From assembly GCA_903900265.1 (NCBI GenBank), contig CAIUMM010000121.1:35269-99268 (forward strand): a DNA stretch of 64,000 bases. Direction: 5' to 3'. Below, in pieces: positions 1 through 64,000 of this stretch (its first letter is position 1; every line of letters starts with the position of its first letter). Made by a program: the position numbers and the translations under genes. Origin of the DNA: an uncultured Pseudomonadota bacterium. Its GTDB lineage: Bacteria; Myxococcota_A; UBA796; SXON01. Below the pieces are notes generated by a model, which had not been told where the DNA came from, did not search any database, and saw only the letters and a list, made by a program, of their open reading frames with translations.

Positions 1-747
1 CGCGTCGCAGGCCCGGTAATCGCCGATCCGCGTCCGGCGCAGCGCGAGCAGTAAGCCGCCGCATCCGAGGCGCTCGCCCAAGCTGTGCGCCAGCGCGCGC
101 ACAAAGGTGCCGCTGCTGACCGTCAGCGTGGCGCGCACCACGAACAACGCGGGATCCTCCGCGGCCCGAGCGAGCCAGTCCGCGCGGGCTTGATCCTGCC
201 GAAACTGTCCCTGCACGCGATCGATGCGCGCCAGCACGTCATCGAGCAGCGCATCGGCCCGAACCGGCGCGCCGCTGACCTGACCCACCGCGGTCACCTG
301 CATCCGGCGCACCGGGAGCACGATCTCGTGCAAGCGCCCCTCGTGCGCCCAGGCGTGCAGCGGGCGTCTCTGGACCTTGTAGGCGGACCAAGCTGGCAAC
401 GGCAAGTCGTGGGCGCCGGTCAGCCCGGCCACCGCCGCGACGCACGCGCTCGGATCCGGAGCCACAGGCGCGACCGGCGCGACCGGCGCGAGCCGGCCGA
501 GGGCGTCGAAGGTGTCGCTGCAGACCCCGAAAAGAAAGGTGGCGTCGTAGTCCTTGTCGTGACCGAGGTGGGCGGGCAACGCGTAGCGGTCGTCCCCGGT
601 CAACACCAGCAGCAGCCCTTCGGCCATCGGATCCAGCCGCCCGGCGTAGACCATCGGCTCCCCGGTCAGCGCCGGCGTCCGCGCGCGCAGCGCCTCCATC
701 GCCTCGAGCGGCGTCCACCCCGGCGGTTTGTGCAACGTGAGGATCAT
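1..747 (-). CDS. truB: tRNA pseudouridine synthase, TruB family (3' end runs off the window start)
   Basis: Own minus-strand translation from ATG at 747: MILTLHKPPGWTPLEAMEALRARTPALTGEPMVYAGRLDPMAEGLLLVLTGDDRY...KDYDATFLFGVCSDTFDALG. This fits the TruB motifs (GxLDPxAxGLL with catalytic Asp; K.Y......G..TdT.D..G). The frame stays open to base 1, so it is missing from the supplied ORF track. Confidence 0.65.
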   Translation of the reverse strand, partial: MILTLHKPPGWTPLEAMEALRARTPALTGEPMVYAGRLDPMAEGLLLVLTGDDRYALPAHLGHDKDYDATFLFGVCSDTFDALGRLAPVAPVAPVAPDPSACVAAVAGLTGAHDLPLPAWSAYKVQRRPLHAWAHEGRLHEIVLPVRRMQVTAVGQVSGAPVRADALLDDVLARIDRVQGQFRQDQARADWLARAAEDPALFVVRATLTVSSGTFVRALAHSLGERLGCGGLLLALRRTRIGDYRACDA

Positions 748-870
748 CGACCGCGCCCTATCGCTGCTGCTCCTCAGAACAACGTGGCGCATACAGAATC
801 GCCAGTACGAGGCCGCCCCGAATTGACCGCGCGCCCGCTTTGGGACACGATGCAGAGTGAGGTCGTCCCC

Positions 871-2274
871 ATGCGCGTCATGCTCATCCGTCCCCCCGCC
901 AAGCACACCGTCGAGAGCGAGGTGCCCGAGGCTGTGTCTGCCGAGAACCTGAGCTACCCCCCGCTCGCGCTGATGGCGATCGCGCAGTTCCTCAAGTCCG
1001 AGTCGAAGCACGAGGTCACCCTGCTCGACGCGCAGCTCGATGACCTCGACTACGACGAGCTCGAGCGCCGCGTTCGCGCTTTTGCGCCCGACGTGGTCGG
1101 CGTCACCGCGTTCACCGTGCAGCTCGTGGACGTGCTGAAGACGGTGCAGACCGCAAAAAAGGCCGGCGCCAAGTACGCGGTCGTCGGTGGTCCGCACGTC
1201 TCGGACTTCCCGCGGGAGTGCGTGGCGCTGCCAGGCGTCGACGCGGTCGTGAAGGGCGAAGGCCAGAAGCCGATGTTGGACCTCTGCGATGCGTGGGAGC
1301 GGGGGGAGGTCCCGAAGGGCATCCCCGGCACGATGTGCCACCCCGACGATCCGGTGCCCGAGCAAGACGTCTACTTCTCGAACAACCTCGATGACTACCC
1401 GATCATCGACCGCACCATGGTCGACTACAAGCGCTACTACGACGTCATGGGGCAAGGCGGCATCTTCACGACGCTGATCTCCTCGCGCGGCTGCCCGTAC
1501 CGCTGCACCTTCTGCAATACCCCGCGCCACCGCTACCGCGTGATGAGCCCGGCGCGCGTCTGCGAAGAGATCAAAGCCTGCTTGGACCTGGGCATCAAAG
1601 AATTCTACTTCGTCGACGACACCTTCAACATCACCAACCAGCGGGTGATCGACCTCTGCGACGCGATCATCGAGCGCGGCCTCAAGCTCCAGTGGACGGT
1701 GCGCTTCCGCGTGAAGGGCATGAACCGCGAGCTGCTCACCAAGATGAAGGCGGCTGGCTGCCACCGCATCCAATTTGGCGTCGAGCAAGGCACCGAAGAA
1801 GGCCTGCTGCGCTTGAAGAAAGACGTCACGGTGCGCGAGATCGAGAACGCCTTCAAGCTCTGCCGCGAGATCGGCATTCACACGGTCGCGTACTTCATGA
1901 TCGGCACGCCGACCGAGCGCTCGCGCGACGACGTGATGGACACCATCGCGTACTCGATCGCGCTGGACCCGGACTTTGTGATGTTCAACGTGCTCACGCC
2001 TTTCCCCGGCACCACGCTGTACGACGAAGGCGAGCGGGACGGCGTGCTCGATCTGGGCGCGTGGATGGACTTCATGCGCAACCCGCGCGAGGACTTCAAG
2101 GCCCAGGTGTGGGACGAGTACTTCACCCGCGCCGAGCTGCGCGAGATGCTCAACCACGCGTATCGGCGGTTCTACTGGCGCCCGAAGTTCGTCGCGCGCA
2201 ACCTCGCCCAGATCCGCTCGCCGCAAGACTTCATGCGCAAAGCGACCGCCGGCGTCCGGATGTTGACCGGCTGA
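871..2274 (+). CDS. B12-binding-domain radical SAM enzyme
   Basis: MRVMLIRPP... N-terminus typical of the B12-binding domain, and a CxxxCxxC cluster motif SRGCPYRCTFCNTP. The track ORF (85..2274) is over-extended because its first ~260 codons are antisense to truB. ATG 850 is an alternative start. Confidence 0.85.
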   Translation: MRVMLIRPPAKHTVESEVPEAVSAENLSYPPLALMAIAQFLKSESKHEVTLLDAQLDDLDYDELERRVRAFAPDVVGVTAFTVQLVDVLKTVQTAKKAGAKYAVVGGPHVSDFPRECVALPGVDAVVKGEGQKPMLDLCDAWERGEVPKGIPGTMCHPDDPVPEQDVYFSNNLDDYPIIDRTMVDYKRYYDVMGQGGIFTTLISSRGCPYRCTFCNTPRHRYRVMSPARVCEEIKACLDLGIKEFYFVDDTFNITNQRVIDLCDAIIERGLKLQWTVRFRVKGMNRELLTKMKAAGCHRIQFGVEQGTEEGLLRLKKDVTVREIENAFKLCREIGIHTVAYFMIGTPTERSRDDVMDTIAYSIALDPDFVMFNVLTPFPGTTLYDEGERDGVLDLGAWMDFMRNPREDFKAQVWDEYFTRAELREMLNHAYRRFYWRPKFVARNLAQIRSPQDFMRKATAGVRMLTG

Positions 2275-2338
2275 GGTGAGATAGACTCCCGACCATGCCC
2301 CCCAAGCTGCGCCCTTGTAAAGCCCGCTCCGGTGCCCG

Positions 2339-3124
2339 ATGACGCCGGATCGGACCCCGGTCAAGGTCGTCGTGCTCGCCGGGGGGCTGGGCACCCGCTT
2401 GTCGGAAGAGACCGACGCGCGCCCAAAACCGATGGTCGAGATCGGCGGAAAGCCGATCCTGTGGCACATCATGAGTCACTACGCGGCGGCGGGCTTCGGC
2501 GAGTTTGTGCTGGCGCTTGGGTATAAGCAGGAGACCATCAAAGACTGGTTCCTCAACTTCTACGCCAGAAACAACGAGCTTTCCATAGACCTGGGCACAG
2601 GTCAAGTCGAGGTACAACAGGTACAAGCGCCGCAGTGGAAGGTGCACCTCATCGACACCGGGCTGCACACCCACACCGGCGGGCGCTTGCGCCGCCTGAA
2701 GAGCCGCTTGGACTCGACGTTCATGATGACCTACGGTGACGGGGTCGGGAACATCGACGTCAACGCGCTGCTCGCGTTTCACCGCGCCCACGGAAAGTTG
2801 GTGACGGTCACCGCCGTTCGCCCCCCGGCGCGCTTTGGCGGCTTGGAGCTGAACGGCGACCAGGTCACGAACTTCGTCGAGAAGCCTCAGACCGGCGAAG
2901 GATGGATCAACGGTGGCTTTTTTGTCATTGAGCCGGCGGCGCTCGCGTATGTGCGCGAGGACTCGACGCCCTGGGAGCAGGAGCCGATGGAGCGCCTCGC
3001 TGCCGATGGTCAACTAATGGCGTTTCGCCATGAAGGATTCTGGATGCCGATGGACACCCTGCGAGACAAGCGACAGCTGGAGAGCCTGTGGCAATCGGGA
3101 GAGGCGCCGTGGAAAACGTGGTAA
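2339..3124 (+). CDS. rfbF: glucose-1-phosphate cytidylyltransferase
   Basis: KVVVLAGGLGTRLSEETDARPKPMVEIGGKPILWHIMSHYAAAGFGEFVLALGYKQETIKDWFLNFY is the classic RfbF/DdhA N-terminus. The ~260 aa length fits. Confidence 0.9.
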   Translation: MTPDRTPVKVVVLAGGLGTRLSEETDARPKPMVEIGGKPILWHIMSHYAAAGFGEFVLALGYKQETIKDWFLNFYARNNELSIDLGTGQVEVQQVQAPQWKVHLIDTGLHTHTGGRLRRLKSRLDSTFMMTYGDGVGNIDVNALLAFHRAHGKLVTVTAVRPPARFGGLELNGDQVTNFVEKPQTGEGWINGGFFVIEPAALAYVREDSTPWEQEPMERLAADGQLMAFRHEGFWMPMDTLRDKRQLESLWQSGEAPWKTW

Positions 3125-4164
3125 ATCCAGCAGTAAAACCTGCAAACCCCGCGCAGCGGTCTTGGCAGGATCGAACGGCGTTTGTCACCGGCGCCACCGG
3201 CCTCGTGGGGTCGTGGTTGGTGCCGGCGCTGCTCGAGCGTGGCGCGCGCGTCGTCGTGCTGGTGCGCGACCACGATCCGCACAGCCACTTGATCCGCAGC
3301 GGCACCATCGCCCGCACCACCGTCGTCAACGGCAAGCTCGAGGACCTCGCCGATCTGGAGCGCGCCATCGCCGGTCACGGCGTCGACACCGTGTTCCACC
3401 TCGGCGCGCAGACCCTCGTCGGGCCGGCGCTGCGCGATCCATTGGGCACGATGGAGTCGAACGTGCGCGGAACGTGGAACTTGCTCGAGGCGTGCAGGAG
3501 GCAAGCCTCTCAGGTGCAGGCCGTGGTGATCGCGTCCAGCGACAAAGCCTACGGCGACGTCCCCACCTTGCCGTACACCGAAGACACGCCGCTGCGCGGA
3601 CAGCACCCCTACGACGTCTCCAAGTCCTGCACCGATCTGATCGCCCAAGCGTGGCACCACAGCTACGGCACCCCGGTGGTGATCGCGCGCTGCGGCAACA
3701 TCTACGGCGGCGGCGACCTCAACTGGAGCCGCATCATCCCCGGCACCATCCGCAGCCTGCACCGCGGCGAGCGCCCCGGCCTGCGCAGCGACGGCACCTT
3801 CCTGCGCGACTATGTGTACGTCGAAGACGCCGTCTCCGCCTACATCGCGATGGCCGACGCGCTGGACGGCGGGTCTGCACAAGCCGGGCAGCCCGCACCG
3901 GCTTCGGTCGCGGGTCAAGCCTTCAACTTCGGCCCCGGCGCCCCGCTGTCGGTGCTCGACGTCGTGGCGGCGATCACCCGGCTGATGGGACGAGAGGACC
4001 TGCAGCCCATCGTCCGCAACGAAGCCCGCGCCGAGATCCACGATCAGTACCTCGACTCCACGCTCGCGACCGCGCGGCTGGGATGGAAGCCCGCGTGGGA
4101 TCTGGACGCTGGACTCGCGCCGACGATCGCGTGGTACCGCGAATATTGGGGCGCGCGTGGCTGA
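3109..4164 (+). CDS. rfbG: CDP-glucose 4,6-dehydratase-like NAD-dependent dehydratase
   Basis: Rossmann motif [21 protein letters not shown], an SDR-type YDVSK catalytic motif, and position between rfbF and rfbH. The start is uncertain: GTG at 3088, 3109 or 3118. GTG 3109 follows GGGAGAGG. Confidence 0.75.
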
Positions 4165-5539
4165 TCAGCCCGACGCACCCGGAGGCCCGCAACGCAGCGC
4201 CGCCGAACTACGCGCGCAGATCCTCGATCTGACGCGCGAATACCACGCCGCAAAGTGGCCCGATCGCGGGTTTGAGCCCGGCCGCACGCCGATCCCGCCC
4301 TCGGGCAAGGTGATCGGCCCCGAAGACCTCGCGCACCTCGTGGATGCCTCGCTGGACGGCTGGTTGACCACAGGCCGCTACGCACGGCAATTCGAGAAGG
4401 AATTCGCCGCGTTTTTTGCAACTACTGAACCGAGCCAAAAGCGCACCGCCTTGCTGGTCAACTCGGGCTCCAGCGCGAACCTGCTCGCGATCAGCACGCT
4501 GACCTCGCCGGCGCTGGGCGAGCGGCGCTTGAAGCCCGGCGACGAAGTGCTGACCGTCGCCGCCGGGTTCCCGACCACCGTGAACCCGATCCTCCAGAAC
4601 CAGCTGGTACCGGTGTTCTTGGACTCTGAGATGGGCACCTACAACGTGCGCCCGGAGCTGCTCGAAGGCGCGGTCGGGCCCCGCACACGCGCCATCATGC
4701 TCGCGCACACGCTGGGCAACCCCTTCGACGTCGACGCGGTGATGGCGGTCGCTGAGAAGCACAAGCTGTGGGTGATCGAAGACTGCTGCGACGCGCTGGG
4801 ATCGACCTGGAACGGGCACAAGCACGGCAAGGTCGGCACCTTCGGGCACCTCGCCACCGCCAGCTTCTACCCGGCGCACCACATCACCATGGGCGAAGGC
4901 GGCGCGCTGATCATCAACGATCCCGAGCTCGCGACCATCGCCGAGTCCTTCCGGGACTGGGGCCGCGACTGCTGGTGTGAGCCCGGCCGCGACAACACCT
5001 GCGGCAAGCGCTTTGGCTGGCAGTTGGGCGACCTCCCCTGTGGATACGACCACAAATACACCTACAGCCACATCGGCTACAACCTGAAAGCGACCGACAT
5101 GCAGGCCGCCCTCGGCGTCGCCCAGCTCGCCAAGCTCCCCAGGTTCATCGAGGCCCGGCGCCGCAACTACACGCTGCTCCGCGAGCGCCTCGCCGCATGC
5201 GCCGACGTGCTGGTGCTCCCCGAAGCGAGGCCCGAAGCGGATCCCAGCTGGTTTGGCTTCCCCATCGCCGTCCGTCCCGGCGCGCCGTTCACCCGCGATG
5301 ACCTCACCCACCATCTCGAGGCCCATCGCATCGGCACGCGCTTGCTGTTCGGCGGCAACCTGCTGCGGCAGCCGGCCTACGCGGACATCCCCCATCGCGT
5401 GTACGGCACGCTCGACACCGCCGACGCGATCATGAGCGACGTCTTCTGGATCGGCGTCTGGCCCGGGATCACCGACGCGATGCGTGACGCGATGGCCGAT
5501 CTCATCTGCACGTTCTGCGCACAACGGAGGGCCCCATGA
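4157..5539 (+). CDS. rfbH: CDP-6-deoxy-L-threo-D-glycero-4-hexulose-3-dehydrase (E1), DegT/RfbH family
   Basis: Long colinear matches to remembered RfbH: [138 protein letters not shown]. Its GTG start overlaps the rfbG stop. Confidence 0.9.
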
Positions 5540-6273
5540 AAAGCTTGATCCTCACAGTGCTCCTCGCAGGGCTCCTGACCCTCGCGGCCTGCGGAGGCGC
5601 GACCGACACCGCCGCCGAGGGGTGTGGCCCCGACGCGCTGTCTACGTGCAGCGCGCCCGCCCAACCCGCCGAGCACTACGCCGATCAAGGCATGAAGTAC
5701 TTTGACTCGCTCGACGAGAGCGCCGATCCGGAGAGCAAGCCCGACTACGCCGAAGGCGTCGCGCGGTGGGAGTGGCCGCCGTGGCTGTTGCTGACCGGCT
5801 ACGGCGCCGACCTGATCGCCGCCATCGACGTCGCGGTGCTCGCGGCGCAGCCCGGGACCACCGTGCCGACCCGAGACTGCCGCGGCTTTGACGTGCAGCC
5901 GTTTGGACGCTGCAAGGTGGTGTTCGACTTCGAAGGCAAGCCCTGCCCGATCTTCGAGGAGTTCACCTTCAACGACGAAGGCCTGATCACCTTCGTCGAG
6001 GCGTGGTCGGACCTTCCCGGCTTGGGCCCCACCGCCGATGCCGACGACACCTGGGCCGAAGGCGAAGGCGTGCATCGCTTGTCGACGCGCATCCCCGGTT
6101 TGGGCAGCCCTACCGGGGCCATTGACCCCACCGGCGAGGCGATGACCGCAGCCGGCGCCAGCGACCCGGAGGTCGCTGATTTTGCAGCCCGCACGCAGGA
6201 CTTCTGGGGATACTGGTCCGAGACCTACGCCGCAGCCGGCGACGACCTCTACACCAGAGGTTGCGGCTGGTAG
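5536..6273 (+). CDS. hypothetical lipoprotein
   Basis: Signal peptide plus lipobox [21 protein letters not shown]. An ATGA overlap with the rfbH stop implies co-translation. Confidence 0.7.
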
Positions 6274-6347
6274 CCGAACCGTCTCAAAGCAGCGCTACGC
6301 CGCTGCGCGCGCCTCATTAGACTCTCCGTCCGCCGGGATTGGAAGCC

Positions 6348-7127
6348 ATGAAGGTCACTACGCTCAACGCCAACGGACTCCGCTCCGCCGAACGCCGCGG
6401 GTTCTCGAGCTGGCTGCAAAAGTCATCCCCCGACGTGCTTTGTTTGCAGGAGATCCGCTGCGACGAAGACAGCCTCGGGCCCGAGCTGTGGTCGCCCGCG
6501 GGATGGAAGGCGGGATGGAACCCCGCCGCGCAGAAGGGCTACGCGGGCACGGCGGTCTGGGGCAAGGCCGAGATCGCGCAGAACTCCAGCTTCTCCAAGG
6601 GGATCGGCCTGGAGCGCGCCGACGCCGAAGGCCGGGCGACCGGGCTTCACCTGCCCGATCTCGACATCTGGAGCCTCTACCTGCCTTCCGGCTCCTCCGG
6701 CCCCGACCGTCAAGAATGGAAGTTCGCCTTTCTGGACTATGTTTTTCCGTGGTTTGAGCAGCTCGCGCGCTCGGGCCGGCCCACGCTGGTGTGCGGCGAT
6801 CTCAACATCGCGCACCAGCCGATCGACCTAAAAAACTGGAAGGGAAACCAGAAGAACAGCGGCTTCTTGCCCGAGGAGCGCGAGTGGTTCACGCGGCTGT
6901 TGGCGTCGGGGTGGCGGGACAGCTTTCGGCACCTGAACCCCGACGCGCCGCACTACTCGTGGTGGTCCAACCGCGGAAGAGCGCGTGAAAACGACGTCGG
7001 GTGGCGCATCGACTACGTGCTGGCCACCCCGAACGTGCCGATCACCGCGGCGTGGATCGAGCGCGAGGCGGGCCTGTCCGACCACGCGCCGGTCTCCGTG
7101 GAGATCGACCTCGGAGCGTTGCGATGA
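6348..7127 (+). CDS. xthA: exodeoxyribonuclease III (AP endonuclease)
   Basis: MKVTTLNANGLRSA....F..WL....PDVLCLQEIR, NIAHQPIDLKN, C-terminal SDHAPVSVEI. The track start at 6339 is TTG; ATG 6348 is preferred. Confidence 0.9.
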   Translation: MKVTTLNANGLRSAERRGFSSWLQKSSPDVLCLQEIRCDEDSLGPELWSPAGWKAGWNPAAQKGYAGTAVWGKAEIAQNSSFSKGIGLERADAEGRATGLHLPDLDIWSLYLPSGSSGPDRQEWKFAFLDYVFPWFEQLARSGRPTLVCGDLNIAHQPIDLKNWKGNQKNSGFLPEEREWFTRLLASGWRDSFRHLNPDAPHYSWWSNRGRARENDVGWRIDYVLATPNVPITAAWIEREAGLSDHAPVSVEIDLGALR

Positions 7128-9622
7128 GCAAACGCATCGCCGTCGCTGGCGGAGGGGTCGCCGGGCTGTCCGCGGTCCTGCATCTGCTCGAGATCGAGCA
7201 GCAGGTCGCGGCCGAGCCGGGCACGCCCGAGCCGCTGGAGATCGTCTACGTCGCGCCGTTGGTGCCGCACGCAGGCAGCGAAGGCAGCGGCCTCGGCGGC
7301 AAGGCGATGAGCCGCAGTTTTGTAGGACGCTACGACACCGCGCACGGCGGCATGGACCGCCATCCGTTCTACGGCCCAGCGATGCCCGAGCGGGGCACCG
7401 TCCCGCACGGCTACCACGTGCTCTGGGGCTACCCCAACGTGCGGCGCATGCTGATGCGCGCCGGCGAAGGCCCCGACATCTCCGGGATGCTGCGCCCGCC
7501 CGGCGGGTCCCCGGTGATCGCAAGCTTTCAAGCACTGTTGGATGACCCAACCCCCGGCGGGCCCGGCATCGGACTGATGGGCTTGTGCGACCCGGAACAC
7601 CCGGAGACCGCCACCCGCGAGGTCTCGAAGGCGCTGTTCCGGCTGCGCGAGACGGCGCTGTTCCGGCCGGCGATGCGGTTGTTTGAGCTGCTGTTCGGCG
7701 CGCTGACCGACCAAGCGACGCCCTTGGTGTTCGCCGATCTGCTGTTCGCCAAGGAGATCGACCTCGAGATGCGCATCACGCTCATCGCCGCGGCGATTGA
7801 AGCGCGAACCTTGAACCCCGAGACGGCGACCATGCCGGTGAACGGCGTCGAGACGCCGCTCTGGAAGGTGGAGTACGACGTCTGGGCCGAGCACCTGATG
7901 GTGAGCCACTCCACCGCGCTGCTGACGAAGCTGTCCGCGACGCCGGACGTAACGACCGCGGTGTTCGCCAACCCCGCGGCGCCGCTCGTGGACGGCTTCC
8001 TCGACCTGCTCAAGAACGCCGCCACCGGAGCGAGCGCCATCGCCGCGCTGTTGGGCGTGCTCGCCGACGCCGGAGACCAACCGCCGACGCCCTCCGACGG
8101 GATGCTCGGGGACTGGGGCACCGTCTCCAGCGCGGTGCACGACCTGCTCGCCGACCTGCCCGGCGCGCTCCACAACCTCGCAACCCGACAATACCCGGTA
8201 TGGCGCACCCTGCACTTTCGCTTCGCGCCCGACGCCACCTTCGCGTCGCCGTACAGCTTCGACGCCGCGCAGGCGGTGCGATCGCTGGCGTTCTGCTTTC
8301 AGGACGCCGCATCCTCGCGGATGTGGTCGGCGGACGGCGCGCGCATCCAGAGCCTGTGGCTGCGCCTTTGGGAGAACATTCAAGACCTCGCGTCGCGCAC
8401 CCCGCATGTCACGCTCGTCGTGCGCGAGGGACGGATCGCGTCGGTCCAGGCCGAGCCCGACGGTCGCGTCCGGCTGCAGGCGGGCGAGACCATCGGTCAC
8501 GGCCCGCGCACCGCTGGCCATGATCTCGGCTACCCGCACCAGCCCGATCTCCGACCGCCGATCGCCCCTCAAAACGTCGTCGACTTCGGTGTGTTCGACG
8601 TTTTCATCCCCTGCATGCCGCCCGCGCTGCTCGCAGACCTGCTGCGCGCGGCGCCCTACGCCGCCGCCCGCGCCCAGCTCGCGCCGCTCGAGAGCCTCGC
8701 CACCGTCTCCACCGAGCTGCTGATCTGGACCCGCGACGCGATCCAGTACGCTCCCGCCGCCGCGGAGGGCTTGAGGAGCGCCGCGATCACCGGTCTTGAA
8801 GGTCCGTTCTGCCTGCTCGCGGACTACCGCTGCGGCCTGTGGTCGCAGGCGGCGCTCGACCGCGAAGATCCGTTCGGCGACGGCCAATTCACCGGCTCCA
8901 TCCTCGAGAGCTGCGGCGGGTACCACGATCTGTACGCTGCCGCCGATCGCGCCGACGCCTATGGATGGCCCGCAGAAGCCAAGCAAGCCATCGCCGATCT
9001 GCTCGATAAACCCGCACAGTTCCAGAGCGCCGACGGCCGTCTCTGGCCCCACGAAACCTCCCCGCACTGGCACGCGCAGGTGCGGGACGGCACCTGGAGC
9101 GACGCGCGCTTGGCCGACCCGGCGGCGATCGAAGATTGGTTCGTCGCCTCCCGGTGGTTGGCGTGGGGCTTCTTGCAGCAGCTCTCCCAATGCCAAGCGC
9201 TCGGCCCGCGCGCGGTCCGGCAATTCGCCTACTACGCGGACCTGCTCGACCCGCGCAACGTGCCACGCAGCGAGCTGATCGCCCCGTCGGCCACGCTGCT
9301 GTCGGAGGTGCGCTTTGTCGTGATGCGCAACGCCAACCGCCGAAACCGCTTCTTCAACCCCGGGGTCGGCGATTGGATCCGGCGGCCGGTCTCGGGACTG
9401 CCGCTGGACAGCGCGGCGCGGATCTTCCCCGCCGGCGACTGGACCCGAAACGGCCTCGACGTGATCTGCATGGAGGGCGCGTGCTTGTCGGCGATGCGCG
9501 CCGCAAAAGCCTCGTGGAAGGTGGCGCAGCAGCGCGCGTTGCCCACCGGCGTCCCGGAGACGATCCAGGTCCTCCCCAACGCCAGCTGGTACGCCGGCGA
9601 TGATCCGATGGAGCGCGGTTGA
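7124..9622 (+). CDS. large FAD/NAD(P)-binding (Rossmann) oxidoreductase-like protein, function unknown
   Basis: N-terminal dinucleotide-binding fingerprint MSKRIAVAGGGVAGLSAVLHLLE and a desaturase/amine-oxidase-like HGYHVLWGYPN segment. The ATG overlaps the xthA stop (ATGA at 7124-7127). It is 832 aa, with no motifs I recognise in the remaining ~700 aa. Confidence 0.6.
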   Translation: MSKRIAVAGGGVAGLSAVLHLLEIEQQVAAEPGTPEPLEIVYVAPLVPHAGSEGSGLGGKAMSRSFVGRYDTAHGGMDRHPFYGPAMPERGTVPHGYHVLWGYPNVRRMLMRAGEGPDISGMLRPPGGSPVIASFQALLDDPTPGGPGIGLMGLCDPEHPETATREVSKALFRLRETALFRPAMRLFELLFGALTDQATPLVFADLLFAKEIDLEMRITLIAAAIEARTLNPETATMPVNGVETPLWKVEYDVWAEHLMVSHSTALLTKLSATPDVTTAVFANPAAPLVDGFLDLLKNAATGASAIAALLGVLADAGDQPPTPSDGMLGDWGTVSSAVHDLLADLPGALHNLATRQYPVWRTLHFRFAPDATFASPYSFDAAQAVRSLAFCFQDAASSRMWSADGARIQSLWLRLWENIQDLASRTPHVTLVVREGRIASVQAEPDGRVRLQAGETIGHGPRTAGHDLGYPHQPDLRPPIAPQNVVDFGVFDVFIPCMPPALLADLLRAAPYAAARAQLAPLESLATVSTELLIWTRDAIQYAPAAAEGLRSAAITGLEGPFCLLADYRCGLWSQAALDREDPFGDGQFTGSILESCGGYHDLYAAADRADAYGWPAEAKQAIADLLDKPAQFQSADGRLWPHETSPHWHAQVRDGTWSDARLADPAAIEDWFVASRWLAWGFLQQLSQCQALGPRAVRQFAYYADLLDPRNVPRSELIAPSATLLSEVRFVVMRNANRRNRFFNPGVGDWIRRPVSGLPLDSAARIFPAGDWTRNGLDVICMEGACLSAMRAAKASWKVAQQRALPTGVPETIQVLPNASWYAGDDPMERG

Positions 9623-12600
9623 GCGAGGCGCCTACCGGTCCCCACACGCACCGGGCCGCGATCCAGGCCGGCACACGCGCGGCGCGTTGGGAGATGGTGC
9701 GCCCCTTAGGTGAGGGCGGCGGCGGTTGGGTTTGGCTGGGCGTCGACCCTCAAACCGGCGATCAGGCGGCGCTCAAGTTCTTCCCTACGCTGCGCACCTC
9801 CCGCGAGGAGTTCCGCAAAGAAGCCGCGGCCGCGCTTCGGAATCGACACCCGAGCCTGCTGCGGCTGCTCGACGCAGGCTTGCTCCCCGACGACACCCCG
9901 TGGTTGGCGATGGAGTTCGTCGAGGGCGAAGACCTGCGGGCGCGGTTCACCCACACCCCACCCACGCCTCAAGAGGCGGCGCGCCTGCTGATCCAGGTGT
10001 TCGCGGCGCTCGACGCCCTGCACCGCGCCGGGCTCGCGCACGGGGACATCAAGCCCGAGAACGTCCTCGTCGACGGCGGACTGGTGCGGGTGGTGGACTT
10101 CGGCCGCGCGCAGCTGCACCATATGTACAGCCAAGGCGGCGTGTTCCCTGGAACGCCGCCGTACATGCACCCCGCGCTGTTCCACGGCGGCGCGCCGACC
10201 CCGCTCACCGACTGCTTCGCCGCGTGGGTGATGCTGCACGAGAGCGCATCGGGAACACGGCCGTTCACCCCCGCACAGTTAGCGAGCGCCGGCGCAACCC
10301 AACCCCCGCAGCGCCTTCCGCGGCGCGCGTTGACCGATCCGGTGCTCGACCGCTTGATCGAAGCCGGACTGAGCGGCCGGCTCCCCAACGCCCGCGCCGG
10401 ATGGCTCGCGCTGACCCGCTACCTGCGCAACCGCGAGGATGTGCCCCGGCCGTCGCCGCCGCCGATAGAGCCCGACCCGGACTTGCTCGAACGCGCCTTG
10501 GGCTACGCCACCCGCGGCACCAACGTCGCGCTGGTCGGTGATCACGCGGTCGGCAGCCGCATCCTGACCGCGCTGCACCGGAGCTGGGCGCTGGACGGAG
10601 GAACGGTGCTCTGGGCCCGCGCCGACTGGGGCAGCGCCGAGGAGCCGATGTCCGGCGCGCTCTCGCTCGCGAGTCACGCGGCCGACGGCATCCCCGACGA
10701 GGAGCTGAGCGGCGTCGCCGAAGCGATGGCGGGCCATGGGCGCGTGCTCGCCGAAGCGTCCCCGTCCACGCGCACATGGCTCTCGGCGGCCGCGCCCGCC
10801 CCGCTGCCATCCCAACCGCCCTCCGGCACGCTCAGCGAGGCGCTCCGCGCGTTCTGCGACGCCTGCCCCCGCCCGCTGCTGCTGATCGCCGAAGGCGTCG
10901 ACCGAATGGATGGGTCGAGCCGACGCTTTTTAGCCGGGCTCTCGCTCGCCGACGTCGTGGTCGTCGGCACCGCACGCGAGGGCGCGCCCCACGGGTTGAG
11001 CGAGGAGCTGGCGCTGCCCGAGGTCGCGCTGGAGCCCGTCGATCTCGATTGGCTGGACCGGACCGGCGCCGAGCTGCTCCGCCGCGCCGATGTGCTCGGG
11101 CTGCCCTACGGACCCCGGCTCGCGACCGCCGCTGGCCTGACCGTGGATGTGGTCGAAGACTGCGCGCTCGAAGCTGAGGCCGTCGGCGCCGCGCGATGGA
11201 CCGGCGTGGAGCTGCTCCCGCGGTCCCCCGGCCCCACCGATCCGGCCGAAGCGCAGCGCTTCGCGCGAGAGGCCGCGCGACGCCTCGACGCGCGCACCGA
11301 GCCGCTGATCGTGGCGCGGTATGCGCGTATAGCCGGCGACACCGATCGCCTCGCTACGGTGCTGGACGCCGCGGTGACCGAAGCGCTGCGCCGCGACCCG
11401 GTGGTCGCGCTGGATCTGCTGCGCGCCGCGCACGACTACGGCGCGCCGGCGCGCCTGTTGCAGACCTTCCATGTCGCCGTGCAGGCGCGCAACATGGAGG
11501 TCGCCGCGGATCTCGTCGCGCGCATGAAGCGCGAGCCCACGTTCTCCAAGGCTGACCGCGCCGAGGCGGAAGGAGAATTCGCCTTCCGAACCGGAAAGAT
11601 CACCGAGGCGCTCAGCGCATACCGGGAGGTGGTCTCCGCCTTAGGCCGGCCGATTCATAAAGGCGTACGCGGGTTCTTTCAGGACTTTGTCGCCATCTGG
11701 CGCCTGTGGCGCGACAAGCCGAAGCGCCCCAGCCCCAACCCGCGCCTCGCGCTCGCCTTCGAGCGCCTGTACGACATGCACTTCAACACCGACAACGCGC
11801 CGATGTTGCGCATCCACGCGCTGTGGCGCGAGGCCGACCCGCACGCCCCGCGCGTGCGCGCGATGGACGTGGTGTGGAACGTGGCGCTGGGCCGCAAAGA
11901 GCGAGCGATGCGCGTGCACAACGTGCTGTGGAGCGAGGTCGCCGAGCACAACGATCCCACCGGGGCCGCCGTCATCCTGCTCCACCGCGCCATCGCGCGG
12001 AGCTGGACCGGCGAGATCACCACGTCCTACATCGACGCGCTCGACGCCGCCGAGCGGCTGCTGCGCGTCGGCGATCCCTACCTCGCTTCGCTCGCGGTCG
12101 GCACGGTCGCCGTAGGCGCTTTCCACCTCGGCGATCCCGGCCCCCTGCGCCGCATCAACCGTCGGCTCGCGGAGCTGGTGCAGCACACCGGAGACATCCG
12201 CTGCGCCGGCTGGGTGATCGGTCACGACGCCGTGGTGCGCTTGCTCGAGGGCAACCACACGCTCGCGATCGAAGCGGCCCGCGCGTGGGTGGCCGACGCG
12301 GAGCCCCGACAGGACTGCACGGTGGTGCTGGCCCGGCGCGTGCTCGCCGAGATGCTGTTGGACCAGCGCGCATACGCCGAAGCGGGGCCCATCCTGCTGC
12401 GCGCATGGGCTGAGCGCGCGCACTTCCACATGCAGATGGACTACACCGACGCCCTCGCGATCGACTTGTTGATCGCCCATAGTCAGGCGAAGCTCGCCGG
12501 GGCTCCGGGCCTGCCGCGCGCGTGGCGCTTTCGGCAGGTGATGACCGTGCTGGGGCGAAAATCCCCTCGATGGCGGGCGCGCAGCAGCGTCGCTGCGGGC

Positions 12601-12825
12601 TGGCTGGCGCTCGCCGCCGGAAACCGGAAGAAAGCCGAGGCCGCCTTCGAAAACGCCCACACGCTGGCCCTGAACAGCGAGATGTACGCCGACGCGTGGT
12701 GGGCGCTGCACCACGCCGCGCTGGCCCTCGGCGGCGACGACCGCGTCGAACGCGCGCAGCTGTACGCCCGCGCCCACGGGCTTCGGCCGGAAGCGCCCGC
12801 ACCCACCTTCGGAGTACCGCAATGA
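9619..12825 (+). CDS. Ser/Thr protein kinase with large C-terminal helical/repeat region
   Basis: Hanks kinase motifs LGEGGGGWVWLG, AALKF, HGDIKPENVLV, VVDFG. The following ~750 aa are Ala/Leu/Arg-rich and helical, with a degenerate P-loop-like VALVGDHAVGSR. The TTG start overlaps the preceding stop (TTGA). Confidence 0.8.
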   Translation: MSEAPTGPHTHRAAIQAGTRAARWEMVRPLGEGGGGWVWLGVDPQTGDQAALKFFPTLRTSREEFRKEAAAALRNRHPSLLRLLDAGLLPDDTPWLAMEFVEGEDLRARFTHTPPTPQEAARLLIQVFAALDALHRAGLAHGDIKPENVLVDGGLVRVVDFGRAQLHHMYSQGGVFPGTPPYMHPALFHGGAPTPLTDCFAAWVMLHESASGTRPFTPAQLASAGATQPPQRLPRRALTDPVLDRLIEAGLSGRLPNARAGWLALTRYLRNREDVPRPSPPPIEPDPDLLERALGYATRGTNVALVGDHAVGSRILTALHRSWALDGGTVLWARADWGSAEEPMSGALSLASHAADGIPDEELSGVAEAMAGHGRVLAEASPSTRTWLSAAAPAPLPSQPPSGTLSEALRAFCDACPRPLLLIAEGVDRMDGSSRRFLAGLSLADVVVVGTAREGAPHGLSEELALPEVALEPVDLDWLDRTGAELLRRADVLGLPYGPRLATAAGLTVDVVEDCALEAEAVGAARWTGVELLPRSPGPTDPAEAQRFAREAARRLDARTEPLIVARYARIAGDTDRLATVLDAAVTEALRRDPVVALDLLRAAHDYGAPARLLQTFHVAVQARNMEVAADLVARMKREPTFSKADRAEAEGEFAFRTGKITEALSAYREVVSALGRPIHKGVRGFFQDFVAIWRLWRDKPKRPSPNPRLALAFERLYDMHFNTDNAPMLRIHALWREADPHAPRVRAMDVVWNVALGRKERAMRVHNVLWSEVAEHNDPTGAAVILLHRAIARSWTGEITTSYIDALDAAERLLRVGDPYLASLAVGTVAVGAFHLGDPGPLRRINRRLAELVQHTGDIRCAGWVIGHDAVVRLLEGNHTLAIEAARAWVADAEPRQDCTVVLARRVLAEMLLDQRAYAEAGPILLRAWAERAHFHMQMDYTDALAIDLLIAHSQAKLAGAPGLPRAWRFRQVMTVLGRKSPRWRARSSVAAGWLALAAGNRKKAEAAFENAHTLALNSEMYADAWWALHHAALALGGDDRVERAQLYARAHGLRPEAPAPTFGVPQ

Positions 12826-13541
12826 CGATGCTCGCCGCGGCAGAACAAGCCGCCCTTCAGCTCCTTGGCAACACCGCCAACGATCCCACCCCCCGCTCCA
12901 AGCGCATCGCCAGCATCTACGCCGGCTGTCACTTGGACGAGCCGCTCTTAGGATCGTGGTTCGGCCTCGCCTCCTACGTCGCGCGGCACGTGCACTACGC
13001 GCTCGCCAGCCCGACAGGCCCGTGGCGCACGATGATGGGAGACGGCAACTACGAGATTTACATGGGCATCGTGCCGTCCTGGCTGCTGTACCGGGCCGGG
13101 CGGCCGGTCGCCGGCCCGCTGTCCACGGCGTTCAACCAGACCCAGCGCGCCGACGCGGCGATGCGCCGCCGGCCGATGGACCCCAACGCCAGCGCGCTCG
13201 CAGAAGAAGCGCTGCTGACGATGTGCGACGTCGAGCAGCGGGTCATCCTCCAACCGACGTACGACGTTCTGAATCCGATCTTGCGGCCCCCCTTGGACGT
13301 GCTGTTCAGCTTTCGCCTCGGGCTCGCGCCAAGCTCCCCGGTCCTCGCGTGGGACACCGCCTACGGACATCCTTGGAACGCTGCGGATCGGTGCCGCTGG
13401 ATGAACGCCGTCGTGCTCCCGGCGTGGCAGGTGGCCCAAGCCCAGCAAGGCCACGTTGTTCGCGCCGAGGTGGACCGCACCCGTCGCTGGGGCGAGTTCA
13501 CCCTCGACGCGCTGAACGCCGCGGTAGACGGACTGCGGTAG
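12822..13541 (+). CDS. hypothetical protein (239 aa)
   Basis: ATG overlaps the kinase stop (ATGA at 12822-12825). Composition looks like real protein (W/Y/M/N present), unlike the off-frame ORFs. No motif recognised. Confidence 0.55.
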   Translation: MTMLAAAEQAALQLLGNTANDPTPRSKRIASIYAGCHLDEPLLGSWFGLASYVARHVHYALASPTGPWRTMMGDGNYEIYMGIVPSWLLYRAGRPVAGPLSTAFNQTQRADAAMRRRPMDPNASALAEEALLTMCDVEQRVILQPTYDVLNPILRPPLDVLFSFRLGLAPSSPVLAWDTAYGHPWNAADRCRWMNAVVLPAWQVAQAQQGHVVRAEVDRTRRWGEFTLDALNAAVDGLR

Positions 13542-13571
13542 GCCCGCTCCGACCGAGCGGCCGCCGAAACG

Positions 13572-14600
13572 CTACGGCAAAACCTCGGTGAGCGTCAGGC
13601 CATCGATGCGCTCGGCGGTGATGTTCTCGGCGACGATGTACAAGCAGTACGGCTCGCCGTCAGCGCACTCGGTGCAATTGACCCCGAGAGAGGCCGCGAG
13701 ATCACAGACCGCGCTGAGGTCGTCCGCGGGCTTGCCGACCAGCGTCGCCATGTAGCGGCTGTCCCCGATCCCCGTCACGTAGCCTTCTTCGATCGCCGAA
13801 CCATCGGCCGCGAACGTGCCGGACAGGTTGAACTGCTCGATGGGGATGGCGGTGGTGCCGTACATGATGGTGATCAGCGGGCTCTGCGCGTGGAAGAACG
13901 GCTGGGTGGTGAAGTCCGCGACCGGAAAATCCCAGCTTGGGAGCGTTGTATCCTGCGCGTAGCTGTCAGTGGTCTCGTAGCCGAGGCCGCCCAGCATGTC
14001 GATCGAGGTGCTGTCGGCGCTGTCCACGCCGATGAGGATCGGCACGGTCAGGTAGGTCCCGGCGATGAGGTCCAAGAACGCAGGCTCGGTGATGTCCGCG
14101 TCCGACAAGCGGAACTCGTAGGTCGCACCGATGAGATCGGCGGGGTCCATATCCAGCGGGCTGCCCAGAGCGTTGGTGGTGAAGCTCGACGACGCCTCGC
14201 TACCGCACACCGAGGTGGTCAGCGTGTACGCGGTGACGGGCGCCAAGTCGGCGGTCAACACCGCCTGCACGTTGCCTTCGGTGAACGTCGCGGTGACCGG
14301 CACGTCTACGCCGGAGGCGTCCAGCAGCGAGAACTCCGCCGATCCGCCGTCGCCGTCGAAGCTGACGGTGATGGTGTCGTGGTAGTAGACGTCTGCCGCG
14401 CCGTCGGCGGGCTCCACGCTCATGACCTGCGTGGTGCACGGGCCGACGTTGGAGTCGCCCGTCTCCGAGTCGTGCCCGATCGAACTATCGTCGTTCGTTG
14501 AAGCCTTGTCGGTTCCACAGGCCGTCAGGATCATCAGGAACGAGGTCAGGAAAGGTGCGCTGCGGGTCATGAGTCTCCTTGGGGTCGGCGTATCCATCAT
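13572..14600 (-). CDS. hypothetical lipoprotein
   Basis: MMDTPTPRRLMTRSAPFLTSFLMILTACGTD signal/lipobox, with a Ser/Thr/Asp-rich mature protein. The start could be 14600 or 14570. Confidence 0.65.
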   Translation of the reverse strand: MMDTPTPRRLMTRSAPFLTSFLMILTACGTDKASTNDDSSIGHDSETGDSNVGPCTTQVMSVEPADGAADVYYHDTITVSFDGDGGSAEFSLLDASGVDVPVTATFTEGNVQAVLTADLAPVTAYTLTTSVCGSEASSSFTTNALGSPLDMDPADLIGATYEFRLSDADITEPAFLDLIAGTYLTVPILIGVDSADSTSIDMLGGLGYETTDSYAQDTTLPSWDFPVADFTTQPFFHAQSPLITIMYGTTAIPIEQFNLSGTFAADGSAIEEGYVTGIGDSRYMATLVGKPADDLSAVCDLAASLGVNCTECADGEPYCLYIVAENITAERIDGLTLTEVLP

Positions 14601-14605
14601 GCCGT

Positions 14606-15652
14606 TCACTCGGCTGGAACGCCAACGATTTTCAGGGTGTACCAGTTGAAGGCCGAGCCGGAATCGAACTCGTCTTCCACGAGCACGGTCCATTCGGTGG
14701 CGGCGGTGACCTTCTGCTCGTAGTCCGGGTCGAGATCGTAGTCGATGACGCCGTGGTAAGACGCGAACTTTCGGGCGCCGGTCGCCGCGTCGTAGACGGT
14801 GATCTGGATGTTGGCGGGCGAGCCGGATCCGTACGCTTCGACGTTGAAGTGTACGCTCTGCAAGCCATCGGGGACGACCACCCGGTACCAGTCGCGATCG
14901 GCGGTGCGGTCCATCTTGCCGAACACGACCTCGCCCAGCTCAAAAGCGTTGGCCTCCGCCGAGCTGTCGTTGTCTTCGGTCTCCTGGAAGTCCCAGACCA
15001 CCGGAGGCTTGACCAACGACGCCATGAACGCCCAGTCGTAGCCCTCGCCGGTCAGGTAGCCGGTCTCGGCGACGACGACGGTGTAGTTGCCAAGCTGATC
15101 CGCGGGGACCACCATGCTGGGATCGCTGGACGCGGCGCCCGAGCTGACACCGTCGTAGACGAACACGGCGTGGCCGTTGTCGTCGCTCAACAAGATCTGC
15201 GCGTCCGCCAACGAGCCCCGGGAGGATGCCTCCACCGCGACCGACAACCAGCCGGTTTGTAGCGGGGAAAAGTTCAGGAACTCAGTGTCTCCCAACGCGC
15301 CGTCCCCCGCGAACCCGCCGCACCACCACTCTTCCATGGTGATCGGCTCGGAGAGGTCGAGCGAGTTGTTGGACTCGACCTCCATGTGATCGCAGCGCGG
15401 CGGCAAAGGCGGGCTGGTGTCTCCGCTATCGGCGCTGTCTGCGCTGTCCCCGCTGTCGGGGGGCGGCGAGGTGTCCACGCGGGTGTCGGCGTCATCGCTG
15501 CTGGGAAGCTGCGGCCTGCAGCTCTGGCAGCCGGACAGCAGCAGCAGCGCGGCGACCGTCGGAGCGCTGCGAAGAGCGCTGCGAAGAGCGCTGCGAAGCG
15601 CGCGGCGCAGCAGGCGCGGTACATGCAGCGGAAGCGGTGAGAGCGGTGACAT
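14606..15652 (-). CDS. secreted lipoprotein with pre-peptidase C-terminal (PPC)-like domains
   Basis: Signal peptide ...APTVAALLLLSGCQSC. Two segments resemble PPC/collagenase-type beta-sandwich signatures (DTEFLNFSP..GWLSVAVE; DRDWYRVVVPDGLQSVHFNVEA). Confidence 0.6.
   Translation of the reverse strand: MSPLSPLPLHVPRLLRRALRSALRSALRSAPTVAALLLLSGCQSCRPQLPSSDDADTRVDTSPPPDSGDSADSADSGDTSPPLPPRCDHMEVESNNSLDLSEPITMEEWWCGGFAGDGALGDTEFLNFSPLQTGWLSVAVEASSRGSLADAQILLSDDNGHAVFVYDGVSSGAASSDPSMVVPADQLGNYTVVVAETGYLTGEGYDWAFMASLVKPPVVWDFQETEDNDSSAEANAFELGEVVFGKMDRTADRDWYRVVVPDGLQSVHFNVEAYGSGSPANIQITVYDAATGARKFASYHGVIDYDLDPDYEQKVTAATEWTVLVEDEFDSGSAFNWYTLKIVGVPAE
15563..15598. repeat. perfect 12-bp tandem repeat x3 (agcgctgcgaag)
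   Basis: Read directly from the sequence. It encodes RSAL-RSAL-RSAL in the n-region of the signal peptide of the 14606..15652 gene. Confidence 0.9.
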
Positions 15653-15719
15653 CAATGCGAGCAGGATAGCCGGTTCCTTTGTAACTGTGACCGGGTATGG
15701 TGGTCACGCGGAGATTTCC

Positions 15720-17183
15720 ATGCGGAACCTAAATCGGATCGTAGGCTGCGCTGCGATGGTGGGCCTGACGCTCACTGGCTGCACGAACGGGCAAGACACC
15801 CAGTTGAATCAGGTGTTCCCCTCCGCCGCGGTCACGCCCGAGGTGCTCGCGTTCGGCGATCAACCTGTCGATTACTCCACGCAATCGTTTGTGACCGTGA
15901 TCAACAGCGGGCAGGTGGATCTGAACATCGGAGATCTGGAGATCGATGATCCCTTCAGCGTCATCGGCGAGTTTGAACCTGTGGTGCCGCCCGACGGCGA
16001 GGTCAACATCGCGCTCGCGTTCTCCCCGACCAACTTTGAGAGCTACGCCGGCGCGCTCTCCATCCCGACGGATGATCCCGAGCACCCCAGCCTGACCGTC
16101 GTGCTCACCGGGAATGGCGTGCACGCGCCGACCCCGGACATCGAAGTCGACCCGTTGGCGCTGGACTTTGGCGTAGCCCCGGCAGGCGTGCCGATGACCC
16201 GGTACTTCACCATCGCCAACCCCGGCGATGCGACGCTGAACGTGTCTTCGCTCGACCAGAGCGGCAGCGGCGCGTTCACGGTGGTCGGGGACGTGACAGG
16301 CTTCCAGCTTCCCCCTGGACAATCGACGCTCATCGTCGTGAACTACCTGCCGGTGTCCTCCAACGGGGACAACGGCGCGCTGGTGATCCACTCCGACGAT
16401 CCCGACGAGGCCGATGTGACGGTCACGCTCATCGGAAACGGCGGTGGAGACTTCGAATATCCGCAGCCGGTGGTGGTCTGCCCGGAGGACGTCGCGCCGC
16501 GCGACACGGTGGTGCTGGACGGCACCGGCTCCTATGACCCCGGCGGCCACGAGCCGCTGACCTACGCGTGGACCTTGCTCGAAGTACCGGACCGCTCGCA
16601 GGCGCTGCTGACCAACACCACCAACGACACCGCGTACCTCGCGACCGATATTGCCGGCGACTACTCGGTACAGTTGGCGGTCACCAACACCATCGGTGTC
16701 TCGTCCGCGCCGACGACGTGCACGTTCACCGCCATCCCCGAAGAGAACCTGCACGTCGAGCTGACCTGGAGCACCGCCGCCGCCGATCTCGACATGCACC
16801 TGCTCAACGGCGGCGCGCAGTTCTTTGTCAGCCCCGGCGACTGCAACTGGTGCAACCAGAGCCCGAACTGGGGTGCGAGCGGCAGCACCGACAACCCGAG
16901 CCTCGACCTCGATGATCGCCAAGGCTACGGCCCCGAGAACATCAACATCGACGCCCCGGCGAACGACACCTACTCCATCAAGGTGCACTACTTCACCGAC
17001 AACGGCGACACGACGACCACCGCGACGGTCAAGGTCTACCTGTACGGCGCGCTCGCGGGCGAGGCCAGCGCGGCGATGACCCGCGACACCGTCTGGGACG
17101 CCGGCCAGATCAAGTGGCCCGACGCGGTGTACGTCACCCAGTCCACCCCGAACTACACGTCTCCTTCCCGGCTCTGCGAGTAG
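15720..17183 (+). CDS. lipoprotein with tandem Ig-like (choice-of-anchor-D/ASH-like) domains, a PKD-like domain and a YfaP/DUF2135-like C-terminal domain
   Basis: MRNLNRIVGCAAMVGLTLTGC lipobox. Repeated L.FG......S....V.N.G...L.I motifs. PKD-like VLDGTGSYDPGGHEPLTYAWTL. C-terminal LDLDDRQGYGPENINI. The track ORF start (15417) is over-extended. Confidence 0.65.
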   Translation: MRNLNRIVGCAAMVGLTLTGCTNGQDTQLNQVFPSAAVTPEVLAFGDQPVDYSTQSFVTVINSGQVDLNIGDLEIDDPFSVIGEFEPVVPPDGEVNIALAFSPTNFESYAGALSIPTDDPEHPSLTVVLTGNGVHAPTPDIEVDPLALDFGVAPAGVPMTRYFTIANPGDATLNVSSLDQSGSGAFTVVGDVTGFQLPPGQSTLIVVNYLPVSSNGDNGALVIHSDDPDEADVTVTLIGNGGGDFEYPQPVVVCPEDVAPRDTVVLDGTGSYDPGGHEPLTYAWTLLEVPDRSQALLTNTTNDTAYLATDIAGDYSVQLAVTNTIGVSSAPTTCTFTAIPEENLHVELTWSTAAADLDMHLLNGGAQFFVSPGDCNWCNQSPNWGASGSTDNPSLDLDDRQGYGPENINIDAPANDTYSIKVHYFTDNGDTTTTATVKVYLYGALAGEASAAMTRDTVWDAGQIKWPDAVYVTQSTPNYTSPSRLCE

Positions 17184-17812
17184 CACAGCAACGCGAGGAG
17201 CAGCGCTCCCAAGCCCGGTCGCAGCGTGTCCAGCAGGATCACCGCGACGGTCACGATCGCCAACGGGCCCGAGCGCCACGCGCGGGCCCCAGCCGGCGCC
17301 GCGAGCACGCAGCCTACGGCGATGCCGAAGGCCAATGACGTCGCCACGGGGGTGACCACCCCGCCCAGCACGTCCGGCACCGCCTCGCCGAGATGAAACC
17401 AGCCGCCGGACCCGCGCACCCACGCGCTGGGCGCGCCCTGCGCAGGCACCGTCAACACCAGCGCGCCGACCACCGCACCCGCGATCGCCGTGGCCCCCCG
17501 CAGCGGGGTCGCCGACTGACCGAAGGTCGCCAGCGCGAGCCGCGCCTTGTGCATCCGCGACCACGCCAACGCCGTCCCCAACAGCGTGAGCGCCGGCGCG
17601 AGCCGCGCCCAGAGCACCACCGCCTCGCGCCACTCCACAGCATGGATCGAGCCCGCCGACATCGCCGCGCGCTCGATCGAGGTCACAAACGCCAACAGGC
17701 CCAGCGCGGTCCCGTGCACCAGCAGGTTGCCGCGCAGCAGCGGAGGCCCGAGCACCCGCGCCCGGAGCGTCGCCGTCGCGATCCAACGCGCGTGGCTCAC
17801 CGGTCCCGCCAT
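17153..17812 (-). CDS. polytopic membrane protein, short LptF/LptG-like permease
   Basis: Multiple hydrophobic spans. It lies directly downstream of, and overlaps by 16 bp, the LptF/G-like gene. The family assignment is weak. Confidence 0.4.
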   Translation of the reverse strand: MAGPVSHARWIATATLRARVLGPPLLRGNLLVHGTALGLLAFVTSIERAAMSAGSIHAVEWREAVVLWARLAPALTLLGTALAWSRMHKARLALATFGQSATPLRGATAIAGAVVGALVLTVPAQGAPSAWVRGSGGWFHLGEAVPDVLGGVVTPVATSLAFGIAVGCVLAAPAGARAWRSGPLAIVTVAVILLDTLRPGLGALLLALLCYSQSREGDV

Positions 17813-18789
17813 GTCGCCCAGCCTATCGCCACCGCGACTACGGTCGGCACAAACAGCGTCGCCAGCGCCCAACCGGCCCCCTGCGACTGGGCCACCGCGT
17901 CCGAGACCCGCAGCAACGCCCAGAACACCGTCCCAAGTGCGCCCGCCCCGATCCCCGGACCGACTCGCGCCCCCAACGGCAAGCCCAGCGCCGCGACGAT
18001 CAGCAAGATGCAGGGGATCGCCGTTCGTTTCCACCAGATCCACCGCTCATAGGGGTTCAGGCGCCCGGCCTGAACCCGCTCCCACAGGTCGAAGCTGCTG
18101 CGCTCGGCGATGTCGACGCGGCCCGCAGACGCCGCCCCGCCCACGTTCAGGGTCGTCGAGAGCCCGTCGTAGGTCAACGCCCACGCGCCGCTCGCCGCGT
18201 GCGCCTCGCCGGCGCCCAACGTGACCGCCAAACCCGACCGCGACGGCTCCAGCTGCACCGAATCGGCCGCGCCCACGGCCATGTCCTCCCCCAGCGCGCC
18301 GGCAAAGCGGACGACCCCGCCATCGTCCGTCAGCGCCCATGGCCCGACCACGGTGGCGCGGCCCTCGTAGAGCCGCAAGCCCACCGCCGCTTCTACCCGA
18401 GCCGTACGCAGCTGCGCGCGGGCCAGCGGCTCCAGCACATGCCCGGAGAGCAGCGCCGACCCGCCCAGCGCGCACGCCCACAGCGCGGCGCTCCCCAACA
18501 GCGCACGCCCGCGCACGCCGACGCTGCGCAGCCCCAGCCACGCGCCGCTCTCGCGCAGCGACGCCACCGCGGCGATCGGCCCAGCGACCATCGCGACCAG
18601 CAAGGCCACCGTCAGCGCGCTCCCAAGCACGCCGACCGCGATCAAGCCCGCGCACCGCCAGCTCGGGATGGTCAGCAGCGCGAGCACCTGAGCCAACGCT
18701 GCTGCAGCGAGGATCCCCCACACCCACAGGCCCGCCCGCCCCGCGGTTCGCGCCATCGCGCGGAGACAAAGCCGATTGATCGCGGTCAC
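17797..18789 (-). CDS. LptF/LptG (YjgP/YjgQ) family permease
   Basis: N-terminal TM helices, a central soluble beta-rich segment (RLYEGRATVVGPWALTDDGGVVRFAG...) and C-terminal TM helices match LptF/G architecture. The GTG start at 18789 (VTAINRLCLRA..) is inferred; ATG 18756 is the alternative. Confidence 0.55.
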   Translation of the reverse strand: MTAINRLCLRAMARTAGRAGLWVWGILAAAALAQVLALLTIPSWRCAGLIAVGVLGSALTVALLVAMVAGPIAAVASLRESGAWLGLRSVGVRGRALLGSAALWACALGGSALLSGHVLEPLARAQLRTARVEAAVGLRLYEGRATVVGPWALTDDGGVVRFAGALGEDMAVGAADSVQLEPSRSGLAVTLGAGEAHAASGAWALTYDGLSTTLNVGGAASAGRVDIAERSSFDLWERVQAGRLNPYERWIWWKRTAIPCILLIVAALGLPLGARVGPGIGAGALGTVFWALLRVSDAVAQSQGAGWALATLFVPTVVAVAIGWATWRDR

Positions 18790-18864
18790 GGGTGGAAAAG
18801 CCCACACAAACGGGTTAGCTGGAGCAGTCTGTTTACAATCCGTCTCGGGCGGAACGAGGTTTTC

Positions 18865-19371
18865 ATGGAATTCAATGTCGGCGACAAAGCCGTATACCCT
18901 GCCCACGGCGTCGGAATCATCCGGGATGTCATCTCGGTTGAGGTAGACGGCCTGAAGGGGACCTTCTACGTCCTAAAAATCCTCGACAACGGCATCACCA
19001 TCAAGGTGCCGGTCAACAACGCCCGTACCATCGGCATGCGCCCGGTGATCCACCCCGACCACATCGACAAGGTGCGGGAGATCCTTCAGGACCGCAACGT
19101 CCCGACCGATAACCAGACGTGGAACCGTCGGTATCGCGAGTACATGAGCAAGATCAAGACCGGCGATCCGATCGAGGTCGCTAAGGTGCTGCGGGATCTG
19201 GCGCTGCTCAAGTCCGAGAAGGCGCTGTCCTTCGGCGAGCGCAAGATGTTCGATCAAGCGCGCCGTCTGCTCGTCCAGGAGATCGCCGTCGCGCGCGACG
19301 TCGATGAGAAGGGCGTGGGCGAAGAGATCGACGGACTGTTCAACGCCATGGCCACCAAGCCGGCCGTCTGA
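18865..19371 (+). CDS. cdnL: CarD/CdnL family RNA-polymerase-binding transcription factor
   Basis: MEFNVGDKAVYPAHGVGIIRDVISVEVDGLKGTFYVLKI..NGITIKVPVNNA....MRPV; NQTWNRRYREYMSKIKTGDPIEVAKVLRDL. The 168 aa standalone form matches CdnL. Confidence 0.9.
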   Translation: MEFNVGDKAVYPAHGVGIIRDVISVEVDGLKGTFYVLKILDNGITIKVPVNNARTIGMRPVIHPDHIDKVREILQDRNVPTDNQTWNRRYREYMSKIKTGDPIEVAKVLRDLALLKSEKALSFGERKMFDQARRLLVQEIAVARDVDEKGVGEEIDGLFNAMATKPAV

Positions 19372-20888
19372 TGCACACGTCCCCCGCGGCCGAAGGCGGC
19401 GCTGAAAACCTCGCGCCCATCCATGTCTACAACACGTTGAGCCGGGAGATCGAGCCGCTGCGTACGCAGGTGCCCGGACACATCGGCATCTACGTGTGCG
19501 GCATGACGGTCTACGACTACTGCCACATCGGCCACGCCCGCGCGATGATGGCGTTTGACGTCGTCGCCCGGCACTTGCGCCACCGCGGCTACAAGGTGCG
19601 CTTCGTGCGCAACCACACCGACGTCGACGACAAGATCATCACCCGCGCCCGTGAAAACGGCGAGTCTCCGCTGGACCTCTCCGCGCGCTTCATCCAGGCG
19701 CTCGAAGAGGATCTGTCCGGCATCGGGATCCGCGCGCCGGACTTCGCGCCCAAGGTCAGCGATCACATCGGGGACATCGTCACGTTGATCGGAGAGATCG
19801 TCGCTAAAGGCCACGGCTACCGCGCCGACAACGGCGATGTGTACTTCTCGGTGTTGAGCGATCCCAACTACGGCAAGCTCTCTGGCAAGAAGCTCGATGA
19901 TCTGCGCGCCGGCGAGCGCGTGGCTGTCGACACCGCCAAGCGCCACCCCGGCGACTTTGCGCTGTGGAAGGCCTGGGGCGGCGAGGACACCGAGCCCCAC
20001 TGGCCCAGCCCTTGGGGCGAAGGCCGTCCGGGCTGGCACATCGAATGCTCGGCGATGGCGCGCCACTATCTGGGTGACACCTTCGACATTCACGGCGGCG
20101 GCATCGATCTGGTGTTCCCGCACCACGAAAATGAGATCGCCCAATCCGAGTGCGGCACGGGTCACCCCTACGCCACGCACTGGATGCACAACGGCCACCT
20201 GACGCTCGACAACGAAAAGATGTCGAAGTCCCTCGGGAACATCAAGCGCATCCGGGACATCCTGCGCGAAGTTCCGGGCGAGGCGCTGCGGCTCTTGTAC
20301 CTCGAGTCGCACTACCGCTCGCCGTTGCCGTACAACTCCGAGCGCTTGGGCAGCGCGCTGGTCGCGCTCGATCGCCTGTACTGCGCCAAAGAAGTGGCGT
20401 TCTCAGCGACCGGAGACGCAGAGCCCAAAGCGATGGGCGAGCCCGGACTCGACGCCGCCGACATCGGGCGGGTGTTTGAGCAGCGCTTTCACGCGGCGAT
20501 GGACAACGACTTCAACACCGCCGAAGCGATGGGCATCGTGTTCGACCTCGTCCGCGCCGTGAACCGACTCGGGAATGACCGCAGCACCCGCGCCAAAGGC
20601 GGCAAGATCCTCGCGCCTGCGCGCGCGGCCTTCGCGCTGATGGCCGAAGTGCTGGGCATCGGTACGATGGAGCCGCAGGCGTTCTTCGACGAGGTCAAGA
20701 CCAAGCGCCTGCTCGCACAGGGCCGTTCGGTCGAAGAGATCGAAGCCAAGATCGCCGCTCGTGGCGCCGCGCGCGCCGCCAAGAACTGGGCCGAGGCCGA
20801 TCGCCTGCGCGTCGAGCTCGACGCCGACAACATCGTCGTGATGGACAGCCCCGCAGGGTCGACCTGGCGCATGCGGGTCGGCGAGTAG
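19371..20888 (+). CDS. cysS: cysteine--tRNA ligase
   Basis: Class I synthetase signatures HIGHARA and KMSKSLGN, and the CysRS-typical WPSPWGEGRPGWHIECSAM. Confidence 0.95.
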   Translation: MHTSPAAEGGAENLAPIHVYNTLSREIEPLRTQVPGHIGIYVCGMTVYDYCHIGHARAMMAFDVVARHLRHRGYKVRFVRNHTDVDDKIITRARENGESPLDLSARFIQALEEDLSGIGIRAPDFAPKVSDHIGDIVTLIGEIVAKGHGYRADNGDVYFSVLSDPNYGKLSGKKLDDLRAGERVAVDTAKRHPGDFALWKAWGGEDTEPHWPSPWGEGRPGWHIECSAMARHYLGDTFDIHGGGIDLVFPHHENEIAQSECGTGHPYATHWMHNGHLTLDNEKMSKSLGNIKRIRDILREVPGEALRLLYLESHYRSPLPYNSERLGSALVALDRLYCAKEVAFSATGDAEPKAMGEPGLDAADIGRVFEQRFHAAMDNDFNTAEAMGIVFDLVRAVNRLGNDRSTRAKGGKILAPARAAFALMAEVLGIGTMEPQAFFDEVKTKRLLAQGRSVEEIEAKIAARGAARAAKNWAEADRLRVELDADNIVVMDSPAGSTWRMRVGE

Positions 20889-20902
20889 CAGCGACCCGTC
20901 GG

Positions 20903-22018
20903 CTACCCGCCTGAAAAGCGGGGGATCCGGTGAAACGGGTCCGTCACCCTCAAGGCGTCCGCGGGGGCGACGTTCTGCGCCGCCGCGCTCGTCGCGTCGA
21001 TCCCCAGCGCGCGCAGCGGGGCCGGATCGCGCACGCCGCACACCACGAGGCGGAAGCGACGGAGCAGCAGCGCGAGCACCACCGCGCGCTGCGTGCCGGC
21101 GCCCGTCGGTGCAGGACCGTCCAGCAGCGCGCCCCACGGCGCAGGCATCCCGGCGAGCACCGCCGCGAACGCCTGCTCCCCCGAGCCTTCGCCCAGCCCC
21201 TCGGGGCACGCAGCGTCCAGATACAGCACCGCGCCGGGGTTCAGCGGCGGATCGAAGGACAAGCCCACGTAGGTCGCGGCGCGGCTGGCTTGGTAGAAGT
21301 TCACCGCTTTGGTCTTGGGCACCGTCAGGATCGCCGCGTCGTAGCGCCGAGGCACGTCCTCCCAGCAGTGGATCTGGTCGGCGGCCCGACGCAGCGCCGT
21401 CACCGGCTCGCCGGCCTCCCATCGTCCCGGGCCAAACTGCAGCAGCGTCCAGGAGCAGCGCGCCGCCTCTCCAAGCCTGTCGACGGCTCCCCGAAACGGG
21501 TTTCCATCGAGGCGACCGATCTCGACCCCAGCGGCAATCACACGATCGCGGTGATGCAGCGCGTCCAGCGTCTTGCGCGCGCCACAGCCCACCGCCACCG
21601 CCTTGTGCCCGCCCGAGAACCCCGCGTACTGGTGCGGCTCCACAACGCCGACGCCAAGCACATAGTCGGCCTCAGCGATGTGGCGGGAGACGCCGCCTGG
21701 GATGCCGTCCACCACCGCCGTGTCCACGGTGTCGTCCGGGTCGTGCTGCACGAGCCGAAACGGGCTGGCCGGCAGCTCCTCCGCGCGCATCGCCCGGTGC
21801 AGCCCCAAGCCCACCACCGCGACGACATCGGCGCCCGCCGGCAAAAACGGCGCGATGGCGGTCAGCGCCCCGGGCACATCGACGGGGCGCGTGCCATCGG
21901 GGATCGCGATCGCGACGCGGCCCGGCCCGACCTGCGGCGGGTTTCGCGTCAGCGCTTCAGCGAGCGTAGACAGCGGAGTCTCCAGCCGATCCAGCGCCGG
22001 CAGGTCCCTTTTCTGCAT
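20903..22018 (-). CDS. LarA-like (DUF2088, lactate racemase N-terminal domain) protein
   Basis: VAIAIPDGTRP, VVGLGLHR and VEPHQYAGFSGGHKAVAVGCG resemble LarA-family motifs. The start is uncertain; ATG 22018 overlaps the upstream gene by ~60 bp. Confidence 0.6.
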   Translation of the reverse strand: MQKRDLPALDRLETPLSTLAEALTRNPPQVGPGRVAIAIPDGTRPVDVPGALTAIAPFLPAGADVVAVVGLGLHRAMRAEELPASPFRLVQHDPDDTVDTAVVDGIPGGVSRHIAEADYVLGVGVVEPHQYAGFSGGHKAVAVGCGARKTLDALHHRDRVIAAGVEIGRLDGNPFRGAVDRLGEAARCSWTLLQFGPGRWEAGEPVTALRRAADQIHCWEDVPRRYDAAILTVPKTKAVNFYQASRAATYVGLSFDPPLNPGAVLYLDAACPEGLGEGSGEQAFAAVLAGMPAPWGALLDGPAPTGAGTQRAVVLALLLRRFRLVVCGVRDPAPLRALGIDATSAAAQNVAPADALRVTDPFHRIPRFSGG

Positions 22019-22742
22019 CGTCCCGGCGCGGCGGCATCGCCACGCCATCCACCACCACATCGTAGGTAAACGAGGAGTACCGGTGGCCGTCGACGTACCG
22101 GGCCAGCGCGTTTTCGCCCACCCACCCGAGCCCCTTGCAGTAGTGCTCGGAGATCACCACCGCAGAGCTCTCAAACTCCGAGTAGCATCGCGACTCTAGG
22201 CCATCGTCACAGTAAGAGGTGTCGGCGAGCAGCTGGCATTGCCTACGGCTCCACTTGCCGCGTTTGAAGTGCGCTTGCTCCCAACGCGCGCCGATGACGG
22301 GCTGGGCGGGAACGATCACCTGCGGCGGCGACCACCAGTCCCATTGCCGCGGCGAGACACCGGGGATCGGGCTGGCGGCGTTTCCGAAGCCATCTACGCC
22401 CAGAAAAACCAGCACGCAGTCGACCCGGTCTGCGCCGCTCAGGCCCTTGCCGCCCAGCCGGGACTCGCAGCGCTCCCAAAGACGGCGGTTCTGCTCGAGG
22501 ATCTCGGGCCCGAAGGTCACGCGAAACTTGCCAATATCGACCGGCAACGAATCATACTGCTCCTGCCGGCTGAACCGCGCTTCGTGGAACGGGCCCACCC
22601 ACTCGGACAGCGCGGGCTCGGCGGACGCCGCGCCGTCCTCGGCCCGCGCGAGCGACGAGAGCAACGGCGGCGTGCAACCCAACAGCAGCGGGGTGAGCAA
22701 CAACGGCGAGCACAGCAGCGGAGAGAGAGAGAACGAGCGCAT
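21957..22742 (-). CDS. hypothetical secreted protein / lipoprotein
   Basis: MRSFSLSPLLCSPLLLTPLLLGCTPP signal/lipobox and a Cys-containing mature domain. No recognised family. Confidence 0.55.
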   Translation of the reverse strand: MRSFSLSPLLCSPLLLTPLLLGCTPPLLSSLARAEDGAASAEPALSEWVGPFHEARFSRQEQYDSLPVDIGKFRVTFGPEILEQNRRLWERCESRLGGKGLSGADRVDCVLVFLGVDGFGNAASPIPGVSPRQWDWWSPPQVIVPAQPVIGARWEQAHFKRGKWSRRQCQLLADTSYCDDGLESRCYSEFESSAVVISEHYCKGLGWVGENALARYVDGHRYSSFTYDVVVDGVAMPPRRDDAEKGPAGAGSAGDSAVYAR

Positions 22743-22779
22743 GCCCGTCAGGATAGCCCGCGCGGCGATAGTTTCGCAG

Positions 22780-23910
22780 ATGCCCGGCAACAGCTTCGGA
22801 ACTCATTTTCGCGTGACCACCTTCGGGGAGTCGCACGGCGCGGCGTTGGGCGTGGTGATCGACGGCTGTCCGGCCAACATCGCGCTGGATTTGGACGGGA
22901 TCCGCGCCGATCTTGCGCGCCGCCGACCCGGGCAATCGGCGCTGGTCTCCCCGCGCAAAGAAGCCGACGAATTCGAGATCGTCAGCGGATTTTTCGAAGG
23001 GCGCACCCTCGGAACCCCGCTCACCTTCCTGTTCCGCAACGTCGACGCCGACGATCGCACCTACAGACCCTTGAAGGACGTTTATCGTCCGTCTCACGCG
23101 GAATACACCTACGAGGCGCGCTACGGACACCGGGATTGGCGCGGCGGCGGACGCGCCAGCGCACGCGAGACGATAGGTCGCGTGGCGGCCGGCGCGGTCG
23201 CGCGACAGCTGCTCGAGGAGCTTGGCGTCACCATCGTCGCGTGGGTGTCGGCGGTCGGCGACGTCGAAGCCGCGCATCCTGAGACAGTAGACCGCGACAC
23301 CGTCGACGCCAGCCCGGTGCGCTGTCCCGATCCGAGCGCGGCGGCCCAGATGGAGGCGCTGATCCGCTCGGTGCGCAGCGAAGGCGACACCATCGGCGGC
23401 GTCGTCCGGGCGCGGGCCAACGGGGTCCCCGCGGGCTGGGGCGAGCCGGTTTTCGACAAGATGGACGCGCTTTTGGGGATGGCGATGCTCAGCATCCCCG
23501 CCGCCAAGGGCTTTGAGAGCGGCAGCGGGTTCGCCGGGGCCCGAATGCGCGGCTCGGCCCACAACGACGCCTTCATCAACGTCGCTGCGCCCGGCGAGGA
23601 TCCCCAGATCCGCACCCAGACCAACCACTCCGGCGGCGTTCAGGGCGGCATCTCCAACGGCATGCCGGTCGAGATCGCCGTCGCGTTCAAGCCGGTGGCG
23701 ACGATCTTTCAACCGCAGCAGACCGTAGACCGCAGCGGAGAAGCCGCGACCATTGAGCCCCGCGGCCGGCATGATCCCTGCGTGGTTCCGCGCGCCGTGC
23801 CGATCGTCGAGGCGATGATGGCGCTGGTGCTGATCGATCTGGCCCTGCAGGCGGGCCACGGCCCGGGCGGTCACAGCCCCGGCGGTCACAGAACGTCGCG
23901 AGGCGTCTGA
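22780..23910 (+). CDS. aroC: chorismate synthase
   Basis: MPGNSFGTHFRVTTFGESHGAALGVVIDGCPA, RRRPGQS, GRHDPCVVPRAVPIVEAM. The track ORF start (22219) is over-extended. Confidence 0.95.
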   Translation: MPGNSFGTHFRVTTFGESHGAALGVVIDGCPANIALDLDGIRADLARRRPGQSALVSPRKEADEFEIVSGFFEGRTLGTPLTFLFRNVDADDRTYRPLKDVYRPSHAEYTYEARYGHRDWRGGGRASARETIGRVAAGAVARQLLEELGVTIVAWVSAVGDVEAAHPETVDRDTVDASPVRCPDPSAAAQMEALIRSVRSEGDTIGGVVRARANGVPAGWGEPVFDKMDALLGMAMLSIPAAKGFESGSGFAGARMRGSAHNDAFINVAAPGEDPQIRTQTNHSGGVQGGISNGMPVEIAVAFKPVATIFQPQQTVDRSGEAATIEPRGRHDPCVVPRAVPIVEAMMALVLIDLALQAGHGPGGHSPGGHRTSRGV

Positions 23911-23975
23911 AACCCTCACGCGCGCTTGTGCCGGAGCGAACCCGGCACCATGCTGATGCGTAGGCGAGGTCTTCG

Positions 23976-24632
23976 ATGTTTGAGCTTTACGCGGCGTGGG
24001 GCCAAGGGTGCGTGGCGTGCAGCACGCCCGTCGAGACGCGCCGTCCGGGGCTCGAAGGGCGGCTCTGCCTCGCGTGCCGGCAGCAGCTCCCGACGGCGCT
24101 GACCGAGCTGCGGCGCCTGCCGCCATGGATCGCCGCTGGCTGGTCAGCCGGCGGATACTCGGGTCTGTTAGGCGGCCTGGTTCGCGCTGCCAAATACGGC
24201 GGGCAGGAGGGCGTGCTTGCAGAGGTCGGCGCCTTTCTGGCCGAGCAGGCCGCCCACTATGATTGGCCCCAGGACTTCGACGCGATCGCGCCGGTCCCCG
24301 GGACGGTCGCCCGACGCCTCGCGCGCGGTTTTGACCCGGTGATGGTGCTGGCGCGCCATCTTCCGGGCGCGGTGGGCGCCCCTCTGGACTGCGCGATTTC
24401 GCGACGCGGCGGAGCCCCTCAGGCCGGCCAATCCCACGCGGGACGGCTCGCCAACGTACGCGGCGCGTACACCGCCAAAAAGAGGGTCTCGGGTCACTGG
24501 CTGCTCGTCGACGACGTGCTGACCACCGGCGCCACTGCGAGCGCGTGCGCGCTGGCGCTGCGCGAGGCGGGCGCCGAGTCCGTGTGCTTGCTGGTGCTGG
24601 CCTCGTCCTCAGCGAGCGTACAAACCTTGTGA
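23976..24632 (+). CDS. comF: ComF-family phosphoribosyltransferase-fold protein
   Basis: N-terminal Cys pairs CVAC....C..C and a C-terminal PRPP-binding loop LLVDDVLTTGATA. Confidence 0.8.
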   Translation: MFELYAAWGQGCVACSTPVETRRPGLEGRLCLACRQQLPTALTELRRLPPWIAAGWSAGGYSGLLGGLVRAAKYGGQEGVLAEVGAFLAEQAAHYDWPQDFDAIAPVPGTVARRLARGFDPVMVLARHLPGAVGAPLDCAISRRGGAPQAGQSHAGRLANVRGAYTAKKRVSGHWLLVDDVLTTGATASACALALREAGAESVCLLVLASSSASVQTL

Positions 24633-24738
24633 CACCGTCCGAACCGTCGGCGGTCCCGCGCCCCAAACCCCCGCGAAATCCTCCGGCACCGTTCTTGCTT
24701 TCCCTCCCAACAGCCCACACTTCCCAAAGGAGCCCGCG

Positions 24739-24888
24739 ATGACCACGACCCTCGGCGACCTGATCTCCACCCTGTACGAACAGTTCCTCGCCGAGTACGG
24801 CGACCCGGATCTGGCGAGCGTCGCGACCGCGGCGGTGGTCAACGACCTGCTCACCCGCCCGGGACCCGCAAAGGAAGAGGCCGCCTGA
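24739..24888 (+). CDS. small hypothetical protein (49 aa)
   Basis: Not in the track (<60 aa). ATG preceded by AAAGGAG at 24726-24732. Translation MTTTLGDLISTLYEQFLAEYGDPDLASVATAAVVNDLLTRPGPAKEEAA has protein-like composition. A GGCAAAG/CTTTGCC hairpin follows at 24901-24915. Confidence 0.4.
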   Translation: MTTTLGDLISTLYEQFLAEYGDPDLASVATAAVVNDLLTRPGPAKEEAA

Positions 24889-24969
24889 GGCCTGTCCCAA
24901 GGCAAAGCCTTTGCCGTATCGACACAGGGTGAGTACGCCAGTCCGCGCGACGACGCCGGAATTCCGGCT

Positions 24970-26058
24970 ATGCTCCTACTTGCTGAGGTTCTCGTGATCG
25001 CACTGCTCTCCCTCACCCTCTCGTTGTCGAACTCCAACGCGTTCGCGGCCCCGCCGCCCCCGCCGATCGTGAACGGGTCAGCCACTTCGCTATACCCGCA
25101 AGTTGTCACGTTGTACGCCGCCAACTCGCGCGGTCAAGGCTACAACTTCTGCTCCGGTACGCTCATCGCCCCCAGCTGGGTGGTCACCGCCGCGCACTGC
25201 GTGGTCGCGATGGAAGACGAGCTGCCCGCCGCGGGCATGCCCTACTTCTACGTGGTGGTCGGCTCCGACCTCAACAGCAGCAGCGGCGTACAAGAGACCG
25301 TAGAGCTGGTGAGCTGGGAGGCCAACGCCCGCTATGATGACCGGAACCTGATCAACGACATCGGCATCGTCGAGCTGAAGACCCCGATCACCGACATCGA
25401 CTTCATGGCGGTGAACAAAGACCCGGTGACCAACTCCCAGATCGGCGATGACATCCGCTACATCGGCTGGGGTATCACCACCGACAATGGGCAAGACTCC
25501 TCCAAGAAGCGCACCGCCGACATCCCGATGGACAGCTACGACAACAACCTGATCTACGGCTACGACGAAGCCGATCAGCAGAATGTGTGCTCGGGCGACT
25601 CTGGCGGCGCGGGCCTGCAGATCCTCGGCGGCACCGACTACGAGCTGATGTTGGTGAACAGCTTCGTGTATTCGCCCAACGGCGACTCCACGCCCTGCCA
25701 GGGAGGAGCCACCGGCGGAACCCGCGTGGACAAGCAGATCGCGTGGCTGGAGGGCTTCACCCCGGTGTACTCGCTGAGCGAGATGGGGTCGGCCGACGCG
25801 GACACCGACACCGACGCCGATTCGGACACCGACACGGACAGCGACACCGACACCGACACCGATACGGACACCGACGCGGACACCGACACCGACGCCGATC
25901 CTCCGAGCATCGACGGGGACCCCAAGCGTCCCAACGCGGTGGGTGAGAACTACGAGTCGACCGGCCTGTGCGCGACCGCTTCTGGCAGCACCGGACTGGG
26001 TCTCATGGCAATCGCCGCGGCCTTCGCCGTTCGCCGTCGTCGCGTCAGCGCTGAGTAG
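24970..26058 (+). CDS. secreted trypsin-like (S1) serine protease with Asp-Thr/Ser repeat linker and MYXO-CTERM-type sorting tail
   Basis: IVNG..., catalytic-triad contexts TAAHC, NDIGIVEL and CSGDSGG. The C-terminus GLCATASGSTGLGLMAIAAAFAVRRRR (Cys, hydrophobic helix, Arg cluster) matches the MYXO-CTERM pattern. Confidence 0.85.
   Translation: MLLLAEVLVIALLSLTLSLSNSNAFAAPPPPPIVNGSATSLYPQVVTLYAANSRGQGYNFCSGTLIAPSWVVTAAHCVVAMEDELPAAGMPYFYVVVGSDLNSSSGVQETVELVSWEANARYDDRNLINDIGIVELKTPITDIDFMAVNKDPVTNSQIGDDIRYIGWGITTDNGQDSSKKRTADIPMDSYDNNLIYGYDEADQQNVCSGDSGGAGLQILGGTDYELMLVNSFVYSPNGDSTPCQGGATGGTRVDKQIAWLEGFTPVYSLSEMGSADADTDTDADSDTDTDSDTDTDTDTDTDADTDTDADPPSIDGDPKRPNAVGENYESTGLCATASGSTGLGLMAIAAAFAVRRRRVSAE
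25792..25899 (+). repeat. imperfect 6-bp (GACACC/GACGCC) coding microsatellite encoding (D-T/A/S)n
   Basis: Translates in frame as ADADTDTDADSDTDTDSDTDTDTDTDTDADTDTDAD within the protease gene. Confidence 0.9.
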
Positions 26059-26133
26059 TCCAAACGCCGAGCGGTCGGGGGCGTAGCCGCACCGGGGTGT
26101 GCGAGCGCGCCCACAGGCCCGCGCCGCGCTGAA

Positions 26134-27504
26134 CTACCGATCCGGGTTCGGGGGAGCCGGCGCCGGCATCGGCTTGCCGGAGCGCGCCGCAGCGAGGATG
26201 GTGTTGATCGCGTCCTTGCCGCCGATCACCCGCACCCAGCCATCGCCGACCGCGCCCTTCAGGAAGATCGACGGCGTCCCGTTGATCTGAGCGGCACCGC
26301 CCCCTTCGACGTCGGCCACCACCGCCTGAGCGGTCGCGGGGTCGTGCATGCAGGTCTCAAAAGCCTTCGGGTCCAGTCCGACCTGCTCCACCATGAAGCG
26401 GAGGTCGTCTTTGCCGAGGTACTCTTGGTTCTTGAACATCTGGCCGGAGAGCTCCCAGAAGCGCCCCTGCAAGCGTGCACACTCCGCCGCGGCCGCCGCT
26501 TGGCAGGCGTTCTCGTGGCGCAACCCTTCAACAAACCGGTTGCAGGCTTGGGAGATCGGGTAGTGACGGAAGTAGAGCTTTACATCCTTGTTTTCGACGA
26601 GGATCTCCTCCATCAACGGGAACATCACCGCGCAGTGGGGGCACTGGAAGTCCGCCCACTCGACGAGGGTGAACTTGGCGTTCGGATCCCCCTTCATCGG
26701 CTCGGTGCCGTCCAGCGTGATCTGGCCCGCAGGCTGCTCGTAGAGCGTGGCCAGATCGGGCGGAGCGGCGTCCGCGGTCTTCGAGCCGTCGGAGCCCCCG
26801 GCGACCGGAGCCGCGCTGCCTGACTGGTACACGAGGTTGGCGACGATCACCGCGCCGAGGAAGGTGATCACCGCACCTCCGCCTTCTTCGGAGATCGCCC
26901 GGCCCGGAGTCACACCCTTCGCAGACAAGGTGCTTCCGACGAGCAACAGCACGTTCACGGCCCACGTCGACGTGCAGAAGATGCAGATAGCACCCAGGCT
27001 GTAGCTGGCGTAGGCCAAGTACAGGTCGTAGCCCACCGCGAGCACCGACAAGCCGGCGATCATCCCGGCTGCGGCGCTCTTGCTCTCCCCGCCGCGCAAG
27101 AACTTGAAGGAGAGCCAGCCCACCGCCGCGTAGAAGCCGAGGCCCAGCAGCGCGATGGGGATGCCCGCGACCTCCGCGTAGCGCGAGGTGTTGACCGCGT
27201 CACAATTGATCACGCTTGAGATGTTGCAGATCGAGCTGCCGCCGTGGAGCGCCTCTTGGTGCTGGTGCGCGAGGTACGCGGACATCGCCGCGCCAAAAAT
27301 CGACGCCACGAGCAGCCCCACCGGCCGACGCCAGACCATCGCCGCCACGCACACCAGCACGCCGACGGACACGCCGCCGATCACCACCGCAGGAGGCAAT
27401 TCACCGCTTTCACCGGCAAAAGCTGCGCCTGGGATCAGGGTTGCGAGCGCGACGAGCGCGCACAAAGCACCATAGCGGGCAGTGGTTCGAGAAACCTGCG
27501 TCAT
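26134..27504 (-). CDS. vitamin K epoxide reductase (VKOR) fused to DsbA/thioredoxin-like domain
   Basis: VKOR-type membrane domain with loop Cys pair (CNISSVINC) and helix CIFC. The C-terminal thioredoxin fold has FQCPHC. Confidence 0.8.
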   Translation of the reverse strand: MTQVSRTTARYGALCALVALATLIPGAAFAGESGELPPAVVIGGVSVGVLVCVAAMVWRRPVGLLVASIFGAAMSAYLAHQHQEALHGGSSICNISSVINCDAVNTSRYAEVAGIPIALLGLGFYAAVGWLSFKFLRGGESKSAAAGMIAGLSVLAVGYDLYLAYASYSLGAICIFCTSTWAVNVLLLVGSTLSAKGVTPGRAISEEGGGAVITFLGAVIVANLVYQSGSAAPVAGGSDGSKTADAAPPDLATLYEQPAGQITLDGTEPMKGDPNAKFTLVEWADFQCPHCAVMFPLMEEILVENKDVKLYFRHYPISQACNRFVEGLRHENACQAAAAAECARLQGRFWELSGQMFKNQEYLGKDDLRFMVEQVGLDPKAFETCMHDPATAQAVVADVEGGGAAQINGTPSIFLKGAVGDGWVRVIGGKDAINTILAAARSGKPMPAPAPPNPDR

Positions 27505-27554
27505 TCCAACTCCGGACAGGCTCGGCTAACCCTTTCCGGGCGATACGTCGCCGG

Positions 27555-28067
27555 ATGCGCACCCGCTCTGCCGTCTCCATCGCCATGTTGGCCCTCTCCT
27601 GCGCGGCGTGCTCCACGCACCGCATGGGCCTGATCATCGCCGATCCCCGAGCGAACGCGCCCACCGTCGTGCGCGATCAAGCCGGCGTCGTCACGCGTCT
27701 CGGCACACAGGGTGAAGCAGGGCCGGTGGCCTACCTCAACGGCTGCATCGTCGAGGTCGACGGGCCGATGGTGTTCGGCACCCTTCAGGTTCACGACTGG
27801 CGCGTGCTCGACGCCGGCGACGGCTCGGGCAACTTCGTGGGTTTGCTGCGCACATACGGAGCCCGCATCGTGCTCGATGACCGCAACTCGGGCTCGACGG
27901 TGATCCTCGATGACCTGAGCGCGGCGCCGCTACGGCCCTACGTGGGGCTGAACGTGCTGGTCATCGGCCACCTGACCGCGACCGGGTACGTCGTCCCAGT
28001 CGCGTTCCGCGTGCTCGCCCCGGTCACTCGTAGTACATCCACAGCGGGCCAGGGAACAGCCAAGTGA
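27555..28067 (+). CDS. hypothetical secreted protein / putative lipoprotein
   Basis: MRTRSAVSIAMLALSCAACS signal sequence. The track ORF start (27216) is over-extended. The 3' end overlaps the convergent esterase gene by 44 bp. Confidence 0.5.
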   Translation: MRTRSAVSIAMLALSCAACSTHRMGLIIADPRANAPTVVRDQAGVVTRLGTQGEAGPVAYLNGCIVEVDGPMVFGTLQVHDWRVLDAGDGSGNFVGLLRTYGARIVLDDRNSGSTVILDDLSAAPLRPYVGLNVLVIGHLTATGYVVPVAFRVLAPVTRSTSTAGQGTAK

Positions 28068-29178
28068 GCGCTTCCCGAAGCCGGTCGCGCCAGTTGATCC
28101 AGTTGTGGCCGTCGGGGACCTCGGTGAACCGAACCCCCTGCGCCACGCGCTGAAACACAGGGACAAGGCTGCGATTGTAGTAGATCAGCGACTCAAAGGT
28201 GCCGCAGGACAAATACACCTGCGCGTCGATGGGCGGCGGATTTTCCCGGAGGTTGTTCACGAAGCTGACGATCGGGTCCCACATCGGGCCGCGCGTGTGC
28301 TCGCCGATGTCGGTGAACGCAAAACTGCCGCTTTGAAGCAGCAAGCGGCCCCAGGTGCCCGGGTGCCGGATCGCCGCGTGCAAGGCGCTGACGCCGCCGA
28401 AGCTGGCGCCCATGATGCCCCGAAACTGCGGCCCCTCCAACACCGGCTGCGTCGCGGCCAGATGCGCGAGCAGATCGTGCTTCAGGAAGTCGGCCTGCGC
28501 CGAATTCGCGGCGTACTCCCAATTGCGACGTACGCCCGAGGTAAAGCACACCAACAGCGGCGCCACCTCATGGCGATGGATCAGGTTGTCCAGCAGCGTG
28601 CGCATCTGCGCGTAGTGCAAAAAGTCCGTACCGTCGTGCACGATCAGCAACGGATACTCTTTGCCGGGCCGCGCCTCGGCGGGAACGTAGAGCTGGTATT
28701 CGCGCTCATCGCCCCAGCTCTGACTGTAGAAGCGGTGCGTCTGCATCGTGCCCTGACGCGCACCGGGATCGTGGCGACACCATTCCGGCTCCTCGTAGCT
28801 GCCGGCGGGACACACGGAGTTCGAGCCGAACGGATCAAAGGCCCGCCGCGGGTTGCGCGGATCGTGCATCCAACGGCCGTTGGGCCCGCGCATGACCTCA
28901 AACTTGTACTCGACGCGCGCGCCGCGTGGCAGATCGAGGGGGAGGTAGAAGGCGTCGGTGTTTCCGATGCGCCGGAACTCTTGCCGCGACGGCAAGCCGA
29001 ACACCCAGTGCTGCAAGAACACCGCGTCGGTGGGCTGGCCGTCCCAGTAGAAAAACGTCGCGTTGTCCCCGTCATCCATGAGCGGGAACTCCCAGCGACT
29101 GACAAACTCGTTCAGCAGTCGATTCGCCTCTCGGGGATTGCGCTCGATGCGCGCGGCGAGATCAAGTACGCGCTGCAT
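28024..29178 (-). CDS. esterase-family alpha/beta hydrolase (enterochelin-esterase-like, N-terminal Ig-like domain)
   Basis: N-terminal beta-sandwich segment (ATFFYWDGQ...YLPLDLPRGARVEYKF), then YQLYVPA....KEYPLLIVHDG and the nucleophile elbow GASFGG. Confidence 0.7.
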   Translation of the reverse strand: MQRVLDLAARIERNPREANRLLNEFVSRWEFPLMDDGDNATFFYWDGQPTDAVFLQHWVFGLPSRQEFRRIGNTDAFYLPLDLPRGARVEYKFEVMRGPNGRWMHDPRNPRRAFDPFGSNSVCPAGSYEEPEWCRHDPGARQGTMQTHRFYSQSWGDEREYQLYVPAEARPGKEYPLLIVHDGTDFLHYAQMRTLLDNLIHRHEVAPLLVCFTSGVRRNWEYAANSAQADFLKHDLLAHLAATQPVLEGPQFRGIMGASFGGVSALHAAIRHPGTWGRLLLQSGSFAFTDIGEHTRGPMWDPIVSFVNNLRENPPPIDAQVYLSCGTFESLIYYNRSLVPVFQRVAQGVRFTEVPDGHNWINWRDRLREALTWLFPGPLWMYYE

Positions 29179-30205
29179 GTCTTCCTCCGGACGCGTCAAG
29201 GCCAGATGCGTCAAGGCCAGCCGCGTCGAGAATCGGGCGTACAACGCCGTCGACGCCCAGCTCAGTCACCGCGCCCTCGCGACCGAACACGCGGCCTTCG
29301 GGACCGATGCCGCCGCCGTTCTGCAAGCCGATGGCCCGCATCGGCGCCAACCGCGACGCAAGGATGGCAATATTATCTTTGCTTTTCAGGTCAAGGCGCT
29401 GCTCAGCGTGGGGCAGGAACACGACGCCGGGGATCAGCCCAAAGCCGCGGTCGAGGTACTCGGCGAGGCCGACGCCGTGCGTGGTGTAGTCATGGTAGAG
29501 CAGGATGCGGTCGGCGAGCACCATCGCTCCGCCCGACCATGCAAAAATCCGCTTTCCTCGAAGGGCTTGGTCCAGCCCAAAGAACGCCATGCGGTTGCGC
29601 AGCACGCCGACATGGCCGCCTGCGACCAGCACCGCAGAGCAGGTCGCCAACGCGTTCTCAATGTTGTCGCGGATGGAACGCACCTTCGGATGTTGAAAAG
29701 GACGCTCCGTCGCCGCGAACTCTTCGTGTAGCCGGTCGGCTTCGGCGAGGAACAGCGCGTCGACCTCTTGGAGGTGCCGGATCGCCTGCTGAAACCACGG
29801 GCACGACGGATCCCGTCGGTCCGCCCAAAGCTTTTGCACCCCGGCGAGCCCAGACACGATCGCGTCCCGGTAGACCGTCTTGACCGCCTTCAACGCAGCT
29901 TGTTTGCGCGCGTGCGCCGTCACTAGCTCGGGGGCGTCGCGCTCGATGTCCCGAAAAGCCCCGTAGAGCTTCAGGTTGATCACCGGCAGGCCGATCGCGT
30001 CCCGCAGCGGCTCATCGCGCTCCTCGTCGTAACGCCAGCCGGCTGAGATCAACGCCACCGGACCCTGCACGCCAGAAAGCGCAGCAGGGAGGATGGGATT
30101 TGGACGCTCTGGCCCGAGTACAGTGACAGACAGCGTGGACTCCTTTCCCGGTCGGGCGGCCTTGCGCACGCAACGTAGCGCGGCCCCCCGGGAACCGACA
30201 CCCAA
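29162..30205 (-). CDS. peptidase S51 / class-I glutamine-amidotransferase-like protein
   Basis: AVLVAGGHVGVL....FFGL....GKRIFAWSGGAMVLAD resembles the S51 (cyanophycinase/peptidase E) nucleophile region. The start is uncertain: TTG 30205, GTG 30169, or a codon just after the AAGGAG at ~30137-30142. Confidence 0.45.
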   Translation of the reverse strand: MGVGSRGAALRCVRKAARPGKESTLSVTVLGPERPNPILPAALSGVQGPVALISAGWRYDEERDEPLRDAIGLPVINLKLYGAFRDIERDAPELVTAHARKQAALKAVKTVYRDAIVSGLAGVQKLWADRRDPSCPWFQQAIRHLQEVDALFLAEADRLHEEFAATERPFQHPKVRSIRDNIENALATCSAVLVAGGHVGVLRNRMAFFGLDQALRGKRIFAWSGGAMVLADRILLYHDYTTHGVGLAEYLDRGFGLIPGVVFLPHAEQRLDLKSKDNIAILASRLAPMRAIGLQNGGGIGPEGRVFGREGAVTELGVDGVVRPILDAAGLDASGLDASGGRHAART

Positions 30206-30208
30206 AGA

Positions 30209-31009
30209 TCAGCTTCCAGCCTTTCCCTTGACGTCGACCTTCGAGCGCCAGACCTCCCAGTGCGGCCCGACACCTTCCAAAGAATCTTCTTGGATGTTCA
30301 GAAACTCCCGAAGTGCGTGGCGACCGACGCCGCGGTTGTAGTGGTATTGGTACTGGAGCGGCCCGTAGCGATGCTCCGCGCCAACCGGACAAGCCGCCCG
30401 GGCATCGCAGCTGGACGCACATACGGTAGAAGTCTGGTGAAACGCCGCACAGGGGTCGACCGCCCACTTGCCGGCGGCGAACGCCCCGCCTGGACAGGCC
30501 GAAGCGCAGGGCGCCGCGCAACCCTCGCAAGAGCCGGGGACCGGCGTAGAAACCGGCAAGTCCGCGTCGATGAAGCACGCCGCGCGTAAGCCGATCCACG
30601 GTCCGTACTCCGGATGCAGCAGCAGCCCGAGTCGGGAGTCCGCGCCGAGGCCGGCCAGCTGCGCCAGCACCCGAAAATCAATGTGAACGTCGGCTTCTGC
30701 CGCGGCAAAAAACCACCGATGCCGGTGACCGACCAGCAGCGGCGCCAGCGCGTCGATGCGACGGCGGACGAAGGCGTCGAGGGGATGGACGTGCTCGGTC
30801 AGGTGGCGCGGCTCGCCGCGTAGATCCTCGATCAGCGCGTCCCAGAGCGCGGTGCCGCCGTTTCCGACGACGACGACCGAGCGCGCCCCTGGGCAAAGCG
30901 CGGCCGATCGGCGCGCTTCGGGCTGCAAAGCATCCCAATCTGCAACCGAAGCGACGCCGATCAGATTCAGACCCGCAGGGGAGAGCGCCGCTTGGAACAC
31001 GTTCAACAT
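30209..31009 (-). CDS. 4Fe-4S ferredoxin-type domain protein (QueG/reductive-dehalogenase-like fold suspected)
   Basis: Cys cluster GSCEGCAAPCASACPGGAF (CxxCxxxCxxxCP) plus downstream CAAFH...CASSCDARAACP. Confidence 0.5.
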   Translation of the reverse strand: MLNVFQAALSPAGLNLIGVASVADWDALQPEARRSAALCPGARSVVVVGNGGTALWDALIEDLRGEPRHLTEHVHPLDAFVRRRIDALAPLLVGHRHRWFFAAAEADVHIDFRVLAQLAGLGADSRLGLLLHPEYGPWIGLRAACFIDADLPVSTPVPGSCEGCAAPCASACPGGAFAAGKWAVDPCAAFHQTSTVCASSCDARAACPVGAEHRYGPLQYQYHYNRGVGRHALREFLNIQEDSLEGVGPHWEVWRSKVDVKGKAGS

Positions 31010-31070
31010 GCTGCGCTCTAACCCGATCGCCCCGCAGGCCCGATCGACCCGCGAGACGCGCCTGCGAGGC

Positions 31071-32078
31071 TCAACCGCGCGCCAAAACCCCCGTCAAACA
31101 GCCGATCCCGCCCGCCGCGCGCAGGTACTGGGCGACGGCCTGTTCGTGCACCTCGACGCCCGCGTCTTCGAGGCGACGGCGCGTCTGTGGGCTCCCCGCG
31201 GGCATCAGGATTTGCCGCGGCGCCAGCGTCACGAAGTTCAGCGCGCGCCCCGCGACCACCTCGGCGGTGCTCTCGAAGTCCAGCACCTTGATGCCCACCC
31301 GCGCGAGCAGCGCCCGCATCGACGGCGAGGCGCCCCAGGCCACGGCGAGGTCGTGATCCACGAGGTTGACCGACCCCAGCAGGTGCTGAACCGTAGCCGG
31401 GATCTCCACGGAGACGCAGTCCACGCCTTGATCGGCGAGCACCCGGGCCACGGTGCGGAAGCCTTCTTCATTCGTGCGCCGCCCCACGCCGACCGCCACC
31501 AGATCAGGGCGGATCCACATGGCGTCGGCGCCTTCAAAAGTCGCGTTGCCACGCGGCGTCGCGAGGATCGGCACCCCAGCCTCCGCCAAGGCCACCGCGA
31601 CGATGCGCTCCTCGCCGGCGCGTTGCTCGGCGGCCATGCGCGCCAGCACCGCCCCCTCGGGGGTCATGAAGAAAAGATCGCAGGCAAAAATAATATTGGG
31701 AGGCGCAGAGTTCGGCGCAGCGACCAACGAGGCTGTCCCCGGCCCGCGAATCCAGCGGACCTCGGCTCCGCACCGCTGGTAAGCCTCGGCGAGGCCTAGC
31801 GCCTCGGCGCGCATGCGCTCCAGATCGGGGCGTTCGTTCATCAACCAATCGGCCGGCGCGCCCGAAAAGCCAAGCCCGTCGTCGGGCCACGCGAGCATCA
31901 CCGCCCGGAGCAGACCGTAGTGGCTGCGTACGCCGAAGCCGGCCCACACCGCACCGGCCGCGACCTCGGCCGCGTGGGAGCGTGTACGCCCACGCCAGCC
32001 CGCGCCCATCAGCGTAGATGGCGAGTTATCCCCAGTTTTATTCCCAGTTTTATTCCCAGTTTTCAGGGTCGACGCCAT
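31071..32078 (-). CDS. guanidino-group modifying enzyme (amidinotransferase / DDAH / arginine deiminase superfamily)
   Basis: TFEGADAMWIRPDLVAVGVGRRTNEEG, HLLGSVNLVD, and the C-terminal nucleophile context AAGGIGCLTGVLAR. ATG 32078 is preceded by AAGGAG at a 7-nt spacing. The N-terminus carries a KTGN repeat. Confidence 0.65.
   Translation of the reverse strand: MASTLKTGNKTGNKTGDNSPSTLMGAGWRGRTRSHAAEVAAGAVWAGFGVRSHYGLLRAVMLAWPDDGLGFSGAPADWLMNERPDLERMRAEALGLAEAYQRCGAEVRWIRGPGTASLVAAPNSAPPNIIFACDLFFMTPEGAVLARMAAEQRAGEERIVAVALAEAGVPILATPRGNATFEGADAMWIRPDLVAVGVGRRTNEEGFRTVARVLADQGVDCVSVEIPATVQHLLGSVNLVDHDLAVAWGASPSMRALLARVGIKVLDFESTAEVVAGRALNFVTLAPRQILMPAGSPQTRRRLEDAGVEVHEQAVAQYLRAAGGIGCLTGVLARG
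32031..32063. repeat. AT-rich 12-bp tandem repeat (cccagttttatt) x2.8
   Basis: Read directly from the sequence. It lies in the 29-bp overlap between two minus-strand genes. It encodes K-TGNK-TGNK-TG at one N-terminus and ...ENWE-stop at the other C-terminus. Confidence 0.9.
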
Positions 32079-33393
32079 AGCCCAGCTCCTTCATGATCGA
32101 CAGGTTGGCAGGGTCGGCGAGCACCGGCGACAGCAGCCCGATCCGCGCAAACCAGCGACGCTGCCGGGGCTGCGCGGTCGCCATCACCAACGGCAACGCC
32201 CCCGAGAGCACCGCCGAGAGCTCCGAAGCCACCGGCAACCCGAGCCACTGTTCGAGTGCGTCCAGAGCGGGCCGTTGACGATCCGAGGGACCTAGCGCGT
32301 CCTCAAAACGGAGCCGAAATGGAGCTTCCCGACCAGGCACACGCGCGTCGGCGAGCAAGGCGGCGTGCGCCGAGCGCCACTGAAACGCGCACACCTGCTC
32401 GAGCGGCGCCGAGGCGTACGCCTGCCAGTCCACCGGACGATCGAACTTCCACCACCGATCCGCACCGGGGACGACGCCGGTGTACCCGGCGATGTTGAGC
32501 CCGCCTACCTCGTGGGAGTGGAACCCCGGGTGACGCCAGCCATCGTAGAGGCCGTTCACGCTGCCGCCGACGTTCCGCGTCAAATGCAGCACCCGCAGCC
32601 GAGCGCTGGCAAACACCCGACGCAGCCAATCGAGTCGGTAGGCGTTGCTCGGCGTCTTGATCACCAGCGGATGCGCAGCGAGGCGCTCTTCATCCGCGAC
32701 CTCCCAAGGCCCGGTGAGCACGAACGGGGGCTCCTCGAGGATGCCGCGAGGGACAAAATCCACCCCGCACGAATCTGGCCCAGAGCCCAGCGCCGCCATC
32801 CGTCGCTGATCGAGGTCGTACGCGGCAGGTTGAATCTCCGGCCAATACACGCGCAGCGCGCTGATGAGCCGCGCGTGGAAGTGCGGCGGATCGGCGAACA
32901 GGCCTGGCGGCCAGCCATGGTTCTCGCGAAGCTCGCGCAGCACGCCCTGCACGCAGCGATGCACGGTGTCTGCGTCGAAGCTCAGGCTGGGCCACTGCAG
33001 GGTGAGGCGAACGGCGATCTCGACGGCAAAGCGCCATTCATCGCGTTCGCCGTGCAGCGTGTTGGTCGGCCACCCACAGTCCCAACCCAGCTCCTGCCCC
33101 AGCCCCGCGGGCACAGGCGTGTCGGCGGCGAGCGCGTCGGAGTGCGGATCATCGACGCCGTGCAGCCGGAAGAACGGGTTGATCTCGGCGCGCAGGTGCA
33201 GCATCCGCCGGCTGTTGCGCAGCACCTCGGCAAAAATCGAGCTGCCCCCTCGGGAGCTTGAACCGATGACGATCACCTGCGAGGCGCAGCGCGTCACATC
33301 CGGAGGCGCAGCCGCGCCGCTCTGGGCACGCAGCGCCGCCATCCGCGCGCGGATCCCCGAAAGCTCGCCTTCTCCCAGCCTCGAATCAGACAC
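32050..33393 (-). CDS. sulfotransferase-like protein (447 aa)
   Basis: P-loop-like PAPS 5'-phosphosulfate-binding candidate VIVIGSSSRGGSSIF and a later LHLTRNVGGSVNG segment. The GTG start overlaps the upstream stop (GTGTCTGA). Family call is tentative. Confidence 0.45.
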   Translation of the reverse strand: MSDSRLGEGELSGIRARMAALRAQSGAAAPPDVTRCASQVIVIGSSSRGGSSIFAEVLRNSRRMLHLRAEINPFFRLHGVDDPHSDALAADTPVPAGLGQELGWDCGWPTNTLHGERDEWRFAVEIAVRLTLQWPSLSFDADTVHRCVQGVLRELRENHGWPPGLFADPPHFHARLISALRVYWPEIQPAAYDLDQRRMAALGSGPDSCGVDFVPRGILEEPPFVLTGPWEVADEERLAAHPLVIKTPSNAYRLDWLRRVFASARLRVLHLTRNVGGSVNGLYDGWRHPGFHSHEVGGLNIAGYTGVVPGADRWWKFDRPVDWQAYASAPLEQVCAFQWRSAHAALLADARVPGREAPFRLRFEDALGPSDRQRPALDALEQWLGLPVASELSAVLSGALPLVMATAQPRQRRWFARIGLLSPVLADPANLSIMKELGYGVDPENWE

Positions 33394-34426
33394 CGAGCAC
33401 CAGCCGCGACCGGATCCGCGTCAGCAAAACCGACCGACTCCAGCGCTTCCAGAAGTTCTTGTCCCGCCGGAACGAGCGCGCCTCGACCTTCAACCACGCA
33501 GCTTCATCCTCGATCCACCACCCCGCGCGCTGCACCGGGCCGGGGTGAAACGCCGCGCGGGCCTCGGCGGTGTTCACTGGGGTGTAGCCCAGCGCCTCCA
33601 TCGTCGACCCGGCGATGCTCTCCAGCGCGAGCACCTCGGGGGTCGAGAGGTCGCCGCGCCAGCGCTCCAAGCCTTCGGTGCGGATAGGCGCGGCGGTGTT
33701 CTTCCAGGACTCGGACAACGACGCCGACTTGCGAGCTTCGGCGCCCTTGAAAAACTCCAGCATTGGAGGGTGGAAGTCCTCTCCCAAGTAGTCGCAGATG
33801 CGGCGGACCTCGCCCGCGGCATCGCCGATCAGCGACTCGTACTTGACGCGCAGCAAGGGCACACCGGCGCGCTCGAGCGCGAGGCCCTGATCTTGCTGCT
33901 CCTTCCATAGAGCGGCGGTGTTCGCCGGGTGAAACGCTGAAAAAACAGACTCTCGGGACGACGCCGCGACGTCGCGCGGGTCTCGGTACAACCAGAGCAG
34001 CTTGGCGTCCGGCCACTCAGCGACGATGCGCTCGCCGTGGGCGATCATGAAGGTGCTCTTGCACCCCCAACGCCGCTTGTGCTCATGATCGCGCACCGCA
34101 TCATGAAAAGCCGCGTAGACCGAGAACAGATCCGGAGGACCGCCCGGCCCCGGCCGGCGCCCGACGCGCTCGATGATCTCGGCGACCTCGGGCACCCACG
34201 GCCAAGGCTGAATGTGCGCGCAGACCAGCAGACGCACGTCCTCGATCAGACGGCGCAGGCGCGCCGGATCGGAAAGATCACCGTACTTCGCGGCGAGCGG
34301 CGTGAAGTACTTCATCACATGCGGGGGATGCGGGATGACGATGCTGGGGTGGCTGCCGAGGATCACCCGCAGCAGGTTGGAGCCCGAGCGCTCGGTACCA
34401 AGAATGAAGAGGGGCGACGCAGTCAT
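33386..34426 (-). CDS. sulfotransferase family protein
   Basis: LFILGTERSGSNLLRVILGSHP (5'-PSB loop) and LLWLYRDPRDVAAS (3'-PB motif). ATGA overlap with the upstream gene. Confidence 0.7.
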   Translation of the reverse strand: MTASPLFILGTERSGSNLLRVILGSHPSIVIPHPPHVMKYFTPLAAKYGDLSDPARLRRLIEDVRLLVCAHIQPWPWVPEVAEIIERVGRRPGPGGPPDLFSVYAAFHDAVRDHEHKRRWGCKSTFMIAHGERIVAEWPDAKLLWLYRDPRDVAASSRESVFSAFHPANTAALWKEQQDQGLALERAGVPLLRVKYESLIGDAAGEVRRICDYLGEDFHPPMLEFFKGAEARKSASLSESWKNTAAPIRTEGLERWRGDLSTPEVLALESIAGSTMEALGYTPVNTAEARAAFHPGPVQRAGWWIEDEAAWLKVEARSFRRDKNFWKRWSRSVLLTRIRSRLVLGV

Positions 34427-35355
34427 GGTTCCGGAGAGTCTACCCCAAAAACCTCGGCGAGCAGGCAACGCGCGCTGCCGCCACCGACGGTCTCCACCGT
34501 GTCGATGTCCACGACCACCGTCCTTCCCAACATCGCCCGCTGCGAAGCGGTGAGCGCAGCAAAGGCGCGCCGCGACAGCACCGCGACCGGCCCCGCAGGG
34601 GAGCTCAGATAAAGAAGGTTCGCGGCGTAGTCCCGAATCTGGGCGGCTTCGAGCACGAGCTGCCGACGATCGCCCAGCGCGCTTAGCAACGCGGCGCGCG
34701 CCGCCCCCGGCGCCACCAGATCAGGCGCGAACACCACCAGCTCCGGGCCCAGCGCCAGCATCACGTTGGTGTGGTAGACCGGCGCGCCGTCTAAAGCTGC
34801 GTCAAACGCCACGATTCGGTAGCCCGTAGCCTCTGAAAACGCCGATAGACCCGCGGTCGTTGTGCGCGGAGAGCGCGCCGCAAACGCCACGCGCGCCGCA
34901 TGGTCAAGGATGAGGCTGCCCGTACCTTCGAGGTAGGCGCCATCGGCCTCCAGCGCGCTCAGGTCTACGACGCGCCGGGTGCCATGAAAAGCACGCACCT
35001 GCTCCAAGAGCTCCGGTCGCCGCTCTGCGCGCCGGGAGGCGACCGCCATCGGGTACAGCACCGCGGTGCCATCGGGGTGAAAACTCACCCAGTTGTTGGG
35101 AAAACACGCGTCCGGCTTCGGCGGCTCTATCGCGTCTGCGGCGAGAAAAACCCGCACGCCCGCCGACTGCAACGCCTCCGCCGCGCGCTCCACCTCGAAA
35201 CGCGCGCGCGCGCGCTCGCTCGGCGGGACGCAAGCCGCGCCGGCGTCCTCCGGGCCCGACACGCCCTCCTGAGCGAACACGTTGGTCACCGCCGCTTCCG
35301 GGTTGAAGCCGAAGCGCTCGGGGCGAACCATCAACACGGCAGGGGCGAGCCACAT
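34423..35355 (-). CDS. guanidino-group modifying enzyme, CtlX / amidinotransferase-like
   Basis: MVRPERFGFNPE, FPNNWVSFHPDG, LEGTGSLILD, VYHTNVMLALG and the C-terminal GGGSARCLLAEVF nucleophile context. The start could be 35355 or 35331. Confidence 0.65.
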   Translation of the reverse strand: MWLAPAVLMVRPERFGFNPEAAVTNVFAQEGVSGPEDAGAACVPPSERARARFEVERAAEALQSAGVRVFLAADAIEPPKPDACFPNNWVSFHPDGTAVLYPMAVASRRAERRPELLEQVRAFHGTRRVVDLSALEADGAYLEGTGSLILDHAARVAFAARSPRTTTAGLSAFSEATGYRIVAFDAALDGAPVYHTNVMLALGPELVVFAPDLVAPGAARAALLSALGDRRQLVLEAAQIRDYAANLLYLSSPAGPVAVLSRRAFAALTASQRAMLGRTVVVDIDTVETVGGGSARCLLAEVFGVDSPEP

Positions 35356-35441
35356 ACAAGCCTCGGGAGAAGATCGCCCGGTATCAAACAAACTCCACCG
35401 CGCCCCTCCCGGGAACAACGCCGGTTCGCTACCTTGCGAAC

Positions 35442-36863
35442 ATGCTCTGGATGTACTGCTTTTGGCTCCTCGGATGCGCTTCGCCGGCGCTACGGGCGCC
35501 CGCAGCGCCCCTCTCGGTGGTGATGGTCTCCTTCGACACCACCCGCGCCGACCGAATCGGCACGTACGGAGGCCCTTCTGGGCTGACGCCCAACCTCGAT
35601 CGATTCGCTGAAGGGGCCGTGGTGTTCGAGCACGCCTACGCGCAGACCAACACCACCGGCCCCTCTCATGCGAGCCTGTTCACCAGCCGCTACCCCACTG
35701 AGGTCCACGGAGGCGGCCCCGTCGCGGCGCCCGGCGCGGAGACCCCGCTGCTCGCGCAGGTGCTGCACGCCTACGGCTACGCCACCGCCGCGTTCGTGTC
35801 GGGCGGCGCGATGAACCCGCAAGGCGGGCTGGCCCCGGGCTTCGACGTCTACAAGTCCGCCAGCAACTTTGGCTCGATGTCCAAGACCATCCCGCTCGCG
35901 CTCAGCTGGCTTGAAAAACTACCCGCATCCAAGCCAAGCTTTACCTTCGTACACGGCTACGACGCGCACTCTCCCACGTCCAAGCCCGCGCCCTTTGCCG
36001 GCAAACCCCCGACCGGGCTGGCGGCCGAGGTGCTGCGCACCCGATCCGAGCGCGTCATGGACGGCGCGATGCACGCCACCGATCTCGATATTCCCGTGAT
36101 CGACAGCACGTTTCTCCGCATGCGGTCTCCCGAAGCCCGCGCGGCGCTCACCGCGCTGGAGCCCGACGCCCCGCAGCTCACCGAAGCGGACATCGCCCGG
36201 ATCCGGCAGTCCTACGACGACGCGCTGGGGTGGGCGGACACCTGGTTCGGGATGCTGATGGCCGGCCTCGAGGCCCAACATCGCCTCGAAAACACCGTGA
36301 TCATCGTGCTCGCCGACCATGGGGAGCAGCTCGGTGAAGACGGCCTGTTCGGTCACTGCTGCGGGGCGGAGGATGAAGAGACCCACGTGCCGCTGATCAT
36401 CGCTGGCCCCGGGCTCAAGCCCCACCGCGAAGCCGGCCTCGTCGAGCTGATCGACGTCCTGCCGACGATCACCGATCTGGTGCAGGCCGTCACGCCCACC
36501 GGCGCGCACGGACGCTCGCTCGCGCCCGCGCTGCACGGAGAGCCTTGGGAGGGGCGCGGAGTCGCGTGGACCCAAGCCACGCAGCGCTACACGCTGGTTT
36601 CTGGCCGCACCGGCACCGGCAGGCTCTCGTACACCGGCGTACAAGCCAAGTCCTCGGCGCTGGCGGACCTGATCGAAGTGGCCCGACTCGACGGTCCCGG
36701 CTTCACGTCGTCCGGCACCGTCGACCGCGCCGCGCTCCGGACCGAAATGGTGAGCTGGCTGCGCTCCCTCGGTCCCGCCGCCGCAGAAAAAAAGCTCGCG
36801 ACGCCACCCGAGCTGCTCCGGACGATGCGGTCGCATGGCTACTTCGAGGCCAACAAACCATGA
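35442..36863 (+). CDS. sulfatase-family (alkaline-phosphatase superfamily) lipoprotein with Thr at the nucleophile position
   Basis: Lipobox MLWMYCFWLLGCASP, then VVMVSFDTTRADR and TNTTGPSHASLFTSRYP. The usual C/S-x-P-x-R is T-G-P-S-H here. Also VLADHGEQLGE. Confidence 0.7.
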   Translation: MLWMYCFWLLGCASPALRAPAAPLSVVMVSFDTTRADRIGTYGGPSGLTPNLDRFAEGAVVFEHAYAQTNTTGPSHASLFTSRYPTEVHGGGPVAAPGAETPLLAQVLHAYGYATAAFVSGGAMNPQGGLAPGFDVYKSASNFGSMSKTIPLALSWLEKLPASKPSFTFVHGYDAHSPTSKPAPFAGKPPTGLAAEVLRTRSERVMDGAMHATDLDIPVIDSTFLRMRSPEARAALTALEPDAPQLTEADIARIRQSYDDALGWADTWFGMLMAGLEAQHRLENTVIIVLADHGEQLGEDGLFGHCCGAEDEETHVPLIIAGPGLKPHREAGLVELIDVLPTITDLVQAVTPTGAHGRSLAPALHGEPWEGRGVAWTQATQRYTLVSGRTGTGRLSYTGVQAKSSALADLIEVARLDGPGFTSSGTVDRAALRTEMVSWLRSLGPAAAEKKLATPPELLRTMRSHGYFEANKP

Positions 36864-37339
36864 TCTTCTTGCTGCTGGCCTGTAGCGGCCCCACGTGGAC
36901 GGCATCCGCGGTGCTCGAAGGAGCGCGCGCGCACGCCGACCTCGATCACGACGGCACGATCACCGCCAAGGAGATGCCCGGGGATGCCGACAACGACGGC
37001 ATCGTCACCGAAGCCGAGCTGCGCGCGTTCATCGAAAAACAAGGCGCCAAGTGGCACTCTCCCGGCTGGGACCCACCTCGGCGCGCCCTCGTCCAACCGC
37101 ATGACGTCGGCTGGGAGGTGGTCGCCACGGTGCGCGAAGAGATCCTATCGGTCGATCCCAACGCTGAAGTTCCGACCTTGGAAGCCATGGAATCCGCGGC
37201 CTACGCCGCTATCACCGACCCGAAGGTGCAGGCGCTGCTGACCCAGATGGAGCCCGCAGCCGCCAAAACTGGGGTGGTCATCCCCGCGGCGGTGCACCCG
37301 CCCGTGGCCGCCGCTCAGGCTGGCTTGAAGCAGGAGTAG
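36860..37339 (+). CDS. EF-hand pair lipoprotein
   Basis: MIFLLLACSG lipobox and two canonical 12-residue Ca-binding loops, DLDHDGTITAKE and DADNDGIVTEAE. ATGA overlap with the sulfatase-family gene. Confidence 0.7.
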   Translation: MIFLLLACSGPTWTASAVLEGARAHADLDHDGTITAKEMPGDADNDGIVTEAELRAFIEKQGAKWHSPGWDPPRRALVQPHDVGWEVVATVREEILSVDPNAEVPTLEAMESAAYAAITDPKVQALLTQMEPAAAKTGVVIPAAVHPPVAAAQAGLKQE

Positions 37340-39267
37340 ACGACCCAACGCCAACAGTCCCGGATCTCTCCGGTGGGCGAGATCTCGAAGGGATGCACGG
37401 CGCGCACCTCAGCGGGACACTGGTGGTACAGATCCTTGATCTGATGCCGGTGCAACGCCGGGGTCTCCCACGTGGCGATCCAGTTGTCGATGTCTTCCCA
37501 CTGCAGGAACTCTTCGGTGGTCAGACCGACAAAGCCGGCGCCGGCGAGCAGGCTGCGCATGTCTTCGTCGTACAGGTTGTTCACAAACAACGGCTGCTTT
37601 TTCTTGACGACCTGGAACATCCACGGACCATCGATCGCCGAGAACGGCACCCACTGGCCGACCACAAACTGGCCGCCGGGCTTGATGACGCGGAAGATCT
37701 CGGAGAGCGGGCGCTCGGGCTGCGGCAACAGGTGCAGCACCTCGCGGTTGCACACGCCGTCGAAGCTGTTGTCCGGGAACGGGATGTCGTACACATCGCC
37801 TTGAACCACTTCATCCAGACGGGTGCGCGCGAGCGCCGCCATCTCAGGGGTCAGGTCCAAACCGATGATCTTGCCGACCTTGCCGCGGAACGAGTTTCCG
37901 ACCACGCCGCTGCCGCAGCAGACGTCGAGGATGACGGCGTCCTTCGACATCACCGAGGATCCACCGTGCAAGCCGAGCAGCCCGGCGTTGGTGATCCAAT
38001 CGGCCGAAGCGTGCCAGTTCTTGGAGCGGATGCCGAACTGTTGGCGGTAAATGTCCTTGTCGACGAGGTGCTCGACACGCTCGTAGCGCGCGCGCTCGCT
38101 CGCCCGACGAGAGGCGAGCCGGGCCCGACCGGCTTCGATCGCCCGACCGACGATCGCCGAGGCTTCCACCGGGTTGGAGCGCAGCCAGCTGGCGAGGCCG
38201 CCGGCCAACACATGCTCGACCGCGGCGCCCGCAGCGTCATCCAACAAGCGGGTCTTGGTCTGGCCTTCGAAGTGCGGATCGCGCATCCGAACCGAGAGCA
38301 CCGCGACGAGGCCCTCCATCGCGTCGGTGCTGCCGAGCGGCTCGGTGGGGTCGATGAGCTTCTGCTCCAACGCGAAGCGCGCGAGCTGGTGCCCGACCGC
38401 GGCGCGCAGGCCGTCCAGATGAGCGCCGCCGAGCGCGGTGTGCACGTGGTTGACGTAGCACTGCACGTCTTCAGCGAACGCGCGGGTCCAGAGCAGCGCG
38501 GCCTCGACGGTCACGCCGGACTCTTCGCCCTGAATGACCAGCGCCTGAGCGTGAACCAGCTCTTCGTCGTCGGCCATCCAGCGCACAAAGCCGCCGATGC
38601 CTTCATCCGAGGAGAAGCGCACGGTCTGACCCGCGCGGGACAACGCACACTGCAGCCCGCCGGTGAGCCAGCTCTGCGCGCGGAGCCAGGCCTCAACGGC
38701 GTCGACATCGACGCGCGCGGCGCCAAAGATCGTGGGATCGGGCGTAAACCGCACCGTCGTGCCCGAGCCGCTCGCGTCGGCGACGCGATGGAAGGCTTCG
38801 GACTGCTCGCCGCGCACCCAAGCGCCGCGCCAGCGTCCGCCGTCCCGGGACACTTCAAGCTCAAAGCGCTCGGAGAGCGCGTTGACACAGGTGAGTCCGA
38901 CGCCGTGCATGCCGCCGGGCAGGCGGTAGGCGCCGTCGCGGAACTTGCCGCCGGCGTGCAAGGTGGTCACGACCACCTCGGCCGCGGGGCGACCATCGGC
39001 CAAGGGTTCCACGGGGATGCCGCCGCCGTCGTCCGCGATCGTCCAGGTGCCGTCTGCGTCGACGGTGACGTCGATGCGGTGGGCACGACCGGAGAGCGCC
39101 TCGTCGAGCGAGTTCTGCAGCACTTCAACGACGAGCTGCATCACACCGGCGGCGCCGGTAGAGCCGACGTACATCGCCGGGCGGAGGCGCACGGCCTGCA
39201 GCCCTTCGAGGACGACGATGCTGCTGGCGTTGTAGGTAGAACCAGAATTCTGAGTCGTATCGCTCAC
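37315..39267 (-). CDS. GyrB-type GHKL ATPase + transducer domain fused to class I SAM-dependent methyltransferase (no TOPRIM)
   Basis: The N-terminal ~400 aa are colinear with the window's own gyrB: LEGLQAVRLRPAMYVGSTG, EVLQNSLDE, DDGGGIP, TTLHAGGKF, GMHGVGLTCVNALS, FEGQTKTRL. The C-terminal ~220 aa carry ILDVCCGSGVVG (motif I) and IKPGGQFVV. GTG 39267 follows GGAGGA and overlaps the upstream stop (GTGA). The track ORF start (39630) is over-extended. Confidence 0.8.
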   Translation of the reverse strand: MSDTTQNSGSTYNASSIVVLEGLQAVRLRPAMYVGSTGAAGVMQLVVEVLQNSLDEALSGRAHRIDVTVDADGTWTIADDGGGIPVEPLADGRPAAEVVVTTLHAGGKFRDGAYRLPGGMHGVGLTCVNALSERFELEVSRDGGRWRGAWVRGEQSEAFHRVADASGSGTTVRFTPDPTIFGAARVDVDAVEAWLRAQSWLTGGLQCALSRAGQTVRFSSDEGIGGFVRWMADDEELVHAQALVIQGEESGVTVEAALLWTRAFAEDVQCYVNHVHTALGGAHLDGLRAAVGHQLARFALEQKLIDPTEPLGSTDAMEGLVAVLSVRMRDPHFEGQTKTRLLDDAAGAAVEHVLAGGLASWLRSNPVEASAIVGRAIEAGRARLASRRASERARYERVEHLVDKDIYRQQFGIRSKNWHASADWITNAGLLGLHGGSSVMSKDAVILDVCCGSGVVGNSFRGKVGKIIGLDLTPEMAALARTRLDEVVQGDVYDIPFPDNSFDGVCNREVLHLLPQPERPLSEIFRVIKPGGQFVVGQWVPFSAIDGPWMFQVVKKKQPLFVNNLYDEDMRSLLAGAGFVGLTTEEFLQWEDIDNWIATWETPALHRHQIKDLYHQCPAEVRAVHPFEISPTGEIRDCWRWVVYSCFKPA

Positions 39268-39746
39268 TTGCTTCCTCCGTCGCTTTCTGCCGAACGGAGC
39301 CCCGCGAGCAAGCTCGAGAGCCGCGCCGCGTGCGCAGCCCGCAGCCGGCCCTGACTGGCGAACCAGCTGGAAATATCCGCAAAACCTTCGTTCATCGCCG
39401 TGCGCGAGCGAGACTGCTCGGCCTCGGCATCCCGGGCGTAGAACGCCGCGAGCGCCGTGACGTTCAATCGTGAGTCGCCGATCGCCTTGCCGGTCAGCGG
39501 CTCCCGTGCCCGCATCAGCAGGTCGAGCGTGCCGCGCGCGTTGATCGCGTGCTGCTCGCCGATCTCGCGAAGCGCCCGGGCAAGCTCGGGCTCTCCTTCG
39601 ATCTCGGCGATGCGCGCGAAGTACCCGCACTCCACACCGGCGACGGACTCGTCGCGCAGCGCAGTCTCAAGCTGCTCACACGTGAGCGTCTCCTGAAGCG
39701 CAGGTTGAACATACCGACCTGCAGCTCGTTCGATTTTTTGGCTCAT
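39264..39746 (-). CDS. rubrerythrin/ferritin-like four-helix-bundle protein (no rubredoxin domain)
   Basis: Two rubrerythrin-like half-repeats: ECGYFARIAEIEGEPELARALREIGEQHA and AAFYARDAEAEQSRSRTAMNEGFADISSWF......AAHAARL. Confidence 0.55.
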   Translation of the reverse strand: MSQKIERAAGRYVQPALQETLTCEQLETALRDESVAGVECGYFARIAEIEGEPELARALREIGEQHAINARGTLDLLMRAREPLTGKAIGDSRLNVTALAAFYARDAEAEQSRSRTAMNEGFADISSWFASQGRLRAAHAARLSSLLAGLRSAESDGGSK

Positions 39747-39765
39747 TAGATTTCAGCGCGCCCTT

Positions 39766-41385
39766 TCAGACCTGAACCATGAATTCGCCGGAGCGCACGC
39801 GGGTCAAGGTGACCCCCGGGCCCGCAGGCTTCAGACCGCGGAACGCTTCGGTGCCCGGAGCAGGCACGCCACCGGCAGACGCGAACTCCGCGCGCCACGC
39901 AGTGGTGGGTTCGGGATCGTAGTACGCGAAGTGCTCGGGGAAGTGCTTGAAGTCCATGACCGGGCCTTCCTGGTAGCTGTCGTACAGGCGCTTGTAGGCG
40001 CTGCGCATGACATGGTCCGGGAGCTCGTTGTAGTTCAGGTACTCGTCACGCTCCAGCGCCTGCTCGACGGAGAGCCAACGGAGATGCTGGACTTCGTCCT
40101 GGATGCGGCCGGACGCCACGCCCTGGTGGTACACGGTGGTGCCGGGCATCGCGGACAGGTACTTCACGCGGGTGATGTGGCGATTCTCTTCGGCCCACTT
40201 GCACATGTGGTCGAGGCTCTCCTCGGTCTCGCCGGGGAGGCCGACGATGGTGAGGCCGCCGTAGCGGATGCCGCCTTCCGCCGAGTGCTTCATCGCCTTC
40301 ATGACGATGTTCTCGGTGCTGCCCTTGCGGGCTTCCTTCAACGCGGCGGGCGTGAGCGACTCCACGCCGTAGAGCGCGATGTCGCAGCCGGCTTCGCCCA
40401 TCGCTTTGGTGATCTCAAGATCGACGTCGGCGTTGCGGGTCAGGCAGGTCCAGCCGATGTCGAACTCCTTGATGACGTCGAGGTATTCGAGGGTCTGCTT
40501 CTTGTGCGCGGTGAACGTGAGGTCGACGAAGAACGCGAACTCGATGTTGTACTGCGACTTGAGCCAGGTGAGCTCGCTGTGCAGCTTCTGGGGCGACTTG
40601 ACCCGCTCCTGAGGCGTGGTGCGGTAGCAGAAGGAGCAGTCCATCTTGCAGCCACGCGAGTAGCTGGTGATGATCTGAGGCTGCAAACCACGGGGATCTT
40701 TGGACTGGGGCCAAAGGTCGAGCCGCATGTTCGGCAAGGAGTTCAAGTTGGGCATCTGGCCGCGCGGCGGCGTGCTGTGTACGCCGCCCTTGGCGTCTTT
40801 GTACCAGATGCCGTTGATCTGCGGCAGGCGGGTGTCCCACGCGCCTGTGGCGTAGGCTTCCATCACCTCGAGGATGGTCAGCTCGCCTTCGGAGATGACC
40901 GCGACGTCGGCGCGCGTCTCGCGCATGAACACGTGCGGCACGGAGGTGACGAGCGAGCCGCCGAGGATGACCGGCATGTTCGGGCGCGCGTTCTTGCACT
41001 CGCGGATGAGGTCTTCTACGAACGGGTAGTTGTCCTCAAAGGTAGCGATACCGAGCACGTCGGTACCTTCCATGATCTGGTCGTAGGCCGACTGCAGCGG
41101 CGTGGGGTCGTAGCGCACGTCGATGATGCGCACCGGGAACCCGGCGTTGATCAGCACGGTGGCGATGTAGGTGAGGCCCTCGTACGGGGAGGTCAGGAAG
41201 AACTCCCAGCCACGCGGCATCGTGAACGGAGACGGTCCGCAGACCAACGTGACGCGAGGAAGCCCCGAATTCGTGGCCGAGACCGGCGTGACCGACTGCT
41301 GAGCCATCTGATCCATCAGCTGCTGATCGGTGTTCGTGCCGGCAGTGATGTAAAGGCTGGGGTCCAGAGAGGGTGTGTACGCCAT
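39766..41385 (-). CDS. B12-binding-domain radical SAM enzyme
   Basis: Cluster motif YSRGCKMDCSFCYRT and an N-terminal B12-binding-like Rossmann region (VTLVCGPSP...IIDVRYDP...PVILGGSLVT). ATG 41385 sits 5 nt after AGGAG. Confidence 0.85.
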   Translation of the reverse strand: MAYTPSLDPSLYITAGTNTDQQLMDQMAQQSVTPVSATNSGLPRVTLVCGPSPFTMPRGWEFFLTSPYEGLTYIATVLINAGFPVRIIDVRYDPTPLQSAYDQIMEGTDVLGIATFEDNYPFVEDLIRECKNARPNMPVILGGSLVTSVPHVFMRETRADVAVISEGELTILEVMEAYATGAWDTRLPQINGIWYKDAKGGVHSTPPRGQMPNLNSLPNMRLDLWPQSKDPRGLQPQIITSYSRGCKMDCSFCYRTTPQERVKSPQKLHSELTWLKSQYNIEFAFFVDLTFTAHKKQTLEYLDVIKEFDIGWTCLTRNADVDLEITKAMGEAGCDIALYGVESLTPAALKEARKGSTENIVMKAMKHSAEGGIRYGGLTIVGLPGETEESLDHMCKWAEENRHITRVKYLSAMPGTTVYHQGVASGRIQDEVQHLRWLSVEQALERDEYLNYNELPDHVMRSAYKRLYDSYQEGPVMDFKHFPEHFAYYDPEPTTAWRAEFASAGGVPAPGTEAFRGLKPAGPGVTLTRVRSGEFMVQV

Positions 41386-41450
41386 GACGACTCCTAAGGG
41401 ATGGGGACGGTAACCGAGACGCGCGCGCAGCTCAGACACGTAGAGACGCT

Positions 41451-41479
41451 ACACTACCGGAAGCCACCGCGATGGTCAA
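41451..41479 (-). promoter_or_regulatory. candidate sigma70-type promoter for the radical SAM operon
   Basis: The minus strand reads TTGACC-N17-TAGTGT about 65 nt upstream of the ATG at 41385. Pattern match only. Confidence 0.3.
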
Positions 41480-41594
41480 CGGGGAACACACAGACAGACT
41501 GAGAGAAATTGGGCCCAAGCGCGCGACGGCGCCGTCTTTCACGCAAACGTCACCGAACGACGAAGCAGCCCGGCGAGAAGAACGCAGAGGAAGC

Positions 41595-43139
41595 CTACCC
41601 TGCGACGCCAAGGCGCTGGCCGATGAGCGTCGCCATCGCCATCGTCGTCAGCGACGGATTGACGCCCAGCGACGTCGGAAAAATCGAGCTGTCCGCGACA
41701 AACAGTCCGCCGAGACCGTGACACTCTCCCGTCGGCCCTAGCACACTCTGAAGCGGATCCCGCCCCATCCGGCACGAGGACATCGGATGCGAGGAATAAA
41801 GCACAAAGTCCTGAATCGTAAGCGGCGCCAACGCGTCCCGCAGCTGCTCTGCGGACGTGTAGCTGCCTGTCCCGTGCACTGGCGCGAAAACCTCGCGCGC
41901 GCCGCCCTCCAGCAACACACGCGCGGTGTGAAACATCCCCGTCTTGATGCGTTCTACGTCCGAGTACGCGAAGTCATAGGCGATCCGAGCCCGTCCATCC
42001 CCCCACGCGCGCACCGAGCCCGAGCCTGTGTCACTCACCATCACCACACAGCCACACAGGTGCTTCAACCTTGACAACGCAGCCTTTGTGTCCTGGCCGG
42101 TCACCATCAACATCGCCAACAACGCTTCCGGTGGCGCCGAGAACGTGTGTGGCAGCACGCCGTGCATGTCAGGTGGGTGAAAGTATGCCGCTTGCGTAGC
42201 GCCTTTCCACAGCATGACCTCGTGATCGCACCAGCCCAACACCGCGTTTCCCGGATGCAGGTGCAGGCCCTCTCCAAGCGCAGGACCCAGCGTGTCCGCC
42301 AACCCTGCATGGTGCAGCAACCTCGGCGTGCCAATGCCGCCCGCTGCGATGATCACCCGGTCCGCTTTGCAGGTGTACCGACCGCCCGGTTCGTTGGTGT
42401 CCGGGTGGGACATCAACCCCGAAACTCCACAAGCGCGGCCATTTTCGACGAGGATCCGATCGACGCGGACCTCGGCTTGGATGCGGGTGCCTCGGCCCGC
42501 GGCATCGGCGAGCAGGTTGGTGTCTACGCTCGCTTTCCCGCCCGACGGACACCCGTAGTAGCAGACACCGCAGCCGGTACAGCCCGGCGTGGCGCGCTCC
42601 AAATACCCGCCTTCATAGCCCAGAGCGTTCGCGCCACGGACGATCAGCGTGTTGTTCTCACCGGCGATGTCGAGGCGCGGCGTCGCGATGCCGAGCATCG
42701 CCCACAGCATGTCGTAGGCGGGGGACATCGCCGCGGAGGAGAACGCGTCGGAGCCGATCGCCTCGGTCCACCCATCGAGCACCGACGCGGGCGCGCGCCA
42801 CGCGATCGCGCTGTTGATGATCGAGCCGCCACCGAGCCCCCGGCCGGCGGCGATGGGGATCGGCGGCGAGGTCAGCGCGACCATCGCGCCCCCCTCTTGC
42901 TGGTGGTAGCGCATCGCCGGACCAAAGTGCCGCTCGTAGCGACGACGCGACGGCCCTTCTTCCACCACCACGACGCTGGCCCCGGCGAGCGCGAGCGCGC
43001 GCGCTGCAGCCGCTCCCCCAGGACCCGCGCCCACAATCACCACATCCGCGCGCTCTTCGCGATCCGCGGTGGAGAAGCCAGCGGCCTCGGGAGGCGCAAG
43101 GCGCAGCGGCCCGCTCGAAGCATCCCAATCACCCGGCAT
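41595..43139 (-). CDS. GMC-family FAD-dependent oxidoreductase
   Basis: ADVVIVGAGPGGAAAARALALAGASVVVVEEG dinucleotide fold, a GGGSIINS segment, a C-terminal GMC-like ....HPMSSCRMG motif and LFVADSSIFPTSLGVNP. Confidence 0.8.
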   Translation of the reverse strand: MPGDWDASSGPLRLAPPEAAGFSTADREERADVVIVGAGPGGAAAARALALAGASVVVVEEGPSRRRYERHFGPAMRYHQQEGGAMVALTSPPIPIAAGRGLGGGSIINSAIAWRAPASVLDGWTEAIGSDAFSSAAMSPAYDMLWAMLGIATPRLDIAGENNTLIVRGANALGYEGGYLERATPGCTGCGVCYYGCPSGGKASVDTNLLADAAGRGTRIQAEVRVDRILVENGRACGVSGLMSHPDTNEPGGRYTCKADRVIIAAGGIGTPRLLHHAGLADTLGPALGEGLHLHPGNAVLGWCDHEVMLWKGATQAAYFHPPDMHGVLPHTFSAPPEALLAMLMVTGQDTKAALSRLKHLCGCVVMVSDTGSGSVRAWGDGRARIAYDFAYSDVERIKTGMFHTARVLLEGGAREVFAPVHGTGSYTSAEQLRDALAPLTIQDFVLYSSHPMSSCRMGRDPLQSVLGPTGECHGLGGLFVADSSIFPTSLGVNPSLTTMAMATLIGQRLGVAG

Positions 43140-43671
43140 GGCCAAAACCTCCGGGCTCGCTACCGAACCCACATCCAAACTGTGCGGCAATGACCGGAGA
43201 GACCTCCGGGTGCGCGAGGTACGCCATGCTCACGAACACATGCAGCGATTGGGCGATGCCGCGGAGGTTGGTGTCGCTGGAGACGAGCCAGCCACGCAGC
43301 AACGCGCCCACGCCCTCCGGCCCAAGCTCCGACAGGGTCGCACCGGCCTGAGCATAGGCAAGGGTGTTCAAGCCATGCAGCGAGAGGCGAAAAAGATCGC
43401 GTTGGGTAGGGATCATTCCCCCCAACAACGCATCGAGGTACCGCCCGACCTTGGCCTCGCGCCCCGAGAGCGCGGGCTCGCCGCCGGCCGGAAAGACCGC
43501 TTCGGCGATCGCGTCGAACACGGCGACCTCGTCCACCGACAGATGCCGCAGCGGGGCGTCCGGTGGTTGCTCCCACCAGCTGTAGACGACGCCCGCCGCG
43601 GACGCTGCGCCCGCCAGGGCCACAATGGCCCCGACAGCGAGCAGATGCCTACGGCGTAGCATCATCGTCAC
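43129..43671 (-). CDS. Tat-signal small subunit, gluconate 2-dehydrogenase subunit-3-like
   Basis: Twin-arginine leader MLRRRHLLAVGAIVALAGAASA. Its ~180 aa size and position directly upstream of, and overlapping, a GMC oxidoreductase match the known pairing. Confidence 0.6.
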   Translation of the reverse strand: MTMMLRRRHLLAVGAIVALAGAASAAGVVYSWWEQPPDAPLRHLSVDEVAVFDAIAEAVFPAGGEPALSGREAKVGRYLDALLGGMIPTQRDLFRLSLHGLNTLAYAQAGATLSELGPEGVGALLRGWLVSSDTNLRGIAQSLHVFVSMAYLAHPEVSPVIAAQFGCGFGSEPGGFGHAG

Positions 43672-43686
43672 CGCCCTCCGCTCCGC

Positions 43687-44544
43687 TCACTCCTCCGCGG
43701 AGGATTCCTCGCGACGGTAGATCTCGACGCGCTTCTCCGGGCCTTCGCCCAGCGAGCGCGACGCAACGCCGCTGACGTTGGCCACCTCGGTGTGCACGAG
43801 ACGACGCTCGTAGCTGTTCAGCTCGCGGCGGATCACTTCGGGTTCGCCGGTGTCCGCCACCTTGTTTGCGAGCTTGAGAGCGAGCTCCTTCAGGCGCTGC
43901 TCGTTGGAGCCACGATCCCCACGGTCGTCCCGACGCGGGCCGCGATCATCGCGACGCGGGCCACGGTCATCCCGACGCGGGCCACGATCATCGCGACGCG
44001 GGCCGTCGTTCCGGTAACCGCCGCGGTCGCCGCCGCGATCGCTACCGCGATCACCGCCGCGATCATCGCCGCGATCATCGCCGCGGGGACGGTCGTCGCC
44101 GTCCCCTTCGGGACGCGCCACATCGATGCGGAATTGAATGCCGGGGTGCTTCGGACCGATCGCGGTCTCCATCAGGTACTGCACGGCGCGCAGGGTGCTG
44201 CCGCCGCGACCCACCAGATGCCGACCGGCCTCCCCCACGTCGACCCAGGTCAGCACGGTGTCATCGCGCCGCTCGGCGCGCACGGTGCCCTGGCGACCCA
44301 TGGTGCTCAAAAGGCCCGACATCCACGCTTCCGCGTCCATCGACGCCGCGATGTCCCCAGGATCCTTGGCCCACGCGAAGATCTTGACGGTCTCCGCGCC
44401 GGTGGTGCCGGCGTTGCGAAAGTGGGCCATGTCCAGCTTGTGCTGCACGAGGTTGACCGGAACGCCGAGCGAAGCCGCAGCGGCCTCAATGGCAAGCTTC
44501 AAGCTCCGCCCTTCGGCGACGACATGGGAATCAGGGATGCTCAT
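43687..44544 (-). CDS. jag: Jag/KhpB RNA-binding protein (Jag_N, KH, R3H) with inserted Arg/Asp/Gly repeat
   Basis: Position after yidC and a C-terminal R3H context LNSYERRLVHTEVANVSGVASRSLGEGPEKRVEI. The central region is DRGGDRG...(GPRRDDR)x4. Confidence 0.8.
   Translation of the reverse strand: MSIPDSHVVAEGRSLKLAIEAAAASLGVPVNLVQHKLDMAHFRNAGTTGAETVKIFAWAKDPGDIAASMDAEAWMSGLLSTMGRQGTVRAERRDDTVLTWVDVGEAGRHLVGRGGSTLRAVQYLMETAIGPKHPGIQFRIDVARPEGDGDDRPRGDDRGDDRGGDRGSDRGGDRGGYRNDGPRRDDRGPRRDDRGPRRDDRGPRRDDRGDRGSNEQRLKELALKLANKVADTGEPEVIRRELNSYERRLVHTEVANVSGVASRSLGEGPEKRVEIYRREESSAEE
43924..44007 (-). repeat. 21-bp tandem repeat x4 encoding (GPRRDDR)4
   Basis: Units at 43924-44, 43945-65, 43966-86 and 43987-44007 differ by 1-3 nt. 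In frame inside jag. Confidence 0.9.
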
Positions 44545-46309
44545 TAGACAACTCCGTGGGAGGGGAAACAGGAGGAGTGGCGGCCGCGTTTCCGCGCGTG
44601 TTGTACCACTGCTGAAGGATGCTTAGGAACGTGTTGATCACGTAGTATACCGACAAACCCGAAGGGTAGCTGAACATCAGGAACCCGAAGAACAGCGGCA
44701 TGAATTTCAGCATCTGGGCTTGATTCGGGTCCATGCCGGTGGTGGGCATGAACTGCTGCTGTACGTACATGCCGGCGATGATCAACACCGCGAGGACGCC
44801 GTACGGATCCTGCATGGACAGGTCCTGCAAATACAGGAAGTGCGCGCCGAACAGATCGGGGCTCGCGTTCAAACCGGCGACGAGCGCGAAGAACACGGGG
44901 ATCTGGAACACCATCGGAAGGCAGCCGCCAAGCGGGTTGACGCCGGCTTCCTGAAAGAGCTTCATCGTCTCTTGCGACTGACGCTCTTTGTCGTCCTTGT
45001 ACTTCTCCTGCAGCTCTTTGACGCGAGGCTGCACCGCCTGCATCGCTTTGCCGCTGCGGAAGGCCCGCGCCGCGAGCGGGTACAAGGAAGCGCGCACGAG
45101 GAAGGTGAGCGCGATGATCGAAAGGCCCCAGCTGGGGATCACGCTGCGGAACAGCTGCAACGTGAACAGGATGATCCGAGCAAAGAACCCGAATACACCG
45201 AGGCTCACGGCCTGATCCAGCCCGCCGCCGACCTCCGAAACCCGCTCGAACTTCTTGGCGCCGACGTACAAGCGAAAATTCGCGACGAGGGGCGCGGACG
45301 GATCGATGTTCTGGACATCGCTCACGTAGTAGACGCCCGCACGATGCTTGCCGGCCGCGGCTTCCTCAGCCGACGTGACGCCGGGCGCGAACCGAAGGCG
45401 CCCCGGTGAATCGTCCGCGGCGAGCAAGGCCGCGAGGAAGTAGCGATCCCCGATGCCAAACCATTGAGCTTTGCCGTCCGCTTCGGTGCCGCCGAACCAT
45501 CCGGTGTTCCCTTCATTCAGGGGCTTCGCAGCGAGCAGCTTGTCCGGCGCGGTAAGGCTGTTCAGCTTTCCGCCCGCGCTCCCTTCAAGGCGCGGGTGCA
45601 TGTCATAGGCACCGACCACCGGCGCGAGGCTGTCTTCTACGCCCACCCAGAACGGGCCGACGAGCGGGCGATCCGCTGACCACGTGACGGTGACCGTCGC
45701 GAGGTCCGGATCCTCGGTGGGACGTACGGTCTGCACCGTGGTCAAGCCGTCCTGCGTACGCGTCCATGTCAACGCGTCCCCGGAGCGGGTGACCACCGCT
45801 TGCTCAGCAGAGGCCGCCGAAAACTCGCCGCGACCAGCCGCCAAAAACGCACCGGTAGGGCTCAAGAGCCCCTCATGGTCGGCGGTTTTTACGTAGGGCT
45901 GCCAAGGCCCGGGATCGGCCCGACCCACCAGCGTAGCGGCCTTACCAAACGCCCAGGTCCACCACGGCGTAACGGTTACTGGAGCCGGCAAATCCGGAAG
46001 ATCCACGGTGCGAATCGCGCCGCAGTCTGACACGGACAGGGCGTACAACGCACTCTTCAGATCCTGACGGGAATCCGTGCACGGCACGCTGGGCGGGGGC
46101 GCCGCGACGACCGCAGGTTGAGCGGGCACCGCGCCGGCTTCCGTTCCCGAAGCGGCCGTCACCGGCGCGCCGTCCGTGGCGGCAGCGTCTACCGCAGGAT
46201 CGGGTTTGGGAGCGAAGAACTCACTCCACACAAAAAACACCGCCATGCACAACGCGAGCGCTACGAGCGTACGCTGCTCACTGTTGTCCTTCGGCTTGGA
46301 TTCGCTCAT
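44531..46309 (-). CDS. yidC: membrane protein insertase YidC
   Basis: N-terminal anchor, a large periplasmic domain, and a conserved C-terminal core (GLSIIALTFLVR..LYPL, NPLGGCLP...QIPVFFAL, YPSGLSVYYVINTFLSILQQ). ATGA overlap with yidD. Confidence 0.95.
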   Translation of the reverse strand: MSESKPKDNSEQRTLVALALCMAVFFVWSEFFAPKPDPAVDAAATDGAPVTAASGTEAGAVPAQPAVVAAPPPSVPCTDSRQDLKSALYALSVSDCGAIRTVDLPDLPAPVTVTPWWTWAFGKAATLVGRADPGPWQPYVKTADHEGLLSPTGAFLAAGRGEFSAASAEQAVVTRSGDALTWTRTQDGLTTVQTVRPTEDPDLATVTVTWSADRPLVGPFWVGVEDSLAPVVGAYDMHPRLEGSAGGKLNSLTAPDKLLAAKPLNEGNTGWFGGTEADGKAQWFGIGDRYFLAALLAADDSPGRLRFAPGVTSAEEAAAGKHRAGVYYVSDVQNIDPSAPLVANFRLYVGAKKFERVSEVGGGLDQAVSLGVFGFFARIILFTLQLFRSVIPSWGLSIIALTFLVRASLYPLAARAFRSGKAMQAVQPRVKELQEKYKDDKERQSQETMKLFQEAGVNPLGGCLPMVFQIPVFFALVAGLNASPDLFGAHFLYLQDLSMQDPYGVLAVLIIAGMYVQQQFMPTTGMDPNQAQMLKFMPLFFGFLMFSYPSGLSVYYVINTFLSILQQWYNTRGNAAATPPVSPPTELSNEHP

Positions 46310-46578
46310 TCGCCCACCAGTTCATGACAGCCACAGCGCTCAAACCCGTCCGGAGCATGTCCGGGCGGCAACGGTACCGGGTCAAACCCACCCGCAAAAA
46401 ACGGCTGGCAACGCAGCACACGCTTGCCTCCGAGCCACAAGCCGCGCCACGGCCCCCACAAAGCCACGGCCTCAGCCGTATATTTGCTGCACGAAGGATA
46501 AAACCGGCAAACCGGAGGCATCCACCAGGAGATCGCGCGCTGGTAGGTGCGAATGCACGAAAGCACCAAGGTCTTCAC
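46306..46578 (-). CDS. yidD: membrane protein insertion efficiency factor YidD
   Basis: YQRAISWWMPPVCRFYPSCSKYTAEAV...G...G..L...R.LRCQPF..GG.DPVP. Confidence 0.9.
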   Translation of the reverse strand: MKTLVLSCIRTYQRAISWWMPPVCRFYPSCSKYTAEAVALWGPWRGLWLGGKRVLRCQPFFAGGFDPVPLPPGHAPDGFERCGCHELVGE

Positions 46579-46928
46579 GTGACCCTTCGGAAAAGGTCAC
46601 CGACCTCGGAGCAGATGCGCGCATAGCCAGCGTCGCCCGCACCCGGACGCGCCAAAAACACCAGATCGACGCTGCGTTCCACTGGAACGAGCGACCACAA
46701 GCTCCGCGTAGCCTCACGCAACCAGCGCTTGACGCGGTTGCGAACGACGGCGTTTCCCACCTTGCGGCTCACCGCGAACCCACAGCGGGACTCCGCACCA
46801 CCACCTGGCGCCCAGGCCAGCTGAAGGTGCGTGCCACGCGTACGACGGCCAACCGATTGCACCCGTGTGAAATCGGAGGATCGACGAAGCCGAACCCGCG
46901 TTGGCGGTTTCGGATTCAACGCTGCCAT
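46575..46928 (-). CDS. rnpA: ribonuclease P protein component
   Basis: RLRRSSDFTRV, GFAVSRKVGNAVVRNRVKRWLRE, and position between rpmH and yidD. The track ORF start (47153) is over-extended. Confidence 0.85.
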   Translation of the reverse strand: MAALNPKPPTRVRLRRSSDFTRVQSVGRRTRGTHLQLAWAPGGGAESRCGFAVSRKVGNAVVRNRVKRWLREATRSLWSLVPVERSVDLVFLARPGAGDAGYARICSEVGDLFRRVT

Positions 46929-46947
46929 GGGACCGCCGTGGGAAGGA

Positions 46948-47106
46948 TCAGGTACGCTTGTCGGCGATGGTGACGACGAGACGCTTCCTGCCCTTGGCCC
47001 GACGGCGGGCGAGGACAGCCCGACCGGAGGTGGTGGACATGCGCTCACGGAACCCGTGGGTACGCTTACGGCGCTTGTTGTGCGGCTGAAAAGTGCGCTT
47101 CGACAT
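46948..47106 (-). CDS. rpmH: 50S ribosomal protein L34
   Basis: [43 protein letters not shown]. Confidence 0.95.
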
Positions 47107-47428
47107 GTGTGAACTCCGACCTGATGAACACTCGACGTCAAGACCGACGGCAAGCGGATATGGAAAAAGGCGCCGCGGGATATCTCTCCAGCAGCAGCTC
47201 GGCAAGTGACAACGTGTCGAATATTCTCAGTTAGTAGACGAATTAGCTAAAGAATTCGAAATCTCCCGTTCGGCGTAGCTGCTAGTTGCGGTACACGTCT
47301 CCCTTGAGGAAATACGCCGTTTCTGGTACACGTTTGCCCGAACAGCTGCCTCGAGCTTTCGCCATCCGATTCGCATCTGCGAAGCCCGGTGGCAAAGCGC
47401 AGGGGCAAGACGTGGATGTAGACAAAGC

Positions 47429-48766
47429 ATGGAACACTTCTGGTCGAACTTTTGTACGATCCTCGAATCGAAGATCGGCGATCGCGACATGGAGGCCTGG
47501 GTGCGCCCTGGTCTCTTCCTCGTGTCGTTGTTGCCGAACGTGGATGCGCCTGTGCGCGTGGTCTTTCGCACCAGCTCGCGCTGGCATCACGACTGGATCG
47601 CCGAAAACCTCTACGCGGAGATCGTCGGAACCTGCACCGAGGTGCTCGGCCACACGGTAACGGTGGAGCTTCAAGGCGAAGGAACAGCGGCGGCAAGCCC
47701 CGTACCCACGTTGCAGCCCGCGCCGGCTCGTAAGCCCATCCCGACCGTGGACCGAGGGCTCGTTTTTGAAAACTTCGTCGTTGGAAAGTGCAACGAGTTC
47801 GCTCATGCTGCGTCCATCGGCGTCGCGGAAAATCCGGGTCACGTCTACAACCCGCTGTTCATCTACGGATCCACAGGTCTGGGCAAGACCCACCTCTCGC
47901 ACGCCATCGGCAACCGGGTGGAGCAGCTCCACCCGCACTTGACCGTCTGCTACCTCGCTGCTCAGCAATTCTTCGAGCAGATGGTGCGCGCGATCCAGAA
48001 CCGCGCCAACCTCGAGTTTCAAGAGCGCTTCCGCACCGACGTCGACGTGCTCATCCTCGATGACATCCAGTTTGTCGAAGGTCGAGAGCGCACCGAAGAG
48101 GAGCTGTTCCACATCTTCGAAGCGATGAGTTCCAACGGCAAGCAGATCATCATCACATCGGACGAGCCGCCCCGGAACCTCGGGAAGCTCGCGCCCCGCC
48201 TGCGCACGCGCTTCGAGCAAGGGCTGCTCGTCGACGTTCAACCCCCGGATGTAGAGACGATGATGGCCATCCTCGCCCGCAAAGCGGAAGCGATGCGCCT
48301 CGACATCCCCAGCGACGTCCAGTACACCATCGCCCAGCGCGTCCGTTCGAGCGTTCGCGAGCTTGAAGGCGTGCTCAAGCGTTTGTCAGCGCTGCATGCG
48401 TTCTACCGCACGCCGATCACCCTCGCGTTCTTGCACGAGCGGATGTCCGATCTGATCCCGCCGCCGGCCCCGCCGCCCACCGCCGATCGCATCGTCAACC
48501 GCGTGGCCGAGCACTACCATGTGCGCGTCAGCGACATCCTCGGCAATCGCCGCCCCGCCAACATCGCGTGGCCACGGCAGATGGCGATGTACCTGACCCG
48601 CAAGATCACGGCGCTGTCGTTCCCCGAGATCGGCCGAGCGTTCGGCAGGGACAACTCTACCGTTCAATATGCATGTAACAAAGTAGAAGAAAGCGCCGAT
48701 CGCGATCCGAACATCCGCGCTGAAATCGACCTCCTCGAGCGTCTTTGTCGGGGTCCCGTCGCCTGA
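47429..48766 (+). CDS. dnaA: chromosomal replication initiator DnaA
   Basis: FENFVVGKCNEFAHAA, Walker A YGSTGLGKTHL, LILDDIQF, and a C-terminal DNA-binding domain IAWPRQMAMYLTRKIT.LSFPEIGRAFG.RDNSTVQYA. Confidence 0.95.
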   Translation: MEHFWSNFCTILESKIGDRDMEAWVRPGLFLVSLLPNVDAPVRVVFRTSSRWHHDWIAENLYAEIVGTCTEVLGHTVTVELQGEGTAAASPVPTLQPAPARKPIPTVDRGLVFENFVVGKCNEFAHAASIGVAENPGHVYNPLFIYGSTGLGKTHLSHAIGNRVEQLHPHLTVCYLAAQQFFEQMVRAIQNRANLEFQERFRTDVDVLILDDIQFVEGRERTEEELFHIFEAMSSNGKQIIITSDEPPRNLGKLAPRLRTRFEQGLLVDVQPPDVETMMAILARKAEAMRLDIPSDVQYTIAQRVRSSVRELEGVLKRLSALHAFYRTPITLAFLHERMSDLIPPPAPPPTADRIVNRVAEHYHVRVSDILGNRRPANIAWPRQMAMYLTRKITALSFPEIGRAFGRDNSTVQYACNKVEESADRDPNIRAEIDLLERLCRGPVA

Positions 48767-49119
48767 GCCATCCGAGCGGTCCTCCTATGTACAACCCTGT
48801 GCATCGGTGGATGATGAGTAGTGGAAAGCCAGTGGATAGACCCCGGGTTACCCACAGCCTCCTTGAACGCCCCCCGGAGCTTAGGTACAAGGCGCTCGTT
48901 CGAACGCCCTCGCTCCCCTGCTTCTCCCTAATGAAACTTCCATAGAATCGAGTTTAGACCAAATCTTCTAAAGTTGTACCCTGCTCCTTAGGAGCACTAC
49001 TACAACAACCTGATCTCTAACTCCTTCTATACTTTCTCTTCTTTTGTTTCCCTCTGCGCTCTCGTCTCGATTCCCTGGTGCCGTTGATTCTGCACCCAGC
49101 CTGCTACCGGAGTACCTCG
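48767..49119. other. candidate oriC (dnaA-dnaN intergenic region: DnaA-box cluster plus low-GC unwinding region)
   Basis: A 353-bp non-coding spacer, much less GC-rich than its surroundings (especially ~48930-49060). It holds four DnaA-box-like 9-mers, and gene orientation diverges around this locus. Confidence 0.6.
48806..48856. promoter_or_regulatory. cluster of four DnaA-box-like sites
   Basis: Matches to TTATCCACA/TGTGGATAA: GGTGGATGA 48806-14 (7/9), AGTGGAAAG 48820-28 (6/9), AGTGGATAG 48831-39 (7/9), TTACCCACA 48848-56 (8/9, opposite orientation). Confidence 0.55.
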
Positions 49120-50241
49120 ATGGAATTCATCATCGCCCGTGACAGTTTCATCCAGGCCTTGTCCCGTGTCTCCGGGTTCGTAGACAAGAAAGGCGGCAAC
49201 AGCAGCATCTTGAGCTCCGTGTTGTTGCAGGCCGACAGCTCCGGCCTCCGCTACACTGGCACCGACAAGACCCTCACGGTGCTCGGTCAAGTCGCCGCCA
49301 CGGTCAGCCGGCCAGGCGAGGCCGCGGTGGACGCGAGCAACCTGCTCACCATCGTGAAGGCGATCTCCGGCGATACCGTCCACTGCGCTTCCGTAGACGG
49401 GCAGCGGCTCGAAGTGCGCGCGGGCGCTTCGACCTTCCGGCTGACCTCGCAGCCCGGTGGGGAGTTTCCGGTCACGCCGCCGCTCGACCAGAGCCGGTCG
49501 CTGCGGATCGCCCCGGATGCGCTGGCGCGCATCCTCGATCAGACCCTGTTCTCGGTGGCGGGGGACGACAATCGCTACGGCCTGAACGGCGCGCATTTTG
49601 AGCAGGTGACCGCTGCGGATGGCAGCACGATGCTGCGCGTCGTCGCGACCGACGGCAACCGCCTCTCGTGGAGCCAGGCTCCGTTCACCGGCGAGCTTGC
49701 GATCGGCAGGAAGTCGCTGGTCCCTCGCAAGGGGCTCGTAGAAGTGCGCCGCCTGCTGGAAGGCGTGAAGTCCGATGTGGAGATCGCCTTTGGCGAGCGG
49801 GCCGCGGTGGTGCGGCTCGACGATTGCACCATCCACATGCGCCTCCTGGAAGCCGATTTTCCCGATTACCGGCAGGTGCTGCCCAACGCCTTCAAGCGCA
49901 AGGCCGTCGTGACCCGCGTGGAGCTGTCCGAAGCGTTGAAGCGCGTGTTGATCTTCGCGCAGGACAGCTCGCGTTCGGTGAAGTTTGCCTGTGCAGATGA
50001 GACGATCACCTTGTCGTCGCGCAAGCTTGACGCGGGCGAATCCAAAGAGGAGGTTCGTATGGACCTTCAGGGCGAGCCGATCACCATGGGCTTCAACGGG
50101 CGCTTCTTGCAAGAGGTGCTCTCCGTCATCTCCAGCGAGCGCGTGCTGCTGGAGCTCGGCGATACGCTCTCGCCTTGCATCGTGAAGAGCACGGACTCCG
50201 CGGATGCCTTGTTCGTAGTGATGCCCGTTCGGTTGGACTGA
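49120..50241 (+). CDS. dnaN: DNA polymerase III beta sliding clamp
   Basis: MEFIIARDSFIQALSRVSGFVDKKGGNSSILSSVLLQA, with the ~373 aa length and position after dnaA. The track ORF start (49078) is over-extended. Confidence 0.9.
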   Translation: MEFIIARDSFIQALSRVSGFVDKKGGNSSILSSVLLQADSSGLRYTGTDKTLTVLGQVAATVSRPGEAAVDASNLLTIVKAISGDTVHCASVDGQRLEVRAGASTFRLTSQPGGEFPVTPPLDQSRSLRIAPDALARILDQTLFSVAGDDNRYGLNGAHFEQVTAADGSTMLRVVATDGNRLSWSQAPFTGELAIGRKSLVPRKGLVEVRRLLEGVKSDVEIAFGERAAVVRLDDCTIHMRLLEADFPDYRQVLPNAFKRKAVVTRVELSEALKRVLIFAQDSSRSVKFACADETITLSSRKLDAGESKEEVRMDLQGEPITMGFNGRFLQEVLSVISSERVLLELGDTLSPCIVKSTDSADALFVVMPVRLD

Positions 50242-50247
50242 AGCGCC

Positions 50248-51396
50248 ATGCGCGTCGTGCGGTTTCAGGCGCGGTCCTTCCGGAACCTCGGAGGGGCTGT
50301 CGTCGACGTCGATGCGCCGATGGTCGTATTCCACGGCATGAACGGCCAGGGCAAGACCAACGCGCTGGAGGCGTTGGGTCTGCTGGGGAGCTTGCGCAGC
50401 TTTCGAACTCCGCGGCTCGCAGACGCAATTCCGCGCGCCGGCGGAGCGTTTTTGCCAGAAGACGCCGCTGCGGGGGAGATGCGCGCTGCGTTGGACGTGC
50501 GTGCGCTGGTGCGCTCCGAGGGGCAATCCCGACAGTTTGTGTTTTTGGGAGGCGATGGCGCTCGCCGGCTACAACGCGAAGAACGCACGGTCGATGCCGT
50601 CACTTGGCTAACTTCCCTTCGCGCAAGCTGGTTTTCACCTGCAGACGTCGGCGTGGTGCGCGAAGAACCCTTGGCGCGTCGTGCGCTGCTGGATCGGACG
50701 ATCCTGACGCTCGATCCGACGTATCTGGCGCTCGCTCGGGATCATCGACGGGTGCTCGACCAAAAAGCAGCGTTGTACCGAAGTGGTAGGGCCTCGGACG
50801 CCGAGCTGGATGTACTCGATGCGCAGCTCGTGCCGCTCGGTGCGCGGGTCACCGATGCGCGGCGCAAAGGCGTCGATCGCATTCGCAGCGGTTTCGGAAC
50901 CATGTACGCGGAGATCGCTGGGGGAGAAACCGCCGGGGTGCGGTTGCGCTCGGCGTTGGGCGATGGAGACCTGCCCGAGCTGATCGAGCGCTACGCAGGG
51001 ATGGTCGCGGCGCAGCGCCCCATGGAGCGGGAACGCCGGCGTGTGCTGGGGGGTAGCCAGCGCGATGACCTCGTGTTTGAGGTCGCGGGGCGGCCAGCGC
51101 GCACCGATGCTTCCCAGGGCCAAGCGCGCTCGGTGGTCCTCGCGTGGAAGTTGGCGGAGATTCAAGCGGCTGCGGAAGGCGGAGAGGTGCCGCTCTTTTT
51201 GGTCGACGATCTGGGGAGTGAGCTCGACGCTACCCGCACCAGCGCGTTCGTTCGGCGCCTGCATGAGCTTGGGGCTCAGGTTTTTGTCAGCACCACCGAT
51301 GTTCGGGTCGTGCCTCGGGCGGCGTTGTCTAGCGGAGAAGTCTGCGTAGTTCGTGTAGAAGCTGGACAAATGCTGCCAAACGCAGAGGCTCGCTGA
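50248..51396 (+). CDS. recF: DNA replication and repair protein RecF
   Basis: FRNL.......DAPMVVFHGMNGQGKTNALEAL Walker A, an SMC-like signature ASQGQARS, and Walker B LFLVDDLGSELD. Confidence 0.9.
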   Translation: MRVVRFQARSFRNLGGAVVDVDAPMVVFHGMNGQGKTNALEALGLLGSLRSFRTPRLADAIPRAGGAFLPEDAAAGEMRAALDVRALVRSEGQSRQFVFLGGDGARRLQREERTVDAVTWLTSLRASWFSPADVGVVREEPLARRALLDRTILTLDPTYLALARDHRRVLDQKAALYRSGRASDAELDVLDAQLVPLGARVTDARRKGVDRIRSGFGTMYAEIAGGETAGVRLRSALGDGDLPELIERYAGMVAAQRPMERERRRVLGGSQRDDLVFEVAGRPARTDASQGQARSVVLAWKLAEIQAAAEGGEVPLFLVDDLGSELDATRTSAFVRRLHELGAQVFVSTTDVRVVPRAALSSGEVCVVRVEAGQMLPNAEAR

Positions 51397-51466
51397 CGCA
51401 ACGGCCTCCCTGTCGGACGGGGGGGGGACGGGTTATCCGAACGGGTCGTCCATGCGGAGTTTTTAG

Positions 51467-53932
<2,466 letters not shown>

Positions 53933-53978
53933 GCCTGCCATCGCCGGCGCGCACCCTTGATCTTACCGGAGGCTAAAA

Positions 53979-54971
53979 ATGGCAGGAAGCACCGTACTTG
54001 GCATGGGACACTACGTCCCGCCCCGCACCGTCACCAACGACGACCTCGCGGTGTTGATGGAGACCACCGACGAGTGGATCACCCAGCGCACCGGCATCAA
54101 AGAGCGTCACTGGATCGAAGGCGACGTCGGGGCGAGCGAGCTCGCCGAGCACGCCAGCCGCGAGGCCTTGGCCGAAGCCGGCCTGACCGCCGCGGACATC
54201 GATCTCGTGTTGTTCGCGACGCTCTCGCCGGACTTGAACTTCCCGGGCAGCGGCTGTTTGCTTCAGGCTCGGTTGGGGATCCCCGGCGTTCCCGCCATGG
54301 ACATCCGCAACCAGTGCACCGGCTTCCTGTATGGCTTGAAGACCGCGGACGCCTACATCCGCTCGGGTATGGCGCGAAATGTCCTCGTTGTCGGTAGCGA
54401 AGTCCATTCCACCGGGTTGGACATCTCCACCCGCGGTCGGGATGTGGCGGTGCTGTTCGGCGATGGCGCCGGCGCGGCCGTTGTGGGCGCCGCCTCCGAC
54501 GACTCGCGGGTGATCGACACCGAGCTGCACGCCGATGGCCGCTTCGCCGAGATCCTCATGGTCGAGGTGCCCGCCAGCCGGTTGAACCCGCGGCTGACCG
54601 TAGAGATGATGGAGGCCGGCCGGCACTATCCCAAGATGGATGGGCGCAGCGTGTTCAAGCACGCGTGCGAGCGGCTGCCCGAGGTGATTCAGAGCATCCT
54701 CCAGCGCAACGGCTACACCCTCGCCGACGTCGACGTGATGGTTCCCCATCAGGCCAACCTTCGCATCAACGAAATGGTCGCACGGCAGCTTGGTTTTCCC
54801 GCTGACAAAGTGGTCCACAACATCCAGCGCTACGGGAACACCACCGCGGCGAGCATCCCCATCGCGCTGCACGAAGCGGTGCAGCAGGGGCGCATCCAGA
54901 AGGGCCAGCTGGTGCTGCTCGCCGGGTTCGGTGCGGGTCTCACCTGGGGTGCGTCGCTGGTGCGCTGGTAA
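53979..54971 (+). CDS. fabH: 3-oxoacyl-ACP synthase III
   Basis: TNDDLAVLMETTDEWITQRTGIKERH, active-site C in NQCTGFLYGL, HQANLRI, GNTTAASIP. GGAGG precedes the ATG. Confidence 0.9.
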   Translation: MAGSTVLGMGHYVPPRTVTNDDLAVLMETTDEWITQRTGIKERHWIEGDVGASELAEHASREALAEAGLTAADIDLVLFATLSPDLNFPGSGCLLQARLGIPGVPAMDIRNQCTGFLYGLKTADAYIRSGMARNVLVVGSEVHSTGLDISTRGRDVAVLFGDGAGAAVVGAASDDSRVIDTELHADGRFAEILMVEVPASRLNPRLTVEMMEAGRHYPKMDGRSVFKHACERLPEVIQSILQRNGYTLADVDVMVPHQANLRINEMVARQLGFPADKVVHNIQRYGNTTAASIPIALHEAVQQGRIQKGQLVLLAGFGAGLTWGASLVRW

Positions 54972-54974
54972 CGA

Positions 54975-56021
54975 ATGGCAGAGCCCGCAGCAGCGTTGAA
55001 CCCAGGCGTAGCGTCTGGGGTAGGGTCCGCAGACTCCAGTCTGCTTTTTCGGTCCCGGGTGCTGTTGCTGACCGGTAAGGGCGGGACTGGAAAAACCACC
55101 CTCGCTGCCGCTACGGCGCGGTTCGCCGCTGCGCAGGGGCGCAAGACGCTGTTGTGCGAGCTCGACAACCAACGCCCGTCGCTCACGGCGATCTTCGGCA
55201 AGGTTCCGACCTATGAGCCGCAGCGCGTAGAGTCCGGCGCTCCGACCGGCGCCGGCAGCCGGGCCGCAGCTGCGCTCTCCATCTGCAACATCGAGTGGAT
55301 GCCCGCGCTCGACGACTGGCTCGCTGATCTGGTGGGGGTCGGTCGAATCGTTCGGATGATCATGAAGAACCGCATGATCAGCATCTTCCTCGAAGCCGCG
55401 CCGGGTGCGCGCGACTTGATGCTGCTGCACCGCGTCGTGCGCCTCGCCGAGCAGTTTGATCTGGTCGTCGTGGACATGCCCGCGTCGGGCAACGCCGCCG
55501 GGATGCTGTCGGTGGTTTCCACTGCGCGGCGCTTGTTCGACAGCGGTCCGATTCGGCGTTGCGCCGAGGAGATCGACGCGATGCTGCGGCGGCCCGACAC
55601 CAACCTCGTCGTCGTCTCGCTGCCGGAGGAGATGGTGGTCAACGAGACGATGGAGACGCGTGCGCGCATCGCGGCGGAGGTGCCGGGGCTGCGTCAGCCG
55701 TTGGTGCTGCTCAATCGCGCCACTCCGGCCTCGCTCACTCCGGGTGAACAAGAGCTGCTCTCGCGGTTGGACCAAGCGGATGTGGGGTCCGAAGCGCGCG
55801 AGCTGGTCGAGGCTGGGCTTTGGGAGGAGCGCCTCGAGCGCGCCACGGCCGAAGCGCTCACCCGCTTGCGCGGCGATGCCGGCCGATCCGGCCCAAGCGT
55901 CGTGGTGTTGCCGGTGCTGGGGCGTGGGGAAGGCGCGGCGAAGGTGGTCGGACAGCTGACCGCCGCGCTCGCGCGTCAGAGCCGCGCCCGGGTCGATCTG
56001 GTCGGCGAAGTGGTACGATGA
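54975..56021 (+). CDS. ArsA/Get3-like P-loop ATPase (deviant Walker A)
   Basis: LLLTGKGGTGKTTLAAATA and DLVVVDMPASG. No arsenic-resistance genes are adjacent. Confidence 0.65.
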   Translation: MAEPAAALNPGVASGVGSADSSLLFRSRVLLLTGKGGTGKTTLAAATARFAAAQGRKTLLCELDNQRPSLTAIFGKVPTYEPQRVESGAPTGAGSRAAAALSICNIEWMPALDDWLADLVGVGRIVRMIMKNRMISIFLEAAPGARDLMLLHRVVRLAEQFDLVVVDMPASGNAAGMLSVVSTARRLFDSGPIRRCAEEIDAMLRRPDTNLVVVSLPEEMVVNETMETRARIAAEVPGLRQPLVLLNRATPASLTPGEQELLSRLDQADVGSEARELVEAGLWEERLERATAEALTRLRGDAGRSGPSVVVLPVLGRGEGAAKVVGQLTAALARQSRARVDLVGEVVR

Positions 56022-57172
56022 AGCCGCCAAGTCCGTTGATCGCGCTGGCCAACGGGCAGCGCCTTTTGGTGTGTGTAGGCTCGGGCGGGGTCGGCAAGAC
56101 CACGACGGCTGCGTCGATCGGGCTCTGGGCGGCGCTCTCCGGCCGGCGCGTGCTGGTGCTCACCATCGATCCGGCGCGGCGACTGGCGAATTCGCTGGGG
56201 CTCTCGGAGATCGGCAACACCGAGGTGCGCATCCCGCTGGAGCGCTTGTTGGGCGATGGCGCGGCGCAGACCAAAGGGGAGCTGTGGGCGATGATGCTCG
56301 ATCCCAAGAGCACGCTGGACGATGTGATCTCCAAGGTCGCCAAAGACGCCCGCACCCGCGACGCGATCTTCCAGAACCGCATCTACCGATCCATCGCCGG
56401 GAGCTTCTCGGGGAGCCAAGAATACATGGCGACCGAGCGGCTTTATGACGTGTACGGTTCAGGGCGCTACGACCTGATCGTCCTCGACACGCCTCCGGTC
56501 AAGAACGCGCTGGACTTTCTGGAGGCGCCGGGACGGCTCGCCCGCTTCCTCGATCGGCAGGTCATGAAGTGGTTCCTGACCTCTGAAGAGGACGGCCCCT
56601 TCGGAAAGCGGCTGATGTTGAGCACCTCCGCGGTGGTCTACCGCTTGCTCGGCCACATCTTCGGCAAGGACTTCCTCGCTGAGCTGTCCGTGTTCTTCAC
56701 CTTGTTTCGGGATCTCTACGACGGCATGCGCGAGCGTCACGAGGCAGTCTCGCGGATCTTCGGCGATGCCGCCACCACGTTCGTGGTGGTGAGCGCGCCC
56801 AACGAGCCCTCGGTAGACGTCGCCAACTTTTTCCTTCAAGAGCTGCGCTCGCGGAAATTGCGCATCGGCGCGGTGGTGGTGAACCAGCTGCACCGCGCGC
56901 GCTTGCTGAACCCCGACGTGGACGCGCTGCTGGGTCGCAAGGCCCGAGAGATCATGCCGGATCTCGCCCCGCAGATGCTCGCCCGGCTTGGCGCCGCGCA
57001 TCGTCGTTTGCGCGAGCTTACGGCGTTGGAGGCTCACTGGGTTCGACACCTCGCCAACGAGGCGGCCGGGGTCCCGATGGTCGAGATCGACCGGCAGTCC
57101 GGAGAGGTGCATGACCTCGCTGGGCTGCTATCGCTGCATGATTGGCTGTTCGCCAAAGGTACTGATGTCTGA
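56018..57172 (+). CDS. ArsA/Get3-like P-loop ATPase
   Basis: LLVCVGSGGVGKTTTAASIG, VLTIDPARRLANSLGL, YDLIVLDTPP. ATGA overlap with the preceding ArsA-like gene. The track ORF start (55820) is over-extended. Confidence 0.75.
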   Translation: MKPPSPLIALANGQRLLVCVGSGGVGKTTTAASIGLWAALSGRRVLVLTIDPARRLANSLGLSEIGNTEVRIPLERLLGDGAAQTKGELWAMMLDPKSTLDDVISKVAKDARTRDAIFQNRIYRSIAGSFSGSQEYMATERLYDVYGSGRYDLIVLDTPPVKNALDFLEAPGRLARFLDRQVMKWFLTSEEDGPFGKRLMLSTSAVVYRLLGHIFGKDFLAELSVFFTLFRDLYDGMRERHEAVSRIFGDAATTFVVVSAPNEPSVDVANFFLQELRSRKLRIGAVVVNQLHRARLLNPDVDALLGRKAREIMPDLAPQMLARLGAAHRRLRELTALEAHWVRHLANEAAGVPMVEIDRQSGEVHDLAGLLSLHDWLFAKGTDV

Positions 57173-57211
57173 TCGCAAATTCCTACTCGACAGCGCGGAG
57201 GGTCTGCTATA

Positions 57212-57814
57212 GTGCCCCCAAGGTTCGGAGTCCGGTTGCTATCGCTCGCGTTGGTGTTTTTCGCCTGGGTGGTTCCAGCCAAAGCGTCTTCTGTCTTGGA
57301 ACCGCAGAATCGTGTGCACGTGGGCGTAAGCTACGTTGACGCTCCTTCTCCGTTCGGCATCACCGGCGGCTTTGACTCGCGGTTGACGCGCATCATCGCG
57401 ATGGACATCGGTGGTTTTGCCTCGGTGGCGCCGATGGCCCGCGGCATCGCTGCAGAGGACCTCGAATACTCTTCGTATTTTGAGCTGCGCCACGGCGTGT
57501 ACTTGATGCCGGGGATCCGCATCCCGCACCCCCAGCCGCGCACGTGGGCCTTTGACTTCTTCATCCGCGCCGGCGGCGGCGCCGTTTGGTTCGCCAACAC
57601 CGACCCCACGCACCCCGGCTTTGAACACAGCAATTACGTGGTCAGCCCCGGTCCTGCGGCGATGGCGGGCGGCGATGCACAGGTGCGCTTTGGCAGCCTC
57701 GGCCTACGTTTGTCAGGAAAAGCCGTCGGTTTCGGCGCATCTCGGGATGCCCTCGCAGAGTCTTGGTTCCTCGTGCGGAGTCAGTGGGCTGCCGAAGGCT
57801 TCTTTCAATGGTAG
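57212..57814 (+). CDS. putative outer-membrane beta-barrel protein
   Basis: Signal peptide ...LALVFFAWVVPAKASS, alternating hydrophobic pattern, and an aromatic C-terminus ...EGFFQW. GTG start. Confidence 0.5.
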   Translation: MPPRFGVRLLSLALVFFAWVVPAKASSVLEPQNRVHVGVSYVDAPSPFGITGGFDSRLTRIIAMDIGGFASVAPMARGIAAEDLEYSSYFELRHGVYLMPGIRIPHPQPRTWAFDFFIRAGGGAVWFANTDPTHPGFEHSNYVVSPGPAAMAGGDAQVRFGSLGLRLSGKAVGFGASRDALAESWFLVRSQWAAEGFFQW

Positions 57815-57948
57815 CGCTACCGGCTCCGAATTCTGATACACTTTGGTACTCGTGATCGGTTCTTTGTTTGTTGTTCCTTTCCTCGTCGGTCCGTGCACGT
57901 TCATCGTGTCTGGCTCGAATCCCGTCAACCACTCGCTAGTCAGGCCGA

Positions 57949-58875
57949 ATGTCTCGTAACGTATACGTGGGAAATCTCCCTTACCGAATCACCGAAGAAG
58001 ACGTGCGCAACGTCTTCGGTCAGGACGGCCGTGAAGTCGTCTCTGTCAACCTCATCACCGATCGTGAAACGGGCCGGCCGCGTGGCTTCGGCTTCGTTGA
58101 GCTCGCCGACGAACAGCAGGCGGAAGCCTCCGTTCAGGCGCTCGACGGGTTCATGATGGAGGGGCGTCCCCTCAAGGTGAACATCGCTCGGCCCCGCGAA
58201 GGTGGCGGTGGCGGCGGAATGGGTCCCGGTGGCCCTCCGCGTCGTCCTCGGGATCCCGGTGCTCCGGCGCCGTTTTATCGTGGCCCGCGCCCTGAAGGCG
58301 GCGGCGGTGGCAGCTGGGGCGGCGGCGCTCCTGGCGGCGCTCCCGGCGGTGGCTACGGTGGTGACCGTGGCGGCGCTCCCTCTGGTGGCGGCGGCGGTTG
58401 GGGCGGCGGTGCTCCCTCTGGCGGTGGCGGCGGTTGGGGCGGCGGCGGCGGCGACCGCGGTGGCGCTCCTGGCGGCGGTTGGGGCGGTGGCGCTCCTTCC
58501 GGCGGCGCTCCCCGTCCTTCCGGCGGTGCCGGTTGGGGCGGCGGTGCTCCCAGCGGCGGCGGTGACCGTGGTGGATTTGGTGGCGCTCGTCCGAGTGGCG
58601 GCGGCTACGGCGGCGGTGGCGCTCGTCCGAGTGGCGGCGGCTACGGCGGCGGTGGCGGCGGTGGCTACGGCGGCGGTGGCGGCGGCGGCTACGGTGGTGG
58701 CGGCGGCGGCTACGGTGGTGGTGGTGGCGGCGGTGGCCGTCGTCGCCCCGAGTCCGACGTGAACGAAGAGCGCAACCGCAAGCAGGCCGAGTGGGAGCGT
58801 CGTAAGGGCAACCGCCGTGATCGCGACAGCGAGGACGGCGGCGGTTCTGACGGTGGCGGACCTGACGACGAATAG
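57949..58875 (+). CDS. RRM-domain RNA-binding protein with long Gly/Trp/Tyr/Arg-rich tail
   Basis: RNP2 VYVGNL and RNP1 RGFGFVEL within a ~80-aa RRM, followed by ~180 aa of GGGGWGGGAPSGG / GGYGGGG repeats and a charged C-terminus. Confidence 0.85.
   Translation: MSRNVYVGNLPYRITEEDVRNVFGQDGREVVSVNLITDRETGRPRGFGFVELADEQQAEASVQALDGFMMEGRPLKVNIARPREGGGGGGMGPGGPPRRPRDPGAPAPFYRGPRPEGGGGGSWGGGAPGGAPGGGYGGDRGGAPSGGGGGWGGGAPSGGGGGWGGGGGDRGGAPGGGWGGGAPSGGAPRPSGGAGWGGGAPSGGGDRGGFGGARPSGGGYGGGGARPSGGGYGGGGGGGYGGGGGGGYGGGGGGYGGGGGGGGRRRPESDVNEERNRKQAEWERRKGNRRDRDSEDGGGSDGGGPDDE
58201..58737 (+). repeat. GGC/GGT-rich low-complexity coding repeat (glycine-rich tail)
   Basis: Read directly from the sequence. 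Recurring units encode GGAPSGGGGGWGGG and GGYGGGGGG. Confidence 0.85.
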
Positions 58876-58987
58876 TCGTCGTTGTCGGTCAAGAAGGCTC
58901 GTCGGCAACGGCGGGCCTTCTTTGCTTTTGGTTTCCGGCGTTTCGCTGCGCGCCGTTCCTTCGTAGAAGTTGCGGTACACTGTGGAG

Positions 58988-59839
58988 ATGAACCTTCACA
59001 TCGGCGCGCTCCTGTTGTCTTTTGCCACCCTCGCGGTGGGTTGTGCCAAGCCACCGCCCGCGGCGCCGATGACGGTCGATGACTTGTCGGTCGCGCTGCT
59101 TCGGGATTTTGAGACCACCGGGGACGAAGAGCATGTCACCGCGCAGGCGTTGACCGAGTGGTTGCTCGTGCACGTGGACGAGCAAGACGGCTTTTCACTC
59201 GCGGACATCGCGGCCGAGGACGTCGCGGCGATGCCGTACGATGGCGGTGAGGATGGCGACCCGGACTTGAGCATGCAGCAAGGCATCGCGGTCACCCATC
59301 GTGTGCCCGGCACCCTCGAACAGCACGTCGCCATCGTGCCCGAGGCCGATCAGAGCTTCGCCGATCCGAGCTATCAGACCTGGGACCGCACCATCGTCGA
59401 GGGCGACGCCGAGAGCTTTGCCGCGGGCGAAGGACTGGTCACCGACAACGTCATCGAGAAAGCCAGCGCGTTCAACGTCGTCATTCCCTACGGCATGGGC
59501 AAGGATTATCGCTGGATCACGCTGGATATGTCCGATGTCGGAGGGGACGCGGAGACCGACACGTTGATCTTCCGGTCCTGGGTCAAGTCGCCGGGCTGGC
59601 AGCAGCTGGACGATCCCAACGCGGAGCCGCAGAACGGCTTGGTCTACGGGTGGACCATCGAGCTGTGGGTTCCGAATCCGGATGGCGAACTGATCTGGTA
59701 CAACGCCAGTTGGTGTTGGTTGAAGACGGTGATCGACGATGTCGTGGACCCGGACTACCTCGTCCAGGAGGTCATCAAGGGCACCGTGGACTACATGGAC
59801 GGCACCGGCGCACATGCGACGGGGGCTGACCAAATGTAG
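58988..59839 (+). CDS. hypothetical lipoprotein
   Basis: MNLHIGALLLSFATLAVGCAKPP lipobox. Acidic mature protein with no recognised family. The track start 58970 is an alternative. Confidence 0.6.
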   Translation: MNLHIGALLLSFATLAVGCAKPPPAAPMTVDDLSVALLRDFETTGDEEHVTAQALTEWLLVHVDEQDGFSLADIAAEDVAAMPYDGGEDGDPDLSMQQGIAVTHRVPGTLEQHVAIVPEADQSFADPSYQTWDRTIVEGDAESFAAGEGLVTDNVIEKASAFNVVIPYGMGKDYRWITLDMSDVGGDAETDTLIFRSWVKSPGWQQLDDPNAEPQNGLVYGWTIELWVPNPDGELIWYNASWCWLKTVIDDVVDPDYLVQEVIKGTVDYMDGTGAHATGADQM

Positions 59840-59861
59840 GGCAGTCGATTAGACGCCGGGG

Positions 59862-60467
59862 GTGCAGCCTCCTCCTTACATTCTCGCTATCGCTGGTGGC
59901 ACCGCCTCCGGCAAGACCACGTTCGCCGAGGTTCTGGTCGCGCGGACCGGCGCGCTGCTGATCTCTCACGATCGGTACTACCGGGATTGCCCGAACGCTG
60001 AGGGCGTCAATTTTGACCACCCCGACGCGCTCGAGACCTCGCTGCTGGTCGAACACCTCGACGCGCTGCGCCGGAATGAGCCGGTGCGTTTGCCCGACTA
60101 CGACTTTGTGACCCACCGCCGCGTCGCAGGAAAAGAGGTGCAGCCGCGCCCGATCGTGGTCGTCGAGGGCATCCTCGTGCTCGCGGATCCTGCGCTGGTC
60201 GCGCGCTGCGACCTGACGGTGTTCATGCACTGTCCCGACGATGTGCGCTTGCTGCGTCGCTTGCTGCGGGACTGCGCCGAGCGCGGTCGCACCTTGCGCA
60301 GCGTGGCGGAGCAGTACCTGACCACCGTGCGCCCGATGCACGAGCGTTTTGTCGCGCCGTGTGAGGCCGCGGCCGACATGGTGTTGGACGGGCTCATCCC
60401 CCCGGAGCCCGAGCTGGTGCGGGTTTTGGACGTGATCGCGCGCGGTGTGCGGCCGACACGGTCGTAA
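59862..60467 (+). CDS. udk: uridine kinase
   Basis: ILAIAGGTASGKTT P-loop, ISHDRYY, FDHPDA, VVVEGIL. GTG start. Confidence 0.8.
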   Translation: MQPPPYILAIAGGTASGKTTFAEVLVARTGALLISHDRYYRDCPNAEGVNFDHPDALETSLLVEHLDALRRNEPVRLPDYDFVTHRRVAGKEVQPRPIVVVEGILVLADPALVARCDLTVFMHCPDDVRLLRRLLRDCAERGRTLRSVAEQYLTTVRPMHERFVAPCEAAADMVLDGLIPPEPELVRVLDVIARGVRPTRS

Positions 60468-60486
60468 CGGTGTCAGGCGCTGTTCG

Positions 60487-61626
60487 ATGACGCGGGTCGC
60501 GCTGCTCAGCTTGCATCACGATCCGTCTTGGACCAGCCCCGCCGCGTTCATCGCGGGAGATTTCACCCGGCGCGGCTACGCGCGGGCGCTGGCGGACCGG
60601 GGTTTGGACGTGCGCGTGGTGGTCGAGGCGGAGTTTGACGCCGACGCCGTTGATACCCATGGCACCGCCATCCCCTGGCATTTTCGCCGCGCCGATCCTG
60701 CCATTCGCGTGGCGCGGCAGCTGGGTCGGGCCTGTGGGGACCGCTGGCCCGCGCTCCGCACGCCCGCGCCGCACGTAGAACGGGTGCTGCGCGCCAATCC
60801 GCCAGACCTGATCCACAGCTTTGACCTCGTGTCGTACCCGCACCTGCTGTCGCTTGGACGCCTTGGGGTGCCGCTCCTCGCGCATTTTCACGGCGGGGCG
60901 GCGGCGCGTCGCCCGGCGTGGCGGGCCCTCGAAAAACACGCGCTGAGCAAGGTGCAACGGCTGTTGTTTACAACGCGGTCGCACGCCGATGGGTGGATCG
61001 CGAACGGGTACCCGGAGGAGCGCGTGCGCGTCGTGCTCGAGACTTCGGTGGATCTGCAGCCGGTTGCGCGGCAGCGCGGCGTAGACCCGGTGCTGCTCTG
61101 CGTCGGGCGCCTCGACGCGGTCAAGGATCCGCTCACCACCCTCGCCGGCTTTGAGCGGCTGCTGCGCACGCATCCGAACGCGGTGCTGCACCTGTGCTGG
61201 ACGGACGCGCCGATGCTTGCGGCGGTGCAGGCTTACGCGCGGCGGCTCGGCGACCGCGTGCGGCTGCATGGGACGCTGCGCCATGACGCGGTGATCGCGT
61301 TGATGCGCACCGCCGATGTGCTGGTGCAAAGCTCGCTGCGCGAGGTGTGCGGCGTGGCGGTGCTCGAGGCGATGGCGCTGGGCGTTCCCCCGGTCGTCAC
61401 CGACATCCCGGCCTTTCAAGCGGTGCTGGGCGACTGTGGCGCTCGGTTCGCGGTCGGCGACGCGGAGGGGCTCGCCCAAGGCGTGCGCAGGGTGCTCGCC
61501 GATCCCAACGCCGGGGACGCGTGCCGCGACCGTTTTGAGCGGCACTTGTCCTTTGATGCGCTCTCCGCGCAACTGTGCGCGGTGTACGAGGATCTCCTCA
61601 ACGAAGCCCCGCGGCGACAGCCCTAA
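60487..61626 (+). CDS. glycosyltransferase, GT4 (GT-B fold) family
   Basis: C-terminal E(x7)E-type region SLREVCGVAVLEAMALGVPPVVTDIPAFQAV. The track ORF start (60445) is over-extended. Confidence 0.75.
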   Translation: MTRVALLSLHHDPSWTSPAAFIAGDFTRRGYARALADRGLDVRVVVEAEFDADAVDTHGTAIPWHFRRADPAIRVARQLGRACGDRWPALRTPAPHVERVLRANPPDLIHSFDLVSYPHLLSLGRLGVPLLAHFHGGAAARRPAWRALEKHALSKVQRLLFTTRSHADGWIANGYPEERVRVVLETSVDLQPVARQRGVDPVLLCVGRLDAVKDPLTTLAGFERLLRTHPNAVLHLCWTDAPMLAAVQAYARRLGDRVRLHGTLRHDAVIALMRTADVLVQSSLREVCGVAVLEAMALGVPPVVTDIPAFQAVLGDCGARFAVGDAEGLAQGVRRVLADPNAGDACRDRFERHLSFDALSAQLCAVYEDLLNEAPRRQP

Positions 61627-62123
61627 AAGTACCAGCGTCCGCCGAAGGAGACCAGCGGGCGCACAAAGCACGCAGCGCCGGCATATGCGGCGTAGCTGGC
61701 GCAGAAGCCGTTGTATCCGCCGGCGAGGCCGAGCTCACCGAACACCTCGGCGGGGACCGCCTCAAACTGCAGCGCGGTTCCTGCGCCGCCGCCCACCGCG
61801 ACCACCGGCTCTACGTAGGGGGGCACGGTGTACGCACCGACGAGCACGTCGGCGTGCCAGTAGATCGGCAGGCGCCCAAAGCTCCAGTCCTCACCCACGG
61901 TGACGAAGTTGCTCTGGAAGGACGCTTTCACGGTGTGGTAGGTGAACGCCGACCCGGCGTAGACCGCGAAGCCGCTCTTGTCGGAGACCCAGTATTTGCC
62001 GGTGACCCCGACGTAGGGATCGCCGGTTGTGACGCCTACTCCTAACTTTTTGACGCTGCCTACTTCGGAGCCGGCGTTCGCGAGGTGAGACAGCAGAAGG
62101 AGAGAGGTCAACATGGGGAGCAC
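61623..62123 (-). CDS. small outer-membrane beta-barrel-like protein
   Basis: Signal peptide MLPMLTSLLLLSHLANAGS, Gly/Tyr/Val-rich alternating strands, C-terminal ...GGRWYF. Confidence 0.5.
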   Translation of the reverse strand: MLPMLTSLLLLSHLANAGSEVGSVKKLGVGVTTGDPYVGVTGKYWVSDKSGFAVYAGSAFTYHTVKASFQSNFVTVGEDWSFGRLPIYWHADVLVGAYTVPPYVEPVVAVGGGAGTALQFEAVPAEVFGELGLAGGYNGFCASYAAYAGAACFVRPLVSFGGRWYF

Positions 62124-62177
62124 CGTAACAAAGGGGGTTGAAGGGGAAGCATAGTCTAAGCACCTGCCTCGCAGGCG

Positions 62178-62825
62178 TCACGGCGCGTACTGGAGCGCGA
62201 TCACTTCGGCGACCACGGCGGTGTACAGCGCGGCGTTGGCGCACTGCGTGGCGTGGAAGGAGCCGGTCACCCCGGCGGGCACTATCTCAAAATCACCGAT
62301 GAGCTGCTCCTCGTCGGGTTCGTCGAGGGTCACGACGCTCGGCGGCGCCGCCGCCGCGTCCACGTCGACGTCGGTGGGCGTGGTGTTGGAGAAGATGCCG
62401 TTGGTCTCGGTCACCTCCGACTCGTTCACCCGCAACCACGCGCCGAAGCCCACCCTCGGGGACGCTTCGAGCAGGCTCAGGTGCTGCTCGAGCGCGTCTT
62501 CGGTGAGCGCGTAGTCGCCCGCGCGATCGGCGCTCCAGGTGTAGAGTCCGAGCATCACGACGATCGCGCCCTCGCGTGAAAATGCGCTCGAAACTTGTGC
62601 GTTCCAGTATTGCAGCGCGGCGGCTTGCTCGTCGAGGCCGGTCGCTGGGTCATCGGGCGTGTCCTCGGGGGCGCAGGGGAGCGCCGAGTTGGTGATCAGG
62701 ACCAAGGTCTGGGTTGGACCTTCGGCGGTTTCGGAGAACCACAGCGCGCTGCGGACGCGGTCGGTGCCCTCGTCGGATCGCAGCGTGCCCATGCAGCCGG
62801 CGATAGCGAGCAGCGCCCAGATCAA
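62178..62825 (-). CDS. hypothetical lipoprotein
   Basis: (TTG)IWALLAIAGCMG lipobox. The start overlaps the upstream radical SAM stop (TTGA). Confidence 0.5.
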   Translation of the reverse strand: MIWALLAIAGCMGTLRSDEGTDRVRSALWFSETAEGPTQTLVLITNSALPCAPEDTPDDPATGLDEQAAALQYWNAQVSSAFSREGAIVVMLGLYTWSADRAGDYALTEDALEQHLSLLEASPRVGFGAWLRVNESEVTETNGIFSNTTPTDVDVDAAAAPPSVVTLDEPDEEQLIGDFEIVPAGVTGSFHATQCANAALYTAVVAEVIALQYAP

Positions 62826-63565
62826 AAGCTGCCGGGGAGCCGGGCTTCTGCGGCGATGCCCACCGCAGCGCAGGCGGCGGCGTGCCAGCGGTCGGCGCTT
62901 GCTTGGTCGCCGGTGTTCAAGCGGCGCAGGTAGATCGCGTCCTGATCGAAGGGCGGCCAGTCTCCGGCGACGCGAAATTCGCGTCCCAAAGCACGGAAGC
63001 GCTGGGACCAGTGGTCGACGAACGCGGCGGCTTCATGGCGGTTGCCGTCCTGTACGACCAGCGTGAGGTGTACGACCGGAAAACGAGCTTTTCCGCGGAC
63101 TTCGAGGAAGCGCTCGACGTTGCGGTACACGCGCTCGCCATGGTCCGCGCCTTTGACGAAGCGGTAGGCGGCCGGGGAGTACGCGTCGATGGAGAAGTGG
63201 ATCGCCTCGAAGGTGCCCGCCGCAGCGCCCGGATGATGGGCGAGGCGCACGAGCAAGCGCGCCCGATCCACCGAGAGGATCACCGCGTTGGTGTGCAGCT
63301 TGAACTTAGAGAACAAGCGGTTGTCGCGGTTCACTGCAAAAGCATATTCGACGAACGCGTCAAACTCGGGATGCAGCGTGGGCTCGCCCAGCCAGTGCGG
63401 GCACAGGTGCACGTCCGCAAGCCCCGCGAGCCCGTTGAGCCCGCGCCGCCAGGTCTCGAAGTCCATGAACCGCATCGGCGCACCGTGGGCTTCATCCCGC
63501 AGGCTTTGGCTGCACATCCGGCAGCGGATGTTGCAGTGGTCGGTGAGCTCGAGGTTGACGTTCAT
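62822..63565 (-). CDS. radical SAM protein (247 aa, no SPASM domain)
   Basis: MNVNLELTDHCNIRCRMC (CxxxCxxC). ATGA overlap with the upstream SPASM-containing gene. The track ORF start (63676) is over-extended. Confidence 0.7.
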   Translation of the reverse strand: MNVNLELTDHCNIRCRMCSQSLRDEAHGAPMRFMDFETWRRGLNGLAGLADVHLCPHWLGEPTLHPEFDAFVEYAFAVNRDNRLFSKFKLHTNAVILSVDRARLLVRLAHHPGAAAGTFEAIHFSIDAYSPAAYRFVKGADHGERVYRNVERFLEVRGKARFPVVHLTLVVQDGNRHEAAAFVDHWSQRFRALGREFRVAGDWPPFDQDAIYLRRLNTGDQASADRWHAAACAAVGIAAEARLPGSF

Positions 63566-64000
63566 GCAGGCTCGGAGAGCGTAGCCGCCTGACCCGCGCC
63601 CTGACCCGCGACTTGGGGAGAATTCGGCAGGCGATCGCGGATCGCGCGCTCGTGCACGAGGATGTTCTCGGAGCACTCGCGGCAGCGCGGCAAGGGCGTT
63701 TTTTGGAGCATGGACGTGCGGACAGTCTGCAGAAACGGATCGTGGGTCCAGGCGGCGCCGACTGAGCCGCCTGAGCCGCCTGAGCCGCCTGAGCCGATCG
63801 GGCCGCTATCGCGGATCGGGCCGCCCTCCCCGGCGAGCACGCAGCAGGGGGAGACGCGCCCGTCGGCCTGAATGACGAGGTGGTGCCACGCTTTCAGGCA
63901 CGGAGCCGCGGCGAGCCCCACACCAGGCGCGGGCGGCGGGGTGCTGAGCCCCCGCGGGCGGAGCAGCGCTTCGGCGGTGGTCTCGATCCCGAGCGTTCGG
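63562..64000 (-). CDS. C-terminal (SPASM-like) part of a radical SAM protein; 5' end beyond the window
   Basis: The frame stays open upstream of the track start (63921) to base 64000 (...RTLGIETTAEALLRPRGL...). SPASM-like Cys pattern PCLKAWHHLVIQADGRVSPCCV ... LPRCRECS. Confidence 0.6.
   Translation of the reverse strand, partial: RTLGIETTAEALLRPRGLSTPPPAPGVGLAAAPCLKAWHHLVIQADGRVSPCCVLAGEGGPIRDSGPIGSGGSGGSGGSVGAAWTHDPFLQTVRTSMLQKTPLPRCRECSENILVHERAIRDRLPNSPQVAGQGAGQAATLSEPA
63762..63796. repeat. 9-bp tandem repeat (ctgagccgc) x~3.9
   Basis: Read directly from the sequence. It encodes GSGGSGGSGGS inserted between the two Cys motifs of the SPASM-like region. Confidence 0.9.

Follow-up and report, generated by a model that had tools for sequence, protein, structure and literature searches.

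Organization of the locus

We analyzed a 64,000-nt stretch of DNA (the window) from an uncultured Pseudomonadota bacterium (GCA_903900265.1, contig CAIUMM010000121.1, positions 35,269-99,268 of the forward strand). The host is high-GC and Myxococcota-like, and the cassette described here lies a few kb from dnaA. An earlier sequence-only reading had singled out seven minus-strand open reading frames at 28024-35418 of the window, referred to here as genes 1 to 7, as a single operon. All seven are real, and the enzyme family assigned to each is upheld by profile, homologue or fold evidence (Table 1). The gene junctions mostly stand as described: that between genes 1 and 2 is ATGA and that between genes 2 and 3 is GTGTCTGA, genes 3 and 4 overlap by 29 nt, genes 4 and 5 are 61 nt apart, and genes 6 and 7 overlap by 17 nt. 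The GTG start of gene 3 at 33393 is backed by N-terminal conservation with homologues, whereas public gene calls begin the gene at ATG 33342. The one junction that fails is the 3-bp gap proposed between genes 5 and 6, which depends on an unsupported TTG start of gene 6. Conservation of gene 6 with its counterpart at locus L089 extends to 30142, so that gene 6 more probably starts at GTG 30169, 39 nt from gene 5; the public gene call leaves 150 nt. Consensus scans of the locus for promoters and terminators gave nothing above chance.

The span originally flagged is not the full unit, because the functional set continues upstream, past a divergent gene pair, to 37315-41385. Three genes there lie on the same strand as genes 2 to 4, from which they are separated by the inverted lipoprotein gene pair. 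The pathway, which had not been recognised, can be named from these six genes: they are homologues of nucK, nucO, nucN, nucJ, nucP and nucQ, which knockouts show to be needed for sulfamate formation in nucleocidin biosynthesis. We refer to the families by their final letters.

Table 1. Genes of the locus, with positions in the window and the main evidence for each assignment
Feature	Position	Strand	Evidence
NucJ-like B12-binding radical SAM enzyme, 539 aa (outside flagged span)	39766..41385	-	Pfam B12-binding, Radical_SAM
NucQ-like pseudo-rubrerythrin, 160 aa	39264..39746	-	36% identity to S. calvus NucQ
NucP-like GyrB-type GHKL ATPase + transducer domain + class I SAM methyltransferase fusion, 650 aa	37315..39267	-	Pfam HATPase_c, DNA_gyraseB, Methyltransf_11
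EF-hand protein	36860..37339	+	Pfam EF-hand_1
Alkaline-phosphatase-superfamily 'sulfatase'	35442..36863	+	Pfam Sulfatase 1e-38, Phosphodiest 2e-10
Gene 1, CtlX-like putative citrullinase	34423..35355 (alternative start 35418)	-	PF19420 1e-61
Gene 2, NucK-like PAPS-type sulfotransferase	33386..34426	-	Sulfotransfer_3 8e-28, Sulfotransfer_1 3e-8
Gene 3, NucO-like large sulfotransferase-like protein	32050..33393	-	41% identity to S. calvus NucO
Gene 4, NucN-like DDAH/ADI-fold Cys hydrolase or transferase	31071..32078	-	PF02274 3e-16
Gene 5, corrinoid/2x[4Fe-4S] protein, QueG/CblC/RdhA fold	30209..31009	-	phmmer, AF2/Foldseek
Gene 6, S51-fold (cyanophycinase/PepE-like) protein, long helical insertion	29162..30169 (or 30058/30205)	-	
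Gene 7, enterochelin-esterase/esterase-D family esterase	28024..29178	-	PF00756 4e-21

The conserved K, O, N and J, Q, P proteins

Gene 2 is 42% identical to NucK at the Streptomyces calvus locus, and its family occurs at 56 of 80 related loci. Gene 3 is the signature protein of the cassette. It has no Pfam match itself, while PF13469 is found on most of its homologues, one of which is fused to an APS kinase. The PAPS-loop motifs SSSRGGSS and HLTRN are invariant in the family, which comprises 372 clusters at E <= 1e-30 among 1.84 billion representatives. Both the fusion and the motifs speak for PAPS use. Gene 4 (45% identity to S. calvus NucN; family at 53 of the 80 loci) has as its best solved relative the DDAH of Pseudomonas aeruginosa (PDB 1h70/3rhy, E = 1e-12). 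The two align across the whole fold with Cys249, His162 and Glu114 conserved, and with this Cys-His-Glu triad retained gene 4 looks, from its sequence, to be an active enzyme. The similarity to DDAH is nevertheless distant (68 bits against an NCBIfam cutoff of 340), and gene 4 differs in having an N-terminal extension of ~100 residues that contains a variable KTGN repeat and in being linked to two sulfotransferase genes in every case. None of the K, O and N proteins of the window has a signal peptide.

The upstream NucJ-like and NucP-like proteins share 60% and 48% identity with the NucJ region and NucP of S. calvus, respectively. The NucP-like translation shows the N-box, DxGxG, GxxGxG and QTK motifs. 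The NucQ-like protein has no Pfam match of its own, while S. calvus NucQ itself matches Pfam Rubrerythrin.

The divergent pair and genes 1 and 5 to 7

The sulfatase-family and EF-hand genes reported to diverge from gene 1 are real, with lipobox-like LLGC (LLGC|ASP) and LLAC sequences at their starts. Membership of the sulfatase family holds for the first, but the formylglycine motif is missing and Thr stands in its place (TGPSH). The same T-x-x-S-H was found by motif alignment in cassette-linked homologues including S. calvus NucG, and a sub-clade (L004, L005, L017 and L024) has NFTLAGL instead. The window protein shares no more than 28% identity with NucG, and unlike NucG, which is cytoplasmic, it is a predicted exported protein. 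The EF-hand protein belongs to this lineage alone: it is kept in the closest cassette-bearing relative (L087, 56%) and occurs at 0 of the 80 other loci.

Gene 1 had been called a guanidino-modifying enzyme of CtlX type. The family call is sound, although its 278 bits lie under the NCBIfam CtlX cutoff of 334, but the guanidino role is not, since the FPNN and HTN signatures are those of the ureido-specific CtlX family; its sequence thus points to a putative ureido hydrolase of the guanidino-modifying fold. CtlX itself is a putative citrullinase that is known through fitness data on citrulline utilisation (Price et al. 2022, PMC9007349). Gene 1 agrees with it in fold, in the FPNN and HTN substitutions and in having the C-terminal Cys motif (GGGSARC). 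Unlike CtlX, gene 1 shows translational coupling to a sulfotransferase gene, and ocd and aruG, the usual partners of CtlX, are absent among the annotated window genes. Linkage of CtlX to NucN is confined to one lineage: gene 1 is kept with the cassette only in L087 (70%) and occurs at 0 of the 80 related loci.

The Fe-S assignment of gene 5 was upheld and can be refined to the QueG/CblC/RdhA fold. Phmmer matched QueG (7e-5) and PceA (3e-4), the best Foldseek matches of the AF2 model (pLDDT 92.6) were QueG, MMACHC and RdhA, and eight Cys are invariant in the family. Gene 5 thus resembles QueG, MMACHC (CblC) and reductive dehalogenases in its corrinoid-binding fold and in having two Cys clusters of ferredoxin type, but it has 266 aa against ~370-440 for the matched QueG chains and scores 37 bits against a QueG cutoff of 200. 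It adjoins the cassette at 21 of the 80 loci in four arrangements, and the family also stands alone in cultured myxobacteria and is missing from L087; gene 5 is a recurrent accessory of the cassette and a variable addition to it.

The S51 assignment of gene 6 rests on PF03575 matches to distant homologues and on an AF2 model (pLDDT 89.4) whose top 17 PDB matches are all S51 proteins. Gene 7 scores 90 bits with the NCBIfam enterochelin esterase model, under the cutoff of 222, and the N-terminal Ig-like domain attributed to it amounts to an Enterochelin_N match that is sub-threshold (E = 0.055).

Distribution of the cassette and comparison with known systems

Scanning genomes with the gene 3 family turned up relatives in S. 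calvus, which produces nucleocidin, in further actinomycetes, in Sorangium, with the cultured Sorangium sp. So ce1128 as a carrier, and in many MAGs. Co-occurrence was counted among 80 related loci, 39 of them with full 10-kb flanks. At these 39, K is present in 33, N in 27, J in 26, P in 23 and Q in 22, with all six together in 15. The complete set is found in the window and in its nearer relatives L009, L023, L025 and L087, and the J-Q-P-K-O-N order of the window recurs at L039, L046, L053, L055 and L076; other phyla show it in single operons. The O/N overlap is also seen, at ~19-25 nt, at nine or more other loci. All-versus-all clustering of the open reading frames of the loci gave no further family common to more than eight of them, and in this respect the set acts as a module complete in itself. 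At 11 of the 39 loci K-O-N has no J, Q or P gene within 10 kb, so the core may have a role in more than one pathway.

In S. calvus, nucJ, K, N, O, P and Q are each needed for sulfamylation of the adenosine 5'-OH and not for fluorination, roles that rest on knockouts only; they have no paralogues in producers and belong to a sulfamylation set of nucG, I, J, K, L, N, O, P and Q shared with S. virens, and PAPS genes elsewhere in the S. calvus genome are likewise required (Wojnowska et al. 2023, PMC10946740). The S. calvus locus matched here also has the PNP gene expected of a nuc cluster. The window holds homologues of six of these proteins at 36-60% identity, with common domain architectures that include the unusual GyrB-ATPase and methyltransferase fusion. 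In both organisms the large sulfotransferase-like protein scores weakly and PAPS genes are not clustered with the cassette. The differences are also clear. NucI and the separate NucL, both essential in S. calvus, have no equivalent in the window, and the alkaline-phosphatase-superfamily protein is a divergent, predicted exported lipoprotein. The CtlX-like hydrolase, the QueG/CblC-fold Fe-S protein and the EF-hand lipoprotein are additions, and PNP, glycosyltransferase, fluorination and regulator genes are lacking.

The ascamycin/dealanylascamycin cluster of Streptomyces sp. JCM9888 contains the same set: acmG (sulfatase), acmJ (Fe-S/radical SAM), acmK (sulfotransferase), acmN ('amidinotransferase'), acmO (hypothetical), acmP ('topoisomerase II') and acmQ (rubrerythrin) (Zhao et al. 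2014, PMC4257720). It differs in also encoding enzymes for PAPS synthesis (acmA, B, W) and nucleoside formation, along with AlaRS-like enzymes and MFS exporters. The surroundings of the window cassette lack all of these, and likewise any transporter or self-resistance genes. Saxitoxin- and cylindrospermopsin-type clusters also combine a guanidino-group enzyme, an AGAT-type amidinotransferase, with a PAPS sulfotransferase, on PKS or PKS-like scaffolds. The window, by contrast, has no PKS, its gene 4 is DDAH-like, and its real homologues are the nuc and acm genes.

Proposed pathway and alternatives

The best reading of the locus is a sulfamoyl-forming pathway related to the nucleocidin/ascamycin one, spanning about 30209-41385. 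We think it likely that the flagged array is composite, in that genes 2 to 4 make up the downstream half of a sulfamoyl (R-O-SO2-NH2) cassette of this type, to which genes 5 and 1 plausibly belong as well, and genes 6 and 7 are unrelated. The rare sulfamate (O-SO2-NH2) gene set of the Streptomyces antibiotic nucleocidin would then be present here in an uncultured myxobacterium-like genome, beside two genes of housekeeping type that have no relation to it.

The sequence-only reading is partly supported. Its idea that sulfotransferases cooperate with guanidino-group enzymes in sulfur-nitrogen chemistry was correct, as was every family call, and the tight packing of the genes on one strand, with no convincing terminator between genes 5 and 6, favors its seven-gene operon for a sulfated guanidino or ureido metabolite or peptide, with the S51-like protein and esterase in tailoring or processing. 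Synteny nevertheless ends exactly between genes 5 and 6. Genes 6 and 7, overlapping by 17 nt as here, form a pair that occurs without the cassette both in L089, within the same backbone (VKOR-DsbA, trypsin-like, chorismate synthase; gene 7 is syntenic and 86% identical), and in an unrelated context in L090, whereas in L087 other genes stand in its place. Genes 6 and 7, like gene 1, are at 0 of the 80 related loci, and the operon model leaves out the conserved upstream J-Q-P partners. Genes 6 and 7 are an independent two-gene module of the chromosomal backbone and not part of the cassette, although they may be transcribed together with it in this genome, and a single seven-gene pathway is distinctly improbable.

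It is also rather unlikely that K-O-N, with or without gene 5, acts with an exported or anchored Thr-type alkaline-phosphatase-superfamily enzyme to decorate a lipid or glycan of the diderm envelope or extracellular space with a sulfate-derived group, the resemblance to nuc then reflecting shared chemistry and not a shared product such as a nucleoside sulfamate. At non-actinomycete loci the linked alkaline-phosphatase-superfamily proteins do carry lipoprotein signals or N-terminal membrane anchors, the divergent operon of L004 and L005 also encodes an SGNH-domain protein of 700 aa together with a small DUF5989 protein, and both the K-O-N loci without J, Q or P and the absence of nucleoside-related and resistance genes near the window cassette would fit such a role. 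Against it, the window and its four nearer relatives have all six genes linked to sulfamylation, K, O and N lack signal peptides, and the loci have no conserved glycosyltransferase or lipid genes. A chance juxtaposition of arginine/citrulline catabolism with sulfate-ester scavenging, without a common product, would suit the catabolic background of CtlX and of DDAH-type hydrolases, but we regard it as highly improbable: K, O and N are adjacent at 53-56 of the 80 loci in several phyla with the K/O and O/N overlaps conserved, the 'sulfatase' lacks the formylglycine motif, and the annotated window genes do not include ocd or aruG.

In the sulfamoyl pathway that we favor, the NucK-like enzyme would sulfonate an acceptor hydroxyl with PAPS, and the NucO-like protein, as a second, 'activating'-type sulfotransferase, would handle or re-activate the sulfuryl group. 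The DDAH-like NucN homologue could supply nitrogen from an arginine-type guanidino donor via a covalent Cys-thiouronium intermediate, setting free a citrulline-type ureido by-product, which in this lineage the ATGA-coupled gene 1 product may recycle to ornithine. The product is most likely the sulfamate of an adenosine-type nucleoside, or else some other small metabolite bearing a sulfamoyl group. Some activation or redox steps would fall to the B12 radical SAM enzyme, the GHKL-ATPase/methyltransferase fusion and the rubrerythrin-like protein, and gene 5, given its QueG/CblC fold, may process or reduce the corrinoid of the B12 enzyme or be the reductase itself.

Match to the nucleocidin and ascamycin sulfamylation genes

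Seven consecutive minus-strand ORFs occupy positions 28024-35418 of the window, the G+C content of which is 62-73% (2-kb windows). The sequence-only reading took them for one operon encoding two guanidino-modifying enzymes, two sulfotransferase-like proteins, an Fe-S protein, an S51-like protein and an esterase. Profile searches, homologues and predicted folds confirm that the array is real and that every named family was correctly recognized, and the earlier interpretation thus stands for the enzyme families though not for the unity of the seven genes. The gene junctions are likewise as first described, with the exception of that between genes 5 and 6, where the supposed 3-bp gap depends on an unsupported TTG start. 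The GTG at 30169 is the likelier start of gene 6 because conservation reaches 30142. The 8-nt overlap of genes 2 and 3 is conserved, with the GTG start of gene 3 backed by N-terminal conservation, and the same gene 3/4 overlap is found at at least nine other loci. Scans for promoters and terminators were uninformative in the high-GC DNA of the window. Identical proteins are encoded on several metagenome contigs, for example ENA ERZ18641202 scaffold_163, which implies an uncultured source bacterium.

The gene-3 family was aligned, and a subsequent scan of one genome per species returned 198 pattern-matching stretches, 180 of which encode a relative; the best 80 of these 180 loci (non-redundant) were kept for comparison. 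They include that of Streptomyces calvus, which makes nucleocidin, and ones from further Streptomyces, from Micromonospora and Actinomadura, and from Sorangium sp. So ce1128. The locus in S. calvus has, in addition, a PNP gene and a LuxR regulator, as the nuc cluster should. The window encodes homologues of S. calvus NucJ, Q, P, K, O and N, hereafter the cassette, K, O and N being genes 2, 3 and 4. As in the nuc and acm sets, a NucK-type PAPS sulfotransferase adjoins a NucO-type large sulfotransferase-like protein, there is a NucN-type enzyme of guanidino-modifying fold with a conserved O/N overlap, and the stretch 37315-41385 encodes NucJ (B12 radical SAM), NucQ (pseudo-rubrerythrin) and NucP (GyrB-ATPase plus methyltransferase) homologues. 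The ascamycin cluster carries the same gene set (PMC4257720).

Features of the window, with profile matches, identity to S. calvus proteins, and occurrence among the best 80 of 180 loci and among the 39 loci with full 10-kb flanks
Feature	Position	Profile match	S. calvus protein (identity)	Best 80 of 180 loci	Fully flanked loci
Second B12-binding radical SAM gene	55-2274				
Gene 7, esterase		Esterase PF00756, 4e-21		0/80	0/39
Gene 6, S51 fold				0/80	0/39
Gene 5, QueG/CblC fold				21/80	12/39
Gene 4, NucN-like		ADI/DDAH family, 3e-16	NucN (45%)	53/80	27/39
Gene 3, NucO-like			NucO (41%)		
Gene 2, NucK-like		Sulfotransfer_3, 8e-28	NucK (42%)	56/80	33/39
Gene 1, CtlX-like		PF19420, 1e-61; NCBIfam CtlX, 278.5 bits (below equivalog cutoff, 334)		0/80	0/39
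'Sulfatase'	35442-36863		NucG (28%)	40/80	24/39
EF-hand protein	36860-37339			0/80	0/39
NucP-like	37315-39267		NucP (48%)	42/80	23/39
NucQ-like			NucQ (36%)	38/80	22/39
NucJ-like			NucJ (60%)	41/80	26/39
Jag/R3H	43687-44622				
YidC	44531-46321				
dnaA	47279-48766				
dnaN	49021-50241				
gyrB	51467-53932				

In S. calvus, knockouts of nucI, G, J, K, L, N, O, Q and P have shown every one of these genes to be needed for sulfamylation though not for fluorination; the PAPS genes nucW and nucA are needed for sulfamylation too, and the producers are reported to hold no paralogues of the sulfamylation genes (Wojnowska et al. 2023, PMC10946740). The functional assignments proposed for the cassette rest on these knockouts in another phylum. 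Both nucI and nucL are essential for sulfamylation in S. calvus (PMC10946740). The window has no match to NucI, the S. calvus ORF between nucG and nucJ, and no separate NucL, since the match of NucL is limited to the methyltransferase part of the NucP-like fusion. Gene 5 was considered as a NucI equivalent and rejected: the S. calvus ORF, which has weak HTH matches only, resembles no window sequence, gene 5 included. NucI-like ORFs occur at only 7 compared loci, among them that of S. calvus itself. A pathway of the saxitoxin/cylindrospermopsin or phaseolotoxin kind was considered and dropped because the homologues are nuc/acm genes and gene 4 is DDAH-like.

The DDAH-like character of gene 4 follows from its best solved relative, Pseudomonas aeruginosa DDAH (1e-12), and from alignment to PDB 3rhy, in which GGxxC, the HL motif and the E of 'TxEaxD' supply the catalytic Cys, His and Glu of the pentein fold; this match argues against an AGAT-like enzyme. 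The protein scores below the NCBIfam DDAH equivalog cutoffs (68 vs 340 bits and 51 vs 450 bits). The N-terminus of the NucN-like protein includes a (KTGN)n stretch, encoded by a 12-nt tandem repeat (3.2 copies, 32026-32063) where genes 3 and 4 meet. Strain variants of 335, 331 and 327 aa differ in their number of KTGN copies, indicating that this stretch is hypervariable.

Gene 3 has no Pfam match of its own. Most of its homologues carry PF13469, one is fused to APS kinase, and 26 diverse family members share the PAPS-loop-like motifs SSSRGGSS and HLTRN without variation. The NucO family is small, comprising 372 clusters at E <= 1e-30 among 1.84 billion representatives. Fusion proteins occur in the family, such as P0043 (667 aa) with its APS-kinase domain, and longer members (P0406, P0452 and P0467) reach 766-873 aa.

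The NucP-like protein and the genuine GyrB, whose gene lies 12 kb away, are paralogues, and S. calvus NucP matches both, the window GyrB at 42%. In the NucP-like protein the ATPase and transducer domains are kept, with a methyltransferase in place of the Toprim and C-terminal domains, and the ATP-binding motifs of this GHKL-ATPase/methyltransferase fusion are intact.

Extent of the conserved unit

At several loci of other phyla the genes form a single operon in the order J-Q-P-K-O-N. The minus strand of the window has the same order, broken between P and K by an inverted lipoprotein pair (the 'sulfatase' and EF-hand genes) and by gene 1. All six genes are present at 15 of the 39 fully flanked loci, and at a further 11 K-O-N occurs with no J, Q or P within 10 kb. 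All-versus-all clustering of ORFs over the loci found no further family common to more than 8 of them, and the cassette therefore behaves as a self-contained module. From this order and co-occurrence, the functional unit runs from ~30209/31071 to 41385, and the originally flagged span is only its downstream half.

The idea of a single conserved seven-gene operon fails on the same comparison, as genes 1, 6 and 7 are missing at all 80 loci and genes 6 and 7 are found without the cassette. Treating the seven genes as one unit was also rejected from synteny in three related genomes. L089, a genome from the same sampling project, was compared with the window by tblastx with a score filter (an unfiltered run against L089, L090 and L087 gave noise). 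Its synteny with the window extends from 30142 to chorismate synthase (~23290), with identities of 74% for gene 6 and 86% for gene 7, and with VKOR-DsbA, a trypsin-like protease and a PRT-like gene following in the window's order. The cassette is absent from L089, similarity ending at the gene 5/6 boundary. In both L089 and L090 the gene 6 homologue lies directly upstream of a gene 7 homologue with the same 17-nt overlap. Conversely, L087, the closest cassette-bearing relative (NucO 81% identity), keeps GMC oxidoreductase, J, Q, P, EF-hand, sulfatase, CtlX-like, K, O and N genes and has other genes in place of genes 5-7. Genes 6 and 7 are thus an independent backbone module lying beside the cassette.

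Gene 6 has no Pfam match of its own, PF03575 (Peptidase_S51) being found in distant homologues only. Sequence-level PDB searches with the single sequence and with a profile gave only noise, and the fold was therefore taken from a predicted model (pLDDT 89.4), for which S51 enzymes make up all of the 17 best PDB matches. The invariant W-S-x-G-A-M and P-H-A motifs would provide the Ser nucleophile elbow and His of a peptidase S51. A convergent 147-aa ORF (27624-28067, plus strand) shares 44 nt with the 3' end of the esterase gene. Conserved at 62-68% in L089 and with no Pfam match, it may be either a genuine small gene or a shadow ORF.

The only other recurrent neighbor of the cassette that we found is a pair of HflK/HflC-like ORFs (band-7 type, by reading sequences only) of ~290 aa each, seen at 8 loci each (L036, L038, L047, L057, L059, L061, L069, L075, L082 and L086).

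Genes 1 and 5

Gene 1 had been counted as one of two guanidino enzymes. The FPNN and HTN signatures separate CtlX from its guanidino-acting relatives (Price et al., PMC9007349), and gene 1 has both (CFPNNW and YHTNV), with Asn in place of both guanidino-binding Asp residues. These ureido-type signatures point to a putative ureido (citrulline) hydrolase rather than a second guanidino enzyme. A sequence-level PDB search with gene 1 gave no match. The gene is translationally coupled to the sulfotransferase gene 2 and is conserved only in L087.

Gene 5 matches QueG and PceA weakly by sequence. Its model (pLDDT 92.6) finds its best structural matches in QueG (Foldseek 9e-9), MMACHC/CblC and reductive dehalogenases, and with eight invariant Cys is predicted to combine a corrinoid-binding fold with two 4Fe-4S motifs. 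It falls short of QueG itself, scoring 37 bits against the TIGR00276 cutoff of 200 over residues 110-180 only and being ~100-170 aa shorter. Where gene 5 homologues adjoin the cassette, their placement takes four forms (following N, following P, preceding O, or divergent from K), a variety that speaks for a functional connection. Members of the family also stand alone in cultured Pyxidicoccus and Pendulispora, and L087 has no gene 5.

The sulfatase-like protein

Alignment of motifs rejects a true formylglycine sulfatase. The window protein has T-G-P-S-H at the formylglycine position, where C/S-x-P-x-R would be expected, and cassette-linked homologues including S. calvus NucG (loci L006-L086) have T-x-x-S-H at the same site, except for a sub-clade (L004, L005, L017 and L024) with NFTLAGL. 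The window motif resembles the Thr-nucleophile motif, T-x-P-x-H, of nucleotide pyrophosphatases, and the protein's secondary Phosphodiest match fits this resemblance. Judged from T-x-x-S-H in NucG, the published 'sulfatase' label for NucG/AcmG is probably wrong mechanistically. The window protein shares the Pfam family and the Thr-x-x-S-H motif with NucG. However, their identity is low (see table), and NucG is cytoplasmic whereas the window protein, a predicted lipoprotein, and most diderm homologues have a predicted lipobox or membrane anchor, so that orthology to NucG is uncertain.

Beside K-O-N, L004 (4024-8903) and L005 (4068-8867) have a divergent operon whose products are a gene 5 homologue, a sulfatase of a different subfamily (NFTLAGL motif), a 700-aa protein ending in an SGNH/GDSL domain and a small protein of the DUF5989 type; this clade has no J, Q or P within 10 kb. 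L087 has an extra FGE-sulfatase-domain gene (5244-5930) between its NucP-like and EF-hand genes, absent from the window and odd in that it adjoins a 'sulfatase' lacking the formylglycine motif.

Proposed route to the sulfamate

The cassette is best read as a variant form of a genetically defined pathway in which the chemistry forming the S-N bond has been described as still unsolved (PMC9113183), although at least 11 genes are genetically implicated. Our literature search found neither a later solution of the sulfamate mechanism nor a report of the cassette outside actinomycetes, which does not prove absence elsewhere. Homology apart, we infer the mechanism throughout. PAPS would be made elsewhere in the genome, the window having no cys or PAPS genes, and the NucK-like enzyme would sulfonate an acceptor hydroxyl. 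Retention of the C5'-oxygen is reported for nucleocidin (PMC10616807). Adenosine is the only precedent for the acceptor. The NucO-like protein may be a second, activating-type sulfotransferase, and the DDAH-like protein could add nitrogen via a Cys-thiouronium intermediate on an arginine-type donor. The citrulline-type by-product expected of this step would account for the recruitment of a CtlX-like citrullinase in this lineage. The GHKL-ATPase/methyltransferase fusion, B12 radical SAM and rubrerythrin-like proteins might perform activation or redox steps, and gene 5 may process or reduce the corrinoid.

In its fullest form, this proposal holds that J-Q-P-K-O-N is a widespread, self-contained sulfamoyl pathway found well beyond actinomycetes, including in lake-dwelling Myxococcota-like bacteria, and that the lineage-specific CtlX-NucN coupling marks the sulfamate nitrogen as cut from an arginine-type guanidino group, for example via an N-sulfo-guanidino intermediate, with citrulline left. 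We consider it improbable that all of this is correct; if it were, S-N bond formation in sulfamate natural products would become directly testable in vitro.

Sulfamate natural products are described as 'exceedingly rare', and those covered in the literature consulted, nucleocidin and ascamycin among them, come from actinomycetes (PMC10946740, PMC9113183). What is new here is that a Myxococcota-like genome from an uncultured bacterium has the core of the sulfamylation gene set. Of most interest is the spread of the NucO family over many lineages (180 species-level genomes, in many of which the genes form a compact J-Q-P-K-O-N operon lacking further conserved neighbors). This spread suggests a wider distribution of sulfamoylated metabolites than has been supposed, and it provides smaller and less complex systems, the cultured Sorangium sp. 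So ce1128 among them, in which the chemistry could be reconstituted. Two mechanistic clues emerge, namely that the NucN family is DDAH-like and here paired with a putative citrullinase, and that the 'sulfatases' are of Thr type. Because nucleoside sulfamates potently hijack aminoacyl-tRNA synthetases (PMC7613620), new producers matter for antibiotic and antiparasitic discovery.

Taxonomic and genomic surroundings

The named relatives of the cassette proteins come from Myxococcales/Myxococcota MAGs, whose names are the basis for the term 'Myxococcota-like', and several record names indicate lakes (Baikal, Erken). Many cassette-bearing public MAG records (e.g. L007, L011, L017) bear implausible names such as Klebsiella pneumoniae, Bifidobacterium breve or 'uncultured Enterobacterales'. 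Their genes resemble Myxococcota-type genes, making these taxon labels untrustworthy.

No transporter or resistance gene lies near the window cassette, which is a few kb from the chromosomal origin region (43687-53932); the cumulative GC skew has its minimum at ~48-50 kb in the window. Near the start of the window, 55-5539 holds the second radical SAM gene and, after it, genes for nucleotidyltransferase, for NAD-dependent epimerase/dehydratase and for DegT-type aminotransferase, and looks like a separate sugar-modification cluster.

Follow-up and report, generated by a model that had tools for sequence, protein, structure and literature searches.

Three coupled genes on the minus strand

On the minus strand of the window (the whole stretch of 64,000 nucleotides that was analysed), three genes in head-to-tail order encode a B12-radical SAM enzyme, a rubrerythrin-like protein and a fusion of GyrB with a methyltransferase:

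39766–41385, minus strand: NucJ/AcmJ-type B12-binding radical SAM enzyme (Pfam B12-binding and Radical_SAM; CKMDCSFC)
39264–39746, minus strand: NucQ/AcmQ-type pseudo-rubrerythrin, 160 aa (PDB erythrin and sulerythrin matches, 1e-14; NucQ 36%)
37315–39267, minus strand: NucP/AcmP-type fusion, 650 aa, GyrB N-terminal ATP clamp plus class I SAM methyltransferase (NucP 48%)

The open reading frames (ORFs) and the sequence bear out the tight linkage described in the initial annotation. The TGA stop of the radical SAM gene (39768–39766) is followed by a 19-nt spacer and the ATG of the rubrerythrin-like gene at 39746, whose own TGA stop (39266–39264) lies on the GTG start of the fusion gene (39267–39265) in a GTGA overlap at 39264–39267. 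The fusion ORF (37315–39267) comprises 650 codons and a stop, so that the 651 aa first given holds with the stop codon counted, the protein itself being 650 aa. A longest-ORF call of 771 aa (37315–39630) is an artefact that reads through the overlapping upstream gene.

The longest radical SAM ORF reaches 41439. The ATG at 41385, which yields 539 aa, is the probable start, because relatives are 537–538 aa long and the alignment with NucJ begins at 41370. An operon end at 41479, as first proposed, is untenable since no in-frame start lies that far out; the ATG at 41385 does match the 209-nt gap reported between this gene and a GMC oxidoreductase gene. A search of that gap, where a candidate promoter had been placed, found no sigma-70-like promoter, and a terminator-like hairpin lies at the GMC gene stop, between the two genes. 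The GMC oxidoreductase and its small subunit, earlier linked to the core genes, occur in none of 85 related loci, 48 of which are at least 18 kb long. We therefore rejected the GMC oxidoreductase as a neighbour belonging to the same gene set.

A GyrB clamp joined to a methyltransferase

Within the fusion protein three domains were assigned:

38734–39147, minus strand: GHKL ATP-binding domain, residues 41–178 (Pfam HATPase_c)
38095–38601, minus strand: GyrB transducer domain, residues 223–391 (Pfam DNA_gyraseB, 1.5e-38)
37318–38058, minus strand: methyltransferase domain plus C-terminal lid, residues 404–650 (Pfam Methyltransf_11/25)

The Methyltransf_11/25 match itself covers residues 446–536, and a disordered linker (residues 391–403) connects transducer and methyltransferase. 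No Toprim or GyrB_C Pfam domain was found in the protein, in agreement with the proposal that a class I methyltransferase replaces the TOPRIM domain and the GyrA-binding tail. NCBIfam gyrB models match the fusion over their first ~395 positions alone (353 bits, cut-off 882). In the AF2 model (pLDDT 90.2) the N-terminal half superimposes on the GyrB 43K structures 1EI1 and 3ZKB with a TM score of 0.93 at about 2 Å, so that both profile searches and structural overlay uphold its GyrB-like character; the inter-domain arrangement is uncertain (pTM 0.61, disordered linker).

The window also holds a genuine gyrB (51470–53932), the product of which is 39% identical to the fusion over 391 aa, and the four motif pairs that had been quoted for the two proteins are exact. 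The fusion is no closer to this GyrB than to those of Thermus or Mycobacterium, which marks it as an ancient GyrB offshoot and not a recent duplicate.

Among 91 fusion-family sequences from several phyla, E48, N52, D79, K108, Y114, G119/G122/G124 and the QTK-loop residues Q336 and K338 are invariant. These are the equivalents of GyrB E42, N46, D73, K103, Y109, the Gly lid, Q335 and K337. In the N-terminal arm, Y12 and I17, which correspond to GyrB Tyr5 and Ile10, reach 90% conservation or more. Since no ATPase residue has been lost, the fusion is not a decayed paralog, as had been argued, and with its ATP-hydrolysis and dimerisation residues all invariant the GyrB 43-kDa module is predicted to be an active clamp. 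The most conserved part of the protein is the methyltransferase, which is about 60% identical between Myxococcota and Streptomyces copies and has an invariant motif I (LDVCCGSG). The solved structures closest to this domain are BH2331 (1VL5) and YcgJ (1XXL), neither of which has an assigned function.

The two partner proteins

The radical SAM protein shares 60% identity with Streptomyces calvus NucJ over 555 aa (tblastn). At the family level it is closest to HpnJ, ApyD and BchE, with all scores far under the equivalog cut-offs (the best NCBIfam match, HpnJ, gives 134 bits against a cut-off of 577), and its sequence assigns it to a family of its own, NucJ/AcmJ.

The rubrerythrin-like protein, 36% identical to NucQ by tblastn, is a four-helix-bundle erythrin that lacks a rubredoxin domain and has a degenerate di-iron site: two of the seven canonical Fe ligands are kept and five replaced. 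The E128 position is Lys or Arg in all 47 members of the NucQ-like family, and E53 and H56 are mostly lost. The di-iron site is hence destroyed throughout the family, in agreement with PMC10946740. Since the canonical Fe ligands are lost, a peroxidase role is unlikely and that of a structural partner more likely.

The genes belong to the nucleocidin and ascamycin sulfamylation set

The fusion is 48% identical over 642–646 aa to NucP of Streptomyces calvus/virens (WP_142191289.1), the protein so named in Table S5 of PMC10946740; the 646-aa alignment is with P0128, whose 90%-identity cluster includes WP_142191289.1. The gene order of the S. calvus nuc locus agrees with that table. Searches of the window with the Nuc proteins (tblastn) gave identities of 60% for NucJ, 48% for NucP, 48% for NucN, 41% for NucK, 40% for NucO and 36% for NucQ. 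On these alignments the three genes are shown to be the NucJ-NucQ-NucP core of a nuc/acm-type "sulfamylation sub-cluster".

This gene set is genetically required for the rare sulfamate (O-SO2-NH2) group of two Streptomyces antibiotics, nucleocidin and ascamycin. In S. calvus, knock-out of nucP in 2023 abolished sulfamylation, and knock-outs of nucI, G, J, K, L, N, O, Q and P each lost sulfamylation while keeping fluorination; the authors allow for direct or indirect effects (PMC10946740). A member of the fusion family had already been entered as "DNA topoisomerase II" in the ascamycin cluster in 2014 (PMC4257720). The view that no characterised fusion of this kind was known therefore does not stand: the kind is known, and the window adds a new member of it, in a Myxococcota-like genome. 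In the literature searched we found no report of a biochemical activity for any NucP-family protein, and its function hence draws on genetics and orthology only.

The cassette extends beyond three genes

Neighbouring genes match further Nuc proteins. Beyond a divergently transcribed sulfatase-family gene, as seen from the J-Q-P core, lie NucK-like, NucO-like, NucN-like, QueG-like and CtlX-like genes:

35442–36863, plus strand: sulfatase-family (alkaline-phosphatase superfamily) lipoprotein (Pfam Sulfatase, 9.5e-39)
34423–35418, minus strand: CtlX-like citrulline-utilisation hydrolase of the guanidino-modifying superfamily (Pfam DDAH_eukar, 1e-61)
33386–34426, minus strand: NucK/AcmK-type PAPS sulfotransferase (Pfam Sulfotransfer_3, 9.5e-28; NucK 41% over 341 aa)
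32050–33393, minus strand: NucO/AcmO-type divergent sulfotransferase-like protein, 447 aa (NucO 40% over 449 aa)
31071–32078, minus strand: NucN/AcmN-type DDAH/ADI/amidinotransferase-superfamily enzyme (NucN 48% over 314 aa)
30209–31009, minus strand: Cys-rich QueG/reductive-dehalogenase-like protein, 266 aa (NCBIfam QueG, 1.8e-9; PDB 5D08, 7e-5)

Because the neighbours match NucJ, NucQ, NucK, NucO and NucN, the real unit is a predicted sulfamoylation cassette of roughly 11 kb (30.2–41.4 kb) and not the three-gene operon first described, since it also includes two sulfotransferase-like genes, one DDAH/amidinotransferase-like gene and one sulfatase-family gene. The sulfatase-family gene and the K-O-N operon are divergently oriented. 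Its product, a distant counterpart of NucI/NucG, shares 28% identity with NucI (368 aa aligned) and 29.5% with the sulfatase encoded in the closest cassette. It has the lipobox LLGC, and the sulfatases of other Gram-negative cassettes likewise carry one. The NucO-like protein shows a faint Sulfotransfer_3 match only, as reported for NucO itself. The NucN-like protein matches Pfam ADI (2.7e-16) and NCBIfam dimethylargininase (8e-19), and its sequence keeps the C-terminal GGIGC catalytic-Cys motif.

The CtlX-like protein (NCBIfam CtlX 278 bits, cut-off 334) is encoded in translational coupling with the NucK-like gene (ATGA overlap, 34423–34426). Its gene is absent from 48 other large related loci and is a lineage-specific addition. 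QueG-like homologs of 45–56% identity adjoin the cassette in 8–9 related loci; the gene accompanies Myxococcota-type cassettes and may be part of them. No standalone NucL ortholog and no PAPS, nucleoside-salvage, glycosyl-transfer or resistance genes were found in the window.

Conservation across genomes

More than 80 genomes carry the cassette, those of Myxococcota, Actinomycetota, Gemmatimonadota and Desulfobacterota among them, and the fusion architecture is found in more than 220 protein clusters of about 650 aa. Both the fusion and its neighbourhood thus recur in other genomes. Of 52 loci that extend 6 kb or more on each side of the fusion gene, 47 have the radical SAM gene within 6 kb of it. 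Where over 700 nt of upstream sequence is available, the rubrerythrin-like gene comes immediately before the fusion gene in 71 of 81 loci. The stop codon of Q overlaps the start codon of P in 43 of 49 loci, as it does in nucQ/nucP. The large loci (at least 18 kb, n = 48) contain the radical SAM homolog in 45 cases and K, O and N homologs in 31–37 (NucK-like 35, NucO-like 37). Moreover, a NucJ-like protein is fused to an L-type methyltransferase within a J::L-K-Q-P cassette, and a natural P::L fusion exists. These fusions link the clamp to the methyltransferase and radical SAM modules. The suggestion that the fusion serves a dedicated pathway with the B12-radical SAM enzyme and the ferritin-like protein is borne out by this conservation and by the loss of sulfamylation in the nuc knock-outs.

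Proposed function and alternatives

We consider it likely that the NucJ-Q-P core and its cassette form a sulfamoylation system, an account that, mechanism proposals included, explains the locus best. Because the orthologous S. calvus genes are each required for sulfamylation, the cassette would most likely use sulfate from PAPS to build a sulfamoyl (O-SO2-NH2) group on some acceptor, perhaps adenosine. For the window organism both acceptor and sulfamate product are candidates by analogy only, and we know of no sulfamate metabolite from Myxococcota.

It is possible, though rather unlikely, that the Myxococcota-type cassette makes another product, such as a different sulfated or sulfur-nitrogen metabolite, a methylated one, or a modification of a lipid or polysaccharide. 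Recruitment of the shared enzyme set to sulfamate would then be peculiar to actinomycetes. NucL is absent, NucG and NucI are replaced by the one distant exported sulfatase-family lipoprotein, lineage-specific QueG-like, CtlX-like and esterase genes are added, nucleoside and PAPS genes are missing from the window, and the cassette is found in many phyla with no known sulfamates. However, the window has full-length orthologs (36–60% identity) for six of the nine sulfamylation genes, and the cross-phylum identity of the methyltransferase domain suggests the same substrate. In addition, in the cultured myxobacterium Sorangium, PfkB, HAD, NUDIX and phosphoribosyltransferase genes adjoin the cassette, as in nuc/acm.

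Far less probable is an ATP-operated clamp that captures and methylates DNA or RNA. The GyrB 43K module is intact, including arm, transducer and QTK loop, and R288, which we take to be R286 of the cavity in E. coli GyrB, is the consensus residue in the 91 sequences. The ΔnucP phenotype would then be indirect, for example regulatory, for which PMC10946740 leaves room. The fusion gene, however, is always embedded and translationally coupled in a small-molecule cassette, and the fusion is also found joined to a NucL-type small-molecule methyltransferase. The nearest methyltransferases are small-molecule enzymes or uncharacterised (BH2331, YcgJ, PMT, UbiE, ArsM), none of nucleic-acid type, and there is no TOPRIM domain and no DNA-gate partner or GyrA-like gene nearby. 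Nothing points to the nucleic-acid substrate initially envisaged.

The other early suggestion, a decoy or immunity protein soaking up an ATP-site gyrase inhibitor of a cryptic cluster, is highly improbable. An extra GyrB-like ATP site in a biosynthetic locus would suit it, as would the window copy's DDGGGIP, in which Gly replaces the coumarin-contacting Arg76, but the family consensus retains DDGRGIP. The E42 and K337 equivalents are invariant, whereas a decoy needs no catalytic residues; the most conserved part is the methyltransferase; and deletion of nucP takes away a biosynthetic step, with sulfamylation lost and the producer still viable. Aminoacyl-tRNA synthetases are the targets of the known products, which are nucleoside sulfamates, and acm carries an extra AlaRS as its resistance gene. 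An artefact of assembly or annotation, or a gyrB paralog in decay, can be dismissed almost entirely as an explanation of the fusion: the 771-aa ORF call was the sole artefact found, the architecture and length recur across the protein clusters, 83 of 84 genomic loci encode the two halves in a single frame, and the modelled protein (pLDDT 90) has invariant functional residues.

For the sulfamoylation system, then, we infer that ATP binding would close the N-gate of a fusion homodimer much as in gyrase. Instead of capturing DNA, the clamp would serve to gate the pair of methyltransferase domains or to assemble them, and the fusion would work in a complex with both the B12-radical SAM enzyme and the translationally coupled pseudo-rubrerythrin. 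The product contains no methyl group, so methyl transfer should be transient or directed at a cofactor. We tentatively prefer, as speculation, transient methylation of a sulfated or sulfamoyl intermediate followed by radical SAM processing. Our second, more doubtful speculation is SAM- and ATP-driven (re)activation of the NucJ cobalamin. Class B radical SAM enzymes normally methylate their own cobalamin, which counts against it. A third, on which we would place still less weight, has carbamoyl phosphate as its model: the GHKL site would phosphorylate sulfate or sulfamate. We know of no GyrB-class GHKL enzyme that phosphorylates a small molecule, which speaks against this. The sulfamoyl nitrogen would probably come, again speculatively, from a guanidino donor via the DDAH-like NucN homolog, and the coupled CtlX-like citrulline hydrolase would fit citrulline as a by-product.

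Comparison with known systems

RACo/RamA, which reductively activate corrinoid enzymes at the expense of ATP, and the reactivation module of MetH, which depends on SAM, offer a possible functional analogy only, in that an ATPase and a SAM-dependent methyl donor are here encoded beside a cobalamin enzyme; in some genomes the nuc-type modules are even fused to it. The folds are unrelated: RACo/RamA are ASKHA ATPases and MetH has its own activation domain, whereas the fusion combines GHKL and Rossmann methyltransferase folds. Nor do P and Q contain a redox cofactor.

The N-terminal 395 residues of the fusion align end to end with the 43K fragment of GyrB (E 1e-84; 38–41% identity), which with topoisomerase IV ParE makes up the type IIA topoisomerase ATPase subunits. 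They retain the arm, the QTK loop and every residue for ATP binding and hydrolysis; the TOPRIM domain, GyrA-binding tail and DNA gate are lacking. The radical SAM protein shares with the class B enzymes HpnJ, BchE and ApyD an N-terminal B12-binding domain, the radical SAM core and the CxxxCxxC motif. The NucQ-like protein is homologous to rubrerythrin and sulerythrin over the whole bundle (4DI0, 1J30; E about 1e-14), and resembles the erythrins in having no rubredoxin domain.

The closest systems are nuc and acm. Their hosts are actinomycetes, whereas that of the window is a Myxococcota-like Gram-negative. The window arrangement differs in placing J-Q-P in one operon and K-O-N in another, divergent from the sulfatase gene; it has one distant sulfatase-family gene and extra QueG-like and CtlX-like genes but no NucL, and no nucleoside, glucosyl or fluorination genes. 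Shared by both are the co-clustered NucJ, K, N and O homologs, a pseudo-rubrerythrin gene (nucQ/acmQ) that precedes and overlaps nucP/acmP, and, in NucP/AcmP of S. calvus/S. virens and Streptomyces sp. JCM9888, the same union of GyrB GHKL and transducer domains with a class I methyltransferase in about 650–660 aa.

Organization of the operon

The fusion gene is the last of three co-directional, minus-strand genes. Their tight linkage, a 19-bp gap followed by a GTGA overlap, had been noted in the initial annotation and is borne out by the ORF table and a reading of the sequence.

Genes of the operon
39766-41385, minus strand: NucJ-like B12-binding radical SAM protein, 539 aa from its probable start
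39264-39746, minus strand: NucQ-like, rubrerythrin-like protein, 160 aa
37315-39267, minus strand: NucP-like GyrB ATPase-methyltransferase fusion, 650 aa

The radical SAM gene ends in TGA at 39768-39766, and the rubrerythrin-like gene begins with ATG at 39746, 19 bases past this stop. Its own stop codon (39266-39264) overlaps the GTG start of the fusion (39267-39265), giving GTGA at 39264-39267; such an overlap between the Q stop and a P start recurs in 43 of 49 loci, and also in nucQ/nucP. The radical SAM start is probably the ATG at 41385, which yields the 209-nt gap to the GMC oxidoreductase gene described earlier. The candidate promoter placed in that gap is unsupported, since a scan for sigma-70-like promoters across 36.8-41.7 kb, gap included, found no site, the consensus being one that may not apply to the host phylum. 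Nor does the proposed linkage of the GMC oxidoreductase and its small subunit to the trio survive: neither has a counterpart in any related locus by tblastn, and a terminator-like hairpin with a T-run (41583-41604, minus strand), lying on the GMC oxidoreductase stop codon, separates that gene from the operon. At the other end, a small lipoprotein ORF (~36860-37339, plus strand; lipobox LLLACSG and EF-hand-type DxDxDG calcium-binding motifs) runs towards the fusion gene and shares ~25 nt with the 3' end of the latter.

Domains and fold of the fusion protein

Pfam places HATPase_c at residues 41-178 of the fusion, DNA_gyraseB at 223-391 and Methyltransf_11/25 at 446-536. Toprim and DNA_gyraseB_C have no Pfam match in the fusion, and both are present in the genuine GyrB of the window (51470-53932), whose gene adjoins dnaA and dnaN. 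Against the NCBIfam gyrB and parE models only the first ~395 positions match, with scores far under the cut-offs (TIGR01059, 353 bits against 882). The TOPRIM domain and GyrA-binding tail are missing, with a class I methyltransferase in their place. The motif pairs originally quoted for the fusion and the genuine gyrB are exact, and the two proteins are 39% identical over 391 residues.

The AlphaFold2 model, built on a 91-sequence alignment, has a mean pLDDT of 90.2 and a disordered linker at residues 391-403. Its N-terminal half superimposes on the GyrB 43-kDa crystal structures 1EI1, 3ZKB and 4WUB with a TM score of 0.93 and ~2 Å r.m.s.d., and residues 11-391 align with the Thermus GyrB 43K fragment (E = 1e-84). 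The GyrB-like character of this half therefore holds both in HMM searches and in the overlay of the monomer model.

Across the 91 sequences, the positions that we take to be equivalent to E. coli GyrB Glu42, Asn46, Asp73, Lys103, Tyr109, Gln335 and Lys337 are invariant, as is the glycine-rich ATP lid, and the N-terminal arm equivalents of Tyr5 and Ile10 are at least 90% conserved. The catalytic Glu/Asn, adenine-binding Asp, glycine loop and QTK lysine are thus retained throughout, as expected of the working module first proposed rather than a decayed paralog. Such conservation of the ATPase residues and the arm marks a working ATPase that dimerises.

The methyltransferase half is conserved more strongly still, at ~60% identity between the Myxococcota and Streptomyces proteins compared with ~39% for the GyrB half, and its SAM motif is intact. 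The solved structures closest to the methyltransferase domain are BH2331 and YcgJ (function unknown) and generic small-molecule methyltransferases, a search that yielded no clue to the substrate.

The operon is the core of a nuc/acm-type sulfamylation cassette

In the nucleocidin cluster of Streptomyces calvus, nucI, G, J, K, L, N, O, Q and P are each needed for sulfamylation and not for fluorination (Wojnowska et al. 2023, PMC10946740), the knock-outs of these nine genes having been made in S. calvus and S. virens only. The ascamycin cluster holds the same set, AcmJ (557 aa), AcmK, AcmL, AcmN, AcmO, AcmP and AcmQ, in which AcmP (658 aa) is annotated as 'DNA topoisomerase II' and AcmQ as 'rubrerythrin'; acmG and acmK knock-outs were also made (PMC4257720). 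The fusion aligns with the database protein P0128 at 48% identity over 646 aa (E = 0), and the 90%-identity cluster of P0128 contains WP_142191289.1, the accession of NucP (Table S5 of PMC10946740). The S. calvus locus recovered here has the gene order M-G-N-I-orf6-J-K-L-Q-P-O-V, identical to that published. We searched each S. calvus Nuc protein against the window by tblastn.

Matches of S. calvus Nuc proteins in the window (identity, aligned length)
NucJ: 60% over 555 aa
NucP: 48% (47.7%) over 642 aa
NucN: 48% over 314 aa
NucK: 41% over 341 aa
NucO: 40% over 449 aa
NucQ: 36% over 116 aa
NucI: 28% over 368 aa, on the window's single sulfatase-family gene
NucG: 28% over 156 aa, on the same sulfatase-family gene

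Orthologs of NucJ, K, N, O, Q and P are therefore co-located within 30.2-41.4 kb, at 36-60% identity over more than 70% of each protein, which identifies the window trio as the J-Q-P core of a sulfamylation cassette of the nuc/acm type. NucM, NucV and NucPNP have no match in the 64-kb window, and within it NucL and the S. carminius L protein match only the methyltransferase domain of the fusion; a NucL gene could lie elsewhere in the host genome. With L and G genes missing and nucleoside genes absent from the window, the Myxococcota cassette might be thought to make something other than a sulfamate, a reading we consider improbable.

The initial annotation knew of no characterised GyrB-ATPase/methyltransferase fusion. 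The NucP/AcmP family and its genetic role are in fact published (PMC10946740, PMC4257720), so the fusion is not a new architecture. The authors of the 2023 study call the roles of the sulfamylation genes unknown (PMC10946740), and we found no later enzymology of sulfamate formation in the searchable literature. The distribution outside actinomycetes and the comparative clues described below appear to go beyond these reports.

Extent of the cassette

The flanks of 85 loci were compared by gene-family clustering followed by tblastn. Genes of the related loci were called with a GC3 filter, since at 67% GC long antisense ORFs beat true genes under longest-ORF calling. The recurrent set comprises the B12-radical SAM protein, rubrerythrin-like protein, fusion, small methyltransferase, Sulfotransfer_3 protein, a ~450-aa divergent sulfotransferase-like protein, a DDAH/ADI-superfamily protein and a sulfatase-family protein. 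The view of the operon as a dedicated pathway thus stands as far as linkage to J and Q is concerned, which is conserved across related loci, but the unit is bigger than three genes.

Further genes at the cassette
30209-31009, minus strand: Cys-rich QueG/reductive-dehalogenase-like protein, 266 aa, CEGCAAPCASACPGG
31071-32078, minus strand: DDAH-like protein (NucN-like)
32050-33393, minus strand: sulfotransferase-like protein (NucO-like)
33386-34426, minus strand: sulfotransferase (NucK-like)
34423-35418, minus strand: CtlX-like citrulline-utilisation hydrolase, its stop overlapping the NucK-like start as ATGA at 34423-34426
35442-36863, plus strand: sulfatase-family lipoprotein, divergent

The protein encoded at 30209-31009 has no Pfam match and weakly resembles two kinds of B12/Fe-S enzyme, epoxyqueuosine reductase QueG and the reductive dehalogenases. 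In nine related Myxococcota-type loci (eight by another classification) a homolog at 45-56% identity adjoins the cassette, and in the window the gene occupies the position held in many cassettes by the small NucL methyltransferase. Pfam and BLAST rule out its being a methyltransferase itself.

The sulfatase-family lipoprotein is 29.5% identical to the sulfatase of the closest related cassette. Such proteins carry lipoprotein signal peptides or N-terminal membrane anchors in the Gram-negative cassettes (loci L007-L013, L022, L032, L018, L035, L040 and L075, and the window), whereas those of the Streptomyces cassettes (L060-L085) begin directly with the catalytic domain and are hence taken as cytoplasmic. 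This difference may mean that the step sits in another compartment, or that the role of the protein differs.

The esterase, a 347-aa ORF and a VKOR-DsbA gene were discarded as cassette members, having no homolog in any related locus. The putative esterase (28024-29244, minus strand; alpha/beta hydrolase, PF00756) lies at the distal end of the K-O-N operon; a possible parallel is AcmE of the acm cluster, a secreted alpha/beta hydrolase that frees ascamycin of its alanyl group. No PAPS-synthesis, nucleoside-salvage or resistance genes were found in the rest of the window. Elsewhere in it, a second and unrelated B12-binding radical SAM gene (85-2274, plus strand; 729 aa; 23% identity to NucJ) is followed at 2339-5539 (plus strand) by nucleotidyltransferase, NDP-sugar dehydratase/epimerase and DegT aminotransferase genes, the group probably encoding a modified-sugar pathway. 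A Jag/KhpB-like protein (43687-44544, minus strand), whose gene adjoins yidC, has its N- and C-terminal domains separated by a long low-complexity repeat rich in Arg, Asp and Gly (…GDDRGDDRGGDRGSDRGGDRGG…GPRRDDRGPRRDDRGPRRDDRG…).

Distribution of the fusion family

In a search of 5.8 billion proteins, the best 120 matches share the fusion architecture apart from one fragment (49-97% identity, ~650 aa), and a second search with a Streptomyces member as query added about a hundred more. All 240 matches listed over both searches carry the same precomputed Pfam set except the fragment P0023 (495 aa), which lacks HATPase_c. At 50% clustering, a search of 1.8 billion proteins returned only 17 representatives with E < 1e-30. 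We also scanned one genome per species with the C-terminal domain as query, finding 136 loci, of which 80 were kept. The fusion is thus present widely in other genomes, and of the 84 loci carrying both halves, 83 have them in a single frame; together with the family architecture and the invariant residues, this excludes an assembly artefact or a decaying gyrB paralog.

To judge by record titles, the 80 loci come from Myxococcota MAGs, Streptomyces (griseus, anulatus and others), Micromonospora, Gemmatimonadota, Desulfobulbia and an Armatimonadetes MAG, among others; the two protein searches also turned up named proteins from Sorangium, Frankia and Saccharothrix. The sulfamylation enzyme set, with its gyrase-derived ATPase joined to a methyltransferase, occurs well outside actinomycetes. 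Several high-GC MAG contigs with a Myxococcota-type cassette (L012, L018, L033, L037, L039 and others) have titles that name Bifidobacterium breve, Klebsiella pneumoniae, Enterobacterales or Rickettsiales, probably taxonomic mislabels in public records. In the cultured Sorangium sp. So ce1128 (L001, 15517-17956) genes for a PfkB kinase, a HAD phosphatase, a NUDIX protein and a phosphoribosyltransferase come after the cassette, a set that by analogy looks nucleoside-type and is reminiscent of nuc/acm. This strain offers a tractable host for experiments on the cassette.

Partner proteins and the nitrogen donor

The di-iron site is lost throughout the NucQ-like family: the equivalent of ligand E128 is Lys or Arg in each of 47 members, and E53 and H56 are seldom retained. 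Of the seven canonical ligands, two (E20 and H131) remain in the window protein; in a MAFFT alignment the other five columns (E53, H56, E94, E97 and E128) hold H, N, Y, D and R. From these residues, Q would more probably serve P as a structural partner than act in redox catalysis.

The NucJ-like protein has B12-binding (PF02310, 2.9e-15) and radical SAM (PF04055, 1.4e-20) domains with a CKMDCSFC motif. The closest NCBIfam relatives of NucJ are HpnJ, ApyD and BchE, not the classical methylases. In two loci (L086, 7800-10184; L087, 7801-10185) a NucJ-like radical SAM protein is fused to an L-type methyltransferase (794 aa), within a J::L-K-Q-P cassette whose O and N genes run divergently. P is fused to L instead on a Myxococcota_A UBA796 contig (L088, 7181-9883; 900 aa), where the last 240 residues show 64% identity to a NucL-type protein from Streptomyces. 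NucL and the methyltransferase domain of P are themselves paralogs, with 31% identity and the same lid at the C terminus. The two fusions and this paralogy suggest that J, L and P, with the coupled Q, probably act as one working unit. A sulfatase-methyltransferase protein, P0267, was rejected as a third such fusion, as it sits in a polysaccharide cluster without any cassette gene.

The CtlX-like gene is absent from all other loci examined. Its translational coupling to the NucK-like gene, with the catalytic Cys of the guanidino-modifying superfamily kept in the NucN homolog, is consistent with, though no proof of, a nitrogen donor of guanidino (arginine) type, which would leave citrulline as by-product. 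The CtlX-like hydrolase may then recycle citrulline released by the NucN homolog.

Proposed mechanism

We propose that ATP would close the N-gate of P as a homodimer, drawing the two tethered methyltransferase domains together, and that P would work with Q and J on a PAPS-derived intermediate. Since the product carries no methyl group, methylation would be transient or aimed at a cofactor. Three speculative routes follow. The first-ranked, which we hold only tentatively, is that a sulfated or sulfamoyl intermediate is methylated transiently and then processed by the radical SAM enzyme. Ranked second, and unlikely, is ATP- and SAM-driven reactivation of the NucJ cobalamin. The third, more doubtful still, is GHKL-mediated phosphorylation of sulfate or sulfamate, by analogy with carbamoyl phosphate.

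It is conceivable, at somewhat under an even chance, that a GyrB clamp has been exapted from DNA capture to small-molecule biosynthesis and that sulfamate metabolites are far more widespread than recognized. A catalytically active ATPase would drive or gate S-N bond-forming chemistry in a NucJ(B12-radical SAM)-NucL-NucQ-NucP complex, either by activating a sulfate/sulfamate intermediate or by resetting the cobalamin; the wide range of the metabolites would follow from the cassette, which is spread over Myxococcota, Desulfobacterota, Gemmatimonadota and many actinomycetes. That the fusion is instead a nucleic-acid clamp-methylase with indirect effects on sulfamylation seems very improbable. The gyrase-inhibitor decoy or immunity protein originally suggested is barely credible: the protein lacks TOPRIM, its conserved parts are the catalytic residues and fused methyltransferase, its neighbours are sulfamylation genes, and known cluster products target aminoacyl-tRNA synthetases, the acm resistance gene being an extra AlaRS.

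Nucleoside sulfamates (AMS, dealanylascamycin, nucleocidin) are powerful AMP mimics: they subvert aminoacyl-tRNA synthetases, and a large class of synthetic inhibitors is modelled on them. Under the reading above, these potent mimics would be far commoner in nature than the few Streptomyces compounds known. Comparative data narrow the question of how the sulfamate O-SO2-NH2 group is made in nature: no ATPase residue varies, and the 'rubrerythrin' is without a di-iron site. In some genomes the radical SAM protein, small methyltransferase and clamp protein form pairwise fusions, and in the window a citrulline hydrolase coupled to the cassette points to an arginine-type nitrogen donor.

Comparison with known systems

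The window J shares with cobalamin-dependent (class B) radical SAM enzymes an N-terminal B12-binding domain and a core with CxxxCxxC. Rubrerythrin/erythrin di-iron proteins use seven ligands (E20, E53, H56, E94, E97, E128 and H131), a site that the window Q does not keep; in this loss it agrees with NucQ, the 'pseudo-rubrerythrin' with two iron ligands missing (PMC10946740). With DNA gyrase subunit B the fusion shares the GHKL ATPase and transducer, including the catalytic Glu, Mg-binding Asn, adenine-binding Asp, Gly lid and QTK Lys, but it has no TOPRIM domain or C-terminal GyrA-binding tail and falls under the curated gyrB cut-off. GyrB-R, the target-duplicate self-resistance protein of aminocoumarin clusters, is a complete functional GyrB located among gyrase-inhibitor genes, whereas the fusion stops before TOPRIM and has sulfamylation genes as neighbours. 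NucP/AcmP, in contrast, is matched in full-length homology, in a domain architecture without TOPRIM and in the preceding, overlapping NucQ-type gene, and this family is the sole non-topoisomerase use of the GyrB 43K clamp encountered in our analysis.
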